DNA of 64,000 nt, from positions 10,342 to 74,341 of the forward strand of contig CAWAKX010000015.1 of the NCBI GenBank assembly GCA_963782705.1. The letters run 5' to 3'. Source of the stretch: an uncultured Actinomycetes bacterium. GTDB taxonomy: Bacteria > Actinomycetota > Acidimicrobiia > IMCC26256 > DASPTH01. Shown here in pieces: positions 1 through 64,000 of this stretch (the stretch's first letter is position 1; the number at the start of each line of letters is the position of its first letter). Position numbers and translations under genes: made by a program. Below the pieces are notes generated by a model, which saw nothing but the letters and a program-made list of their open reading frames with translations, was not told where the DNA came from and did no database searches.

Positions 1-241
1 CGTTGGCGACCACGAGCGTCGCCTTGGGGCCGAAGCGGTCGATGGGCACGCCGAGGGCCGGACCGAGGAGCGCGCCGGGCACCGACAACGCGACGAACAG
101 CAGCGCCAGCTCGCTCGCGCCCACGTCGAACTTGAACGCGGCGAAGCCCCAGATGGCGATGGCCGAGATCCACGACCCGGTGGTGTTGACCGCCTGCCCG
201 GCCAGGAGCAGCGCGAACCCGGGAACCCGCAACACGCGCAC
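1..241 (-). CDS. MFS transporter, N-terminal part (runs off window edge)
   Basis: Manual translation: MRVLRVPGFALLLAGQAVNTTGSWISAIAIWGF...LGPALGVPIDRFGPK, TM1-2 plus MFS motif A-like DRFG. Confidence 0.75.
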   Translation of the reverse strand, partial: MRVLRVPGFALLLAGQAVNTTGSWISAIAIWGFAAFKFDVGASELALLFVALSVPGALLGPALGVPIDRFGPKATLVVAN

Positions 242-323
242 GAGACACGGTATCCACCGGCGTCGCGCGGCGCCGGGTGGCATTACGAACCGCGGTCGGT
301 CGGTGACGACGACCGACGCGCGC

Positions 324-809
324 TCAGTCGCCGACCCGGAAGTACCCCGCCATGAGCTCCCGCGACCATGCCGGTTGGCGCACCGGCGTGCGGGGCCCGA
401 ACTCCTCCAGGTACGGCTTCACGTCGAGCACCGGAGTGCCGTCGACCGCGTCGAGCCCCCGCACGTGGAGCACCGTGCCCTCGATCCGCAGCAGCTCGCA
501 GGTGGAGAGGCCGAGCCGGTTCACGCGGTCCTTGGCCCGCTGGGCGAGGATCCCCACCTCCGGCCATTCGGGATTGCCGCGCGGCCGCCGCGCGTGCACG
601 TGCGCGGCGTCGGGATCGACCCGGTCGAGGACGTAGATCACCTCCAGGTGGCTGAACGCATCCAGCCCCTGCACCGACCGTTCGTCGAACGGCGGAAGCA
701 GATGGATCGACGAGGTCACCGCGTCCCAGTCGTCGTCGACCACCTCGCTGCGGTCGGCCACCACCGTGGCGATCGCGCGCACCGTCCAGCTCTGGTCCGA
801 TCGCTCCAT
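324..809 (-). CDS. TrmO/TsaA-like (UPF0066) SAM-binding tRNA methyltransferase family protein
   Basis: Motifs GLDAFSHLEVIY, PRGNPEWPEVGILAQRAKDRVNRLGLS, VRGLDAVDGTPVLDVKPY. Confidence 0.85.
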   Translation of the reverse strand: MERSDQSWTVRAIATVVADRSEVVDDDWDAVTSSIHLLPPFDERSVQGLDAFSHLEVIYVLDRVDPDAAHVHARRPRGNPEWPEVGILAQRAKDRVNRLGLSTCELLRIEGTVLHVRGLDAVDGTPVLDVKPYLEEFGPRTPVRQPAWSRELMAGYFRVGD

Positions 810-849
810 GGTTCCCATCGTCGCGCTCCCGAGGTGCTCGCCGTCCGGG

Positions 850-2012
850 TCAGGCCGCGGACGGCGGGCGTCGTCGCTTCCGCTCCCGTTGTCGGGCTTC
901 GTCGGGCCTGGTGCGCCGGAGTACGAGTCCGTCGGGTTGGTTCGGGTTGCCGTCGAGGACGTACTCCCCATGGGGGATCAACAGCGCGTGGTGCGCGGGA
1001 CAGACCGCGGCGAGGTTCGCGATGTCGTCGGTCGCCGCCCCAGCTCGACGGGAGGAGGTGGTGGACCTGGAGTCCGAGTCGTCGTCGGCATCCCGGCCAG
1101 CGGCAGTGTCCGTCTCGTCGGATGACTGACGCTGCGGCGTTTGTCGGACACGAACTTGCGGACCGGACCGTCGGCGACGGGCATCGCCGTGCTCGTCGAC
1201 CGCGCGCAGCTGCACGTTCACCTCGGCACGCCAGCGCGTCGACCCATTCGTCGGGCAGCGGCCATCCCAGCACAGGGTGGCGGGTCCGGTCGAGGGGCAC
1301 GTCGACCACGACCGTCGGCCGCGCGGCCATCGTCGGGCCCTGCGCGCGGTCCTGGACAGCGCTCCCATCGGCTGCGGTCTCGCGCCGACACAAGCTGATG
1401 AGCGTGTCGGCGTGGCGGTGTTCGAGCGACGCCCAGCGTTCACCCTTCGCGGGGCGCATGCGTTCGGCGACCTGGTCGAAGAACGCCTCCACCTCCGCAC
1501 CACCGTGCTCGAGCGGCAGTTCGAACCGGCCGTGGAGGAAGCCGTGGTCGTCACGCCATTTCCGCAACGACCGTCGCTCCCGGCGTCGCACGATCTCCTC
1601 ACGCGCCATCGCGCCGCTGCTCACGCGCCATGCGCTGCAGCGCCATCGGCGACGCCGTCACGCGCCCGCTCGGCGACCTCCGCGTCGGTGTCCTCGTCGG
1701 CCAGCTCCGCCGCGGGCGCCAACTGCTCCGGCCGACAACTCGGCCGTCGAGCGCCGCGTCCGCCAGACGCGGCAGCGACTCCAACTTCCGCGCCGTCTCC
1801 ACCTTCCGCCGCGCCGTCGCATCGCGACACGCCGTCGACGCGCGGCCTGATCCGGCCGCAACGCCCGGCGCTCGTCGAGCACCCGCGTCATCGCCAGACG
1901 TCACGCGCCTCGCGGCGGCGGATCTCCCGGATCTCCGCGTCACGCGCCGCGGCGGAGACGCTCCGTCTCCCAGCAGCCGCAACTCGTCCAACAGATCCCG
2001 GAACTCGCTCAC
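850..2012 (-). CDS. DUF222 (13E12-repeat family) protein with C-terminal HNH endonuclease; several frameshifts
   Basis: Pieces in several frames: TARKLESLPRLADAALDG, RSLRKWRDDHGFLHGRFELP, RRDGHCRWPGC..QVHHLLPSSWGG / TDDIANLAAVCPAHH. Confidence 0.8.
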
Positions 2013-2018
2013 CCCACG

Positions 2019-2040
2019 ATCAAATCAGGGGGGTGTGACA
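2019..2040 (-). promoter_or_regulatory. Putative RecA-NDp/PafBC-type DNA-damage promoter, leaderless
   Basis: - strand TGTCAC-N10-TTTGAT ending 7 nt before the GTG start; resembles TGTCRG-N10-TAnnnT. Confidence 0.45.
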
Positions 2041-2096
2041 CTTATCGACCGATCTGGGCCTCCACGGCCGAGGAAATCTTGGGCTTGCACTCCGAC

Positions 2097-2120
2097 TGCA
2101 TCGCGATATATCGTGATGCA
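2097..2120. promoter_or_regulatory. 24-bp palindromic operator, probably PadR autoregulation
   Basis: TGCATCGCGATATATCGTGATGCA, one mismatched pair, ~95 bp upstream of the PadR gene. Confidence 0.6.
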
Positions 2121-2216
2121 ACGAAGACATGACGAGCGGGTCAGGCCGTCACCCATCCCGGCTCCCCCCGGGGATGGGACCGGCGACCCGCCACCACGAC
2201 AAGGAGACCCATCCCG

Positions 2217-2870
2217 ATGCACCCCCACGACCACTTCCACGACCACCCGCACGACCACGACCACGAGTACGACCAGCCCGAGGCCTCCCTCACCGATCCC
2301 GCCGGCACCGGCCGTCGCGGGCGCCGCGGTCCGCGCCGTTGGCAGGGCCCGCCCGAGGGGCCCTGGGGCCCCGGCTTCGGACGCCGCTTCCGCGGCGGTT
2401 CCCGGGGCCGGGCCCGCAAGGGCGACGTGCGCGCCGCGGCGCTCGCGCTGCTCGCCGAGCGGCCGATGCACGGCTACGAGATGATCCAGCAGATCGAGGA
2501 GCGCACGTCGGGCGCGTGGCGCCCGAGCCCCGGCGCGGTCTACCCCGCGCTCGCGCTGCTCGAGGACCAGGGCCTGGTGCGCGCCACCGAGGACGGCGGC
2601 AAGAAGCGCTTCGCCCTCACCGACGAAGGCGCGGAAGCGGCCGCCGAGCTCGGCGACCGCAAGCCGTGGGACGAGGTCACCGAAGGCCTCGACCCCGCGC
2701 AGTTCCGCATGCGTGACGCGATCAAGCCGATCGCGCTCGCCGCGCACCAGGTGATGGAGGCGGGCACCCCGGCGCAGCAGGAAGCGGCGATCGCGGTGCT
2801 CACCGAGGCCCGCCGGAAGCTCTACGCCATCCTCGCCGAGGACCCGGCCGGCGATCCGTCCGACGCCTGA
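2217..2870 (+). CDS. PadR family transcriptional regulator with His-rich N-terminus
   Basis: RARKGDVRAAALALLAERPMHGYEMIQQIEERTSGAWRPSPGAVYPAL. Confidence 0.92.
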   Translation: MHPHDHFHDHPHDHDHEYDQPEASLTDPAGTGRRGRRGPRRWQGPPEGPWGPGFGRRFRGGSRGRARKGDVRAAALALLAERPMHGYEMIQQIEERTSGAWRPSPGAVYPALALLEDQGLVRATEDGGKKRFALTDEGAEAAAELGDRKPWDEVTEGLDPAQFRMRDAIKPIALAAHQVMEAGTPAQQEAAIAVLTEARRKLYAILAEDPAGDPSDA

Positions 2871-2909
2871 CCGCACCCGCCGCGCCACCGCGCCCCCGTC
2901 GACCCCGCG

Positions 2910-3569
2910 TCAGAACAGACGCAGGTCGACGGGGGCGCCGGCGCGCAGCTCCTCGAGGTCGATCTCCACGCAGGCGATGCCGCGACTCTCGGCGAACACC
3001 CGCGCCTGCGGCTTGATCCGCGTGGCCACGAACATGCCGCGCGTCGGCCGCAGCGCGGGATCGAGGTCGAGACGCTCCTGGTAGCGCAGCAGCTGCTCCA
3101 CGCCGGCGATCTCACCGACACGCTTCACCTCCACCACCACCGCGCGGTCGTCGACGTCGCGGCACAGCAGGTCGACGGGCCCGATGTCGGTGGGGTACTC
3201 CCGGCGCACCAGGCGCAGCTCCTCGCCGAGCGCGGCCACCCGCTTGGCGAGGAGCTCCTGGAGCTCGGCCTCCACGCCGTCCTTGGCCAGGCCCGGGTCG
3301 TCGCCGAGCTCGAACGCGTAGTCGTGCAGCACCTCGTGCAGCTCGATGGTGAGCGTCTCGCCGCCGGGATTGGTGGCGACGAGCCGGCCCTCCTCCTCGC
3401 GCACCGTGCACGGCGGGCTCATCCAGTTGAGGGGCTTGTAGGCCTTGGTGTCGGCATGCACCGCGATCGACCCGTCGGCCTTCAGCAGCACGAGACGGTT
3501 GGCCTCGGGCAGCCGGGCGCCGAGGCGACCCTGGTACTCCACGGAACATCGGGCGACGAGCACGCGCAC
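2910..3569 (-). CDS. nucS: Mismatch-specific endonuclease NucS/EndoMS
   Basis: RVLVARCSVEYQGRL, KADGSIAVHAD..YKPLNWMSPPC, REYPTDIGPVDLL, VEVKR, GVEQLLRY. Confidence 0.95.
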   Translation of the reverse strand: MRVLVARCSVEYQGRLGARLPEANRLVLLKADGSIAVHADTKAYKPLNWMSPPCTVREEEGRLVATNPGGETLTIELHEVLHDYAFELGDDPGLAKDGVEAELQELLAKRVAALGEELRLVRREYPTDIGPVDLLCRDVDDRAVVVEVKRVGEIAGVEQLLRYQERLDLDPALRPTRGMFVATRIKPQARVFAESRGIACVEIDLEELRAGAPVDLRLF

Positions 3570-3653
3570 CGACGCGTTGTAGCACAGGTGCACGCGCGGG
3601 CGAGCGGGTCGGCGTACCATGCCGCGGTTCCGCAGCGACAGGGAGACGTCACC

Positions 3654-4200
3654 ATGCCGATCTTGGCCACCTACCGCAACGGGGTCTACGACTTCTTTCT
3701 CCTGGTGCACATCATGTGCGCCATCATCGGGTTCGGCGCCGTGTACCTCAACGCGCTCTACGGCCAGGAGATCCGCAAGCGCCCGGGGCCCGAGGGACTC
3801 GCGGTGTTCGAGGCCAACTTCCGGATCTCCAAGATCGCGGAGTACTTCATCTACGCGGTCTTCGTCTTCGGCTTCGTCGTCCTCGCGCTGGCGAAGGTCG
3901 GCGACACCAATGTGTACAAGTTCTCGCAGACCTGGGTGTGGCTGTCCGTCGTCCTCTACGTCGTCGGCATCGGCATCTCCCACGGCGTGCTCATCCCGTC
4001 GGTGAAGAAGATGGGCAACCTGATGCGCGAGATGATCGCGGCGGGTCCGCCCACCGGTGGGCCGCCGCCGCAGGTCACGCAGCTCCAGGCGCTGGGCAAG
4101 AAGGTGGGGGCGGCCGGCGCCACCCTCAACGTGCTCCTCGTCGTCATCGTGGGGCTGATGATCTGGAAGCCGGGAGCCCCTGGCTTCTCGGCCCCTTTCG
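3654..4200 (+). CDS. DUF2269-like 4-TM membrane protein (3' end uncertain)
   Basis: LLVHIMCAIIGFGAV...WVWLSVVLY...VGLMIWKPG; ORF reads on to 4433, probably through a frameshift. Confidence 0.65.
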
Positions 4201-4224
4201 GTCGTCGGCGCAGACGTCTCTACG

Positions 4225-4524
4225 ATGACCGCCGTGCACCCCGTGCTCGGCAGCTTCGTCGACGACGTCCTCCGCGAGCTCATCGCCGCGCTCGGCGCCG
4301 CGCTGTTCTTCGCCAACCTCTGGGCGCTGATCAAGCGGGGCCGCGACGAGGACCGGATCGCGGCGCGCACCGTCGAGCGATCGCGCCCCGGAAGTCCGGT
4401 ACGCAGCGTCGCGAACCCGTCGCCCCGACGTGAGCTCGCGCAGGCGCCGCTGATCCGCACCGTGCTCTACATGGTGATCGGGTTCGTGGTGATGGTCGCG
4501 GGTCTCGCCGCCCGCTTCGGCTGA
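4225..4524 (+). CDS. Small 2-TM hypothetical membrane protein
   Basis: Two hydrophobic segments, GC3-rich codons. Confidence 0.6.
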   Translation: MTAVHPVLGSFVDDVLRELIAALGAALFFANLWALIKRGRDEDRIAARTVERSRPGSPVRSVANPSPRRELAQAPLIRTVLYMVIGFVVMVAGLAARFG

Positions 4525-4548
4525 GCGAACTCGAGTGGACGGCCCCCG

Positions 4549-4856
4549 GTGAACGGCCTCTACGACGAGCCGGACCCCGCGTCACCCGGACCACTCGCAG
4601 GGCTGCGCGTCGTCGACCTCACCCGAGCCGCGCGGGCCCCACCTGCGTGCGTCAGCTCGCCGACCTCGACGCCGACATCGCAGTGCTGCGCCCGCCGCTC
4701 ACGTTCAGCGACACACCCACGTCGGTGCGTTCCGGGTCTCCGGCCGACGGCGCCCGCACGCGTGAGGTGCTCGCGGAGCTCGGCTACGACAGAGGCGAGA
4801 TCGACGCGCTCGCAGCTGCGGGTGTGGTCCGGATGGAAGAGGAGCCGCGGCGATGA
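4549..4856 (+). pseudogene. CaiB/BaiF (family III) CoA-transferase with large internal deletion
   Basis: N-terminal PLAGLRVVDLTR...VRQLADLDADI joined directly to C-terminal PLTFSDTP...TREVLAELGYDRGEIDALAAAGVV. Confidence 0.7.
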
Positions 4857-5663
4857 CCATGCGAACCGTCGACACCGGCACGGAGCAGATGCTCGCCCAC
4901 GTGGAGGCCGGCATCGGCTGGATGACCTACAACAACCCCGCGCGTCACAACGCGATGTCGTACGACATGCAGCGCGCGGTGCCGCGCATCCTCGAGGCGT
5001 TCACCATCGATCCCGAGGTGCACGTGGTGGTGGTGCGCGGCGCCGGCGACCAGGCGTTCGTGTCGGGCGCCGACATCTCGGAGTTCGAGACCCGCCGCAC
5101 CGCGGTGGACGCGCGCGCGGAGTACGACGCCGCGCTGCACGCGTCGTGGGGTGCGTGGCGGTCGATGCTGAAGCCGGTGATCGCGATGATCCGCGGGTAC
5201 TGCATCGGCGGCGGGCTGCTCACCGCGATGAAGGCCGACATCCGCATCGCCGCCGACGACAGCCAGTTCGCGATTCCGGCGGCGCGTCTCGGCCTCGGCT
5301 ACGGGATCGACGGGGTGCGCGAGCTGCAGGCCCTCGTGGGCCCCGCGCACACGGCGGAGATGCTCTTCTCGGCGCGACGCGTCGGCGCGCACGAGGCGCA
5401 GGCGATCGGCCTCGTGAACCGCGTCGTGCGCGGCGGCCGAGCTCGAGTCGGAGGTGCGCTCGCTCGCGGCCACCATCGCCGCGAACGCGCCGCTCACGGT
5501 GAAGGCCTGCAAGGCCGCGATCCGCGAGCTGGGCAAGGACCCGGCGCAGCGCGACCTCACGCACGTGGAGGCGCTGATCGAGGCGTGCTTCCAGTCGGAG
5601 GACTACCGCGAAGGCCAGCGCGCCTTCGCCGAGAAGCGCCCGCCGCACTTCACCGGCAAGTAG
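4853..5663 (+). CDS. Enoyl-CoA hydratase/crotonase (frameshift ~5435)
   Basis: NNPARHNAMS, AFVSGADISEF, KPVIAMIRGYCIGGG, SEDYREGQRAFAEKRPPHFTGK. Confidence 0.9.
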
Positions 5664-5679
5664 GCGCCGGCGTCGGAGG

Positions 5680-5882
5680 TGCGAGGGGTCGCCGAGGGCG
5701 GAGACGGGCGGCTGGCCGGCGCGCACCACGCCGGTGAAGCCGTAGAACAACAGGAACGTGCCGCACGCGATGGCGACGAAGTTCCACACCGACGACCCGC
5801 GCTGCGCGGCGTCGATGATGTTGATCACGAGGATGAGGATCCCCGTGAGGGACGTCACGATCGCCCGGGTCTGGTTCGACAT
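5680..5882 (-). CDS. Small 2-TM hypothetical protein (3' end uncertain)
   Basis: MSNQTRAIVTSLTGILILVINII...WNFVAIACGTFLLFYGF. Confidence 0.45.
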
Positions 5883-6195
5883 GCGCTCGACGCTAGCCAC
5901 CGGGGCGGGTCCCGCCGTGCACTCGGCTCGGGTGAGGCTTCGGGGCCTGGGCTACGATCTCGCTCCCGCGCGGGTGGGGGACGGCGCGAAAGTCCGGCAG
6001 TGGTGCAGGGCAACGCTCGCAGCCTGCCGTGTTGATCCCGTCGGAACGCGGTGGACCGGATTCCGGAACGCGTTCGTGCTCCGCCGGGTCCCTCGAGGCT
6101 GCGGCGTGTCACAGCGACCCAGTGGGCATTCGGTGCTACCTGGGCGATGTACCTGCCGGGCCGAGAGCGTGGGGTCAGTCACTCCCGCACGGTCA

Positions 6196-7235
6196 TCATC
6201 GGCGTCCGTGGGCGGTCCGCGCCGGGCAGATCGCCACCGCGTACGGAACTTTGCCGACGGTGATGGGAGGCGACACCGCACCCGTCGCGGTGGTGATCAC
6301 CGACACCGTGTCACCGTCGCCGTTCGCCCCAGAGCTGGTCACGTAGGCGAGTTTCCCGTCAGGGGTGAAGGCCACCGCGTCTGGACCCTTGCCGACGGTG
6401 ATGGGGGCCGCCACCGCACCCGTCGCGGTGGTGATCACCGACACCGTGTCATCCGCGCCGTTCGGCCCCTCGTTGGTCACGTAGGCGTGTTTGCCGTCAG
6501 GGGTGATCGCCACCGCGACCGGACCCTTGCCGACGGTGATGGGGGCCGACACCGCACCCGTCGCCGTCGTGATCACCGACACCGTGCCGTCCCCGACGTT
6601 CGTCACGTAAGCGTGCTTGCCGTCAGGGGTGATCGCCACGCCGCCTGGATACTTGCCGACGGTGATGGGAGGCCGACACTCGCACCCGTCGCCGTCGTGA
6701 TCACCGACACCGTGCCGTCCACCGTCGTTGACCACGTAGGCGTGCTTCCCGTCGGGGGTGATCGCCACCTCGGCCGGCTTCTGCGCCGACGGTGATGGGA
6801 GGTGACACCGCGCCGGTCGCGGTGGTGATCACCGACACCGTGCCGTCACCGGAGTTGGTCACGTAGGCGTGCTTGCCGTCGGGGGTGATCTTCACACTGG
6901 CCGGACCCTTGCCGACGGTGATGGGGGCCGACACCGCGCCGGTTGCGGTGGTGATCACCGACACCGTGCCACCGAAGACGTTGGTCACGTAGGCGTGCTT
7001 GCCGTCGGGGGTGATCGCCACCCAACCCGCACCCGGACCGTTGCCGACGGTGATGGGAGGTGACACCGCTGCCTGTGGCGGTGGTGATCACCGACACCGT
7101 GCCGTCCACGTAGTTGGTCACGTAGGCGCGGCCCGCACACCCTCCGGTCGCAGCCGCGCCGGGCGTTGCCGATGTCGCGACCAGCATCGCCGACCCGACA
7201 ACGCGACCACGACCATGGCAACGAGCTTCCGACAT
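6196..7235 (-). CDS. Secreted YVTN-family 7-bladed beta-propeller (frameshifted)
   Basis: Seven ~42-aa repeats AITPDGKHAYVTN..DGTVSVITTATGAVSAPITVGKGP; signal-peptide-like N-terminus. Confidence 0.88.
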
Positions 7236-7644
7236 CCAGCAACACCGCTCATCTGGCCGCTCCCGTGTGTTCGAACGGAAGAGGCGGAGGGCTCAAACTC
7301 GAGCAGGGTCCACGCCCAGGCGCGAACTCGCCGTCGCCCCCGAACAAGCGATCAAATTCGAACGTACACCCGATGTCCACCTGCACTGACAGGAATCCTC
7401 GGCGGATGCCAGCGGTCATCCACCGGTGTGAACGGCCAGACCGTCAGCGTTCACGCCTCGCTGGCAGGAGCGTGCGCCAGGACTGCTCCGATCGGGCGGC
7501 TTGGAGCAGCTGAGTTCGGAGACGAGAAGCGCAGCCCCGGCACGGGTTCCAGGCGTAAGCTTCGGAAGGCGGGCTCGCCACCGCTACGATCGCCCCAGGG
7601 ATGACGCCCTGTCGGGTTTCGCGCCAGGTTTCGCGCCGTCCCCC

Positions 7645-7718
7645 GTGGGTGTAGTTCAGCGGCAGAACATCAGCTTCCCAAGCTGAGAACGCGGGTTCGA
7701 TTCCCGTCACCCGCTCCA
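7645..7718 (+). tRNA. tRNA-Gly (anticodon CCC) with encoded CCA
   Basis: Cloverleaf: acceptor GTGGGTG/CACCCGC, D-arm GTTC/GAAC, anticodon arm TCAGC-TTCCCAA-GCTGA, T-loop TTCGATT, TCCA end. Confidence 0.97.
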
Positions 7719-7727
7719 TTTTTCGCG

Positions 7728-8175
7728 TGTCTGTCAGGGTTTCTGGTTGGTGTGCGTCCTGGGTCGGCCGGTCGGCTGTAGGGCTTGGTCGGATCGATGG
7801 TGAGGGCTCGGAGGAGCTCGCCGGTGGTGGCGTCGATGACGTGACGTCGAGGTCCTCGATGAGCAGGATGACGGGGGTTCGGGCGTGGGTTCGTCCGACA
7901 CGATTTTGATCATCTTGCCGTCGTGGCGGAGGGTGACCTTGCCGGCTTTGTCGATTTGTCGTGCGAACGTGAGTGGTGGTCGGTGCTGCGATCCTCGGGA
8001 GCGGCTTTGGGTCGGGCTTGGTAGGCGACTGCTGGAGTCGAGTTCCCCGCAAGCGTGGAGTGGCCCGCTGTTCGTTGTAGTGGCAGCGGAAGTCGTCGAG
8101 GAGCCTTTGGAGCTCGGTGATGTTGTGGGTGCTGCACGGGCGTTGAGCCAGCGTTTCAGGGTCTGGTGGAACTGA
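7728..8175 (-). mobile_element. IS481-family transposase C-terminal remnant
   Basis: FHQTLKRWL, TPAVAYQARPKAAP, IDKAGKVTLRHDGK, GRTHARTPVILLIEDLDV across frames; 5' part absent. Confidence 0.75.
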
Positions 8176-8188
8176 TTTGAGTGTGGTG

Positions 8189-9390
8189 TTAGTTTTTTGC
8201 TACGAGGATGAGCGGCACGGCGACGATCATGGGACTGCGAGGAAGATGAAGGCCGCGTCTGGTGACGCTGCGGTCCACAAGATGCCCGCAATGGTGGACG
8301 CCGCGAGGTTCCTGCCGGCTTGGATACCAGCGAGGAGTCCGAAGGCGGAGCCGCGTAGGTCGGTCGGCGCGAGGGCGGCGACGGCGGCGTGTTCGGCCGT
8401 TTCGGCGCAAGCGATGCCGACGCCAGCGAGCACGAAGGCGGGAGCGAGCACGATGACCTCGCTCGGACCGACGGCGAACCAGGCGTAGGCGCATGCGAAG
8501 CGAGCGGCCCCGGCGGCCATGACTCGGGTCGCGCCGCGGCGATCGGCGTGATGTCCGGCGGGGACGCTGACGAGGGTGGCGGCGAGGTTGTAGGCGACGT
8601 ACAGCACGAGGGCGAGTTGGGTGGCGCGATCAACGGTGCGGCCGGGTTCGAACAGTTCGGTTGCTCGGAGGATGAGCAGGGTGGCGGCGCAGTTGCCGAT
8701 TTCGAACGCGATGATGCCGAGCATGAGCTTGCCGAGTTGCCCTTGCATGACCGGTCGGATCCGCAGGCGGATGGGTTGGCGATGGCGCTCATGGGGCGTC
8801 GGCGGTGTGGCGAATGGCGTAGATGATCGCGAGCGGCGGCGAGCAGGCCGGGGATGACCGACAGGCCGATCGCGCCAGCGGGTGCCGACGACGCCGACGA
8901 GGACGATGGCGACCAGCGGACCAATGATGGCGCCGAGGTTGTCCATCGCACGCTCGAACCCGTACGCACTGCCGTACGCCTCGGCGGGCACCATGTCGGC
9001 GAGCAAGGCGTTGCGGGCGGGCACGCGCAGGCCACGAGCGGTCCACGCTCCGGCGCGCAGGATGGCAACCTGAGCGGTGGTGGTGGACACGCCGATGCCC
9101 GCGACAAGACGGCTGTCGTGGCGTAGCCGCCGACGGCGACCGAGCGGCGCCGATGCGGGTCATCGGCCAGCGCGCCGCCGCCCAATCGGGCGACACCAGC
9201 CAGCGCGTCGGAGACGCCTTCGATCACACCCAGCGCGGAAGCAGGAGCGGCGAACGTCGAGGTCAGCAACGACGGCAGCAGCGCCGTCGGTATCTCGTGG
9301 CCGACATCGGCGAGAAGGCTCGCCCCACCGATTCCAGCGACACCCGGACTGAACCAGGTGCGATAGGTTTCACTATCTCGGGGTTTCAGA
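8189..9390 (-). CDS. MFS transporter (frameshifted; start uncertain)
   Basis: SLLADVGHEIPTALLP, GVIEGVSDALAG, RGLRVPARNALLAD, AYGFERAMDNLGAIIGP. Confidence 0.8.
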
Positions 9391-9463
9391 CACAGCCGCT
9401 GACTATACGGAGTTGTGAAGGATTTCGATCGGGTCGAACGCCAGTACGAGGCGATCGGATGGG

Positions 9464-10384
9464 TCACACGTTGAGGTAGAGGATCATGCCGATGCCGACG
9501 ACGAGGCTGTAGATCGCGAACGGCGTGAGGGTCCTCGTCGCGAAGAAGCGGGTGAGGAATCGCACCGAGAGGTACGCCGCGATGCCGGCGCAGATGCTGC
9601 CGACGAGCACCTGGCCGCGGATGCCGTCGCCGTTGTGGCCGGCGAGGTCGGGGAGCTTGTAGACGCCCGCGGCGAGAATCACCGGTGTCGCGAGCATGAA
9701 CGACGAGCCGCGCGGCGTCTTCGTGGTCGAGCCCGCGGAGAAGGCCGGCGACCATCGTGACCCCCGAGCGGCTGATGCCCGGCGAACAGGGCGAGGATCT
9801 GCGACGAGCCGACGAAGACGCCCTCGCGTAGCTCGAGGGTGTCGAGGTCGCGTCCGACGTCGTGGCCAGGGTCGGTGTGGTGGTCGTGCTCCATCACCAA
9901 CTTGCGGACCTCGCCGCGACGGCGGAGTCGTTCCCCGGCCAGGAGGATCACTCCATTGAGGGTGAGGAAGATTGCTGCCGCGGTGGGTTTCGCGAACACG
10001 GTGCGCAGGTTGTGTTCGAACACGAGGCCGACGATGCCGACGGGGATGGTGCCGAGGATCAGCAGCCAGGCCATGCGTTGCGGTGCGGTTTCGATGCGTC
10101 GGGTCCGCAGCGTGGTGAAGAACCCGCGCACGACGTCGACCCAGTCATGCCAGAAGAAGATGATCAGCGCGATCGCCGTGGCGCAGTGCGAGACCGACGA
10201 GGAACGCGAGGTAGAAGGACTCGTCGGCTGACTGCCCGGCGACGAGCGAATGCCAGCCGAGCAATTCCGGGACCAGCACCGAGTGCCCGAGACTCGAGAT
10301 CGGGAACAGCTCCGTGATTCCCTGCAGGATCCCGATGACGATCGCCTGCAGGTAGGACAACGATGCTGTCGCGATGGTCTTCAT
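9464..10384 (-). CDS. uppP: Undecaprenyl-diphosphate phosphatase (BacA/UppP), frameshifted
   Basis: QAIVIGILQGITELFPISSLGH; PGISRSG motif recoverable across frameshift at ~9780; AARSSFMLATP. Confidence 0.88.
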
Positions 10385-10417
10385 CGCTGCGGCACCGTAC
10401 TGGAGCATGGCTGAATC

Positions 10418-10795
10418 GGTAATATTGTAGAGTAGTGTGGAGTTTGTGGTGTGGGTGTGAGTTAGTGTAGGGTGTGGTGTGTGTTGTGTGGGAGTAAGTG
10501 TTGATGGTGTGTGAAGTGGTGTGTTGTTGGAGTTTGGTGTTTTGTTGGTGAAGAGGTGGATTGATGAATAAGAAGAGATGTGAGTAAGAGTGAGTTGATG
10601 GTGATTTTGTGGTTGAGTTATAGTATGTGTTGTGTAGTAACTAGGTGAATATGGGTAAGAATGAAAGTTAGTAGAGATTGGATAGAGGATTAAGTGGTTA
10701 GTTGGGGGATGTTAGATAGATAAAGAAGTTTGTTGTGGTGCTGATGTGAAGAGAGAAGAATAGGGTGAGGGTATGAGGATTGGTAAATAAGTGAA
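10418..10795. other. C-depleted tract (2 C in 378 nt on + strand)
   Basis: Direct count: only C at 10641 and 10741. Confidence 0.95.
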
Positions 10796-11332
10796 CCGAT
10801 GGTTTCTGATAGCGACGACATAGCTATGACGTGATCGTGCTCGACATCATGTTGCAGGGTAATGGTACAAGGTGTTCAAGCAGCTACGCGACGCGGGACT
10901 GACACGATCCTGATGCTCACCGAAGGAGTGAGTACAATCATGCTGAAGCGCTCGATGCAGGAGCAATAACTTCCTCACGAAGCTGTTCTCGTTCGTAGTG
11001 CACCTGCCGATCCCGCGCTGCTCGCGATTGCAGACTCGAACATCGTCTACACAAGAGTAACTCGTGATCGATCCAGTGACACATCGTTGTAAGCAGAGCA
11101 ACACCAAGGTCGTGCTACGCTCGAGAGTTTTCAGTGTTCGATTTAATATGCGGCAGTATGAGATCGTCGCGAAGTTAGAATTTCTCGACAACGTGTGGAC
11201 TTCGCGTTCGAAGGTGATCCGAACATCGTAAGGTCTACATGCAGCAACTTCGCAAGAATTCGACGAACGTTGGACGACACTGATCGAAACAATTCTAGAG
11301 TCGGATACGGTCTCGACCCGACAGGCGGCTGA
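10700..11332 (+). pseudogene. Heavily degraded OmpR/PhoP-family response regulator
   Basis: Recoverable SYDVIVLDIML, ILMLT, AEALDAGA, FLTKLFSFVV (for KPFSF), LDNVW/FAFEGDPNIV/VYMQQLRK, IETI..GY; many indels and G->A/C->T changes. Confidence 0.75.
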
Positions 11333-11335
11333 CCT

Positions 11336-11583
11336 GTGCATCGATTAACGACGTTCGGTTCGATCGCGCTCGCCGAGTATCGTCTTCGGCGTCGCATTGA
11401 ATGGATATGATAAGAGTGTAGAATCGTAACGCTCGTAACCGACAATCTAGTCGACAATTCAGCGTAAGTTGTGATTTAGATTGGTTATTGGTTGTTAATG
11501 AGTGTTTGTGAGAGTTAATTAAATAGTATGGGAGGATTTTTATTGATGGATTTTTATTTGGTAAGGTGGATTGTAGATAAGAG
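11336..11583 (+). pseudogene. Possible 5' remnant of the cognate sensor kinase; last 120 nt contain no C
   Basis: Follows the RR stop; RLTTFGSIALA..IVFGVAL resembles a kinase TM1; remainder unreadable or missing. Confidence 0.35.
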
Positions 11584-12081
11584 CATCTTCGGTGTCTGGG
11601 TGACGAGCTGCTCGGCCAGTTGGGCAGTCGGCCACGGAGCATGCTCGCCGGTCGGCGGCGATGCGTCCGTCGGCGACGGCTCGGTCGACCTTCGCGTTCG
11701 CGTTATGCACGACCGTGTCGACAACTTGGTTGGAGGGAACACCTGCGTCGGCTGCGAGCGCGGCGATCGACCGGCCCTCGTCGACTGCTCGCCGCAGGAC
11801 GTCGGGTGCGACGCCGATCGCGGCCGCGGCCACGTCGAGTTCCATACCGGCGAGTCGCCGCAACATCTGCTGTCGCCGCGAGGGCTGTTGTTTCCACCGC
11901 GAGTCGGCGACGACGATCCCATACGACGCTGCATCGAGACGAGCAGCACGATCCGTACGACGCCCATGGCGACCAGCAAGCCGCCGATGAGCGTCTGACC
12001 GGCGGCGAGCAGGATGAGGCCGCCCACCAGACTCACACCGAAGAACAGATACCGCATCGTCCCTATCGAGTTCCGGTTCAT
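11580..12081 (-). CDS. Hypothetical: TM hairpin plus helical domain (paralog 1), frameshifted
   Basis: MRYLFFGVSLVGGLILLAAGQTLIGG + LDVAAAAIGVAPDVLRRAVDEGRSIAALAADAGV; similar to 15024-15713. Confidence 0.7.
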
Positions 12082-12145
12082 CTTATCGCCTCCGCTTCGC
12101 ATGGGCGCTGCTCGTTCGACCATCGCCCTGAACACTGTTGTCACT

Positions 12146-12190
12146 CATGACAACGTCGCCAACGTGAAGGAATCGTCATGGCGAGGTCAG
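12146..12190 (-). promoter_or_regulatory. Conserved promoter with 11-bp-spaced direct repeats (OmpR/PhoP-like box)
   Basis: 26/35 identity to 16473-16507; CGTGAAG / CGTCATG / GGTCAG at 11-bp period. Confidence 0.5.
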
Positions 12191-12419
12191 TCGCCGACCA
12201 AGCTAGGGAACGGAGCGAAACCCGAACGCGCGCACGAGCTGTCACCAGGAGTAGGCGACGCTGTTGCTCGACGACGATGAATGTGAAGCGGCGCAAGGCC
12301 TGACAACCAAAGGCAACGATTCGCACGAAAACTTGCCGTAGCGATGTTGTCGTAGCGAGAACAACTGCTGGACCTATAAGCCGAGGTTCCTGAGTGCTCG
12401 AAACGCTTACCGTTACTGT

Positions 12420-13713
12420 TTCTGAGGCGAGCACAGGCAATGACGACGAAGCCGGGGCCGAGGATTGGTTCAGCGTCGTCCGAGGCAGCCTTCCAACGTG
12501 GTGGCGTACGCCTGGCGGAAGTCGACGGTCATCGGCAGGTTGCCACGCGAGTCGAGTGTGGCAAGGCTGATGTTACCGTGAGACTCCTGACCTTCGAGCC
12601 ATGACGAAGTGTACGCTCACGGCGCCGTGGTTGTACCGCTGCAGTTTTCCTGTGCACGCAGTCGAACTCCGACAATGTCACGACGATCACATTGTCGTCG
12701 ACGCCTGCGGCGGTGATCGAGGTGAAGAAGCGGTCGAGTGCTTCATCGAGATCCACGTGCAGTGCCTGTTGACGCGCGGTTTGACCCTGGTGCGTGTCGT
12801 AGTCACCAACGTTGGTCACATAGACGATCTTGGGCGGATCCTTCGCGGCGACGAGCTGGGCCGCGAGTTCGAGACTCGCGACCGGGGTGCCGTTGGTGTA
12901 CGCGGCTGCAGTCGCGATGGTGATTGTCAGCGCTCGTGGGACCCGTCGAAAGAATGCGGGTGAGATCGACGCGGGCGTCGCTGGTGAGGCCGACGGCGCG
13001 TTGCACCTGACCGAGCAGCGTCGAGCGGTATCGAGGCGCACCGCGGCGCGAACTTGGCCCAGGTCTCCGGCAAGGTGGTGGAGTCCGTGATCCACACCGG
13101 CGCATTCGGTTGGAGGCCCGAAGCGTCGCTGATACTCGTGGCGAACGAGCTTTCTCCCACCAACGCGGGCGAAGGCCCCGGGCCGATGACGATCCCGGCG
13201 AGCGGATCGGAGAATCCGACGGTGTGGTCGAGATAGCGACCGAGCCATCCGGAGGCGCTCGCCTGGCCGGGAGTGCCTGACCACCAGGTCGCGAGGGACG
13301 CGAAGTGTGAGAGATCGTTGTTCGGGTAGCCGATTCCCTCGATGATCGCGACCTGCCCGGCGCGGTATCGGTCGGCCAGCTTCGCGAGGTTGGGGTGCAG
13401 GCCGACGGAACCGTCGAGGTCGATCGGAGTGTCGATCGCGAGCGTGGGCCGAAGTCGGCGATAGTTCGGATCGCTGTACGGGATGACGGTACCGATGCCA
13501 TCGTTGCCGCCGGCGAGCTCGACGAAGACCACCGTGCGATCCTTCGTGCCCGACTGCTTGACCGGGTTGCTCGCGGCGCCCGCAGCGGTCGGACGCGCCC
13601 ACGTGTTGAGCGCGTAGCTGCCCGCGACGAGCGTGCCGGCCGAAACCCACTCCGGCCAGGAACCGGCGCCGGCTGAGTTCGCGGTCGATGTCCAAGGTGC
13701 TTCCGTCGCTCAT
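12420..13713 (-). CDS. DUF1501 family protein with Tat signal; frameshifted, 3' end degraded
   Basis: LSRRRFL; VELAGGNDG..TVIPY, GLHPNL, GIGYPNNDLSHF, YDTHQGQ, TLSEF, VDFRQAYAT. Confidence 0.88.
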
Positions 13714-13715
13714 CG

Positions 13716-15027
13716 TCACACCACCGCGTACTCGGGCGACGCCACCAACAGGGCCAGTCGTCGGGTGTGATCTCGTTCCCGGTTCAAGACATCGCGGCTG
13801 CGGTCGCTCACGTCGACGAGCGCATAGCGATCGAGAAGATCGTCGAGCTTGGTCGGGATTGCCGGCGCCGTCGGGTACACCGACAGCAGGTCGAAAGCAT
13901 GGGTCAGCTGATGCGGTCCGACGAGTCCGAGGCCTTTCGGATAGCCGGCGACGTTGGGCGGCGCGAACGGTATGTAGCCGAGCGTATGGAGCGCGTCGGC
14001 AACCCCAGTTGCCTGACCGTGGAGAACCCGTCGGCCCAGGCGGCCGATGTCGAGACTGCTCGGCGGAATGGCCTGCACGATGCCCACGAGTTTCTCGATC
14101 GGCGAACGCGTCTTCCGCGCGATCGCCTGGTCGGAGGTGAAGGCAGGCTCCGCGACAATGGCCTCGACGAGCGGCATCACCTCGTAGTTCCCGTCGCGGA
14201 ACTTCTTGCCGAGTCGTGTTGCGGCCTTGTCCGACGGCGCGACGCCGACGAGTTCCGTGTAGAGCTTCCCCGCGATGCGCTTCGCCGTGGCTTCATGATT
14301 CAGCAGCACGTCGAGCGCGCCGTCGAGATCAAGGTTGGCCGTCGTGCCGAGCAAAGTCTTCATGCCGTTGTCGTGACGCGCCGGAAGAAATACCGCGTTC
14401 CACGGCGGAGCGAGCGCGTTGAGCGCCGCAAGTTGAGGCAGGCCGAGGATGTTCACCGCCCAACCGGTGAACGCACGCGACGCCTCGATCACGTCTTCCT
14501 CGGTGTAGTTCCCACGCCCGAGCGTGAACAGCTCCATCACTTCGCGTCCGAAGTTTTCGTTCCTGCGCACGCACGGTGTTGCTGACGCCATCGAGGTACC
14601 AGAGCATCGCGGGATCCTTCGAGACTGCGTGCAGCAGTTCGGCGAAGTTCCCGGTTGCGTGGTTCCGAAGCAGGAGGTGCTGCTGCCACATCATGTACGG
14701 AATGCGCACCTTCGCCACGCTCGACGCGAAATGGTCGTGCCAGAACCACACGAGCCGTTCTTCGATGAGTCGCGGGCTCGACTGCATCTGTTGCAGCCAG
14801 AACGTGACGGGCTGCTCCAGGGCGCCGACCGCTTGAGCCGTGTTGTAGTCCGGCGGAGGCGGAATCGCGGGCGGCGCCGCCGCCGGAGCGCTCAGGTCGA
14901 GTGCCCGAGCGATCGCAGCGTCCGAGTCCTTGAGCGTCGCCACCAAGTCGGGTTGGGGCCCCATCGAGAGTCGCCGCAACACGTGGGCGACGGCCACCCG
15001 TTGCTTCGTGCTCGTGTGCTTGCTCAT
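13716..15027 (-). CDS. DUF1800 family protein (frameshift ~14575)
   Basis: ERLVWFWHDHFASS, DPAMLWYLDG, NENFGREVMELFTLG..YTEEDV, PPNVAGYP. Confidence 0.9.
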
Positions 15028-15713
15028 GGCTCCAAGGATGCCGCGCCGACATCAGGGAAATGTGAGGACACGGTGTTCATGACGCCATCACACCGTCTCC
15101 GACGAACCTGAGAGCGCTTCACCGACTGCCCTTCATCATTCCTGCGCGGTCGACCCGCGGCTCTGGCGTTCGCGAGCATTCCCGGTGTGCCGAGGACGAA
15201 CCGCTCGGCCCAGCTCGGGAGCCGGCGTCGCAGGACCTTTGCGCGGTGGGCGGGGAGGGTTCCGGCGGCGACCGCACGGTCGACTCTCGCGGTCGCGTCC
15301 TCGAAGACGGCGGTGATGACCTGACGGGAGGAAACGGCGGCGTCGGCGGCTACTGCCGAGATGGTTCGGCCGTCGTCGACCGCGCGGCGGATCGCGTCGG
15401 GCGTGATGCCGATCGTGGTGGCCGCGACCTCGAGCTCCTGGCGCGCGAGACGTTGGAGCAGCTCATCGCGGCGACCCCCGACACGCCCTCCGCCGGCGGT
15501 CAGGCCCGTGGCCCCGCGCGACGGCGGAACGGCCGTGCCGCGGTCACCGGCGACGCGTCGCTCCATCGTGAACAACATCACGATGCGCACCCCGGCCATC
15601 ACGACCATGATCCCGCCGATCAGGACCTGCCCGACCATCAGGAGGAACGTCCCGGCAACCAGGCCGAACCCAGCGACCATCCAGCGCAACCTCCGCACAC
15701 TGTCCCAGCTCAT
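15024..15713 (-). CDS. Hypothetical: TM hairpin plus helical domain (paralog 2)
   Basis: LEVAATTIGITPDAIRRAVDDGRTISAVAADAAV..RVDRAVAAG; stop overlaps the DUF1800 ATG (ATGA). Confidence 0.7.
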   Translation of the reverse strand: MSWDSVRRLRWMVAGFGLVAGTFLLMVGQVLIGGIMVVMAGVRIVMLFTMERRVAGDRGTAVPPSRGATGLTAGGGRVGGRRDELLQRLARQELEVAATTIGITPDAIRRAVDDGRTISAVAADAAVSSRQVITAVFEDATARVDRAVAAGTLPAHRAKVLRRRLPSWAERFVLGTPGMLANARAAGRPRRNDEGQSVKRSQVRRRRCDGVMNTVSSHFPDVGAASLEP

Positions 15714-15790
15714 CTCGGTCCCTCCGTCACTTCGTGGCACCTGCTCGGTGTCGGCTCCTGTGCTCAGTGTCGGCGGGGCAGTCGAAGCAA

Positions 15791-15820
15791 CTGTCAGGGT
15801 TGTGTGAAGTACCTGTGAGC
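15791..15820 (-). promoter_or_regulatory. PhoP/OmpR-like triple direct repeat
   Basis: - strand TCACAGG-N4-TCACACA-N4-TGACAGT. Confidence 0.5.
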
Positions 15821-15855
15821 TACGACCCCGTGTTGTGAGCTACGACCCCGTGTTG
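15814..15855. repeat. Perfect 20-bp tandem duplication
   Basis: TGTGAGCTACGACCCCGTGT x2. Confidence 0.95.
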
Positions 15856-15891
15856 CGCGGGCCGGCTCCGTCGTGACCGTCCCGGGCGCGA

Positions 15892-15925
15892 CGGTGCCCG
15901 CCGGACGAATGCTCGGCGGGCACCG
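15892..15925 (-). terminator. GC-rich hairpin, likely terminator of 15963-16409
   Basis: 12-bp perfect stem CGGTGCCCGCCG/CGGCGGGCACCG. Confidence 0.6.
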
Positions 15926-15962
15926 GGTCAACCGTCGAGACGGCTGAAGGTTGGTGGTGGTT

Positions 15963-16409
15963 TCAGGCGCTGGCGTGCTGACGGAACTGGTGGTTCATCA
16001 GCGTGTCGATGCGGCTGGAGAGCTTGCTCGTGACCGCGTCGGCCTGTGCCTGGGAGAACCGGCCGCTGGAGACGAGCTGGTCGAGCTTGGTGTTGGCGCC
16101 CTTGATCAACGCGTCGACGACGGTCTGGGGGTCCTTGCCGAGCGAGGTCGCGTACTGGCTGACGGTCTGGCCGGCGCCCAACGCGGCACGCAGGTCCTGG
16201 CGGCTGACGCCGAGGGTGTCGGCGACGACCTTCATCGCGCCGCGGCGGAAGTCGGCCCTGATACGCGGGTGGCCGGCGGCGGTCTGGGTCGACGGCGTGG
16301 CGTTGGTGCTGGTGGAGCTGTCGGCGGCGAACGCGGCGCCGGCGGTGCCGACGGTGAGTGCACCTGCGAGGGCGATACCAGCGGTGAGCTTCTTGATCTT
16401 CGAGTCCAT
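15963..16409 (-). CDS. Secreted hypothetical protein with the same helical domain (paralog 3)
   Basis: Signal peptide MDSKIKKLTAGIALAGALTVGTAGAAFA; VVADTLGVSRQDLRAALGAGQTVSQYATSLG..VVDALI..LDQLVSSG. Confidence 0.8.
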   Translation of the reverse strand: MDSKIKKLTAGIALAGALTVGTAGAAFAADSSTSTNATPSTQTAAGHPRIRADFRRGAMKVVADTLGVSRQDLRAALGAGQTVSQYATSLGKDPQTVVDALIKGANTKLDQLVSSGRFSQAQADAVTSKLSSRIDTLMNHQFRQHASA

Positions 16410-16472
16410 GATCGTGTCCTTCTGTGGGGTGTGGTCTGGGGGTTCGACCCAGCCCCGCTGGGCTGATGTCAC

Positions 16473-16507
16473 CATGACAACGCCGGGAACGTCATGGGAA
16501 CGTGAAG
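16473..16507 (-). promoter_or_regulatory. Conserved promoter / direct-repeat box shared with 12146
   Basis: CATGACAACG...CGTCATG-N4-CGTGAAG. Confidence 0.5.
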
Positions 16508-16705
16508 CCCGCAACAGCGGAAGACCAAGCGGGCCAGGAATCAGGCGCGCCTTCCAGGCTCGTGGGGCGACGTCGCGCAGGGCCCACGCGCGCGTTGTAC
16601 CGTTCGCCGGCAGCGCGACGACCGGCGAAGTGGGTGGCCAGATGGGACTCCTGAGCGTGGAGAAAGCGTGCACTCGGCCCGGTCACGAGACCGCGGGTGC
16701 GCACG

Positions 16706-19236
16706 ATGACGACTCCTGAACCGTCCGACGCGGCGAATGCGACCCGGACTTCGGGCACGTTCGCGGACTCCGGTGGTGCCACGCGGGACGGTGCGGACGA
16801 TCTCGGCGCCGAAGTCGACGCGGCGGTGACGACCGCAACGTTGGACGGTTCACCGCTCGAGCCGTCGTGGCGAAGACGTATGTTCCGCCCCGCGGCCGAA
16901 GGCGCGTTGAGGCGCCGCACCCGTGACTGGTTCGGGCTGCTGGTCGGTCTCACGCTCCTGGTCCTCGCGTCGCTGCATCACGGTGATGTGTCGCACAGCG
17001 AACGCGCTGTCTTCGACGTGTTCAATTCGCTGCCGGCCAGCGGCGCGCCCATCTTCCGCGGCTCTGTATCGGATTGGTTCGCTGTGGGCGATCGGTTTGG
17101 TCGTAGTCGCCGCGTTGGTGGCCGGGCGTCGCCGTCTCGCTCGCGATCTTGTTGTCGCGGCGCTGCTCGCATGGACCGCGGCGCGGGTGCTGAGCGAGAT
17201 CGTCGATGCGCACGAAGACATCACGCACACATTGCGCATCACCGTCTTCGGGAGCGCACCGTCGACCTTCCCGTCTGCACGGGTGGCGATCGTCGTCGCG
17301 GTGATCGGGGCGGCGGCGCCGTATGTGACGCGCCCGGCTCGGGCGCTCGGGTGGACGCTGGTCGTGCTGCTGGGGACTTCCGCGCTGTATCTCGGCACCG
17401 CGTTTCCCAACGACCTCTTCGCCGGCGTGGTGCTGGGCGTCACGGTGGGATGCTTCGTGCATCTCCTCTTTGGCTCGCCGGGGACACGGCCGACCATCGC
17501 CCAGATCACCGAGGCACTCGAGGATCTCGGGCTCACCGTTCGTGACGTCCGGTTCGCGTCCAATCAGCCCGCGTCGTCGACGCTCGTCCTCGCCGAAGAC
17601 GATCAGGGACCCCTTCGCATCCGTGTCGTCGGGCGCGACGACGCACACCAACAACTGCTCGTCAAACTCTGGTTGACCATCATCAACAAGCGATCCGCGC
17701 CACGTTTCGCATTGACTCGCGTGCAGCAGGTGGAACACGAGGCGTATCTACTGCTGGTCGCCGCGCAGAACGGAGTGCATGTTCCGCCCGTCGTGGTCGC
17801 AGGTCGCGCGGGTCCGAAAGCGGCGCTGCTCGTGCAGCGCCCCATCGAGGGAGCTGCGCTCGGAGACCTGCACCGCGACGAAGTCTCCGATGCCCTGTTG
17901 GGCCGCCTGTGGGCTGACGTCGCCGCGCTCGGGACGTGCCGAATCGCGCACGGAGATCTCGACGCCGATCATGTCATCGTCCGCGATGACCAGTCCTGGC
18001 TGGTGGGTTTCGATCTCGCCGAAGTCACCGGAGACCCGGCCAGCCTCGCCTCGAACGTGGCGGAACTGCTCGCGTCCACCGCGGCGCTCATCGGCGACGA
18101 GCACGCAGTCAGAGCCGCGGCTCGCGGGAGTCGGGCCCGACGCAGTCGAGCGGTCCCTGCCCCTGCTGCAACCCGCCGCGTTGTCGTCGACAGTCAGAAG
18201 ACTCAGTGGTGAAGGCCGAGGCGCGTTCGCCGATCGGCTGGAGCGACTGCGCGCGGTCGCCGCCTCGGCGCTGGGCGTCGACCCGCCCGAGCTGGTCCAG
18301 GTGCGGCGCATCACGCTCGCCGGCGCAGTGATGACGGTCGGTGCGCTCGTCGCAGTCGGGGCACTGCTCCTCGATGTCGGCAACCCCGCTGACGTGGCCG
18401 ACACGATGCGCAGCGCGAGTTGGATCTGGATCGCGCTCGCGATCATCATCTCGTTCGCATCCAACATCGCGTACGCGATCGCGTTACAAGGCACCGTGCG
18501 GGTGCCATTACCACTCGTGCCCACCACCGAGTTGCAACTGGGAATGTCGTTCTCGAATCTGGCGATCCCCGGCATCGGCGGTCAAGGAATGCAGGTGCAG
18601 ATTTCTGCAACGATTGGGCGTCGACCTCTCGTCCGCGGTCGCCGCCGGCGGCTTGTTGAGCACCTTCGGTGCCCTCGTCGCCGCACTCGGCTGCTTCCTG
18701 GTTCGCGTTGCTCGTCGCACCAGCGCAAAGTGGACCTCTCACTCATCCCCACGAACGGACTGCTGCTCACCCTCCTCATCGTCGCGGCACTCGTCGTTCT
18801 CGTGAGTGGCATCATCGGCTTCGTCCCGAAGCTGCGAGGGCGGGTACTTCCTCCGTTGTCACGCGCCACGACGGCGATCACCGATGCGCTGCGATCGCCG
18901 CGTCACGTCACCTTGTTGATCGGCGGCAACGTCGTGGCGACCGTGATGTCCACCTGGTGCCTCCAGGCCTGTCTCGTCGGATTCGGCGGCCACGTGTCCT
19001 TCTGGGCGCTGCTCGCCACCAACGTCGGCGTCGTGACCATCGCCTCCATCGTGCCGATCCCAGGCGGAGGAGCCGCCGTCGGTACCGTCGGGCTGTCTGC
19101 AGTGCTCGTGTCATTCGGCGTGCCCAAAGAGATCGCCATCGCCGCGGTCCTCGCCAACCAACTCGCCTTCAATTACCTCCCGGCGATCCCCGGCTGGTTC
19201 GCCACCCGCGACCTCGTCCGGCGCGACTACCTCTGA
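16706..19236 (+). CDS. Large membrane protein: PAP2-like TM region, kinase-like domain and lysylphosphatidylglycerol-synthase/flippase-like TM domain; frameshifted
   Basis: FPSARVA, QVEHEAYLLL, RIAHGDLDADHV, VPIPGGGAAV, YLPAIPGWFATRDL. Confidence 0.75.
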
Positions 19237-19365
19237 CCACAGCTTCTGGAGGGCCTCGCTGCGCAACTTCGGCCTTGTGAACGGAACAGCACTCACCGAC
19301 GAGCCGCGGGCGTCGACCGATCACCGGCGATGCGGCCGGCCATCGAACCCGGTCACCCCCAACAG

Positions 19366-19400
19366 GCTGAGGACGCGGGTTCGATGCCCGTCACCCGTTC
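19366..19400 (+). repeat. Degenerate copy of tRNA-Gly 3' half (putative attR)
   Basis: GCTGAGGACGCGGGTTCGATGCCCGTCACCCGTTC vs 7682-7716, 3 mismatches. Confidence 0.8.
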
Positions 19401-19426
19401 GTCCCACTTCCAGCCGGCGCGCCGCG

Positions 19427-20938
19427 TCAGCCGCCTTCGAGCGCCACGATGGCGACCTCGCCCGCCAGCTCCTCGACGGGCACCTCCATCCCGAGCGTGG
19501 GTCCGTGTCGCCGTTCGACGAGCCACAGGTAGGTCGTCGGGATCAAGGCGAGCGCCGTCGCGCCGAGCAGCCACCAGGATGTCGTCGCGAACGCGTCGGC
19601 CTGCGCCGACGGCGACGATCCGGCGTCGGCCAGTTGGCTCGTGAGGATGGCGGCCAGGATGGCGGCACCCATCGAGCCACCGAGTCGCTGGATGATGTTC
19701 TGCTGCGGTGTGGCGTCGTGCACCTGGGCGGGGCGCAGCGTCCGGTAGGCCGCGGTCATCACCGGCATCCCGGCGAGCCCGAGCCCGAAGGCCTGGAGTG
19801 ACGTGAGCACGCTCGTCGTCACGTACGACGTGTCGGCCTGGACCATGACGAACGGGACCGTGGCCAGGAACGTGAGCAGCGATCCGGTCACCGCGGTGCG
19901 TCCGGCGCCGAACCGTTCCGTCAGGCGGCCGGCCATCAACATGGCGACCGCGGCCGCGAGGCCACGCGGGATCAGGAGCAGCGCGGTGTCGAGCGGATCC
20001 TCGAGCCGCACCACCTGGAAGTACAGCGGCAACAGGATCGTCGTGCCGACCATGACGACCCCGCCCACGAAGAACGTGTTCACCGACGACACGCTGAACA
20101 TCCGGTTGGCGTACAGGCGCATGTCGAGCAGGGGGTGTTCGACCCGGAGCGACCGGACGACGAAGGCGGCGACGAGCACCGAGCCGCCGACCAGGGAGAC
20201 CACGATCCAGGCCCGCGAGCCGCCGCCGCCGAGCTTCGCGAGCCCGTAGGTCACGCCGACCAGGCCGACCGCGACGAGGATCCATCCGAGGCGGTCGAGC
20301 GGACCGGCGTCCTCGCGCACGTCGGCGGGGAGCCACCGGCGCCCGAGCACCAGGGCCACGGCCCCGAACGGGATGCAGATGAAGAAGATCCACCGCCAGG
20401 TCAACGCGTCGAGGATCACGCCCCCGACCGTCGGTCCGCCGATCGAACCCACGAGCACCGCCGCACCCCAGACCCCCATGACGCGCGCCAGGTGGGCCGG
20501 CCCGGCCGCCTGCACCAGGAGCATCAGCCCGATCGGCAGCAGCATCCCGCCCCCGAGACCCTGCAGCGTGCGGAAGACGATCAACGCCGAGGCCGTGGGC
20601 GCCGTCCCGCACAGCACCGCGCCGGCCAGGTAGAGGACGATGGTGACGAGGAAGGTGCGCTTCGCGCCGAACCGGCGCGCCGTCCAGCCCGAGAGGGGGA
20701 CCACGGCCGCGGTGGCCAGGAGGTAGCCGCTCACGACCCACTGGACCCGGGTGAGCGGCGCGTCGAGGCTCTTCGACAAGGTGTCCAGCGCGATGTTCAA
20801 CGCGGTGCTGTCCAGCGAGGTGATCAACGTCCCGAGGACGACGACGACGCAGACCCGCCAGACGGCGCGGTCGATCTGCCCTCCGGGATCCATCGCGTGC
20901 TCGTGTCCCGACCCGACCTGGCCGCGGGGTCCGGTCAT
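19427..20938 (-). CDS. DHA2 (EmrB/QacA) MFS efflux transporter
   Basis: LDSTALNIAL, WVVSGYLLA, FRTLQGLGGG, PLLDMRLY; 14-TM pattern. Confidence 0.92.
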   Translation of the reverse strand: MTGPRGQVGSGHEHAMDPGGQIDRAVWRVCVVVVLGTLITSLDSTALNIALDTLSKSLDAPLTRVQWVVSGYLLATAAVVPLSGWTARRFGAKRTFLVTIVLYLAGAVLCGTAPTASALIVFRTLQGLGGGMLLPIGLMLLVQAAGPAHLARVMGVWGAAVLVGSIGGPTVGGVILDALTWRWIFFICIPFGAVALVLGRRWLPADVREDAGPLDRLGWILVAVGLVGVTYGLAKLGGGGSRAWIVVSLVGGSVLVAAFVVRSLRVEHPLLDMRLYANRMFSVSSVNTFFVGGVVMVGTTILLPLYFQVVRLEDPLDTALLLIPRGLAAAVAMLMAGRLTERFGAGRTAVTGSLLTFLATVPFVMVQADTSYVTTSVLTSLQAFGLGLAGMPVMTAAYRTLRPAQVHDATPQQNIIQRLGGSMGAAILAAILTSQLADAGSSPSAQADAFATTSWWLLGATALALIPTTYLWLVERRHGPTLGMEVPVEELAGEVAIVALEGG

Positions 20939-20999
20939 GCGGTCGATTCTGACCAGCCCGGGCCGTCACCGCAAAACGAGCAACCGCCTCGTGGAGGCC

Positions 21000-21822
21000 T
21001 CAGGGTGCTGTAGGTGCCCGGCCCGGTGGCGTGAACGTCCGGATCACCTCGCCGGCGAGCAGCATCGCGTGCACGGTGGTGGGATAGCCGAGGTAGGGCG
21101 CGAGCTGCAGGATCCCCTCGCCGATCTCCTCCGGGGTGAAGCCGAACGAGACGTTCGCTTGGAAGTGGCCGCGCAGCTCGACGTCCATCGTCAGCGCGAT
21201 CAGCGCCGCGGTGGTGGCGCGTTCGCGCTCCTCGTCGGAGAGGTGCGGCCGGCACCACAGGTCGCCGAAGGCGTTGTCGTGGATCCACCCCATCCCGCCG
21301 GAGATCGGCGAGAGGGGCGTGCGATCGGTGCCGCCCTCCACCTCGTACTCGCCCGCGTGCTCGTGGATCACGTCGCCCTGGTGCGGCTGCAGCTTGTTGA
21401 TGGTGATCCGGGCCCGGTCGTGACGGCCCTCCATCGGCGGCCACGAGTCGCCGTCGGGCAGCGGCTCGGACGCCGCCGCGTCGCCCTCCTGCTCGAACAC
21501 CGCGCGCAGCACCTGCATCGCCTCGAGCGCGCGACCCGCGCCGGCATACCCGGCGATCTGCATCACCACCTCGCAGATCTCGAGGCGGGTCATGCCGTTC
21601 ACCCGGGCGAGACGCACCTGCGTGCGCAGCTCGGTGGGGAGCACCAAGCGTGGCCAGGCCGGCGATCGTGATGATCGAGCGCTGCCGCGCCGGGAGCACG
21701 GGCCGGTCCCACACGTCGGCGATCGTGCGACCGACGAGCTCCTCCCAGTCGGCGCGGATCTCCTCGGGCACGAGGGCCGCGCTGCTGCGCAGGAGCTCCA
21801 TGGTCTTGTCGGGCACGGTCAC
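21000..21822 (-). CDS. Double-domain carboxymuconolactone decarboxylase (CMD) family protein (frameshift)
   Basis: ADVWDRPVLPARQRSIITIA; EICEVVMQIAGYAG; AFGDLWCRPHL; LQLAPYLGYP. Confidence 0.8.
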
Positions 21823-21873
21823 GGGAACCTCCGCGTCGGGATGGATGCTGCAGGAAAGGGTCCGGCTGGGCGG

Positions 21874-22663
21874 TCACGTGTAGTCGACGATGACCTGCTC
21901 GATGTACGCGTCCATGTCGTTCCCCTGGGCGCGCAGGTCGTCCGCGACCTCGGGCGTGGTGAGGATCAGGAACCGGCCGGCTTCCACCGCGTCGGCGACC
22001 TGCTCGCCCACCACGTCGGCCTCGACGACGGGGAAGTGCGGCGACACGGGCATGGTGGTCGGCGTGCCGTAGACGGTCACCGCCTCGGCGATGTTGGTCG
22101 GGACCTGCGCCGGGCAGAGGCACGACACGCCGATCCCCTTGGCTCGAAGGTGCACCGCCAGGCCCTTCGTGAGCCCGACGACCGCGTGCTTGGTGGTGAC
22201 GTAGGGGAGCCGGTCGTGCCCGTAGGGCAGCAGGCCACCGATGGACGCGGTGTTGACGATCCACCCGGACGCCCTGCTCGATGAGCAGCGGCAGGAACAC
22301 GAGGTTGCTGCGCACGATGCCGAGGATGTTGACGTCGACCTGGCGCTGCCACCCCTCGAACGGGATGTCCTCGACCGCCCCGAACACCGGGAGCCCGACG
22401 TTGTTCATGACCAGGTCGACGCGCCCGAAGCGATCGAGCGCGAGGTCGCGCGCGGCTTCGAGCTCGTCGATGCTCGTCACGTCGACCCGCAAGGCGACAG
22501 CCCGTTCGCCGATCTCGCCCGCCACCTTCTCGGCGCGCTCGGCATCGATGTCGGTGACGACCACGCGGGCACCGCGCTTCGCGAACGAACGCGCGCACGC
22601 CGCGCCGATGCCACTGCCGGCGCCGGTGACGATCGCCACCGAGTCGGAGAAGTCGAAGTTCAT
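21874..22663 (-). CDS. SDR oxidoreductase (frameshift)
   Basis: VTGAGSGIG, MNNVG, PYVTTKHA. Confidence 0.88.
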
Positions 22664-24015
22664 GCGTTGCTCCCGTTCGTGGCGGCGGGTTCGGCCGGCG
22701 TGAACTTGAACACGCGCTCGGCGTTGCCCCGCAGCACCTTCGTGCGCACCTCGTCGTCCAGCGCGAGCAGCGCATCGGCGGTTGCGTCGAGCGAGTGCGG
22801 CCAGCGGCTCGTGAAGTGCGGGAAGTCGGTCTCGATCATCACGTTGTCGACCCCGATGCGGTCGATGTTCTCCAGCCCCAGCGGGTCGTAGATGAAGCAG
22901 CCGTACATGTGCTCCCGGAAGACCTCGCTCGGCAGTGGCATCTGCTGCATCCGTTCGGCGCGCGCGTCGATCGCGGCCCGTGCCCGCTGCTGACCCTGCT
23001 CGTCGAGGATCGGGTTGTTCTCCGCGTCGGTCGGCGACGTGATGCGGTTGCGGGTGTAGCCGACGAGCACGTCGGCCTCCTGCAGGATCGACGGGATCCA
23101 GCCGATGCCGTTCTCCGACAGCGCGACCTTCAGGTTCGGGAAGCGGTCGAAGGTTCCGCTCGTGAGCCAGTCGATGAGGCACTCCTGGCCCGACAGCTGG
23201 ATCGCGGCGCCGATCGCCGGGTGCATCTCGCGCCGGCGGCCCGAACCCTCGACCGAGAACCCGATCGTCTTGCCGAAGTCCGCGCTCCCTCCGGGGCTCT
23301 CCATCTGCTTGTGCATGTTCTGCACCATCAACCCCGGGTCGGTCTCGAACCCCGTGCCGAGGTGGGTCGAGATCGGGAGCCCCGCCTCGTTCATGACCGA
23401 GAAGAGCGCATCCCAGTGCTCGTCGTGGATGGGCGGGAAGCCGACCTTGTGCGGCGCCATGCTGAACGACACCGAACACGCGCCGCGACCGATGGCTCGC
23501 TCGGCCTCCTGCGCCGCGAGCTCGCCGTCCCACATCGGGATCAGCGCCACCTCGATGATCCGGCCCGGGATGGCCGCCGCGAACTCGTCGATGATCCAGT
23601 CGTTGTAGGCCTGGATGCACAGGAGCGCGAGCTCCTTGTCCTTCAGGTTCTGGAAGACCCGACCCGCGAACCCGGGAAGGTTCGGGAACGGCAGGCTGGC
23701 GAGCACGTGGTCGAGGTCCATCGCCTCCGCGCGGGCGATCGGATCCCAGCACGAGGCCGGGATCTCGTCCCATGCCATCGGCCGGAACGTCGCCGGCTTC
23801 TCACCGGCCGGATACGCGGCCGCGACGACCGTTCCGTTGACGACCACGCGCACCTCGTCGTCGATGTGCCAGGCCTCACCCTGGTCGTCGGCCACCCACC
23901 GCGGTCCCCGGTCGCGGAACCGGGCCGGCAACCGGTCGACCCACACGCTCGGGGGCTCGATCAAGTGGTCGTCGACCGAGATCATCCACCAGTCGTCCGG
24001 TGCGGTCGTCGTCAT
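22660..24015 (-). CDS. Amidohydrolase (Amidohydro_2)
   Basis: ISVDDHLIEPP, QAYNDWI, LSENGIGWIP, MIETDFPH. Confidence 0.9.
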   Translation of the reverse strand: MTTTAPDDWWMISVDDHLIEPPSVWVDRLPARFRDRGPRWVADDQGEAWHIDDEVRVVVNGTVVAAAYPAGEKPATFRPMAWDEIPASCWDPIARAEAMDLDHVLASLPFPNLPGFAGRVFQNLKDKELALLCIQAYNDWIIDEFAAAIPGRIIEVALIPMWDGELAAQEAERAIGRGACSVSFSMAPHKVGFPPIHDEHWDALFSVMNEAGLPISTHLGTGFETDPGLMVQNMHKQMESPGGSADFGKTIGFSVEGSGRRREMHPAIGAAIQLSGQECLIDWLTSGTFDRFPNLKVALSENGIGWIPSILQEADVLVGYTRNRITSPTDAENNPILDEQGQQRARAAIDARAERMQQMPLPSEVFREHMYGCFIYDPLGLENIDRIGVDNVMIETDFPHFTSRWPHSLDATADALLALDDEVRTKVLRGNAERVFKFTPAEPAATNGSNA

Positions 24016-24195
24016 CGCTCCCCCTGGTTCCGGCGCCGGCCGGCCGGCCGTGCGCTCGATGTCCTCGATCAGCTGCCACACGCTCGCACGGTTGGGGCGC
24101 GCTCGACAAACGAGCACGGCGCTCGACCCCGATCCGACGCCGTGCGTAGCATCGAGTGCGGCCGCCGACGTTCGAGGACAGGCCGAGGAGGGGTC

Positions 24196-24582
24196 ATGGA
24201 CCGGACGCCGGAGACGATCGTGCGGGAGTTCTTCGCCTCCTGGGCGGAGATGGACCCCGACGAGCACGCCAGCTTCTTCGCCGACCACAGCGTCTACGTC
24301 GACGGCACGTTGCGCTACCTCGAAGGGCGCGAGGCGATCCGGGAGGCGGCGGCGACCTTCCCGAAGCACCGGGTCGACGTCAGGAAGCTGCTCGTGGCCG
24401 ACGGCGTGGTGATGGTCGAACGGGTCGACAACTTCGAGTTGGAAGGGCAGTGGTTCCACCTCGACGTCGCCGGCGTGTTCGAGCTCGACGACGACGGCCG
24501 CATCACCCGGTGGCGCGACTACTACGACCTGAAGTCGATCTCCGACCAGGTCGCGGCCGCCGGGATCACGACGTCGGCGTAG
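24196..24582 (+). CDS. Limonene-1,2-epoxide hydrolase-like NTF2/SnoaL protein
   Basis: VMVERVDNF, VAGVFEL..GRITRWRDYYD. Confidence 0.85.
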   Translation: MDRTPETIVREFFASWAEMDPDEHASFFADHSVYVDGTLRYLEGREAIREAAATFPKHRVDVRKLLVADGVVMVERVDNFELEGQWFHLDVAGVFELDDDGRITRWRDYYDLKSISDQVAAAGITTSA

Positions 24583-24611
24583 CCGCGCGCGCCGGCACGA
24601 GGGGGAGTGCG

Positions 24612-25401
24612 ATGACGCGGATGATCGACGAGCAGGAGAGGGACGACGCCCTGCGCCAACTCGACGACGTCGGCTACTGCGTGGTGCCCGACGTGCTCGA
24701 CGCCGACGAGGTCGCCGCCGCGCGCGACGCGCTCGATCGCGCCGCGGAGGAGGACATCGCCGCGGGGCGCGCGGCCATCTACGGACCCGACGGCGCGAAC
24801 CAGCGCGTGTGGGCGCTGCTGAACCGCGGCGAGGAGTTCGTGCACATGGCCCTCGCTCCGGTCGCGCTCGGGTTCGTGCGCGCCACGCTCGGCGACGACT
24901 TCATCCTCAGCAACCTCTGCTCCAACACCACCGGGCCCGGCGGCGACCGCGAGATCGGCCGGCTCCACACCGACCAGGGCTTCCTCCCCGAACCTTCCGC
25001 GCAACTCCTGGTGCTGAACGTCGCGTGGTTCCTCGACGACTTCACCGAGGAGAACGGCGCGACGGTCGTGGTGCCCGGGAGTCACCGGCTCGTGGAGTAC
25101 CCGCCCCACGACCTCGAACCGACGGCGCCGGCACAGCTGCTCGGGCGCGCCGGTTCGCTCGCGCTCATCGACGGTCGGCTGCACCACGCGACCGGGCTGA
25201 ACCGCACCCGCGACCAGAAGCGGCGCGCGGTGTTGGCGGCGTACTACCTGCCGTACCTCCGCGGCCAGGAGAACTGGACGCTGTCGCTGGACCCCGACGT
25301 GCTGCGCGCGCACCCCGAGCTCGCGGCGCATGTGCGGGTTCGAGGAGTGGGCCACACTGGGCGGCGTGCACGGCCCGCGCACGTCGTCGCTCAACTTCTG
25401 A
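24612..25401 (+). CDS. Phytanoyl-CoA dioxygenase family Fe(II)/2OG oxygenase
   Basis: LHTDQ, LDDFTEENGATVVVPGSH, LHHATGLN; frameshift near 3' end. Confidence 0.88.
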
Positions 25402-25532
25402 CCGGCAGCGAATCCCATCGCGACGCGACCGCATGCTGACGACATGGTCGACGTGACCGACCCGAACGGTGTTCCCGAGCGGCGGAGATCGAAGACCCCG
25501 GGTCGACCGAGGGCCTGTCCCGCAACGTCTAC

Positions 25533-26699
25533 GTGGTGTCGCTGGTGTCCTTCTTCCAGGACACGGCCTCCGAGCTGCTCTACCCGGTGCTCCCGTTCTT
25601 CGTGACCGGGGTCCTCGGCGCACCGCCGGCGGTGCTCGGCGCGATCGAGGGTCTCGCGGACGGCATCGCGTCGGCGATGAAGGCGGTGTCGGGGCGACTG
25701 GCCGACCTCCGCCACCGCCGGCCGTTGGTGGCCGGCGGCTACGGCATCTCCGCGGCCGGCAAGGTCATGCTCGCCGCCGCGGGCGCGTGGCCGATGGTGA
25801 TGCTCGCCCGCGCGACGGACCGCGTCGGGAAGGGCCTGCGGGGGCCGCCCCGCGACGCGATCATCGCCGACGAGACCACGCCGGCGAATCGTGGACGGGC
25901 ATTCGGGTTCCACCGCGCGGCCGACACCGCGGGCGCGGTGGTGGGTCCCCTCATCGGCCTCGCGCTCTACGAGGCCGTCGGTGGACGGTTCCGCCCGCTG
26001 CTGTGGATCGCGGTCATCCCCGCGGTGATCAGCGTCGCGCTCGTCTTCGCGATTCGCGAACGCCCGCATCCGGGACTGCACACCCGCCAACCGTGGGTGG
26101 TGCGCGGCCTGCCGCGCCGGTATTGGCGCGTCGTCACCATCACCGGCCTGTTCGCGCTGGTGAACTTCCCCGACACGTTGCTCCTCCTGCGCGCCGACAG
26201 CCTGGGCTTCGGCTTCAGCGGCGTCGTCGGCTTGTACGTGCTCTACAACCTCTCGTACGCCGCGCTCTCGTATCCCGCCGGTGTCGTGTCGGACCGGCTC
26301 GATCGCCGACTGGTCTACGGGATCGGCATGGTCGTGTTCGCGGTGAGCTACCTCGCGTTCGGGCTCGTCTCGTCGCCCGCGTGGCTGTGGGTGATCTTCC
26401 CGGTCTACGGCGCCTACACCGCGCTCACCGACGGTGTGAGCCGCGCCTGGATCGCCGACATCGTCCCGGGCGCGCAACGCGGTACGGCGCTCGGGGTCCA
26501 GTCCGCGGTGTCGGGATTCGGGCTGCTCGTCGCCGGCACCTGGGCCGGTCTCGCCTGGCACGGGACCGGGCACGTGCCGTTCGTGATCTCCGCGGTCGTG
26601 GTCTTCGTCCTCGCCGGAGTGGTCCTGGCCAGCCGGTCGCTCGGTACCGACGGCACGGACCGCGCCCGGGCGGGGGACGGTCAGAAGTCGGTGCGGTAG
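25533..26699 (+). CDS. MFS transporter (true start probably slightly upstream)
   Basis: SFFQDTASELLYP, DRVGKGLRGPPRDAIIAD, FGFHRAADTAGA. Confidence 0.9.
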   Translation: MVSLVSFFQDTASELLYPVLPFFVTGVLGAPPAVLGAIEGLADGIASAMKAVSGRLADLRHRRPLVAGGYGISAAGKVMLAAAGAWPMVMLARATDRVGKGLRGPPRDAIIADETTPANRGRAFGFHRAADTAGAVVGPLIGLALYEAVGGRFRPLLWIAVIPAVISVALVFAIRERPHPGLHTRQPWVVRGLPRRYWRVVTITGLFALVNFPDTLLLLRADSLGFGFSGVVGLYVLYNLSYAALSYPAGVVSDRLDRRLVYGIGMVVFAVSYLAFGLVSSPAWLWVIFPVYGAYTALTDGVSRAWIADIVPGAQRGTALGVQSAVSGFGLLVAGTWAGLAWHGTGHVPFVISAVVVFVLAGVVLASRSLGTDGTDRARAGDGQKSVR

Positions 26700-27010
26700 A
26701 GCTCGTCGAAGTGGTGGTACTCGGGAGCGTCGCGCACGAGCGCGAGGAGCCGGGCCGCCCAGGCCTGGGTCTCGGGCCGCTCGTTGTTGCGGTTCGCCTC
26801 GTCGGCCGCCGGCACGTCGGGGTCGACCACGCCGAAGTCGGCGACGATCACGTAGTTGCCGGGGTGCTCGCGGTCGGCCAGGAGGCGGGTCCCCATGTAC
26901 CCCATGATGTCGGTCGAGGCCTGCTCGACGTCCCACTCCTCGAGCAGCGCCACGATCGGCGCCGGGTCGTCGCAGCGCACGGTGATCGTCTGGGTGAAGT
27001 TCTGGTTCAC
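26681..27010 (-). CDS. Small hypothetical protein, possible dimeric alpha-beta barrel (ABM-like)
   Basis: RLLADREHPGNYVIVADF..EANRNNERPETQAWA; start overlaps upstream stop. Confidence 0.6.
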   Translation of the reverse strand: MNQNFTQTITVRCDDPAPIVALLEEWDVEQASTDIMGYMGTRLLADREHPGNYVIVADFGVVDPDVPAADEANRNNERPETQAWAARLLALVRDAPEYHHFDELYRTDF

Positions 27011-28098
27011 GGTGCCTCTCCTCGGCGTTGCGTCACGAACTGCTGCTGGGACTCCGACATGCCCGCCAGGTCGAAGAGCCCGACCGACCCGCAGTCGACC
27101 GCGTCGTCGGCCTTCGGCGTGACCCCGAGCATCTCGCGTACGTCGGCGACGGGCCGGGCTGCGAGGGCGTAGTAGTCGACCTCGAACAGGTCGACGCCGG
27201 AGGTCAGGCACACGGCCTTGCCCCGTCGGATCGCGTCGGCGACGCGGTGGCTCATCCCGGGCGCCTGGATGACGGGCTCGCGGACGTCGCGGTCGAAGAA
27301 CCCGGTGGTACGGATGTAGCCGGTCTCGAAGAGGCCGGTCAGCGTGGCCAGCCACGCGAAGCCCTTCGGGTCGGGGTCGGCGCGGCCGATGAAGGCGAAG
27401 ACCTCCAGCTCGCCCTTGAGGTTCGTGCCGTAGTCGGCGAGCACGTGCACGAAGTCGTGCTGCGCGAGGTACGCGGGCGCGCCGCCGGGCGCGCCGGGGA
27501 GCTCGAAGCCGCGGCCGTCGTACATCTCCCACGCCGAACGGCCCAGCGACCCGGTGGGCAGGTCCGCGAAGCCGACCCACCTCGCGGTGAGCTCCGGATC
27601 GATCGCCGCGGGGACGAAGGGATCGGGGCCGGCTCTGCCTGCCTGCACCCCGCCACCGGCTTGCTCGACGTGTTCGACGAAGCCGTTGCGCTGGAGGTCC
27701 TTCCACGCGAGTCCGTAGGCCCCTTGGGCGTAGCGGCGAGCGACGCGCACGAACTTGTCCTGCACCCCGAGGGCCTCCGCGTACTTCGCGACGCGATGGG
27801 CGACCACGGTGGGGATCGGCCGCAACACGAGCTCGCCCAGCACCATGTGGTGCACGATCCGCTGGCGAAACTCCAGGTCGCGGGCGGTCAGCACGGCGGC
27901 GAGCTGGTCGGGTCCCAACGGCTCCAGCGCGCGGTAGTCGACCGTCACCCCGGTGAGCGCGAACGCGATCGCCCCGAGCAGATCGGCTTGCACTCCGAGG
28001 AGCCCGCCGTCGGGCGCGACGGCCGTCGCGATGCCGCGGGCGATCAGGATCACCTCTTCGACATCGTGAGGTTCGACATCGTGAGCTTCGACGTCCAC
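27007..28098 (-). CDS. Coq4-like metal-binding protein with extra N-terminal helical domain
   Basis: LPTGSLGR and HDFVHVLADYGTNLKGE (HDxxH-x11-E Coq4 motif). Confidence 0.7.
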   Translation of the reverse strand: MDVEAHDVEPHDVEEVILIARGIATAVAPDGGLLGVQADLLGAIAFALTGVTVDYRALEPLGPDQLAAVLTARDLEFRQRIVHHMVLGELVLRPIPTVVAHRVAKYAEALGVQDKFVRVARRYAQGAYGLAWKDLQRNGFVEHVEQAGGGVQAGRAGPDPFVPAAIDPELTARWVGFADLPTGSLGRSAWEMYDGRGFELPGAPGGAPAYLAQHDFVHVLADYGTNLKGELEVFAFIGRADPDPKGFAWLATLTGLFETGYIRTTGFFDRDVREPVIQAPGMSHRVADAIRRGKAVCLTSGVDLFEVDYYALAARPVADVREMLGVTPKADDAVDCGSVGLFDLAGMSESQQQFVTQRRGEAP

Positions 28099-28130
28099 GC
28101 AAGGGCCTTCCGGTCGTGGCGCGCCCGATG

Positions 28131-28697
28131 CTACGACCGTCGTCCGAACAGCGCGAGCAGTCGCGTCTGCGGGTCGGCGTCGTCGGGCACCGGTACCGGC
28201 GGAGCGAACATCCCCGACTCCTGGAGCTGCTCGGCGAAGGGGAGCGTCCGCTCGTAGACCAGCGCGACGAGCTCGGGATCGAGGGTGTCGTCGGCGCCGA
28301 TGCCCCGGGCCAGGTCCCAGGAGTGGATCAAGGCGTCGGTGGCCATCTCCCAGCAGTAGTCGCTCGTCGCCCGCGGGCCGCTCGACAGCGACACGGTGCC
28401 CGTGATGGCGCCCGGCGCGCCGAACGACGACCGGGAGGCGGCCACCGCGGCGTCCCACGCCGCGACCGGGTCGTCGCCGAGCTGATCGCCGTCGAGCCGG
28501 TCGCCGACGTCCGCCACGCTCCGTCCTTCGACGAGCGGAGGCACCCAGAGCTGCTCGACGGTCACGTGGTTCACGAGGTCGCGCACGTCCCAGTCCGTGC
28601 ACGGCGTCGCGTCGTGCCACTGCTCGACGCCGATCGCATGGACGCACCGCGCGAATCCGTCGGCTGCACGTTGGAACAGACCCAGGACATCCGTCAC
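28131..28697 (-). CDS. TIGR03086 family (DinB/MDMPI superfamily) metal-binding protein
   Basis: TPCTDWDVRDLVNH, DALIHSWDLARG, RLLALFGR. Confidence 0.9.
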   Translation of the reverse strand: MTDVLGLFQRAADGFARCVHAIGVEQWHDATPCTDWDVRDLVNHVTVEQLWVPPLVEGRSVADVGDRLDGDQLGDDPVAAWDAAVAASRSSFGAPGAITGTVSLSSGPRATSDYCWEMATDALIHSWDLARGIGADDTLDPELVALVYERTLPFAEQLQESGMFAPPVPVPDDADPQTRLLALFGRRS

Positions 28698-28734
28698 GAC
28701 ACTGCCTCCTGCTCGAACGAGCTCACGGTCACCG

Positions 28735-29650
28735 TCAGTCGATGGGCGGCGTGGCGCCTTCGGCGCTCGCGGCCAACGGCAGGTCCCACCCGCAGGAGTC
28801 GCACGAGTGCCGGATGACGAAGCGCCCGAACTCGACCGCGGCGGCGTGCGGGTCGGCCTCGCGCGCGGACGTCGTCCCAGTCGAGGAGGTACTCACCCAG
28901 CTCGGGGTTCCAGCGTGCCGCCGCGGGCGACGCGGTCGCGGCGTCGAATCCCGGGGGCGCGGGGAGCGCGTACCCGTAGAACGCGGGCCGCGGGTAGCGG
29001 GCGTCGCCGGGCCACCACCCGACCGCGATCTCCTCCGCGTTCGCCGAGTTGCGGGTGATGAAACCCTGCGACGGCGGGTCGACCGCGCGCCCCGAGAACA
29101 GGCTCACCGCGAGGTCGAAGCTCCCCCACCACGCGTTCACCGGCGTGGACCGCCCCCGGAAGGGGGCCCGCAGCTCGGCGAGCACCAGCGCGGCCTGGGT
29201 GGCGGCGGCGAAGTACGCCTCGACGTGGGCGGGTTCGTAGGTGGCGTGCTCCTCGTCCTCGTCGAGCGGCACGGTCCACGGCACTTCTTGCGGGGTCGGG
29301 TTGATGTCGACGGGCCCGACGAGCTCGCGGATGCCCGTGAGGAGCTCCCGGGTGACGTCGCCCACCGATCGATGCGGCCCCAGCGGAACCCGACGCGTGC
29401 TCCCGTCGGAGTGTTCGGCGACCGCGTGATGGGTGTGGAGATCCAGCGCCACGACGAGCGCGCCGGAGCGGTCGGGCGCGGGCAGCGGATTCGTCTCCCA
29501 ACCGCGCGCGGAGAGGCGCAGCGCCGCGTGCTGGAGCTGCGGCTCGGGCGGCGCGAGCGCCACGCAGAGCTTGCCGAGCACCTGCGTGTGCGCGTGCAGG
29601 GTGTCGCACGTGTCGTGCCACGCTTCGAAGGGGATCGCCGGCCACGACAC
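28735..29650 (-). CDS. DUF5996 family protein (frameshift near 3' end)
   Basis: TLHAHTQVLGK, WWGSFDLAVSLFSGR, GWWPGD..RPAFYGY, GEYLLDWDDVR. Confidence 0.8.
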
Positions 29651-29713
29651 GCTGTCAAGCGTACGTCGGCGCGGTGGGCCGCGCATTCCCGCCGCGTCGG
29701 CACTCGTCGGGGA

Positions 29714-30925
29714 TCAGGACGTGATGATCACCGGCATCGCGTCCCAGCCGCGGGCGGAGTTGGAGATCACCCGGAACACGGTGTGCTCCTCGTCGACCTC
29801 CCAGTCGGGGAACCGGTCGAGCACCGCCTCGAGCCCGACGCGCGCCTCGAGTCGCGCCAGCGACGCGCCGAGGCAGAAGTGGGCGCCGTACCCGAAGCCG
29901 AGGTGGTGGCCGATGGTGCGGTGGATGTCGAAGCGGTCGGGGTCGGCGAACATCCGCTCGTCGTGGTTCGCCGACCCGCTGAGGAACAGGATTGCGCTCC
30001 CCTCGGGCACCGTCTCGCCGTAGAGCTCGACGTCGTGGCCCACGTAGCGGGCGATGATCTGCGCGACGCCCTCGTAGCGGATGATCTCCTCGATCGTGTT
30101 GCGCACGAGCGACCGGTCGGCCGCCACCTCGCGGCGCGCGTCGGGGTGGTCGCCGAGGAGCTTGCCCATCCAGCCGAACACCCGGTTCGTGGTCTCGTTC
30201 CCCGCACCCGCGAGCACGGTGAGGTAGGTGAGGACCTCACTGCGGGTGAGGGTGCGCGTGGTGCCGTCCTCGTCGACGAACTCGGTGGTGATGAGCTGCG
30301 TCATCACGTCGTCGGACGGGTGCTGGTAGCGCCAGTCGACGTAGTCGGCGAACATCTCGCCCGCGAGCGACATGTGGTCGACCTCGGGGACCTCGCCCGG
30401 CTCGCTGCGCATCGAATCCTCGAAGTGGTCGCGCACCGCCTCCTGGTCGGACTCGGGGATGCCGAGCAGCATCGAGATCACGCGCATCGGCAGCTCGAGC
30501 CCGAGGTCGGCGACGAAGTCGAACCGGCCGGCCTCGCGGGCCTCGTCGAGCCGGCGGTCGCAGAATGCGTGCACCTTCGGCTCGAGGCCGGCGATCTGCC
30601 GCGGGGTGAAGAGCCGCGAGAGCATGGCCCGGTAGATGCCGTGGACCGGGGGGTCCTCCATGATGAGGGTGCCCCGCGGGATGTCGATCTCGCCGCGGCG
30701 CACCGCCTGGATGGTCTCGAGCAGCACACCCTTGCTCGAGAGGAAGTTGTCCCGGTCGACCATGCCGTGTTCGCAGTCGTCGAACCGGCTCAGCGCGTAG
30801 AAGTCGTAGCGCTCGTTGTAGTAGAGCGGCGCCTCGTCGCGCAGCCGACGGAACACGGGATACGGGTCGAGGTGGATCGCCTCGTCGTACGGGTCGTAGT
30901 AGACGTCGGACAGGGTCTGCGTCAT
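29714..30925 (-). CDS. Cytochrome P450
   Basis: AGNETT, EEIIRY, FGYGAHFCLG heme motif. Confidence 0.95.
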   Translation of the reverse strand: MTQTLSDVYYDPYDEAIHLDPYPVFRRLRDEAPLYYNERYDFYALSRFDDCEHGMVDRDNFLSSKGVLLETIQAVRRGEIDIPRGTLIMEDPPVHGIYRAMLSRLFTPRQIAGLEPKVHAFCDRRLDEAREAGRFDFVADLGLELPMRVISMLLGIPESDQEAVRDHFEDSMRSEPGEVPEVDHMSLAGEMFADYVDWRYQHPSDDVMTQLITTEFVDEDGTTRTLTRSEVLTYLTVLAGAGNETTNRVFGWMGKLLGDHPDARREVAADRSLVRNTIEEIIRYEGVAQIIARYVGHDVELYGETVPEGSAILFLSGSANHDERMFADPDRFDIHRTIGHHLGFGYGAHFCLGASLARLEARVGLEAVLDRFPDWEVDEEHTVFRVISNSARGWDAMPVIITS

Positions 30926-31032
30926 GGTCTGGCACCTCGGGCGTCGTTCGCGGGTTCGACTGCGGTTCCGTCGTGCACAGACCTTCGCACCCTCCGGTCG
31001 GTCGTACAAATTCCGGCAGCGGTGGCGCCGGA

Positions 31033-32369
31033 TCAACCGTCGGCCGCGGGCAGCCGCTCGGCCTCCGTGTCGGCGCGGGCCTTCATCGCCTGAGCGTCCT
31101 CGGGCCGGAGACCGCCGCTCGCGACGAGACGGTCGACGGCGTCGCACCACCGCCGCACGAACACCTCACGCGACGGATAGAGCGCGCGCAGCTCGTCGGG
31201 GGTGAACGGCTGCGACCCGCCGAACAGCGGCATGTACCCCGTCCCCATGGCCATCCCGCGGTGCTCGTGGGTCGGCGCCTCGAGATCGGGGAGCCGCACG
31301 CCGCCGATCGCGTTGCCGAACGCGTCGCGCGCGACTGCCGGTCGTGGCCCGTCGACGAGCTGGATGCGCGGCTGGTGCGGCGCGGGGATGCCGTCGGCCA
31401 GCCAGTGGTGGAGCTGCCGCAGCGCGGACTGGAGCACCGGCTGGTACGAGAGCGGGTTGGGGATCACGCCCTTCTCGTCGGGCGTCGCCTTCCCGGGCCA
31501 CACGCCGTGCGGGGTGCCCGCCACCTCCCACAACCGGCGGGTGTCGTGATCGTCGACGGCGAGACCGGCGAGGGGCAGCGCCTCGAACTCGCTGTTCACG
31601 ATCACCGTGGGCGTGTCGAGGTCGTCGCGCAACGTGGTGGTGACGTAGTAGAAGTCCTCGCCGCCGGCCATGAGCCGCGGCGCGCGCCCCTCCCACACCG
31701 ACAGCAGGAAGCCGTCGATCACGCGGGTGAGCGGGTGCACGCCGTTCGCGTACGCGACGAGCCGCATCGCCGACTGCGACCCGCCGGTCGCGATCACGCG
31801 CTGCACGTCGAGCCCGCCCAGCGGATCGACGTCGCCGCTGCGGCTCGGGCCGCACGCGCGCGCGGCCTGCGAGAAGATCTCGAACGAGCCGGGGTCGCCG
31901 GGGTGGCGCAGCGGTCCGTACCGCTCGGGATCGGACGTGCCGCAGCGGTTGGCCGCCGCCCATGCCCCGCCGCATGAAGGAGCCGTCGATGCCGACCTCC
32001 TGGGCCGACACGCCGACCCACGCGTACCCCGCGAAGACCTCGTCGCCCGGGCCCAGGCTCCCCATCTCGTAGCCCGCCGACACGTTCTGCCAGTTGAGGA
32101 CGACGGTGCCGTTGAAGGCCGACGCCTCCCGCGGGCGCACCACGAGGATGCGGGTGAGGTAGCCCGCCGTCGAGCGGGGCGCGGCGTCCCAGCGGCCGTC
32201 CTCGGTGTAGTCGGCGTCGGGCGAGGAGGTCGTAGGCGATGGTCGTGCCGCCCAGGTAGAACTCCTCGACCACGTAGCCGAGCGCGTCCACGTCGACGCG
32301 GGGCGCGCCGGCCGGTGGGTTGGTCCCCGACACCGGCTCGATCACCTCGGGGACCACTGCGTCCGTCAC
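31033..32369 (-). CDS. Alpha/beta hydrolase domain protein (frameshifted)
   Basis: YVVEEFYLGG, FNGTVVLNWQNVSAG, GGSQSA nucleophile elbow, GNAIGGVRLPDLEAP. Confidence 0.75.
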
Positions 32370-32456
32370 GCCCGGGCCTCTCGCACGCGAGGAGTCTGTC
32401 CGACGCGACGACGCGCCACCACCCGAACCGGCCGCCTGATCAACTGGCGCCGGCGC

Positions 32457-33317
32457 ATGCCGCCGCTAACGTCGACGGCCGTGCCGAACCCGGAGACCTT
32501 CCCGTTCGCCCACCGTGGCGGTTCCGACGACGTCGAGGTGCTGCTGTCGCTGCTGCGCCCGCAACCCGTCGGTGGTGACCGCTACGCGATCGACATCAGC
32601 GCCCATGTCGAAGGGCACCTCTTCGGTGGCCTCGTCGCCGCGCAGGCGCTGCACGCGGCCTACGAGACGGTCGACGAGCCGCGCTGGGCGCAGTCCGCCC
32701 ACGCGTACTTCCTCCGGCGCGGCCGCCCCGAGCTGCCGATCGAGTTCCAGGTGCACCGCGACACCGACGGCCGCTCCTTCTCGGCCCGCCACGTCGTCGC
32801 CACGCAGGAGGGCGCGCCGATCTTCCGCATGATCTGCTCGTTCCACGTCCCCGAGGAGACCGCCGAGGTCCTCCAGCCGCTGCGCGATCCCGTGCCGCTC
32901 GACGAGACGACCTACTTCGAGACGGCCAACGCGCTCAACGGGTACTTCGACGTGCGCCGAGTCGTCGCCGAGGGCCCCGAACCGATCGACCGCCGCGTCA
33001 CGGGACGACTCTGGGCCCGGGTGGCGGGCACGTTGCCCGACGATCCGCGTCTGCACGACTGTCTCGTCGCGTACGTCTCCGACCTCGGGTCGCCGTGGAA
33101 CATGGAGGCGCCCGCGCACCTCACCGTGTTGACCAGCCTCGACCACGCGGTGTGGATCCACCGGCGCACGCGCCTCGACGAGTGGCACTACATCGACCTC
33201 GAACCGGGTTCACTGGCCGACGCCCGCGCGCTCTACGCCGGCCGGGTGTGGCACCACGACGGCACGCACGTCGCGTCGATCGCCCAGGAGAACCTGGTCC
33301 GGCCCTCGCCCGACTGA
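32457..33317 (+). CDS. Acyl-CoA thioesterase II (TesB family)
   Basis: LFGGLVAAQAL, HAYFLRRG, DGRSFSAR, AYVSD, SLDHAVW, IAQE. Confidence 0.9.
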   Translation: MPPLTSTAVPNPETFPFAHRGGSDDVEVLLSLLRPQPVGGDRYAIDISAHVEGHLFGGLVAAQALHAAYETVDEPRWAQSAHAYFLRRGRPELPIEFQVHRDTDGRSFSARHVVATQEGAPIFRMICSFHVPEETAEVLQPLRDPVPLDETTYFETANALNGYFDVRRVVAEGPEPIDRRVTGRLWARVAGTLPDDPRLHDCLVAYVSDLGSPWNMEAPAHLTVLTSLDHAVWIHRRTRLDEWHYIDLEPGSLADARALYAGRVWHHDGTHVASIAQENLVRPSPD

Positions 33318-33379
33318 CGAGCGCCCACGTCCGCGCCCTCCGCACGCGAGGCGCGCGATCCGGACTACGGTCCGCCACG

Positions 33380-34546
33380 ATGAGGGACAGGGTCGCGATC
33401 GTCGGCGTCGGCTTCTCGACCATCGGTCGCGACACCGGGCTCGGTTACAAGGAGCTCGCCACGCAGTCGGTGCGCGCCGCGCTCGGCGACGCGGGGATGA
33501 CCGCGGCCGACGTCGACGGCCTCGTGCTCCACCCGGTCGGCCAACCCGAGCCGTGGGGCGAGAGCGCCGACAGCTCCATCAACGTGTTCCTCGCGTCGCA
33601 GATGTGGGGCATGACCCCGCTGAATTTCTACGCGCCCGCGCCCAGCAATTTCGGCGACGCGGCGAACGCGGCCATCGGTGCCGTGCGGGCCGGGTACTGC
33701 CACACCTGCATCGCGGTGCACCCGTGCCGCACCGCCCGCCGGAAGCCCGCGCCCGGCGCGGCGCGCCCCGCCGCACCCGTCTTCGCGGGCGACATGCAGT
33801 TCTCCGCGCCGTACGGGCTGCCCGGCGGCGCGGGCATCATCGCCGGGCTCACGATGCAGCGGTACATGTCGCTCTACGGGACCACCCACGAGCAGTTCGC
33901 CGCGCAGCAGGTCACCTCGCGCTACCACGCGAGCCTCAACGAGGACGCGATCTTCCGCGACCCGATCACCGTCGACGACTACCTCGCGTCGCGGTGGATC
34001 TCGCGACCCGCCCGCCTGCTCGACTGCGACTACCCGTGCGACGCGAGCAGCGCGGTCATCTTCACCACCGAGGAGCGCGCCGCGAGCTGGCGGGCGAAGC
34101 CGGTGTTCGTGGAGGCCGCGGCGATGGCCGCGATGCACACCACCTGGGAGTACCTCGACGACATCCTCGGCGGTGCGGTGGAGGTGTGTGCCGACACGCT
34201 GTGGTCGCGCACCGATCTCCGGCCTGCCGACGTCGACTGCGTGCAGCTCTACGACGGCTTCTCCGTCATCGCCCGCACCTGGCTCGAGGTCCTCGGCTTC
34301 TGCGGCCGTGGCGAGTCGGGCCCGTTCATCGAGGAGGGTCACACCCGGCTCGGCGGCTCCATCCCGATGAACACCGACGGTGGTGTGTGCAACGTCGGCC
34401 GGCGCCACGGCGGCAGCCACTGCATCGAAGCCGTGCGCCAACTCCGCGGCGAGTGCGGCGTGCGCCAGGTGCCGGGCGCCGAGGCGTCGATCTTCACCGT
34501 GGCCCACGGACCGAACTGCCACGCCGTGCTGCTCACCGCGTCATGA
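33380..34546 (+). CDS. Thiolase-superfamily (SCP2/Ltp2-like) protein
   Basis: AIVGVG, LLDCDYPCD, QLYDGFS, NTDGG...HG..EAVRQLRG. Confidence 0.9.
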   Translation: MRDRVAIVGVGFSTIGRDTGLGYKELATQSVRAALGDAGMTAADVDGLVLHPVGQPEPWGESADSSINVFLASQMWGMTPLNFYAPAPSNFGDAANAAIGAVRAGYCHTCIAVHPCRTARRKPAPGAARPAAPVFAGDMQFSAPYGLPGGAGIIAGLTMQRYMSLYGTTHEQFAAQQVTSRYHASLNEDAIFRDPITVDDYLASRWISRPARLLDCDYPCDASSAVIFTTEERAASWRAKPVFVEAAAMAAMHTTWEYLDDILGGAVEVCADTLWSRTDLRPADVDCVQLYDGFSVIARTWLEVLGFCGRGESGPFIEEGHTRLGGSIPMNTDGGVCNVGRRHGGSHCIEAVRQLRGECGVRQVPGAEASIFTVAHGPNCHAVLLTAS

Positions 34547-34585
34547 CGTTCACGACGCGTGCGACCGGCTCCCGAGGAGGCGTCG

Positions 34586-35012
34586 ATGGCTGACGGGGTC
34601 CCGCCGCCGCTGCCGACGCCCGACGACACCAGCCGGTTCTTCTGGGAGGGCGCCGCCCGCGGTGAATTGCTCGATCCAGCGCTGTGCCGACTGCTCGCGG
34701 TTCGTGCACCCGCCGCGTCCGGTGTGCCCGGAGTGTCTGTCGACCGACCTCGCGCCCGAACGAGTGTCGGGCCGGGCCACGCTCTACACGTGGACGATCG
34801 CGGAGCAGGCGTTCCACCCGTACTTCGCCGACAAGCTGCCGTACGTGTACGCCACCGTCGAGCTCGCCGAGCAGGCCGGGCTGCGGCTGATCACCAACGT
34901 GGTCGACTGCCCCCACGACGAGTTGCGCGCGGGCATGGCGCTCGAGGTCACCTTCACCCCGCTCACCGAATCGGTGACCCTCCCGAAGTTCCGGCCGGCT
35001 GAAGCCGGCTGA
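34586..35012 (+). CDS. DUF35 Zn-ribbon/OB-fold protein (frameshift)
   Basis: FFWEGAARGEL / IQRCADC..HPPRPVCPEC, SGRATLYTWT. Confidence 0.9.
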
Positions 35013-36106
35013 TCAGGTCGCGAACGCGCCGCGTGGCGCGGTGATCGGCAGGTCGAGGGAGCTGAGCAGTCCGGGCGGGGCCTCCACCACGTAGGGGACG
35101 GCGTTCACCACGCGCATCGCGGTGGCGACCATCGCGCCCGCGCCCGACGTCATCCCGGTGATCCCGAGCCGCGCCGCGTCGTCGACGACCATGCCCATGT
35201 CGCAGGTGATGTTCGGGTCACCCTCGATCTCGACGCGGTACGTGACGGGGTGGGGGCCGGTGGGCCAGTGCGGCGCGAGGTCGGGAGCCATGCGGGTCAC
35301 GTGGTCGAGGATGATCGCGTCCCGTCCGTCGACCACGCCGATCACCTGGATGCGCAGCGCCCCGCAGGTGCCGGCGGGGATGGTGCCGCACGCGACCTCG
35401 AGGTCGCGATCGGTGGGTTCCCGTTCGTACACGACGCGCAGGTCCTCCACCTCCACCTCCAGCACGTCGGCCACGTAGCGCACCTGGCCCGCCCAGCTGT
35501 GGAGGATCGCGTCGGGGTTGGAGAAGCCCGACTCGAAGTCGAGCGGGCGCCCGAAGCCCATCCCGTCCATCATCGTGGAGGCGATCGGGTAGTCGTCGTA
35601 GAGCCCGATCTCGTACGAGTGCACCGAGCGCACCGAGATCGACTGCGTGGTGAGCAGGATCGGGAGCTGGTCGGCGGCGAACCCCGGCTCGATCCCCGAC
35701 GCGTAGAACGACGCGCCGCCGGCCTCCGCGGCGGCGACGATCTTGTCGCGCGACTTCGCCCGGTAGGTCGGCGGGTACACCGCGCCGATCGCGGAGGTCG
35801 ACACCACGTTGATCCCGGCGCCGGAGGAACCGTTCGTAGTCGGCGACCGCGGCGGAGTCGCGTGCACCGGCGGTGTAGACGATGCAGTCGGGCGCCAGCG
35901 CGATCAAGGAGTCGGCGTCGTTCGTCGCCGGCGACGCCGATCGGCACCCCGTTGGCCAGTTCGCCGGCGTCGCGCCCCACCTTGTCCGGCGAGTGGACCC
36001 ACACGCCCACGAGCTCGAGTCCGGGTCGGCGCACGATGGCCGGGATGGCCACCGACCCGATCCCTCCGGTCGACCAGACGACGACGCGCAACGGCTGTTC
36101 GCTCAC
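35013..36106 (-). CDS. Dihydrodipicolinate-reductase-like NAD(P)-dependent oxidoreductase (frameshifts)
   Basis: VVVWSTGGIG, KVGRDAGEL, SGIEPGF, ATAMRVVNAVPYV. Confidence 0.82.
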
Positions 36107-36239
36107 GGCATCCCCCCGGTCTCGTCGCGGACCTCTGGCCGCGCGGAGGCTAGTGGTCGCCCCGGATTCGCAGTTGGCCACGCCGCGCCATACTGCTGGT
36201 CGTCCTAGCGCCCGGTCCGTTGCCGACGAGGTCTCCCGG

Positions 36240-37365
36240 ATGGATGTCCAGCCCGCTGCGTTCCTTCGGACGACGCTCCCGCTCGACCTCGGCGGCCTCG
36301 AGGAGATCGACAGCGGCCGGTACCACTCGGTCTGGCTCCCCGACCACCTGGTCAGCTTCTGGCCCGACTCGATCTGGACGCCGGAGTTCACCGACCTCGC
36401 GGTGACGTCGCCCTCGCCGCACCGCTATCTCGACAGTCTGGCGGTGGCCGGCGCCGTGGCCGTGTCCACGCAGCGGGTCGGCATCGCCACCAGCGTCGTC
36501 GACACGGTGCGCCGGCACCCCGTGTCGCTCGCGCAGTCGGCGCTCACGCTCGACCACCTCTCGCGGGGCCGCTTCATCCTGGGTCTGGGCAGTGGCGAGC
36601 TCGAGAACACCGTGCCGTACGGCTTCGAGTTCGACCGCCCGGTCGCGCGTTTCGCGGAGGCGCTCGCGGTGATCCGCCTCCTCTGGGAGCACGAGGGTCC
36701 CGTCGACTTCGACGGCGAGTTCTTCCGGCTCCGGCGTGCCCGGCTCGACACCGAGCCGTTCGGAGGTCGCTGCCCGCCGATCTGGATCGGGGCGAACGGA
36801 CCGCGGATGCTCGAGCTCGCCGGGCGCTACGCGGACGGATGGTGGCCCGCCGACATCTGGTCGCCGGACGACTACGCCGAGAAGTTGACGACCCTGCGCG
36901 CCGCCGCCGAGCGGGCCGGTCGTGATCCCGACGCGATCACCCCCGCCTTGATCATCACGTGTTTCGTGGGCGACGACGACGAGTTGGCCGAGGTCGTGGA
37001 GGCCCCGCTGGTCAAGGCGTACGTGATGCAGATTCCCGCGACGGTGATGCGCGCCCACGGTCACGAGCACCCGCTGGGCGACGACTGGCGCGGCTTCCAC
37101 GACATCGATCCTTCCTCGATGACGCGCGAGCGGGTCCTCGACATGCTGGCCCGGACGGATCCGCAGGCCATCCTCGACGTCGTGCCCCATGGGTCACCGC
37201 AGCGAGATCGCCCGCCGCCTGGCCGAGTACTGCGACGCCGGGCTGCGGGTGCCGAAGATCCTCGACTACTCCGGGATGGCGGGCGTCGAGTTCGCGACGC
37301 GCTCGGCCTCCCGGGTGCGGGAGGCGGAGGACGAGTTGCTGCGACTCCGGGGGGCGCGCCGGTGA
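36240..37365 (+). CDS. LLM-class, probably F420-dependent oxidoreductase (phthiodiolone ketoreductase-like)
   Basis: WLPDHL, VDTVRRHP..LAQSALTLDHLSRGRFILGLGSGELEN, GPRMLELAGRYADGW. Confidence 0.85.
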
Positions 37366-38521
37366 CCCGCGTGCTCGACGCGGACGAGCTCCTCGCCGAT
37401 GCCCAGGCGGCGACCGGGTGCGCGGAGTGGGGCGACCCGACCTTCCCGGATCGATTCCGTGTCGCGGTGGACGTGATCCGGGCCGCGCTCGTGGGCCCGG
37501 GGGGCGAAGGGGCGGCGGCCGTCAACTGCTCGTGGCTCCTCACCGACCGGCTGCGGTTCATGGCCGACCACGAGCGCCTCGACCTCGGGGCCGAACCGGT
37601 GGAGCATCCACTCTTCGTCACCGGCGCGCCGCGATCGGGCACCACCTTGTTGCACGCGCTCCTCTCGGTCGATCCCGCGGCACGCGCGTTGCGATTCTGG
37701 GAGGTGATGCATCCGTCGCCGCCACCCGGCCCGGCCCCGCCGACGATCCCCGCCGGGCGCTCGCCGACGCCGAGTGGCGCGAGATCAACGAGAAGCTGTC
37801 GGCCTGGCTCGTGTGCCATCCGTACAACGACATGCTCGGCAACGGCCTGCCCGAGTGCGAGCGCACGTGGGCGTTCGACTTCCGGGTGCTGACGCCGACC
37901 GCCTGGTGGCGGGTGCCGATGGGCATGGTCGTGGGTGGCCTGCCCGCGGATCCGCATGCGCAGTACGCCATCCACCGGAAGATGCTCCAGGCGATCCAAC
38001 ACGGGCGTCCCGACCGCCGCTGGGTGCTCAAGGGGTTCCACGGTCCCCGCCTCGACGCGTTGTTCGCGACCTACCCCGACGCGCGAGTGCTCTTCATCCA
38101 CCGCGATCCCGTGCAGGTGACCGCGTCGCGCATCGCCATGGCGGCCAGTCTCCACGAGGGACTCGTCGGCGAGTTCGATCATGCCGAAGTGGCGCGCGTC
38201 CACCTCGCCGCGAGCCGGATGGAGTTCGCGGCGACGCTCGAGAACCCGATGGTGGCCGACCCTCGTGTCCACCACGCCCACTACGCAGATTTCATGCGCG
38301 ATCCGATCGCGGTGGTGCGTGACTACCTCGAGTTCGCCGACCAGCCCTGGACGGCCGATGCGGAGACCGCGATGCGCGGGTATCTCGCCGCGAACCGGGG
38401 TGACCGGTACGGCAGGTTCGTGTACACGACCGACATGATCGGCGAGGACGTGGCGACACTGCACGAGGAGTTCGCGCCCTATCGCGAGCGGTTCGGCATC
38501 GAGATCGAACGGCGGGGTTGA
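37362..38521 (+). CDS. Sulfotransferase family protein (frameshift ~37740)
   Basis: PAPS loop FVTGAPRSGTTLLH, RWVLKG, FIHRDP. Confidence 0.88.
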
Positions 38522-38526
38522 CGACG

Positions 38527-39333
38527 ATGCACCCGCGCCTCTCCGTCGACCAGCTGTGCTTCCCGGAGGCGACGCTCGCGGAGTTCGTGGGGGAGTGCCG
38601 GGATCTCGGGGTCGACCGCGTCGTCCTCACCAGCCCCGGCCTCCTCGCCGAGGGCGGCCTCGACGCCACGCGCGCGGCACTCGGGACCGCCGGTCCGCAC
38701 CCGGTCGCCATCAACCATCCGTTCGCGATCGCGCCCGACCTCGAACGCGACGACGGCGCGGTCGCAACCTTCGTGAAGTTGCTCGGCATCGCGGCGGAGC
38801 TCGACGTGCCCACCGTGTACGTGCTCACCGGCGGACGGGGGCGACTCTCCTGGGAAGCCGCGGCCGACCGGTTCTCGACGCTGATGGCGCAGGCGCTCCC
38901 GGTCGCGGAGCAGCACGGGATCTCCGTCCTGCTCGAGAACGCCAATCCGCTGTACGCCGACATCCACATCGCGCACTCGTTGGTGGACGCGCTCGAGCTC
39001 GCGGAACGCAGCGGTCTCGGACTGTGCCTCGACCTCCAGTTCTGCTGGGCGGAGGGTGGGCTCGACGCCCTGCTCCGACGGGCGGTGCCGCGGTGCGGGC
39101 TCGTGCAGGTGAGCGACTACGTGCTGGGCGACCGCTCACTCCCGGGCCGCGCGGTGCCGGGCGACGGAGTCATTCCGCTGGAGCAGATCCTCGACGTCCT
39201 CCTCTCCGCGGGCTACGAGGGAGTGTTCGACATCGAGCTGCTCGGACCCCGGATCCAGGAGGAGGGTCCGCGGACCGCGGTGCGCCGCACGGCCGACCAC
39301 GTCGGCGCGATCCTCGACCGGCTCGGCGCATGA
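38527..39333 (+). CDS. Sugar-phosphate isomerase/epimerase TIM barrel
   Basis: LLENAN, LCLD, VQVSD, VPGDGVIPL, FDIELLG. Confidence 0.85.
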   Translation: MHPRLSVDQLCFPEATLAEFVGECRDLGVDRVVLTSPGLLAEGGLDATRAALGTAGPHPVAINHPFAIAPDLERDDGAVATFVKLLGIAAELDVPTVYVLTGGRGRLSWEAAADRFSTLMAQALPVAEQHGISVLLENANPLYADIHIAHSLVDALELAERSGLGLCLDLQFCWAEGGLDALLRRAVPRCGLVQVSDYVLGDRSLPGRAVPGDGVIPLEQILDVLLSAGYEGVFDIELLGPRIQEEGPRTAVRRTADHVGAILDRLGA

Positions 39334-39370
39334 ACAACTCGGAGCCCGGGCGGGGCCCACGAGCGAGGAG

Positions 39371-40609
39371 GTGTCCGTGGCCTTCGGCGACGGTCGGGAC
39401 GACGCGGCGCTCGCCGCGGCCTGGGACACGTTCTGCACCCGCCTGCGCGAGGCCGGGCGGCAGGCCTTCAAGGACAGCAACGCCGCGTCGCCGTTGTTGC
39501 GGTCGGACGCGTTCCGCCACCTGACCCAGAACCTGGGCCAGGCGTTCGATCTCGCGCTCGAGAGCCGCGACCCCCGGTTCCCCGTGATCCACCAGTTCTG
39601 CACGCCGTTCCGCAAGCTCGGTGGTGACGCCGCCGACCTCGCGTACCAACAGGCATGGATCGACGGTGACTCCGTCTACCGGATCTGGGGGGAGGCGGGC
39701 ACCGCGCGCTTCTTCAACATCACCGTGCACGGACCGCGCCCCGCGACCGACGCGTCGGGCGCGCCGTCGATCCACGAGCCGTTCGGCGACGTTCCCGAGG
39801 CGAACCTGTTCGGCGACGAGATCGCCGTCGACCCCGACGGTCGCTTCGAGGTGATCGTCGGCGGCGCCTCCCGCGCGTCGAACTGGCTCCCGACCACGGC
39901 GGGCTCCCGCAAGCTGTTCATCCGGCAGGGCTTCGACGCGTGGGCCGAGGAGCCGTGGCGGCTGCGCATCGAGCGCCTCGGGATGGACTCCCCGCGTCCG
40001 CTCCCGACGCCGGCGGTCATGGTCGAGGCGATGGACTGGGCCGGGGAGTTCCTCACCGAGCTGATGGAGCAGTGGCCCGACCACCGCTACGAACACAGCG
40101 GTGGCTGGATCGATCCCGACGTCGTCAACGCGTTCCCCGTGCTCGAGAGCGACGACCCCGCCGACGCGCAACGCGGTCGGGCGGTCGCGATGATGATCTG
40201 GAAGCTTGCGCCCGACGACGCGCTCGTGGTCGAGTTCGACGCGACCGACGCCTTCTGGATGGCCTCACTCGGTGGCGTCTTCATGAACAGCTTCGACTAC
40301 CTGTACCGGTCGGTGAGCTTCACCCCGTCGCGCGCGGCGGTCGACGACGACGGTCGGGTGCGCCTGGTGCTGTGCGCCGACGATCCCGGTCTCCACAACT
40401 GGCTCGACACCCAACGTTTCGAGCAGGGGATCCTCGCCTTCCGCACGATGCGCCGCCCGTCGGGTCCCGAGTTGCGGACGCGAGTCGTCCCGCGCGCCGA
40501 GCTCGCGTCCGCGCTGCCGCCGACGAGCCGTCGGGTGGATGGGGACGAGCGTCGCGCGCAGTTGCTCGAACGCTTCCACGCGATCCTGCGCCAACGAGTC
40601 GCCCTCTGA
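39371..40609 (+). CDS. DUF1214-domain protein
   Basis: KLGGDAADLAY, YRIWG, LFIRQ, NSFDY, DPGLHNWLDT. Confidence 0.75.
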   Translation: MSVAFGDGRDDAALAAAWDTFCTRLREAGRQAFKDSNAASPLLRSDAFRHLTQNLGQAFDLALESRDPRFPVIHQFCTPFRKLGGDAADLAYQQAWIDGDSVYRIWGEAGTARFFNITVHGPRPATDASGAPSIHEPFGDVPEANLFGDEIAVDPDGRFEVIVGGASRASNWLPTTAGSRKLFIRQGFDAWAEEPWRLRIERLGMDSPRPLPTPAVMVEAMDWAGEFLTELMEQWPDHRYEHSGGWIDPDVVNAFPVLESDDPADAQRGRAVAMMIWKLAPDDALVVEFDATDAFWMASLGGVFMNSFDYLYRSVSFTPSRAAVDDDGRVRLVLCADDPGLHNWLDTQRFEQGILAFRTMRRPSGPELRTRVVPRAELASALPPTSRRVDGDERRAQLLERFHAILRQRVAL

Positions 40610-40636
40610 CCCGACGCGACCGGAGTCGCGGAATCG

Positions 40637-41525
40637 TCAGCCCGGGGTGGCCAACGGGCGGATCAGGCCCTCCTGGGCCACGCTGACCGCGAGCGCACCG
40701 TCGGCCCGGAAGACCTCGCCGCGCGTGAACGCGCGCGCGTGCCCCGCGGTCGCCGTCTCCACCCGCAGGAGCAGCCACTCGTCGGCGCGCAACGGCCGGT
40801 GGAACCACATCGCGTGGTCGAGGCTGGCGACGAGGTGCGTGGTGGGATCGCCGTGCAGCGGCGGCCCGAGCACCGTGGTGCCCGAGCATCGGCTTGTCCG
40901 ACGCGTAGGCGACTGCGGCCTGGTGCAGCAGTTGGTCGTCGGGCAGGCGCGATCGGGTGCGCAGCCAGATCTCGCGCACCCGATCGTGGACCTCGCCGTG
41001 GCCGTTCGGCGGGGCCGGCCGGAACGTCGACGGGTGCTGGCGGAACTCCACGGCGTCCACGAAGTACGGGGCGACGGTCGGGTCGCTCGGCTCGGATCCG
41101 GCGAGGCGCCAGTCGTCGATCTCGACCATCTCGTCGGGCGGCGGGACCACCGGAGCCGGGGGCAACAGCTCGGGGCCCGATTCCCCGACGTGGAACGACG
41201 CGGTCAGTACGAGCAGCGGGCGCGAACCCTGGGTGGCGCTCACCCGGCAGCTGCTCACGGCCGCGCCGTCCCGGATCGGTTCCACCGAGTAGTCGATCGC
41301 CTCCCGCGGATCACCGGCCTTCAGGAACGACGCGTGCACGGCATGGAGCACCCGGTCGGGGCCGAACGAACGCCCGGCCGCGATCAGCGCCTGCGCCACG
41401 ATCTGGCCGCCGTAGACACGCAGTCGGTCGGTGGCCGCGGCCCGGCTCCGGAACCGGCCCGCGCCGGTGTTCGTGAGCTCGAGGAGGTCGAGGAGCGCGT
41501 CGACGGGGTCGGACACCGGGGGCAC
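40637..41525 (-). CDS. Acyl-CoA thioesterase II (TesB family), frameshift
   Basis: VYGGQIVAQAL, AYASD, ASLDHAMWFHRP, VAQEGLIR. Confidence 0.9.
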
Positions 41526-41679
41526 GCTAGGCCAACTGATGCCCTCGGACCCTGCCGTCGGTGGAGGCCGCGGGCGTTACCATTCCGGTGACGGTCGACG
41601 GAGCGCAGCGCACGCAGCGTCGCGCGGAGTCGCGCCCCGACCGGGTTCACCCCTCATCCGAGCACCAGGCGGTAGCACC

Positions 41680-42883
41680 ATGACCATGACCGGCACCGAC
41701 GTCTACTGGGACATGTACGACCGCGACATCTACGCGTCGCCGTACGAGACGTTCCGCAGGCTCCGCAACGAGGCGCCCGTCTACTACAACGAGAAGTACG
41801 ACTTCTACACGCTCAGCAAGCACGACGACCTCTTCCGCGTGCTGTCCGACCGCGAGACGTTCATCTCCGGCAAGGGTGGCGTCTACAACATCATCACGCA
41901 GGGCGTGCAGATGCCCCCGGGGCTCTTCATCTTCGAGGACCCGCCCATGCACACGATGCACCGCAGCATCGTGTCGCGCCTCTTCACGCCACGCGCGGTG
42001 GCCGGCCTCGAGGCCCAGATCCGCGACCTGTGCGTGGAGCTCGTCGACGGCCTCGTCGGGCGCGACTCGTTCGACTTCATGCGCGACTTCGCGTTGCAGC
42101 TGCCCGTCCAGGTCATCGGCATGCTCGTCGGCGTGCCGAAGAAGGACCAGGCCGAACTGGTCGCGGTGTTCCAGAAGAGCATGCACGAGGGTTCGGCGGA
42201 TCCGGAGCAGACCATCACCGAGGGCATCATGGCCGCGGCCGCGTGGTTCAACGAGTATCTCGACTGGCGGGAGCAGCATCCCTCCGACGACGTCATGACC
42301 CAGCTCTCGAAGTACGAGTTCGAGGACTTCGAGACCGGCGAGAAGCGCACGCTGCGCCGTGACGAGATCGTCACCTACCTCACGCTCATCACCTCCGCGG
42401 GGAGCGACACCACCGCCACCGCGATCTCGGCGGCGGGCAGCCTGCTCGGCCAGCACCCCGACCAGCGGGCGGAGCTCGTCGCCAACCCGGGAATGATCCA
42501 GCAGGCCTTCGAAGAGGTGCTCCGCTGCGATCCGCCGACGTACCACTTCTGCCGGTGGTCCACCGCAGGACTCCGAGTTCCACGGGCAGACCATCCCGGC
42601 CGAGAGCATCGTCGTGGTGATCCCGCCGGCCGCGAACCGTGACGAGGCCTACTGGGACGACTCCGACCGCTTCGACATCCACCGCACGCCGTACCAGCAC
42701 TTCAGCTTCGGCTTCGGGCCCCACTTCTGCCTGGGCGCGAACCTCGCCCGCGTGGAGGGCCGCATCGCGCTGGAGACGCTCCTCGCCCGGATCCCGGAGT
42801 GGACCTGCGACTTCGACCAGGCCGAGCTCACCGGTGGGGTCGACACGCGCGGCTGGTCGAAGCTGCCGGTGAGCATCCCGTAG
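41680..42883 (+). CDS. Cytochrome P450 (frameshift ~42570)
   Basis: AGSDTT, EEVLR, FGFGPHFCLG. Confidence 0.93.
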
Positions 42884-42911
42884 GTCCGGGAGCGGTTCAG
42901 TCGGGCGCGGT

Positions 42912-43391
42912 TCAGCCCGGCGAGTCGACCATGTCGCGTCGGTAGAAGCGCGAGCGGCGGATGCGCCAGCCGTCCGGCGTGCGCACGTAGTCGTCGTCGT
43001 ACCAGCCGTAGCCGCGCAGCCACGCGGTCCCGCCGTCGGCCGTCGGGTACTCGCAGTAGTTCGTGAGACCCCAGTGGCCGGTCGCGGCGTCGGCGCCCAC
43101 GAACGCGATCTCGGGCATGTGCCCGTGGTGGATGGTGGTCACGTGGCGCATCGCCGCGCTCACCGACGCGACCAGCAGGTCGCGGCCGACGAGCGCGCCG
43201 CCGTCGGCGGTCGGCGTGGCGCCCGGCGGCACGTTCTGCACCGACGGGTCCACGTAGACGAACTCGAGGTCGTCGGTGAACACCTCGGTCCAGGCGTCCC
43301 ACTGCTTCGCGTCGAGCAGGCGGAAGTAGCGCGCCTTCAGCTGCTTGATCTCCTCGAGGTCGAGGAATCGCCGTGCGAGGTCGTCACCCAT
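42912..43391 (-). CDS. NTF2/SnoaL_4 (BaiE-like) protein
   Basis: EIKQLKARYFRLLD, TIHHGHMPEI, GYGWYDDDY. Confidence 0.88.
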   Translation of the reverse strand: MGDDLARRFLDLEEIKQLKARYFRLLDAKQWDAWTEVFTDDLEFVYVDPSVQNVPPGATPTADGGALVGRDLLVASVSAAMRHVTTIHHGHMPEIAFVGADAATGHWGLTNYCEYPTADGGTAWLRGYGWYDDDYVRTPDGWRIRRSRFYRRDMVDSPG

Positions 43392-43404
43392 AGCCTGCTC
43401 CCTG

Positions 43405-44633
43405 ATGTCCGGTGGACCCGATGCCGAGGGGTTGCAGCGCTACCGCCTCGAGGCCCGCGCGTGGATCGCCGAGCACCTCGTCGCGTTCGACGGCGACGAT
43501 CCCGACCTGGTGGCCGAGCGCACCGAGGAGCATCTCACCCATGCACGCCACGTGCAGCAGACTCCTGCACGGCGCCGGGTACGCGGGGTTCACCTTCCCC
43601 GTGGAGTACGGCGGTCAGGGGCTCACGGCCGACGCACGAGCGGATCTTCCGGGAGGAGGCCGCGGGCCACTACGTGCCCGAGCGGGCCTTCGGCGTCTCG
43701 ATCAACGTGCTCGGCGCCACGCTCGTCGCGTTCGGGACCGAGGCGCAGAAGACCGAGCACGTCCCGCGGATCCTGGGCGGCGACGAGCTGTGGCTCCAGC
43801 TCCTCTCCGAACCCGGCGGCGGCTCCGACCCCGCGGGGCTGCTCATGTCGGCCCGGCGCGACGGCGACCACTACGTGCTCAACGGCCAGAAGACGTGGAG
43901 CAGCGGCGCGAACCTCGCCGACTTCGCGCTCTGCCCGGTGCGCACGGCGTGGGACGTGCCCAAGCACCGCGGGATCTCGGTGCTCATCGTCGACCTGCGC
44001 GCGCCGGGGATCGAGATCCGGCCGATCCGGCAGATGAACGGCGAGGCCCACTTCTGCGAGGAGTTCTTCACCGACGTCGCGGTCCCGGTGACCAACCTCG
44101 TGGGCGCGGAGCACGACGGTTGGCAGGTGGTGCGCGGACTGCTCGGCATCGAGCACGCGTGGGTCGGGCGCGGCGGGCCGAAGCGCCAGGACTCCTTCGA
44201 CGACATGGCCGAGCTCGCGCGGCTGGTCGCGGCGCGGGGGATCGCCGTCGACCCGCGCGTCCGTGACGAGATCGCCGCGGTGTACGTGGCCACCGAGGTG
44301 CAGCGGCTCCTGGTGGCGCGCGTCGCCGCGGAGCGTGCCGCGGGACGTTCCAACACCCCGTTGGGGGGCCTGCTCAAGATGGGGCGCGACCGGCTGATCC
44401 AGCGGGTGGCCAACACCGCGCTGGGGCTGGCGGGCCCGGGGGGCACCGCCTGGGACGCGGCCCAGCCGGGCGGCGACGAGTGGGCGCGGCATTCGCTCAC
44501 CAGCCGGAGCGCGTCGATCTCCGGTGGCACCGCCGAGATCCAGCGCAACAATGTGGGGGAGCGGGTGCTGGGGCTGCCGCGCGAGCCCAGCGTCGACCGC
44601 GACGTCCCGTTCTCGGACGTGGCCCACAACTGA
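43405..44633 (+). CDS. Acyl-CoA dehydrogenase (frameshifts at 5' end)
   Basis: QLLSEPGGGSD, NGQKTWSSGA, FCEEFFTD, ISGGTAEIQRN..GERVLGLPREP. Confidence 0.92.
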
Positions 44634-44711
44634 GTTCCCGCCCGGTGACCGGCGCGGCGGACCGGCCACACCATGTGACAGTCACCGCCCCGACGCGCTA
44701 AGGAGTGCACC

Positions 44712-45404
44712 GTGAAACCACTGAGACTGCGAACCAGCGACTGGAGCGACTGGCACGAGGAGTACGACGACCCCGACTCGGAGATCGCCGGCCGGGCGCG
44801 AGGTGTGCAACGCCTCGTCGCCGACGTGCTCGCCGACTGCCCGCCGGGGCCGATCACCGTCGTCAGCGTGTGCGGGGGTCAGGGCCGGGAGCTCATCGGC
44901 GCCCTCGCCGGGCACCCCCGGGGTGCCGACGTGTCGGGGCGGCTCGTGGAGCTCGATCCCGACAACGCCGCCTACGCCCGCCGCTCGGCGGACGCGGCCG
45001 GGGTCACCGGCCTCGAGATCTTCAACGGCGACGCGTCGGTGACGAGCGCCTACGAAGGGCTGGCGCCCGTCGACCTCGTCGTGGCGTCGGGGTTCTTCGG
45101 CCACGTCGACGACGAGGACCAGCAGCGCGTGATCCGCTACTTCCGTCACCTGCTGCGCCCCGACGGCGCCGTGGTGTGGACCTTCTTCGCCCGGGCCCGC
45201 CGTCGGACCGAGGTGGTCCGGAACTCCTTCACGACCGCAGGGTTCGAGGAGGTGAGTTACGAGGTGCTGCCCGGCGAGGAGTACCAGTTCTCCGTGGTGC
45301 TGAGCCGGCTCCGGGCCGAGCCCCTCCCCGCCCCCGACGACGACCGGATCTTCACCTTCGGATCGTCGCACCCGAAGCCGGAGGCGACCGAGGCCGAGGC
45401 GTGA
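44712..45404 (+). CDS. Class I SAM-dependent methyltransferase
   Basis: VSVCGGQGRE, LVELDP, GDAS, DLVVASGFFG. Confidence 0.75.
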   Translation: MKPLRLRTSDWSDWHEEYDDPDSEIAGRARGVQRLVADVLADCPPGPITVVSVCGGQGRELIGALAGHPRGADVSGRLVELDPDNAAYARRSADAAGVTGLEIFNGDASVTSAYEGLAPVDLVVASGFFGHVDDEDQQRVIRYFRHLLRPDGAVVWTFFARARRRTEVVRNSFTTAGFEEVSYEVLPGEEYQFSVVLSRLRAEPLPAPDDDRIFTFGSSHPKPEATEAEA

Positions 45405-46243
45405 TCGTCGACGCCCAGGTGCACGCCTACGCGGCGAACACCGCGGACCGGCCGTGGTGCATCGACGTCGAACGCATCGAGCCCCGGGAGATGACCGGCG
45501 AGCAGATGGTCGCGGCCATGGACGACGCGGGCGTCGACCGGGCGATCCTGGTGTCGGCGTGGACCCAGTACGCCACCGACACGTCGTACGCCGAGTCGGT
45601 GTACGAGCAGTTTCCCGATCGGTTCCGGCTCGTCGCGCCGATCGACCCGCGCGACGACGACATCGTCGAGCAGATCCGGCACTGGGCGAAGGAGCCGGGC
45701 GCGGTCGGGCTGCGCGTGTTCTTCATGCCCCGCACGAACTGGGGCGCCGACCATCCCGGAGTCCGGGCCGCGCTGCGCACCGCGGCCGAGGTGGGGCTCG
45801 TCGTGAACCTGTTCTGCTGGGGGCGCCTGGCGGTGGCCGACGAGCTGGCGGCCGCGTTTCCCGACACGCAGCTGGTGCTCGACCACTTCGGGTTGGAACA
45901 GCACGACGTCCCCCCGTCGCCGCCCGACGCCCTCGACGAACTCGACCAGGTGCTCGCGCTGGCCCGCCACCCCAACCTGGCGCTCAAGCTCACCGGCGTG
46001 TGCACCTACTCCCAGCAGGGCTTCCCGTTCGCGGACCTGTGGGAGCCGGTCGCGCGCGCGGTCGACGCCTACGGGATCGACCGGTGCCTGTGGGGCACCG
46101 ACTGGCAGCGGTCCACGCGTTCGTACGCCTACCGCGACGCCGTGGTCGCGTTCCGCGACCGGTGGCCGTTGTCCGACGGTGACCGCGCCGCGCTGCTCGG
46201 GGAGAACACGCTGCGGTGCTACCGCTGGGAGGAGCGCGGATGA
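45401..46243 (+). CDS. Amidohydrolase family (lactonase-like)
   Basis: IVDAQVH, VLDHFG, LKLTG, LWGTDW. Confidence 0.85.
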   Translation: MIVDAQVHAYAANTADRPWCIDVERIEPREMTGEQMVAAMDDAGVDRAILVSAWTQYATDTSYAESVYEQFPDRFRLVAPIDPRDDDIVEQIRHWAKEPGAVGLRVFFMPRTNWGADHPGVRAALRTAAEVGLVVNLFCWGRLAVADELAAAFPDTQLVLDHFGLEQHDVPPSPPDALDELDQVLALARHPNLALKLTGVCTYSQQGFPFADLWEPVARAVDAYGIDRCLWGTDWQRSTRSYAYRDAVVAFRDRWPLSDGDRAALLGENTLRCYRWEERG

Positions 46244-47091
46244 CGACGATGGAGTTCGCGATCGCGCTGCCCCAGGGCGGACGGGCGGCGGGGCGCGACC
46301 CCATCCGCGAGACCGCGGCCCTCGTCGAGGAGCTCGGCTACTCGCACCTCTGGGTGAACGACCACGTCACGTCGCCCAAGGGCCAGGAGAGCCACATCTC
46401 GCCGTTCATGTTCGACCCGATGATGACCGCGGCCACGGCCGCCGCGATCACGAGCAGCATCGGGGTGGGGATCCAGCTCACCATCCCGTACTACGAGCCG
46501 TTGTGGCTGGCCAACGCGTTGGCGTCGCTCGACCAGCTGTCGGGCGGTCGGGTCCTGGTGTCGGCCGGGGTCGGCTGGTCACCGGAGGAGTTCGCGGCCC
46601 TCTCCAGCGACTTCTCCACCCGAGGCGTGCGCGCCGACGAGATCATCGGCATCCTGCGCACCGCGTGGACCGGCGACTACGTGCAGATCGACACCGCGCA
46701 CTACCGGTCGCCGTTGGTGAAGATCGCGCCGAAGCCCGCGCACCCGATCCCGATCTGGGTGTCGGGAACCAGCGAGCGCGCCTACCGCCGCGCGGTCGAA
46801 CTGGGCGACGGGTTCCACGCGCACGCGGTGCAGGACATCACCGCCGAGAACGCGGCGGCGAAGGTGGCCCGCATCCGGCGCGACCGTCCCGACGAGTCGT
46901 TCACCGTCTCCGTGTACACGTGGGAGTGGGACCTCAGCCGGCGCAGCGAGGCCGAGATCCTCGCCGAGCGCGACGCGTTCGCGGCCGCCGGCGTGCAGCA
47001 CGTCGTGATCGCGCTCGGCGATCCCGACCGTGAGTCGCGGACCACCAACATCCGGCGCCTCGCCGAGCTCCTCGAGGTTCCCGCGCGCTGA
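46240..47091 (+). CDS. LLM-class F420-dependent oxidoreductase (TIGR03619-like)
   Basis: [27 protein letters not shown]. Confidence 0.88.
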
Positions 47092-47615
47092 TGGAATCGC
47101 TCATCCTCCTCGACATCGACGGCGTCATCAACGTGTCCGACGTCTGCCCCGCCGAGGGCTGGACCGGGCACCTCCTGCTCGAAGCCGGCCGGGGCGCCTA
47201 CGTGGAGGTGCGCGACGACCTCCCCGAGCTGCTCGGTCGGCTCGAGGACGCCGGCGAGCTGGTGTGGGCCACCGGCTGGGAGGACACGGCCGGGCTGCTG
47301 CTCTCGAAGCTGGTGCCGTGGCTCGACACCCTGGAGCACCTCACCTTCGAGCACCAGGGGAAGAACGTGTTCAAGCTCCCCGCGATCCGCGAGTACGTGG
47401 GCGACCGGCCCACGGTGTGGATCGACGACCTGATCCCCGACGACGCGTGGGCCTGGGCCGAGACCCGCGGCGCGCCCACGCTGCTCGTGCACATCGACCC
47501 GCAGGTCGGCCTCTCGCCCGACGACGTGACCATGATCGAGGAATGGACCCGCAGCGTCGCTGCGGCGTCCGGCCCGGACAACGCAGACGACGCAGACGAT
47601 GGGAGTGCGACATGA
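47091..47615 (+). CDS. HAD-superfamily domain protein
   Basis: [25 protein letters not shown]. Confidence 0.82.
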
Positions 47616-49992
47616 GGCTGGTCGGAGCACGGGTGCACCGGGTCGAGGACCCGCGCATCCTCACGGGACGCGGCCGCTACGTCGACGACGTGAGCCTGCC
47701 CGGCATGCTGCACGCCACGTTCGTGCGCAGTCCGATCGCGCACGCGCGCATCACGGGCATCGACACCAGCGCGGCGCGTGCGTTGCCCGGCGTCGCCACG
47801 GTGGTGACCGGCGGCCGACTTCGAGTCGGTGTGCGCGCCCATCGAGATCCAGGGCGCCAAGTTCTTCGGGATGCGCGCGCCCACGTTCCCGGTGCTCACC
47901 GGCGACAAGGTGCGCTACGTGGGCGACATCGTCGCGATGGTCGTCGCCGAGAGCCGCTACCTCGCGGAGGATGCCGCGGAGCTGGTCGAGGTGTCGTACG
48001 ACCCGCTCCCGCCCGTCGTCGACTACGCGACCGCGCTCGACCCCGACTCGCCGCCGGTGTTCGACGAGTTGGAGTCGAACGTGATCGCGTCGACGTCGCA
48101 CTCCTTCGGCGACGTCGACGGCGCGTTCGCGGCCGCCGACCGCGTGCTCGACGTGACCCTCGTGCAGCACCGGGTGGCCAACGTCCCCATGGAGACGCGC
48201 GGCGCGATCGCCGACTTCGACCCCGGCCGGGGCGAGCTCACCTACCGCTCGGCCACCCAGACGCCGCACGGCGTGCGGATGCAGCTCGCCACCGTGCTCG
48301 GCCTTCCCGTGAGCTCGGTGCGCGTGCTCGCCGGCGACATCGGGGGCGCGTTCGGGCTCAAGGGCGGCATGTTCCGGGAGGACTACTGCCTCGCGGCGGT
48401 GAGCCGGATGCTCGGGCGGCCGGTGAAGTGGATCGAGGACCGCCAGGAGCACCTCACCGCGTCGGGCCACGCGCGCGAGGAGACGGTCGACGCCCAGGTC
48501 GCGATCCGCGACGACGGCACGCTGCTCGGCCTCAAGGTGGCAGATGATCATGGACACCGGGGCCTACCCGTGGGTGCCGTACCCCGCGCCGCTGTTCGCG
48601 TCGATCGCCCGCCGCGTCCTGCCCGGTCCGTACCGGCTCCAGGGGTACTCGTTCGACTTCACCGGCGTGAGCACGAACAAGGCCACCTACGTCGCCTACC
48701 GGGGCCCGTGGGAGATCGAGACGTGGGTGCGCGAGCGCATCCTCGACGTCGTCGCCCACGAGCTGGGTCTCGACCCCGCCGACGTGCGGCGCCTCAACAT
48801 GGTCGACGGCGAGGCCGGCGACCGCATGATCACCGGGCTCGGCCTCGAGGGCGTGTCGTCGCGCGAGTCGCTCGACCGGGCCCTCGACCTCATCGGCTAC
48901 GAGGAGCTCCGACGCGAACAGGCCGCGGCGCGCGCAGAGGGGCGGTGCATCGGCATCGGCTTCGCGACGTTCATCGAGGGTGCGCCCGGTCCGCCGGAGA
49001 TGCGTGCGAACGGCGGCGGCACCGGTGGGGAGACCGCACGCGTCCGGCTCGAGCCCGACGGCCACATCACGGTGATCACGTCGCAGTCACCGCACGGGCA
49101 GAGCCACGAGACCACACTGGCCCAGCTCGCGGCCGACGAGATGGGCGTGCCGTTCGAGCACGTGCGCGTGGTGCACGGCGACACCGACGTCACGCCGTAC
49201 AGCCCGATCGGCACCGGCGGGAGCAAGGCCGGCACCTGGGCGAGCGGCGCGGTCATCGTCACCACCCGTCGGCTCCGGGAGAAGGTGCTCGAGGTCGCGG
49301 CGTCGATGCTCGAGATCGCGATCGACGACCTCGAGATCACCGACGGCGCGGTCGTGCCCAAGGGCGTGCCGGAGAAGTCGCTCCCGCTCGCGCAGATCGC
49401 GATGCGGGCGCTCACCGCACCGATGACCCTTGCCCCCGGCACCGAGCGGGAGCTCGTGGCGCAGGAGACCTTCACCGGCGAGGGCATCACCGGCAGTGGC
49501 TGGTCGGGTGGCACTCACGCGTGCGCGATCGAGATCGACCTCGGGACCGGCAAGGTGTCCTTCCTGCGTTACGTGGTGGTGGAGGACTGCGGTCGGGTGG
49601 TGAACCCCGACGTGGTGGAGGGGCAGGTGCGGGGCGGGATCGCGCAGGGCATCGGCGAGGTGCTCTACGAGCACGCGGCCTACGACGAGGCCGGCAACCC
49701 GATCGCCAGCACCTTCCTCGACTACCTGGTGCCCACCGCGATGGAGATCCCCACCATCGAGATCGAGCACCTCGAGTCCGATCCCGACGGGGAGTTCGGC
49801 TTCCGCGGCGTCGGCGAGGGCGGCGCGATCGTGGCGCCCGCGACGCTCACGAACGCCATCGAGGACGCCCTGCTCCCGTTCGGGGGCCAGGTGCGTGAGA
49901 TGTACCTCCCGCCGGCCCGCGTGCTGGAGCTGGCGGGCCTGATCACCCGACCGGGCGCGCCGCGCCCGGGCGTCGAGACCGAGGAGGACTGA
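47612..49992 (+). CDS. Xanthine dehydrogenase/CoxL-like molybdopterin-binding large subunit (frameshifts)
   Basis: [56 protein letters not shown]. Confidence 0.92.
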
Positions 49993-49993
49993 C

Positions 49994-51087
49994 ATGCGCG
50001 CCGCCATCACCGTGCCCGGCACCACCGACCTGCTCGTGGTCGACGATCTCGAGATCGCCGACCCGGGCCCCGGCCAGGTGCGCGTGCGCGTGCACCACTG
50101 CAGTGTCTGCCACTCCGACTACAGCGGCCTACACGCGGAGCTCCCGGTCGCCACCGTCCTCGGCCACGAGGCCGCGGGCGTCGTCGACGCCGTCGGTGAG
50201 GGCGTCACCACCGTGGCGCCCGGCGACCGCGTGCTCCTGAGCGCGGCGGCGGCGTGTGGCAACTGCTGCGTTCTGCCTCCGCAACCAGCCGAGCGCTGTG
50301 TCTCAACAACAAGGACGAGTTCGCGGGCTCGTTCGCCGACGGGACCACCGGGTTCTCCCGCCACGGCGAGAAGGTCCGGCGGGGGATGGGGATCGGTGGC
50401 TTCGCCGAGTACACGCTGGCGCGCGAGCAGGGTGTGGTGCGGGTCGACGACGACATCCCCCTCGACGTCGCGTGCGTCGTCGGGTGTGCGGTGCTCACCG
50501 GGACCGGCGCGGTGCTCAACACCGCTCGGGTCGAGGCCGGGTCGTCGGTGCTGGTGCTCGGACTCGGCGGCGTCGGGCTCTGCGCGGTGCAGGGTGCGCG
50601 GGCTGCGGGCGCGGCGCGGATCATCGGCGTCGACCTCCTGCCCGGCCGGCGCGAGACCGCGCTGGCGATGGGCGCCACCCACGTGATCGATCCCGCCGAG
50701 GACGACGTGGCGAAGGCCACGCGCGCGCTCACCGGGTACGGCGCCGACTACGCGTTCGAGACCGCGGGCGTCGCCAAGTTGGGTGAGACGGCCATCGCCG
50801 CGGCCCGCCCGGGGGGCACGATCGTGCTCGTGGGCGCGCCGCCGGTGCAGGACACGATCAGCATCAGCCCGTTGCGGTTCCTGCTCGCCGAGAAGCGTCT
50901 GCTCGGCTGCACGCTCGGCAGCTCGAACGCGCGGCGGGACATTCCCCGCTTCCTCGACATGTGGCGGGCCGGTCAGCTCGACCTCGAGGCGCTGGTGACC
51001 GCGCGCCGGCCCCTCGACGAGATCGGCGACGCGTTCGCGGACCTCGAGGCCGGCGTCGGCGTCCGCACCGCGCTCAGCCTGGTCTGA
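49994..51087 (+). CDS. Zn-dependent alcohol dehydrogenase (frameshift)
   Basis: CHSD, GHEAAG, CGNC, GCAVLTG, GLGGVG. Confidence 0.92.
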
Positions 51088-52325
51088 CGAGGGCGGGCCA
51101 ACGGTCAGCGTCGGCGTTCGCGAAGCCGGGGAGCTCGGGCTCGAGGCCCAGCATCTCGATCACGTTGCCGCGCGCGATCTTGTACTGGTCCTCCTCGGAG
51201 AGGTCGGCCACCGCCTGCTGCAGGTACTCGTAGGTGTGGGGCCAGGTGGAGTCCTGGTGCGGGTAGTCGCACTCGAACGTGATCTGGTCGATGCCGACCG
51301 CGTCGCGGTTGCGCAGGCCGTAGTCGTCCTCGAAGAAGCACCCGTAGACCCGGCCGGCCATGTAGTGGCTCGGCGGTTCGGTGAGCACGGCGGGGATCCG
51401 GGCGATCTTGTTGCCCATCCGGTAGATGCGGTCCATCCGCTCGAGCGCGTAGGGCATCCAGCCGATCTGGCTCTCCGAGAACGCGAGCTTGAGGCCGGGG
51501 TAGCGCGCGCAGCAGGCCGGAGAACATCCAGTCGCTGAACGAGAGCTGCGCGTTGAAGTTCACGGTCACCATCGAGACGCAGCCGGGCGCGTCGTCGGAG
51601 GTGCGCGGCACCTGTGACGACGACCCGATGTGGATGTTGATCACCGTGCCCGTCTCCGCGCAGGCCTCGATGAACGGCAGCCAGTAGCCGTCCTTGTCGT
51701 GGATGCTCGGCAGGCCGATGTTGGCCGGCAGCTCGGTGAACGTGACCGCCCGCACGCCCCGCGCCGCGTTGCGCCGGATCTCGTCGGCCGCGAGTTGCGC
51801 GTCCCACAGCGGCACGACGCACAGCGGGATGAGGCGTCCGCCGCTCTCCCCGGCCCACTCGTCGACCATGAAGTCGTTGTAGGCCTGCACGCACGCGAGC
51901 GCGAGCTCCTTGTCGTCCATGAAGAGGAACATCTGGCCCGCGAAGCGCACGACGTTGGGGAAGCAGAGCGACCGCTCGATGCACGCCTCGTCCATGGCGA
52001 GGAGGCGCTCCTTCACCTGGTAGGTGGAGGCGGGCATCTCCTCGTAGGTCATCGCCTTGTGGTCGACCAGCTCCGGGTCCATGCCCGCGCCGATCTCGAG
52101 CCGGGGGATGGCGAGGAACTTGTCGCCCTCCATCTGCCAGAAGTCGGTGGGCGCGCCGTCGCCGCCGGGGCGGATGTTGCCGCGCACGAAGTTGGGGCCG
52201 AACTCCCACGGCAGCCGCACCACGCGGGGCCCCAGCTCGCGGAACTTCGCGGGGAGGCGGGTCTCGAAGAGGTCGGGCGGCTCGATCACGTGGTCGTCCG
52301 CGGAGATGATCCAGGGCAAAGTCAT
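51074..52325 (-). CDS. Amidohydrolase (Amidohydro_2), frameshift
   Basis: ISADDHVIEPP, QAYNDF, HIGSSS, FECDYPHQDSTWP. Confidence 0.9.
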
Positions 52326-52410
52326 CGTGGCTCCCGCCGGGCTCGGGACTGCAGGTCCGAGGTAGTACGCCAAGCGTACCGTCTGTCGTGGCCGCCCGCC
52401 CCCGGGCCCA

Positions 52411-52875
52411 TCAGGCGTCGCCGTCCGACACCGGGTCGCGGCCTTCGGCCGCGGTGAGGCGCTCGAACACGTCGACCGCGGCGACCACCCGGGCGAGCTC
52501 GTCGTCGTCGAGCCCGGCCAGCTGGTCGGCGAGCCAGGCGTTGCGCCGCGAGCGGTACCGGGTGATCCCCGTGCGGCCCTCCTCGCTCAGCTGGACCCGG
52601 TGCACCCGGCGGTCGTCGGGATCGATGACCCGCTCGATCGCCCCGTCGGCCTCCAGGCGGCTGACGATCTTGGTGATCGTGGAGGGCGACACCTGCTCGG
52701 CCGCCGCGAGGTCGCCGAGGGTGATCGGCCCGCGGCGCACGATGGTCGCGAGCGCGGCCGCCGCCGCGGGGCTCGACCGGGCCGGCTCCTGCTGGCGGAG
52801 CACGCGCGCGAGTCGCGTCACCGACAGGCTGAGCCGCGCGACGAGCGCGGGGTCGGGTTCGGGGCGCGTGGTCAT
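52411..52875 (-). CDS. MarR family regulator
   Basis: LGDLAAAEQVSPSTITKIVSRLE, DPDDRR. Confidence 0.92.
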   Translation of the reverse strand: MTTRPEPDPALVARLSLSVTRLARVLRQQEPARSSPAAAAALATIVRRGPITLGDLAAAEQVSPSTITKIVSRLEADGAIERVIDPDDRRVHRVQLSEEGRTGITRYRSRRNAWLADQLAGLDDDELARVVAAVDVFERLTAAEGRDPVSDGDA

Positions 52876-52993
52876 CCGGGCAGTCTCGCGCCCGCCGCGC
52901 CGTCCGCCGTCCGCGCCCGCCGCCCCGACGGTCCATACTGCGCCCCGACGGACGTCGCCGGCCGTGGGTCCGGCGAGAACAGGGGGTCGCGCC

Positions 52994-53959
52994 GTGGCAT
53001 GGACACCGCCCAGCGCCGAGGTCGTGCTCGGCTACGTGGAGCAGCTGTCGAACTGGGGCCGGTGGGGCCCCGACGACCAGCGTGGCACCCTCAACCTCAT
53101 CACCGACGAGCACCGGGTCGCCGCCGCCCGCCTCGTCACCGACGGGCGCACGGTGTCGTGCGCGCGGGAGATCCGCGGGCGCTACGACGACCCCGAACGC
53201 ACCGCGCAGCTGTTCTGGCTGGCCACCGGGGAGGCCGCGTGCCACTCGCACGAGGGTCTGCCGCGGTCGCAGCGGGTGCGGGGCGACATGGCCAATGCGG
53301 CCGAGTACCTCGGGATGGTGTTCCACGGGCTCGAGACGACCCACGTCGACGCGCTGAGCCACGTCTTCTACCAGAGCCGCCTCTACAACGACCGCGCCGC
53401 GTTCCACACGAACGCGGAGTTCGGATCCACCTGGGGCGCGATCACGCAGCTGGCCGACGGCGTGGTCGGGCGCGGCGTGCTCCTCGACGTGCCGCGTGCG
53501 CAGGGGCTCGACCTGCTCCCGCGCGGGCACGGGGTCAGCCCCGACGAGCTCGCGGCCACCGCGGCCGCCCAGGGGGTCGAGGTGGGTCCGGGCGACGTCG
53601 TCCTGCTGCGGACCGGTCGGTGGCACGAACGCTCCGAGGTGAAGCACCTCGCGTCGTCGACCGAGGGCGCGCGCGGTTGGCATCCGGCCTGCCTGCCGTG
53701 GCTGCACGACCGCGACGTCGCGATGCTCGGCTGCGACTGGTCACAGGAGTCGGCCGACGGTTGGTACCGCGAGCTGCCCGCCCCGGTGCACGTGCTCGCG
53801 CTCGTGATGATGGGCATGCCGCTCATCGACAACTGCGACCTGGAAGCGCTCGCGACCACGTGCGCGGAGCTGGGCCGCTGGGAGTTCCAGTTCGTGCTCG
53901 CGCCACTGCGCGTCGACGGCGGTTCGGGTTCGCCGGTGAACCCGCTCGCCATCTTCTGA
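52994..53959 (+). CDS. Cyclase family (kynurenine formamidase-like) metal hydrolase
   Basis: NWGRWGPDDQRGTLN, THVDALSH, GRGVLLD, GSPVNPLA. Confidence 0.9.
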   Translation: MAWTPPSAEVVLGYVEQLSNWGRWGPDDQRGTLNLITDEHRVAAARLVTDGRTVSCAREIRGRYDDPERTAQLFWLATGEAACHSHEGLPRSQRVRGDMANAAEYLGMVFHGLETTHVDALSHVFYQSRLYNDRAAFHTNAEFGSTWGAITQLADGVVGRGVLLDVPRAQGLDLLPRGHGVSPDELAATAAAQGVEVGPGDVVLLRTGRWHERSEVKHLASSTEGARGWHPACLPWLHDRDVAMLGCDWSQESADGWYRELPAPVHVLALVMMGMPLIDNCDLEALATTCAELGRWEFQFVLAPLRVDGGSGSPVNPLAIF

Positions 53960-54036
53960 AGGTCCGAGCCGCGACCGACTGCGGCCTCCTCGCGCCGGTG
54001 CCAGACTTCGCGCCATGAGCGACGCAGCGCGACGTC

Positions 54037-54897
54037 ATGCAGGGCCTCGAGGACCGCCCGTGGGTGCGCGCCGCCGACGCCGGCACCCGCCTCGCGGGCA
54101 AGCGAGCGATCGTCACCGGCGCCGGAACCCGGGGTGGCATCCCGATCGGGATCGGCGAGGCGATCGCCATCGTGTTCGCCACGCAGGGCGCGCAGGTCGC
54201 GGTGGTCGACATCTCGCCCGAGCGCGCGCAGCGCACGGTGGACATCATCGGGCAGCTCGGCGGCGACGCGGTCGCGCTCACCGCCGACGTCACCGACGAA
54301 GCACAGGTCGCGCGCGCGGTGGGCGACGCGGTCGACGCGTTCGGCGGCCTCGACACCCTGGTGAACAACGCCGCCATCTCCGGCGGTGGCCGCAGTCCGG
54401 AGCACGTGGCGCTCGACGAGTGGGACGCGGTGCTGCGGCTCAACCTCGATGCCGCGATGCTCTGCGCCCGCCATGCCATTCCGCACCTCAAGGCGGCGGG
54501 TGGCGGCGCGATCGTCAACCTGACCTCGGTGGCCGCCGCGCGCGCCATGGGGAGCGGCGCGTACGCGGCGTCGAAGGCGGCACTGCTCGCCGCGTCGCGC
54601 GACTGGGCGTACGAGAACGGGCACCACAACATCCGGGTCAACTGCCTGGCGCCCGGTCACGCCTTCACTCCGATGGGGCAGGGCGGCGACGAACGCATCC
54701 GCGAGATGCGCCGCCGGGCGGGCATGCTCGTCGACGAGGCGTCGGCCTGGGACATCGCGTGGCCGGCGGTGTTCCTCGCGTCGGAGGAGAGCCGGGCGAT
54801 CACCGCGATCGAGCTCACGGTCGACTCCGGCACCACGGCGATGCCGCCGCTCGGGTGGAGCTTCCTCGAGCTGCGCCGCGATTCGTCGCCACGCTGA
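54037..54897 (+). CDS. SDR oxidoreductase
   Basis: VTGAG..IG, VNNAA, YAASK, IRVNCLAPG. Confidence 0.92.
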   Translation: MQGLEDRPWVRAADAGTRLAGKRAIVTGAGTRGGIPIGIGEAIAIVFATQGAQVAVVDISPERAQRTVDIIGQLGGDAVALTADVTDEAQVARAVGDAVDAFGGLDTLVNNAAISGGGRSPEHVALDEWDAVLRLNLDAAMLCARHAIPHLKAAGGGAIVNLTSVAAARAMGSGAYAASKAALLAASRDWAYENGHHNIRVNCLAPGHAFTPMGQGGDERIREMRRRAGMLVDEASAWDIAWPAVFLASEESRAITAIELTVDSGTTAMPPLGWSFLELRRDSSPR

Positions 54898-55036
54898 CAC
54901 GTGGCCGGCGGTGCGCCTCGGCTCGGACCGCGGCGGGTCCGGGACTTTCGGCCCTTCAACGCGGCCCCGGAGGTTTTTAGGCTGCGTACAAATCCACCCC
55001 GACTACATCAACGCCGAGCACTGCGGAGTCGCCGCC

Positions 55037-56248
55037 ATGGAATACATCCAGCACAGCCCCGACATGTCGTACACCGAGGTCCCCTACCGGGTGTTCGACT
55101 GCGACATGCACCTCTACGAGGGGGTCGACGCCTTCACCCGGTACCTGCCCGAGGAGTACCAGGGCGCGTTCCGGGTCGCCGACATCGACGGACGCAAGAA
55201 GGTGATCATTCGCGGCCGGGTGTCGGACTACATCCCGAACCCGACCTTCGGGGTGGTCGCGGCGCCCGCGTCGGGCATGGAGTACTTCTCGGGCCGGAAC
55301 ACCAGCGGCAAGTCGTTCCGGGAGATCGTGGTGCCGATGCGCGCCATCCCCGAGTTCACCGACCGCGACAAGCGGATCGAGCTCATGGACCGCATGCACA
55401 TCGACGCCATCGTCAACTTCCCGACGCTCGCGTCGGTGATCGAGGTCAACTTCATGGACGACCCGGCGGCCAGCGCCGCCGTCGCGCACTCGTACAACCA
55501 GTGGCTCTACGACGAGTGGACCTTCGACCACGCGGGCCGCATCTTCACCACGCCGGTGATGAACCTGTCCATCCCCGAGCTCGCGGTGCAGGAGCTCGAG
55601 TGGGTGCTCGAGCGGGGCGCGAAGACGGTCCTCGTGCGGCCGGCGCCCGTCGCCGGGTGGAGGGCGACCCGTTCGCCGTTCCTCCCCGACAACGACGCCT
55701 TCTGGGCCCGCATCCAGGAGGCGAACATCCCCGTGATGCTCCACTCCTCCGACTCCGGCTACCAGCGGCACTCCAACGAGTGGCTCGGCGCCAAGGACGA
55801 GTACCTGCCGTTCAAGCCCGACGTGTTCTCGCTGATGTCCACGAAGAGCCGCCCGATCCTCGACTCGCTCTACTCGGCGGTCGGCCACGGCATGCTCTCC
55901 CGCTTCCCGGGGGTGCGCCTGGCGTCGATCGAGAACGGCAGCGCCTGGATCAGCATCCTCCGCTACAACCTGCTCGACGCCTACGGGAAGCTCCCGCAGG
56001 AGTTCGCCGAGCACCCGCTCGACACCCTGGCCCGCGCGCTGTGGATCGCTCCCTACTGGGAGGACCCGATGGAGCCGCTCGTGGAGTCGATCGGCGTCGA
56101 GCACGTGCTGTTCAACTCCGACTGGCCGCACCCCGAGGGTCTCGCCGACCCGAACAGCTACATCGGGTTCGCCAAGGAGGCGAACATCTCCGACGCCGAC
56201 ATCGAGAAGATCATGGGGACGAACATGTTCGAGCTCATGGGCGTCTGA
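55037..56248 (+). CDS. Amidohydrolase (Amidohydro_2)
   Basis: FDCDMHLYE, HSSDSGY, IENGSAW, NSDWPHPEGL. Confidence 0.9.
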   Translation: MEYIQHSPDMSYTEVPYRVFDCDMHLYEGVDAFTRYLPEEYQGAFRVADIDGRKKVIIRGRVSDYIPNPTFGVVAAPASGMEYFSGRNTSGKSFREIVVPMRAIPEFTDRDKRIELMDRMHIDAIVNFPTLASVIEVNFMDDPAASAAVAHSYNQWLYDEWTFDHAGRIFTTPVMNLSIPELAVQELEWVLERGAKTVLVRPAPVAGWRATRSPFLPDNDAFWARIQEANIPVMLHSSDSGYQRHSNEWLGAKDEYLPFKPDVFSLMSTKSRPILDSLYSAVGHGMLSRFPGVRLASIENGSAWISILRYNLLDAYGKLPQEFAEHPLDTLARALWIAPYWEDPMEPLVESIGVEHVLFNSDWPHPEGLADPNSYIGFAKEANISDADIEKIMGTNMFELMGV

Positions 56249-56293
56249 CCGACTGGCCCCGCCGCCTTTCCGCGGCTCACGCGAGCGTTCTCA

Positions 56294-56317
56294 CGGCCCC
56301 CCGGGAACGGGGGGCCG
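56294..56317 (+). terminator. Hairpin, possible terminator
   Basis: CGGCCCCCC-GGGAAC-GGGGGGCCG after the amidohydrolase stop. Confidence 0.45.
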
Positions 56318-56359
56318 CGACGCGTGCGCGATCATCTCGCCATGACCGCGCGGAGGAGT

Positions 56360-57896
56360 ATGTCGCCCGAGCACCTGCAGGCCCGCTTCGAGGAGCTCCA
56401 GGAGCGTCTCGTCGAGCTCTGGGACTCGATGCACGAGATGACCCCCGACCCGCAGACCATCGTGGTCGTGCCGTCGCTGTCGCTCGAACTGCTCGAGGGC
56501 TCGGGGCTCGTCATGGCGCCCTACGAGGAGCGTTACCTCTTCCTGCTCTTCCTGCTCCGCCAGCCGTTGGCCCGGATGATCTACGTCACCTCGGAACCCA
56601 TCCACCCGAGCGTCGTCGACTACTACCTGAGCCTGGTGCCCGACGTGCCGCAGTCGCACGCCCGCCGGCGCCTGTTCACGGTGCCGGTGCTCGACGGCTC
56701 GTCGAAGCCGTTGTCGGCCAAGCTCCTCGAACGGCCCCGGCTGCTCGAGCGCATCCGGGCGCTCATCCCCGACCGTCGCCGCGCCCACCTCGTGCCGTTC
56801 CTCACCACCGACCTCGAACGCGACCTCGCGGTGCACCTCGGCATCCCGATGTACGGCGCCGATCCCAAGTTCGTCGACTTCGGCACCAAGAGCGGCGGCC
56901 GGCGGCTGTTCGCCGAGGAGGGCGTGCCCCACCCGGCCGGCACCGAGGACCTGCACTCGATCGACGACGTCGTCGACGCGGTCGTCGCGATGCGCGCGGC
57001 GAAGCCCGCGATCGGCCAGGTGCTGGTGAAGCTCAACGAGGGCGTGTCGGGCGACGGCAACGCGCTCGTCGACCTCTGCCGCGGTTCCGGCGCCCGGCGC
57101 CGACGGCGAACGCGCCGCGGTGGAGCAGGCGGTGCGCGCGATGCAGCTCGAAGCGGCCGGGACTCCGCACCCGGTGTACGAGGCCGCGCTCGCCGCGGGC
57201 GGCGGGGTCGTCGAGGAGCGCATCACCGGGCGGGAGTTCACCAGTCCGAGCGTGCAGATGCGCGCGTCGCCGCTCGGCGAGCTGGAGCTGCTCTCCACCC
57301 ACGACCAGCTGCTCGGCGGACCGAGCGGGCAGGCGTATCTCGGCTGCGTGTTCCCCGCGAACCGCGAGTACGCGGCGCTGATCACCGGGGAGGCGGCCAA
57401 GGTCGGGCGCCGTCTCGTGCGCGAGGGCGTGCTCGGCCGCTTCGCGCTCGACTTCGTCGCGGTGCGCAACGAGCGCGACGAGTGGGAGGCGTACGCGATC
57501 GAGGTGAACCTGCGCAAGGGCGGCACCACGCACCCGTTCCTCACGCTGCAGTACCTCACCGACGGCGTGTACGACCCCGAGCGGGCCACGTTCACCGTGC
57601 GATCGGGGCGCGAGAAGTTCCTGGTCGCGAGCGACCACGTCGACTCGCCCGACTTCCGCGGCCTCACACCCGACGACGTGTTCGACCTCGCGGTCCGTCA
57701 CGGCCTGCACTACAACCCGCTCACCGAGACCGGTGTGGTGTTCCACATGCTCTCGGCGCTGGCGTCGGAGGGACACCTCGGGCTCACCGCGATCGGCGAC
57801 TCGCACGAGCAGGCGCGCGAGCTGTTCGACGAGATGGTCGCGGTGCTCGAGGCCGACGGCGCCGACGCGATGACCCCGCGCCCGCTCCCCGACTGA
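56360..57896 (+). CDS. PGM1-related ATP-grasp peptide ligase (frameshift ~57085)
   Basis: VVVPSLS, YEERYLF, VKLNEGVSGDGNA, SPSVQ, STHDQLLGG, IEVNLRKGGTTHPF; GGAGGA RBS. Confidence 0.82.
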
Positions 57897-57919
57897 CCTG
57901 CGCTCCCGCTCGGCGCGCG

Positions 57920-59158
57920 CTACTTCCGGTGGAAGCCGGTGACGACCTCGGTGTGGTGGGTGTGCGGGAACAGGTCGAGCACCACCGACACCTTGGGGCG
58001 GTAGCCGAGCTCGGTGAGGAGGGCGACATCGCGTCCCGCGGCCGCGGGATCGCAGCTCACCAGCACGATGCGCGCCGCTCCGGCGCCGGCGAGCACCTGC
58101 GCGGCCCGCGCCCCGAGTCCGTCGCGCGACGGGTCGGCGACCACCACGTCGGCGCGCGGCGGGTGCAGGCGTTCGACCGTGGTCGTGACCACCTTGGCGT
58201 CGAGGTCGGCGAGGTTCACCCGGGCGTCCGCGGTCGACGACGGCGACTCCTCGGCCACGAGCGCCCGCCAGCCCGAGCGGCCGTCGAGCAGCCCGCCCGC
58301 GAACAGCCCGACGCCGCCGTACGCGTCGATGAGCGTCCCTTCGTCGCGGCCGAGCACGCGCCCCGCGAGATCGCGCACGGTCGCGACCAGTGCCGCGGCG
58401 CCGTCCGGGCGGGTCTGGAAGAACGACGCGGCCGACACCCGCCACCGGCGGCCGGCGACCTCCTCGTGGATCCAGGCCCGCTTTCCCGCGGCGAGCTCGT
58501 CGGCCCCGATCACGCGCACGTCGGGCGGGAGCACGACCCCGTCACGCGTCGGGCTCACGAGCGCGAGCCGTTCGCCGGTGGCCGCGCCGACGCGCAGGAC
58601 CACCTCGGTGGCGTCGCCGAAGCGACCCTCGTGGACGAGGTCGTCGAGCAGCGGGTGGGCCACGAGGCAGTGGTCGAGCGTCACGAGATCATGCGAACGG
58701 CGCCGGCGGAGCGCGGCGCGCCCGTCGTGCACGGCGACGCGCAGCGAGGTGCGGAAGCCCCACGGGTCGAGCGGCGGCCCGGGCACGACGTTGGGGTCGG
58801 TCCACTTTCCGTTGCGCCGCAGCGCGTCGCGGACGAGGTCGAGCTTGGCGTCGAGCTGCGCGCCCTGCTCGTCGCTGTGGTCGAGGGTGGCGAGGTCGCA
58901 CCCGCCGCACCCGGCGCGGGCGTGGGGGCACGCCGGTTCCACGCGCGCCGGTGACGGGGTCACGATCTCGGTGACCTCGCCGTGCGCGGTCCCGCGGCGA
59001 TCGTGGAGCTCGACCGTGACGGTCTCGCCGGGCAGCGCGCCCTCCACCAGCACGACGCGCCCGTCGTCGCGGCGCGCCAGCGCGAGCCCGCCGGCGACGA
59101 GGCGTTCGGCCCGCACGACCGCGGTCGTGGGTTCGGTGGTTCCGCCGGTCTCCGTCAC
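57920..59158 (-). CDS. TRAM-domain RNA m5U methyltransferase (RlmD/TrmA family)
   Basis: GALPGE, CPH..GCGGC, SFFQT, DAYGGVGLF, DPSRDG, VSCDP, DLFPHTHHTE. Confidence 0.9.
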   Translation of the reverse strand: MTETGGTTEPTTAVVRAERLVAGGLALARRDDGRVVLVEGALPGETVTVELHDRRGTAHGEVTEIVTPSPARVEPACPHARAGCGGCDLATLDHSDEQGAQLDAKLDLVRDALRRNGKWTDPNVVPGPPLDPWGFRTSLRVAVHDGRAALRRRRSHDLVTLDHCLVAHPLLDDLVHEGRFGDATEVVLRVGAATGERLALVSPTRDGVVLPPDVRVIGADELAAGKRAWIHEEVAGRRWRVSAASFFQTRPDGAAALVATVRDLAGRVLGRDEGTLIDAYGGVGLFAGGLLDGRSGWRALVAEESPSSTADARVNLADLDAKVVTTTVERLHPPRADVVVADPSRDGLGARAAQVLAGAGAARIVLVSCDPAAAGRDVALLTELGYRPKVSVVLDLFPHTHHTEVVTGFHRK

Positions 59159-59808
59159 GTCGGCACCCGTTGTCCCGGGCAGGTGCCCAACACCCGCGCC
59201 ATCGCGTCGTGCTCCGCCGAGGTGACCCACAACCCGTACCGCGCCTTCACCGCGATCTGTCGCGCGACGTACGCGCACCGGAAGGACTTGCGCGGCGGCA
59301 GCCAGGTCGCGGCGTCGCCGTCACCCTTGCGGGCGTTGGTGGGCCCGTCGACCGCGAGCAGCTCGAGCGGATCGTTGGCGAACGCGCGTCGCTTGGTGGC
59401 GTCCCACTGCTGCGCGCCCTTCTGCCACGCGTCCGAGAGGGCGACGACGTGGTCGACCTGCACCTCCCAGGCGCGTGCCTTGGCGAAGGTGAGCACCTGG
59501 CCGGTGTACGGATCGGTGACGGTGCCCGCGACCACCACGCAGTCGTGGGTGCCCGGCCGCCACTGCTTGCCGGCCAGGTCGCGGTTCAGGACGTCGTTGC
59601 GGGTGTCGCAGCCGTTGTGGTCGACGTCGGACCACGCCGCGCCGAACTGCTCGCGCGAGTAGCCGGTCTTCGGGGCGCGTCCCTTCACGGCCAGGGTCGC
59701 GAGGACGTCGGTGGCGCGACCCGTCGGGGACGCGGCGGCCGCGGCCGCGGCCGCGACCGGAGTGAGGAGGCTCGCCGCCACGGCGACGAGGACGAGCAGG
59801 GCGCGCAC
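59155..59808 (-). CDS. Secreted DUF1524/HNH nuclease-like protein
   Basis: Signal peptide; [45 protein letters not shown]. Confidence 0.88.
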
Positions 59809-59882
59809 TCCGCCACGCTAAGCGAGCGGCGACGTGGTTCCGACACCGGTCGCCGTCGTACGGCCCCGATATGCTCCCCGCC

Positions 59883-61919
59883 GTGATCCTCTCCGACGTG
59901 ACCATCCGCGAGGAGCTCGCCGCCGGGCGCATCGTCATCGATCCGCTGGGCAAGGGCGCCGTGCAGCCGTCGTCGGTCGACCTCCACGTCGACCGCTACT
60001 TCCGGGTGTTCCGCAACGACACCACGCCCTACATCGATCCGAAGAAGCGCCAGGAGGACCTCACCGAGCTGGTCGAGGTGGCCGACGAGAGCGCCTTCAT
60101 CCTCCACCCGGGCGAGTTCGTGCTCGGCTCCACCCTCGAACGCGTCGCGTTGCCGGACGACCTCGTCGCGCGGCTCGAGGGAAAATCGTCGCTCGGCCGT
60201 CTCGGCCTCCTCATCCACTCGAGCCTGCCGGCCAGCGAGACGGTCATGGTGCTCGACGACGGCGTGCTGCGGCCGTGCCCGATCGGCGACGTCGTGCGCA
60301 AGCAGCAACGAGGCTTCGTCGTCGGATTCGATCCGGAGACGTTCGAGGTCGGGTACCACGCGATCACGGGTTGGTACGAAGGACCCGCCGATCGCATCTA
60401 CGAGATCGTGCTCCGGTCGGGTCGGCGGGTGCGGGTCACGGCCGGCCACAACCTGTTCACCCTCGGCCGCGACGGGGAGATCCGGAAGGTGCGCACCGCG
60501 GAGCTCGGCCCGGGGACCCGGGTGGCGGTGCCGCGGCGGATCCCCGACCCCGAGTTCGCGCGCACCACGATCGACCTGTTCGACGTGATTCCCGAGTCGG
60601 CGTACGGAGACCTCGTGTGCGAGGGCCCGGCCGTGCGCGACGCCTTCGCCGATGGTGGTGACGTGTTCGCGCGGCTCCTGCGCGACCACGGGTACCGGCA
60701 CTCCGAGTACTACCTGGGCCGGGGCCGTCTGCCCATGCACCTCGCGGCGCTCGTCGACGGACTCTTCGACGACATGGGTCCGGGAGACCGGATCGTCACC
60801 AAGGGCGGCCGCAACGGGCTTCCGCCGACGCTGCTCGTGGATCGCGAGCTGGCCTGGCTGCTCGGCATCTATGCCGCCGAAGGGTCCCGACGCCGCTCGC
60901 AGTTCGTCGTGTCCAACACCGACCAGGCGATCCTCGATCGGGTCGAGACGGTGCTGCACTCGCTCGGCCTGCCGACGTACCGTGCCGCGGGCGCGGTCAC
61001 CTGCACCTCGACCTTCGCGTCGAGCCTGCTCGAGTGGATCGGGGCCGGGGGTAAGGCCGCCGAGAAGCGGATCCCGCCGGTGGTGTTCTCGTGGCCGAAC
61101 GAGCTGCTCGAAGCCTTCCTCGAAGGCCTGGTCGACGGCGACGGCAGCATCGAGGACACGCGTGTCTCGGTCTGGACGATCTCGGAGGGACTGGTCGCCG
61201 ATCTCCTCGTCCTCTTCGCCCGGCTCGGTCGCCGCGCCGGCACGTCGTGGCGCGACCGGGGCCACGCGCCGATCTGCCAGGTCTACGCACCCACGGGGGA
61301 GCACAAGCTCCTCACCGGTGTCCCGCTGCCGGATCAGCTCCTGATCGCGCTGCGCGAGCGCGCCGGGCTCGATCAGCGCACGGCGAGCCTCGAGGCCGGC
61401 TACCGGAACGCCACCGACCTCAACAACATCGAACGCCGCCGCGGACGCGACGCGGTTCGGTTCGCGACGCTGCGCCGTCTGCGCGACGCGTACTCACCCC
61501 GTGCCGCCGGCACCGAGGAGCTGCGCCGTCTCGATCGCCTGGTCGGCGGCGACCTGCTCTGGGACGACGTGGTGGAGGTCCGCGACACGGGGGTCACCGA
61601 GCCGATCTACGACATCGAGGTCCGCCCCGGGGGCCGTCACATCGAGAACTTCCTCGCCGGTTCGGGTGGCGTCTTCGTCTCCAACACCGCGGGATTTGTT
61701 GATGCGGGCTGGGACGGTCACCTCACGCTCGAGCTGTCGAACGTGGCCAACCTCCCGATCGCGCTGTACCCGGGGATGAAGATCGGCCAGATCTCCTTCC
61801 TGAAGATGACCACCGCGGCCGAGCACCCCTACGGGAGCGACACCACCGGATCGAAGTACCAGGGCCAGCGCGGTCCCACGCCCTCGCGCTACTACCTCAA
61901 CTTCCGCGCCGACGGCTGA
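59883..61919 (+). CDS. dcd: dCTP deaminase interrupted by an intein
   Basis: [35 protein letters not shown] | [34 protein letters not shown]; exteins total ~190 aa. Confidence 0.95.
60222..61685 (+). mobile_element. 488-aa intein with LAGLIDADG homing endonuclease
   Basis: Block A SLPASETV, block [19 protein letters not shown] and [11 protein letters not shown], block F IYDIEV, block G VFVSN/T. Confidence 0.93.
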
Positions 61920-62503
61920 TGGCGGCCCGCCCACCGGGCGGCGCCGACCGGGTCCGGTGCGAGTGGGCGGGCACCGATCCGCGCATGGTCGCCTACCACG
62001 ACGACGAGTGGGGCGTGCCGGTGCACGACGACCGCCGCCACTTCGAGCTCCTCACCCTCGAGGGCGCGCAGGCCGGGCTGAGCTGGTCGACGATCCTCAA
62101 CAAGCGCGAGGGCTACCGGCGGCTGTTCGAGGGGTTCGATCCGGAACGGGTGGCCGCCTTCGGCGAGGCCGACGTGGCGCGGCTCCTCGGTGACCCCGCG
62201 ATCGTGCGCCACCGCGGCAAGATCGAGTCGACCGTGGCCAACGCCCGGGCGCTGCTCGCGGTGGCGGACGAGGTCGGGTCGTTCGACCGCTACGTGTGGG
62301 ACTTCGTGGGAGGATCACCGATCGTGGGGGACTGGTCCAGCCTGGCCGAGCTGCCGGCGTCGACGCCGGAGTCGGCCGCGCTCAGCCGGGATCTGAAGCG
62401 CCGGGGATTCCGCTTCGTCGGGCCCACCACGGTGTACGCCTACCTCCAGGCCGCGGGGCTGGTCGACGACCACGTGCGGACGTGCTTCCGGAGGGCCGGG
62501 TGA
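61919..62503 (+). CDS. tag: DNA-3-methyladenine glycosylase I
   Basis: RCEW, YHDDEWG, LEGAQAGLSW, GFRFVGPT, DHVRTC. Confidence 0.95.
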   Translation: MAARPPGGADRVRCEWAGTDPRMVAYHDDEWGVPVHDDRRHFELLTLEGAQAGLSWSTILNKREGYRRLFEGFDPERVAAFGEADVARLLGDPAIVRHRGKIESTVANARALLAVADEVGSFDRYVWDFVGGSPIVGDWSSLAELPASTPESAALSRDLKRRGFRFVGPTTVYAYLQAAGLVDDHVRTCFRRAG

Positions 62504-63031
62504 CGACGGCCTTCGAGGGTTCGGGGAGCCCGGGCGACGCGCGTCGCACCCAGGCGGAGCAGGCGGAACGTGCCGCGGGACGCCGCCGCCGTGGTCGGCG
62601 CGGCACACGCCGTCCGGTCAACACGGTGCTCGCGGTGCTCACCGTGGTGTTCGTGCGTCGTGGCGGGTGCACTCGGCGCCCTCGCGTTCAAGACCTCCTC
62701 GGACGCGCAGGACACTCGCGAGGCGACGCGTCCGCTCGAGGCCCGCGTGGCCTCCCTCGACCGCGAGCTGTCGGAGTCCGACGTCGCGATCGACCGACTC
62801 ACCGCGCTGTTCCTCCTGATCCGCGCGCAGTCCGACGCGACGAAGGCCGCCGTCGACGCGACGCAACGAGGCGGCTGCGCACTACAACCACGCGGAGTCG
62901 GGCATCGCCGACGCGCTGGGCGCCGACGCGGCCAACGCGCTGACTGCGCTCAACCAGGCCACCACGGCGGTGCGCACCGCGCCGACGACGCCCGGACCGC
63001 GCTCGCGGCCCTCGGGAGCAGCAGTGGCTGA
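62500..63031 (+). CDS. Hypothetical membrane-anchored coiled-coil protein (frameshifted)
   Basis: TM segment then Ala-rich heptads across frames. Confidence 0.45.
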
Positions 63032-63521
63032 GCCGCGCGACGATCGTCGCGGACGCGTCGCCGCCGAGGCGCCGGGTGTCGGGCTGGCTGGTCGCCTCGT
63101 GCATCGTGACGTTCCTGCTCGCGCTGGCCGCCGGCGGAGCATTGGTGTGGGCGAACCGTGAAGCCGACGCCGCCGACCGCGCACCGCGACGACTGTGCGG
63201 GCCGCGCTGGCCTCCGACACCAACGGCGCCGCAGCCGACCGGCTCGCGGCCGCACGTGCGACCGTCGCCTCGGTGCGCGCCCAGCTCGACGCGATCCCCG
63301 CCGAGCTCACCCAGGTGGCCGACCTCGAACAGCAGGACGTCGCGCTCGTGCAGGCCGCGTTCGACGCGGGCAAGAAGGGCGACGTCCCCGCCTACAACGA
63401 GGCGGTCACCAAGCGCAACGTGCTGGCGCCGCAGGTGGACGCCGCGGTCGAGAAGCTGCGGACCGACGTGAACGCCGTGCTCATGGCGCTCGCCACGATC
63501 ACGAACCGAACAGCCCCGTGA
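63024..63521 (+). CDS. Hypothetical membrane-anchored coiled-coil protein (frameshifted)
   Basis: GWLVASCIVTFLLALAAGGALVW then helical AYNEAVTKRN region. Confidence 0.5.
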
Positions 63522-64000
63522 TGTTCGTGGGCTCGAGCTTCCGTTCGCTGCGCAACCGGTCGAGCATCGGCGCGAAGTTCCCCTCGGCGAAGGTCACGAA
63601 GTGGAACAGCGCGATGCTGCCGTTCTGCGCGGCGCCGACCACCTTGTTCGCGAGCGACTGCGTTCCCCGCGGTGCCGTTGGAGTCGATGGTCCACATCGC
63701 CATCGAGTAGCCGAACTCCGCGTTGATCTTCTGGATGCGCGGGTCGCCACCGTCGACGTAGCCACCCGCTCCGCCCGGTGGCCGCATCATGCGCATCGTG
63801 TAGGGGACGGAGCCGAGGCACTGCGCGAGCGTGTCGCGCGTGCGGGCGAGCTCGCTGCGCACCTGCGCGTCGTTGAGCGTGGTGAGGTTGGAGTGGTGTA
63901 GGTGTGGTTGCCGATCTCGTGGCCCTCCTCCACCACCCGCTTCCAGATGTCGGCCTTGCCCGCGTTGAGGTGCGACCTGCAGCGCGCCGCCGGTGGGGAA
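63499..64000 (-). CDS. Polysaccharide deacetylase (NodB), C-terminal part
   Basis: GHEIGNH, VRSELART, MRPPGG, MWTIDS, GSIALFH. Confidence 0.75.

Follow-up and report, generated by a model that had tools for sequence, protein, structure and literature searches.

Does a bacterial chromosome carry two blocks from which cytosine has been erased on one strand, or is the assembled sequence at fault there? The question is raised by a locus near the left end of the window, by which we mean the whole 64,000-nt stretch that was analysed (G000:C15:10342-74341); positions are those of the window throughout. The assembly comprises 3.30 Mb in 38 contigs, with 71% G+C, 75% completeness and 2.95% contamination, and it is a public species-representative genome. 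Genuine blocks would be the first natural case of complete, strand-specific erasure of cytosine within a bacterial chromosome, and would represent a footprint of DNA-deaminase warfare or defence.

Recounting confirmed the base counts that had drawn attention to the locus. On the + strand, tract 1 (10418-10795) contains 2 C in 378 nt (A 97, C 2, G 150, T 129), at positions 10641 and 10741, and the 120 nt of tract 2 (11464-11583) are free of it (A 32, C 0, G 36, T 52). The 27-nt C-free patch reported at 8173-8199 is also present, and we find a further patch of 29 nt at 11396-11424. Cytosine makes up 35.7% of the whole assembly (3,302,954 bases), and the four longest C-free runs in it (223, 120, 99 and 54 nt) are all at the tract locus, while the longest anywhere else in the 3.3 Mb is 51 nt; the longest G-free run in the assembly is 38 nt. 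When 131,908 windows of 150 nt were scored, those with 12 C or fewer formed two stretches only, both at the tract locus, and no window had 12 G or fewer, the minimum being 27. Under an independent-base model, the number of C-free runs expected per genome is 1e-17 for runs of at least 120 nt and 2e-37 for runs of at least 223 nt. The two long C-free tracts are beyond chance. The 27- and 29-nt patches alone are not significant, because 7.8 runs of at least 27 nt are expected per genome under the same model. Scanning the assembly for further C- or G-free tracts gave none comparable to this locus in 3.3 Mb, and none of the other short C- or G-free runs in the genome (27-51 nt) resembles the tracts.

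The original prediction held that G is retained in the tracts. In terms of composition this is correct, as G accounts for 39.7% of tract 1 and 30.0% of tract 2, but the homology that retention would imply is lost, even when C and T are treated as one letter (see below). The A share of tract 1 is 25.7%, compared to 14.3% for the genome. A search for tandem or dispersed repeats within the tracts returned weak TG-rich periodicities only (scores 30-46), and no coding frames were found in them.

The disturbed region begins on the left with a tRNA-Gly gene (CCC; 7645-7718, + strand), identified using ARAGORN. Next to it lies the frameshifted 3' fragment of a transposase gene (7739-8171, − strand), cut at ~8171 and sharing 70% DNA identity with a copy in another genome (G033:C7), in which the full open frame (GKVERFQQTLRRWL...) is readable. 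We take the gene to be IS481-like, a name that derives from the motif ERFHQTLKRWL rather than from scoring against a family library. The 27-nt C-free patch sits at the break between this fragment and the end of a broken MFS transporter gene (8227-9159, − strand; Pfam MFS_1, 6.6e-19, over part of the frame only), and in its first ~17 nt, compared by eye with the G033 copy, C is replaced by T (4) or G (2-3). With the tRNA gene and the transposase fragment adjoining, the tRNA-integrated island that had been proposed is plausible; no integrase or attachment repeats were found for it.

A second copy of uppP/BacA follows (9464-10385, − strand), which the Pfam BacA model matches in 3-4 pieces. It is broken by three 1-nt insertions (~9705, 9777 and 10190), seen against 5/5 relatives compared, but is otherwise clean in substitutions, and it ends 33 nt left of tract 1; an intact BacA gene is found on contig C11. 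Tract 1 is followed by the remnant of an OmpR-type response-regulator gene (10793-11332, + strand), which covers profile positions 98 to the stop codon (nhmmer E 1.6e-94) and is read by tblastn in three frames (1/3/2). The alignment with the relatives continues beyond the regulator stop into a possible 5' remnant of the partner histidine-kinase gene (11336-11463, + strand), where similarity is weak (z 2.3). The final 27 nt of gene X (11554-12100, − strand) lie under the right end of tract 2; this gene, for a small membrane protein, has no Pfam match and is 79% identical to copies in 4 relatives. Its stop codon is at the expected place within tract 2 (tta here, tca in the relatives), and the 24 nt between that stop and the tract edge are garbled, with C-to-T, C-to-A and G-to-A changes as well as shifts. 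Further right is a DUF1501/DUF1800 gene pair (12447-15027, − strand), 83% identical to that of G011, with 16 gaps, 12 of which are not a multiple of three. Three relatives (G007, G013 and G015) have intact uppP, regulator and kinase genes in the same order and orientation as here, so that tract 1 fills the divergent intergenic region and the place where the regulator gene should begin (its first ~97 nt). The wider region is rearranged relative to the relatives, and two genomes of the same genus were found to be without the locus.

The tracts had been interpreted as the product of a processive, context-independent C-to-T deamination of one strand. There is an obvious likeness to bisulfite or enzymatic conversion, in that the tract strand is nearly without C, contains G and reads like converted GC-rich DNA. 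Such conversion keeps A, G and T in place, so a homologue should be found once C and T are treated as one letter. We therefore compared 10620-10795 with the first 130 nt of the regulator gene in nine relatives using Smith-Waterman alignment, and obtained a mean z of 0.77 in three-letter (C=T) space and 1.48 with four letters. The same test gave z values of 15.6 (C=T) and 34.7 (four letters) for the adjacent control segment 10796-10925, which indicates that the three-letter test had power. When tract 2 was compared with the sequence that follows the regulator stop, z was −0.15, although this is a weak test, since the unconverted control beside it reached only 2.3. An alignment to the nine-relative profile begins at 10793 (profile position 98), where C returns, three bases before the end of tract 1. 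As plain C-to-T change spares ~70% of positions, the profile alignment should have continued into tract 1. A three-letter blastn in which the two tracts were searched against their own genome (both strands) and all fetched loci found nothing that stood above shuffled sequence: the best non-self scores were 63.5 bits (tract 1) and 42.8 bits (tract 2), compared to values of up to 59.9 and 49.1 bits, respectively, in 20 shuffles each. The original prediction had itself named the failure to recover a homologue in three-letter alignment as evidence against it, and this is largely what we see.

A second property of conversion is independent of any homologue. Exchange of C for T leaves the pyrimidine share of a strand unchanged. 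In tract 1 this share is 34.7%, whereas among 69,966 genome windows of the same length (378 nt, both strands) 0 are that low (mean 0.500, sd 0.030, minimum 0.357), and in the segment 10561-10795 it falls to 31.9% (0 of 113,572 genome windows that low). The first 143 nt of tract 1, at 39.2%, and tract 2, at 43.3% (17,721 of 219,820 windows), are compatible with conversion on this count. The deficit means that purines as well as T have taken the place of C, or that purines have been inserted. Plain conversion also predicts no indels, whereas there are 24-28 gaps between the tracts and the right end of tract 2 can be aligned only with shifts. Taken with the lost homology, these results do not support a processive deamination. 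Bisulfite-type conversion differs in a further respect, as the tracts here are joined to normal sequence on both sides.

One block of tract 1 does match the relatives. In an ungapped comparison in syntenic register, anchored at 10796, seven 15-nt blocks of tract 1 were examined. The block at 10721-10735 (AAGAAG...) has a C=T identity of 0.69, matched by 0 of 340 other registers, and this is the block that had been recognised as the beginning of the regulator; the other six give z values from −1.3 to 1.1, so the match stands for one block in seven and does not extend to the rest. The in-register block suggests that the tract is probably a scrambled native copy in place and not foreign DNA. Judged from the alignments, the tracts are most likely scrambled copies of native sequence in place, neither foreign nor clean conversions. 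A sequence-context preference (TC or WRC) has nothing to be read from here, as every C of the tracts is gone and there is no unconverted ancestor for comparison. In three-letter space neither tract has a second copy of the kind that fungal repeat-induced point mutation (RIP) would involve, and the transposase fragment has no second copy in its own genome.

The 668 nt between the tracts (10796-11463) consist of ~25% of each base. At columns that are invariant in nine relatives, this stretch is changed or lost at 10/61 A, 21/78 C, 31/88 G and 7/67 T, giving 69/294 overall (23.5%). The corresponding figure for uppP is 15/478 (3.1%), including 3 C-to-T and 3 G-to-A changes. Within the stretch, G-to-A changes (16/88) exceed C-to-T changes (6/78). 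The regulator remnant shows 24-28 gaps per ~535 aligned nt against each of 7 relatives, while the relatives have a mean of 0.64 gaps among themselves over the same stretch (36 pairs). Mismatch rates by codon position are ~0.22/0.14/0.42 for the remnant and 0.144/0.087/0.382 for the relatives, which looks like normal selection-shaped divergence overlaid by ~4-8% of position-blind changes. In 10793-11332, 33 C-type and 41 G-type changes fall into 41 runs, compared to 37.5 +/- 4.2 expected; they are interleaved, without strand coordination. A check of homopolymers in the regulator remnant showed that 19 of 40 deleted positions are in runs, compared to 35% of all positions. Indels that are about as frequent as substitutions, on all four bases and in no strand order, are not the work of a deaminase and instead resemble read noise.

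The flanking genes carry a milder form of the same disturbance. The uppP, gene X, DUF1501 and DUF1800 genes are 79-83% identical to those of relatives, with mismatches mostly at third codon positions, and position-3 mismatches are 2-4 times as frequent as those at position 2, a pattern of purifying selection. Their gaps are mostly frame-breaking (3 in uppP, 3-8 in gene X and 16 in DUF1501/1800), and breaks so young and so numerous look like errors, to judge from the alignments. In gene X there are 1-nt deletions of C at 11616 and 11648, together with a + strand cluster of C-to-T changes at 11704-11727: the invariant columns 11704, 11706, 11716 and 11727 have T in place of C with the other bases kept, and contigs from a soil run read C at these four positions and at 11731. 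Over the whole gene, C-to-T changes outnumber G-to-A changes by 11 to 4. Long open frames rich in GC3 occupy 0.528 of the genome and 0.352 of contig C15, but their share drops to 0.08 in its 10-20 kb bin and to 0.02 in its 20-30 kb bin (together window ~0-19.6 kb). Elsewhere in the window, Pfam domains are also split, with ECH_1 broken at ~5420 and a lone P450 C-terminal piece at 42497-42880.

The assembly as a whole bears the marks of long reads. Overlaps between contig ends are inexact and gapped (99.0%, 96.5%, 98.0% and 92.7% over 312, 1206, 3000 and 2338 nt, respectively), and two homologous contig pairs (C29/C30 and C18/C19) are 93-97% identical with 136 gaps, 106 of them of 1 nt. A single rRNA operon lies inside a 498-kb contig, and rpoB is intact as one open frame of 1165 aa. 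These features indicate that long reads from a mixed population were assembled with an appreciable indel error rate, which is worst around the locus, the platform being deduced from them. Local, indel-rich noise that is blind to codon position, in company with long-read error signatures, is what an unpolished long-read consensus would be expected to give.

We infer from the assembled sequence, rather than from source reads, that the tracts are quite probably an artefact of sequencing or of assembly, in a stretch left unpolished at the quality of raw reads. The original prediction had allowed that an artefact was at least as likely as a biological event, and the lost homology, the composition, the indels and the noise of the assembly all favour this fallback. 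A consensus of ~1.2 kb (10418-11583), no better than raw reads or worse, would have escaped polishing in a noisy, probably metagenomic, long-read assembly; it lies centrally in ~20 kb of the contig over which the consensus is poor. The actual DNA most likely has the uppP/intergenic/response-regulator/kinase arrangement that is ordinary in the relatives. Where the sequence is worst, in the two tracts, the base caller or the consensus step may have scrambled the sequence without ever emitting C, which would have been replaced mostly by T but also by A and G, while between the tracts errors would have struck all four bases along with many indels. The source would then be the reads and not the cells, with presumably low coverage at the locus. 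As far as alignment to relatives can show it, the noise is local, unselected and rich in indels, and it follows a gradient, from ~0.3-1% indels in the flanks, through ~5% gaps and ~6% extra mismatches, to unrecognisable sequence. Errors of long reads are described as clustering into low-quality read segments (PMC6833143), and the local, indel-rich and unselected noise seen here, the inexact overlaps and the many 1-nt gaps are all similar to such nanopore-type segments. The similarity is incomplete in that one base is here wholly absent while G is kept at 30-46%, a comparison made with published descriptions and for a platform that is deduced. We know of no long-read error mode that removes exactly one base over 378 nt with G kept at 40%, and our literature search did not yield a description of one.

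Three further observations sit poorly with an artefact. The edges of the tracts are sharp, with uppP clean in substitutions 33 nt to the left; this type of tract is unique in 3.3 Mb, where a generic error mode might recur; and two small places (10721-10735 and 11704-11727) resemble true C-to-T change with the other bases kept. The gene X cluster, the sharp edges and the uniqueness keep alive the possibility of a damaged molecule and, less likely, that of hypermutation. A single molecule may have had the cytosines of one strand densely damaged or modified (uracil or another lesion) and have been read natively and amplification-free; at very low coverage its altered C, called as T or another base, and the degraded calls around each lesion would have passed into the consensus, and nothing heritable would be involved. 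We regard such an origin as unlikely, although it would account both for the C-specific loss and for the scrambling of other bases, as well as for the C-only changes with homology kept at 11704-11727 and 10721-10735, and although the assembly has long-read signatures. Between the tracts, the excess of G-to-A over C-to-T changes and the indels on all bases show noise that is not confined to C; no other such tract exists in the genome; and both the platform and the support by a single read are themselves deductions. Modification-linked nanopore errors are known from methylation motifs scattered over a genome and are not known to be total, whereas here a single locus is affected, at every C within a block of 378 nt. 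The likeness, which lies in errors on one strand and at a particular base, is to the strand-specific nanopore errors that, in the account given in PMC11610603, arise from DNA modification.

Heritable hypermutation, the biological reading in the original prediction, is more doubtful again. Here a context-independent ssDNA cytosine deaminase, for example the SsdA-like toxin of a competitor, would have attacked the exposed + strand of a dead two-component locus, and error-prone repair of uracil would have added indels and substitutions. The SsdA type is, to our knowledge, the only bacterial enzyme class capable of ssDNA cytosine deamination with weak context dependence. This toxin (BaDTF2) is described in PMC12494967 as a bacterial ssDNA cytosine deaminase without strong context preference, so that the kind of enzyme which the original prediction had overlooked does exist and could in principle give context-free C-to-T change. 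C is totally missing from two tracts of one and the same strand, C-to-T changes are in excess in gene X and accompany the in-register block at 10721-10735, and the locus lies among broken genes, beside a tRNA gene and a transposase fragment, all of which would suit hypermutation. Yet SsdA makes C-to-U changes only, which leaves the lost homology, the purine excess and the indels unaccounted for: the three-letter homology test fails where it has power, the pyrimidine deficit is impossible from C-to-T change, the indel load equals the substitution load, and the middle stretch has no strand coordination. The broken neighbouring genes, moreover, keep their pattern of selection. A search of the 75%-complete genome for YwqJ, DddA-like and DYW deaminases (PF14431, PF14428 and PF14432) gave no match, the latter two models having matched nothing in control genomes either and so lacking a positive control; the two genes of the CDA fold in the genome are both housekeeping genes. 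A deaminase toxin would in any case come from another cell. The dCTP deaminase gene at 59766-61916, which carries an intein, was considered as the culprit and set aside, as its product acts on nucleotides.

Clustered, same-strand, C-directed changes near rearrangement junctions also recall the kataegis produced by APOBEC/AID enzymes. As PMC3628087 describes it, kataegis scatters substitutions over kilobases at intervals of one to several hundred nt, leaving the remaining sequence intact and falling short of 100% conversion. At our locus we see total conversion, scrambling and indels, and in place of strand-coordinated runs with other bases intact there are 41 runs, with A and T columns changed too. 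That the tracts are real and heritable, a deaminase having removed every + strand C and error-prone repair having scrambled the neighbours, so that a 'kataegis to completion' became fixed in a natural population, strikes us as very improbable. Least credible is the idea that foreign or non-templated filler with a naturally C-free strand was laid down at rearrangement junctions and replaced the 5' end of the regulator gene and the body of the kinase gene. Homology does stop exactly at the tract edges, all three patches are where homology blocks meet, and the region is rearranged relative to the relatives, but the spacing is conserved, with the AAGAAG block in syntenic register and the stop codon of gene X 27 nt from the boundary, as expected. 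The tracts, devoid of repeats and coding frames, have no match in plasmids, phages, their own genome, the fetched loci (relatives and metagenome contigs) or, for two exact 30-mers, in 185,579 species genomes, and we know of no non-templated addition of hundreds of nt to a chromosome.

The searches behind that last statement differ in reach. The exact 30-mers, one from each tract, had no match in the 185,579 species genomes, a set that possibly left out the record of this genome itself, and in blastn with the low-complexity filter on, no plasmid was matched by tract 1 and no phage by the whole 1166 nt; nor was the transposase fragment matched in plasmids. The one public run that was found, from a soil metagenome (X1), shared 5% of sampled words and, at 80% likeness, had zero depth over 10342-11009; elsewhere it gave short pieces of relatives only, and it is uninformative on the tracts. 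In a metagenome scan with a piece of uppP, the best match reached 66% amino-acid identity.

An artefact in the consensus, which we favour, has consequences beyond the two tracts. The tracts themselves are most likely uninformative about the organism, and a striking compositional anomaly in a public species-representative genome most likely amounts to a bad consensus. False frameshifts are numerous in the ~20 kb around the locus, where neither the calling of genes, nor pseudogene numbers, nor completeness estimates should be relied on. Two tests that need no reads, three-letter homology with a neighbouring positive control and the conservation of the pyrimidine share, separate 'converted' from 'scrambled' sequence and can be reused on findings of this kind.

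Some resemblances noted along the way were dropped. An Rfam match to SECIS_2 at 11625-11682 scored 21.8 bits (E 0.29), below the gathering score of 70, and was taken as chance. By eye, a synthetic G-less cassette misfits the presence of a regulator remnant between two tracts, and the likeness to sequencing adapter or primer remnants is partial; the likeness to yeast-like TG1-3 telomere repeats was likewise by eye only. The G-free runs elsewhere in the genome are ordinary coding sequence, and a 32-nt run at 63879-63910 of the window lies within a coding region.

Close to the two nearly cytosine-free tracts, the only site that looks like clean, partial C-to-T conversion lies in gene X, the small membrane-protein gene on the minus strand that extends rightwards from the right end of the second tract. 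Here we see a small group of plus-strand C-to-T changes (window 11704–11727) at columns that are invariant in four relatives, and the G, A and T residues beside these changes are unaltered. Contigs from the public soil-metagenome run carry a C at window 11704, 11706, 11716, 11727 and 11731.

Gene X also marks one end of a 4.6 kb segment, running from the tRNA-Gly to the gene X start, that inverted repeats flank at window 7605–7643 and 12206–12232. Complementarity is 81% for the 21-nt repeat and 88% for the 17-nt one. In two genomes of relatives, G009 and G007, gene X adjoins a homologue of window 15888–16543 with the opposite relative orientation, and the region has therefore been rearranged.

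Broken genes cluster at window about 1–19,600, corresponding to positions 10,000–30,000 of the contig (C15). In the two 10-kb bins of this interval, the coverage by long GC3-rich open frames is 0.08 and 0.02, compared to 0.528 genome-wide, and the Pfam domains ECH_1 (about 5420), BacA and DUF1800 are split between frames. Gene calls and pseudogene counts for this part of the window are not to be relied on.

Elsewhere in the assembly, C29/C30 and C18/C19 are homologous contig pairs with 93–97% identity over 2–17 kb, in which the most common substitution class is C<->G and gaps are mostly of 1 nt. These differences suggest two strains within one bin together with consensus indel errors. Similar consensus indels may occur in at least one comparison genome (64% complete, six contigs). 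The gene X copy of that relative, in the comparison locus L064 (G015:C1) at 2222–3027, is likewise broken across two frames.

Beyond the tract locus, the longest C-free run is a very G-rich stretch of 51 nt (G000:C32:123888–123938), which has a chance expectation of about 2e-4, follows a terminator-like hairpin and, unlike the tracts, does not look scrambled. Several stretches with a G+C content below 52%, close to a contig end (G000:C28:94301–96725), look like foreign lower-GC DNA rather than noise. Finally, the window carries a dCTP deaminase gene at 59766–61916, a single open frame of 717 aa interrupted by an intein that gives matches to LAGLIDADG homing endonucleases.
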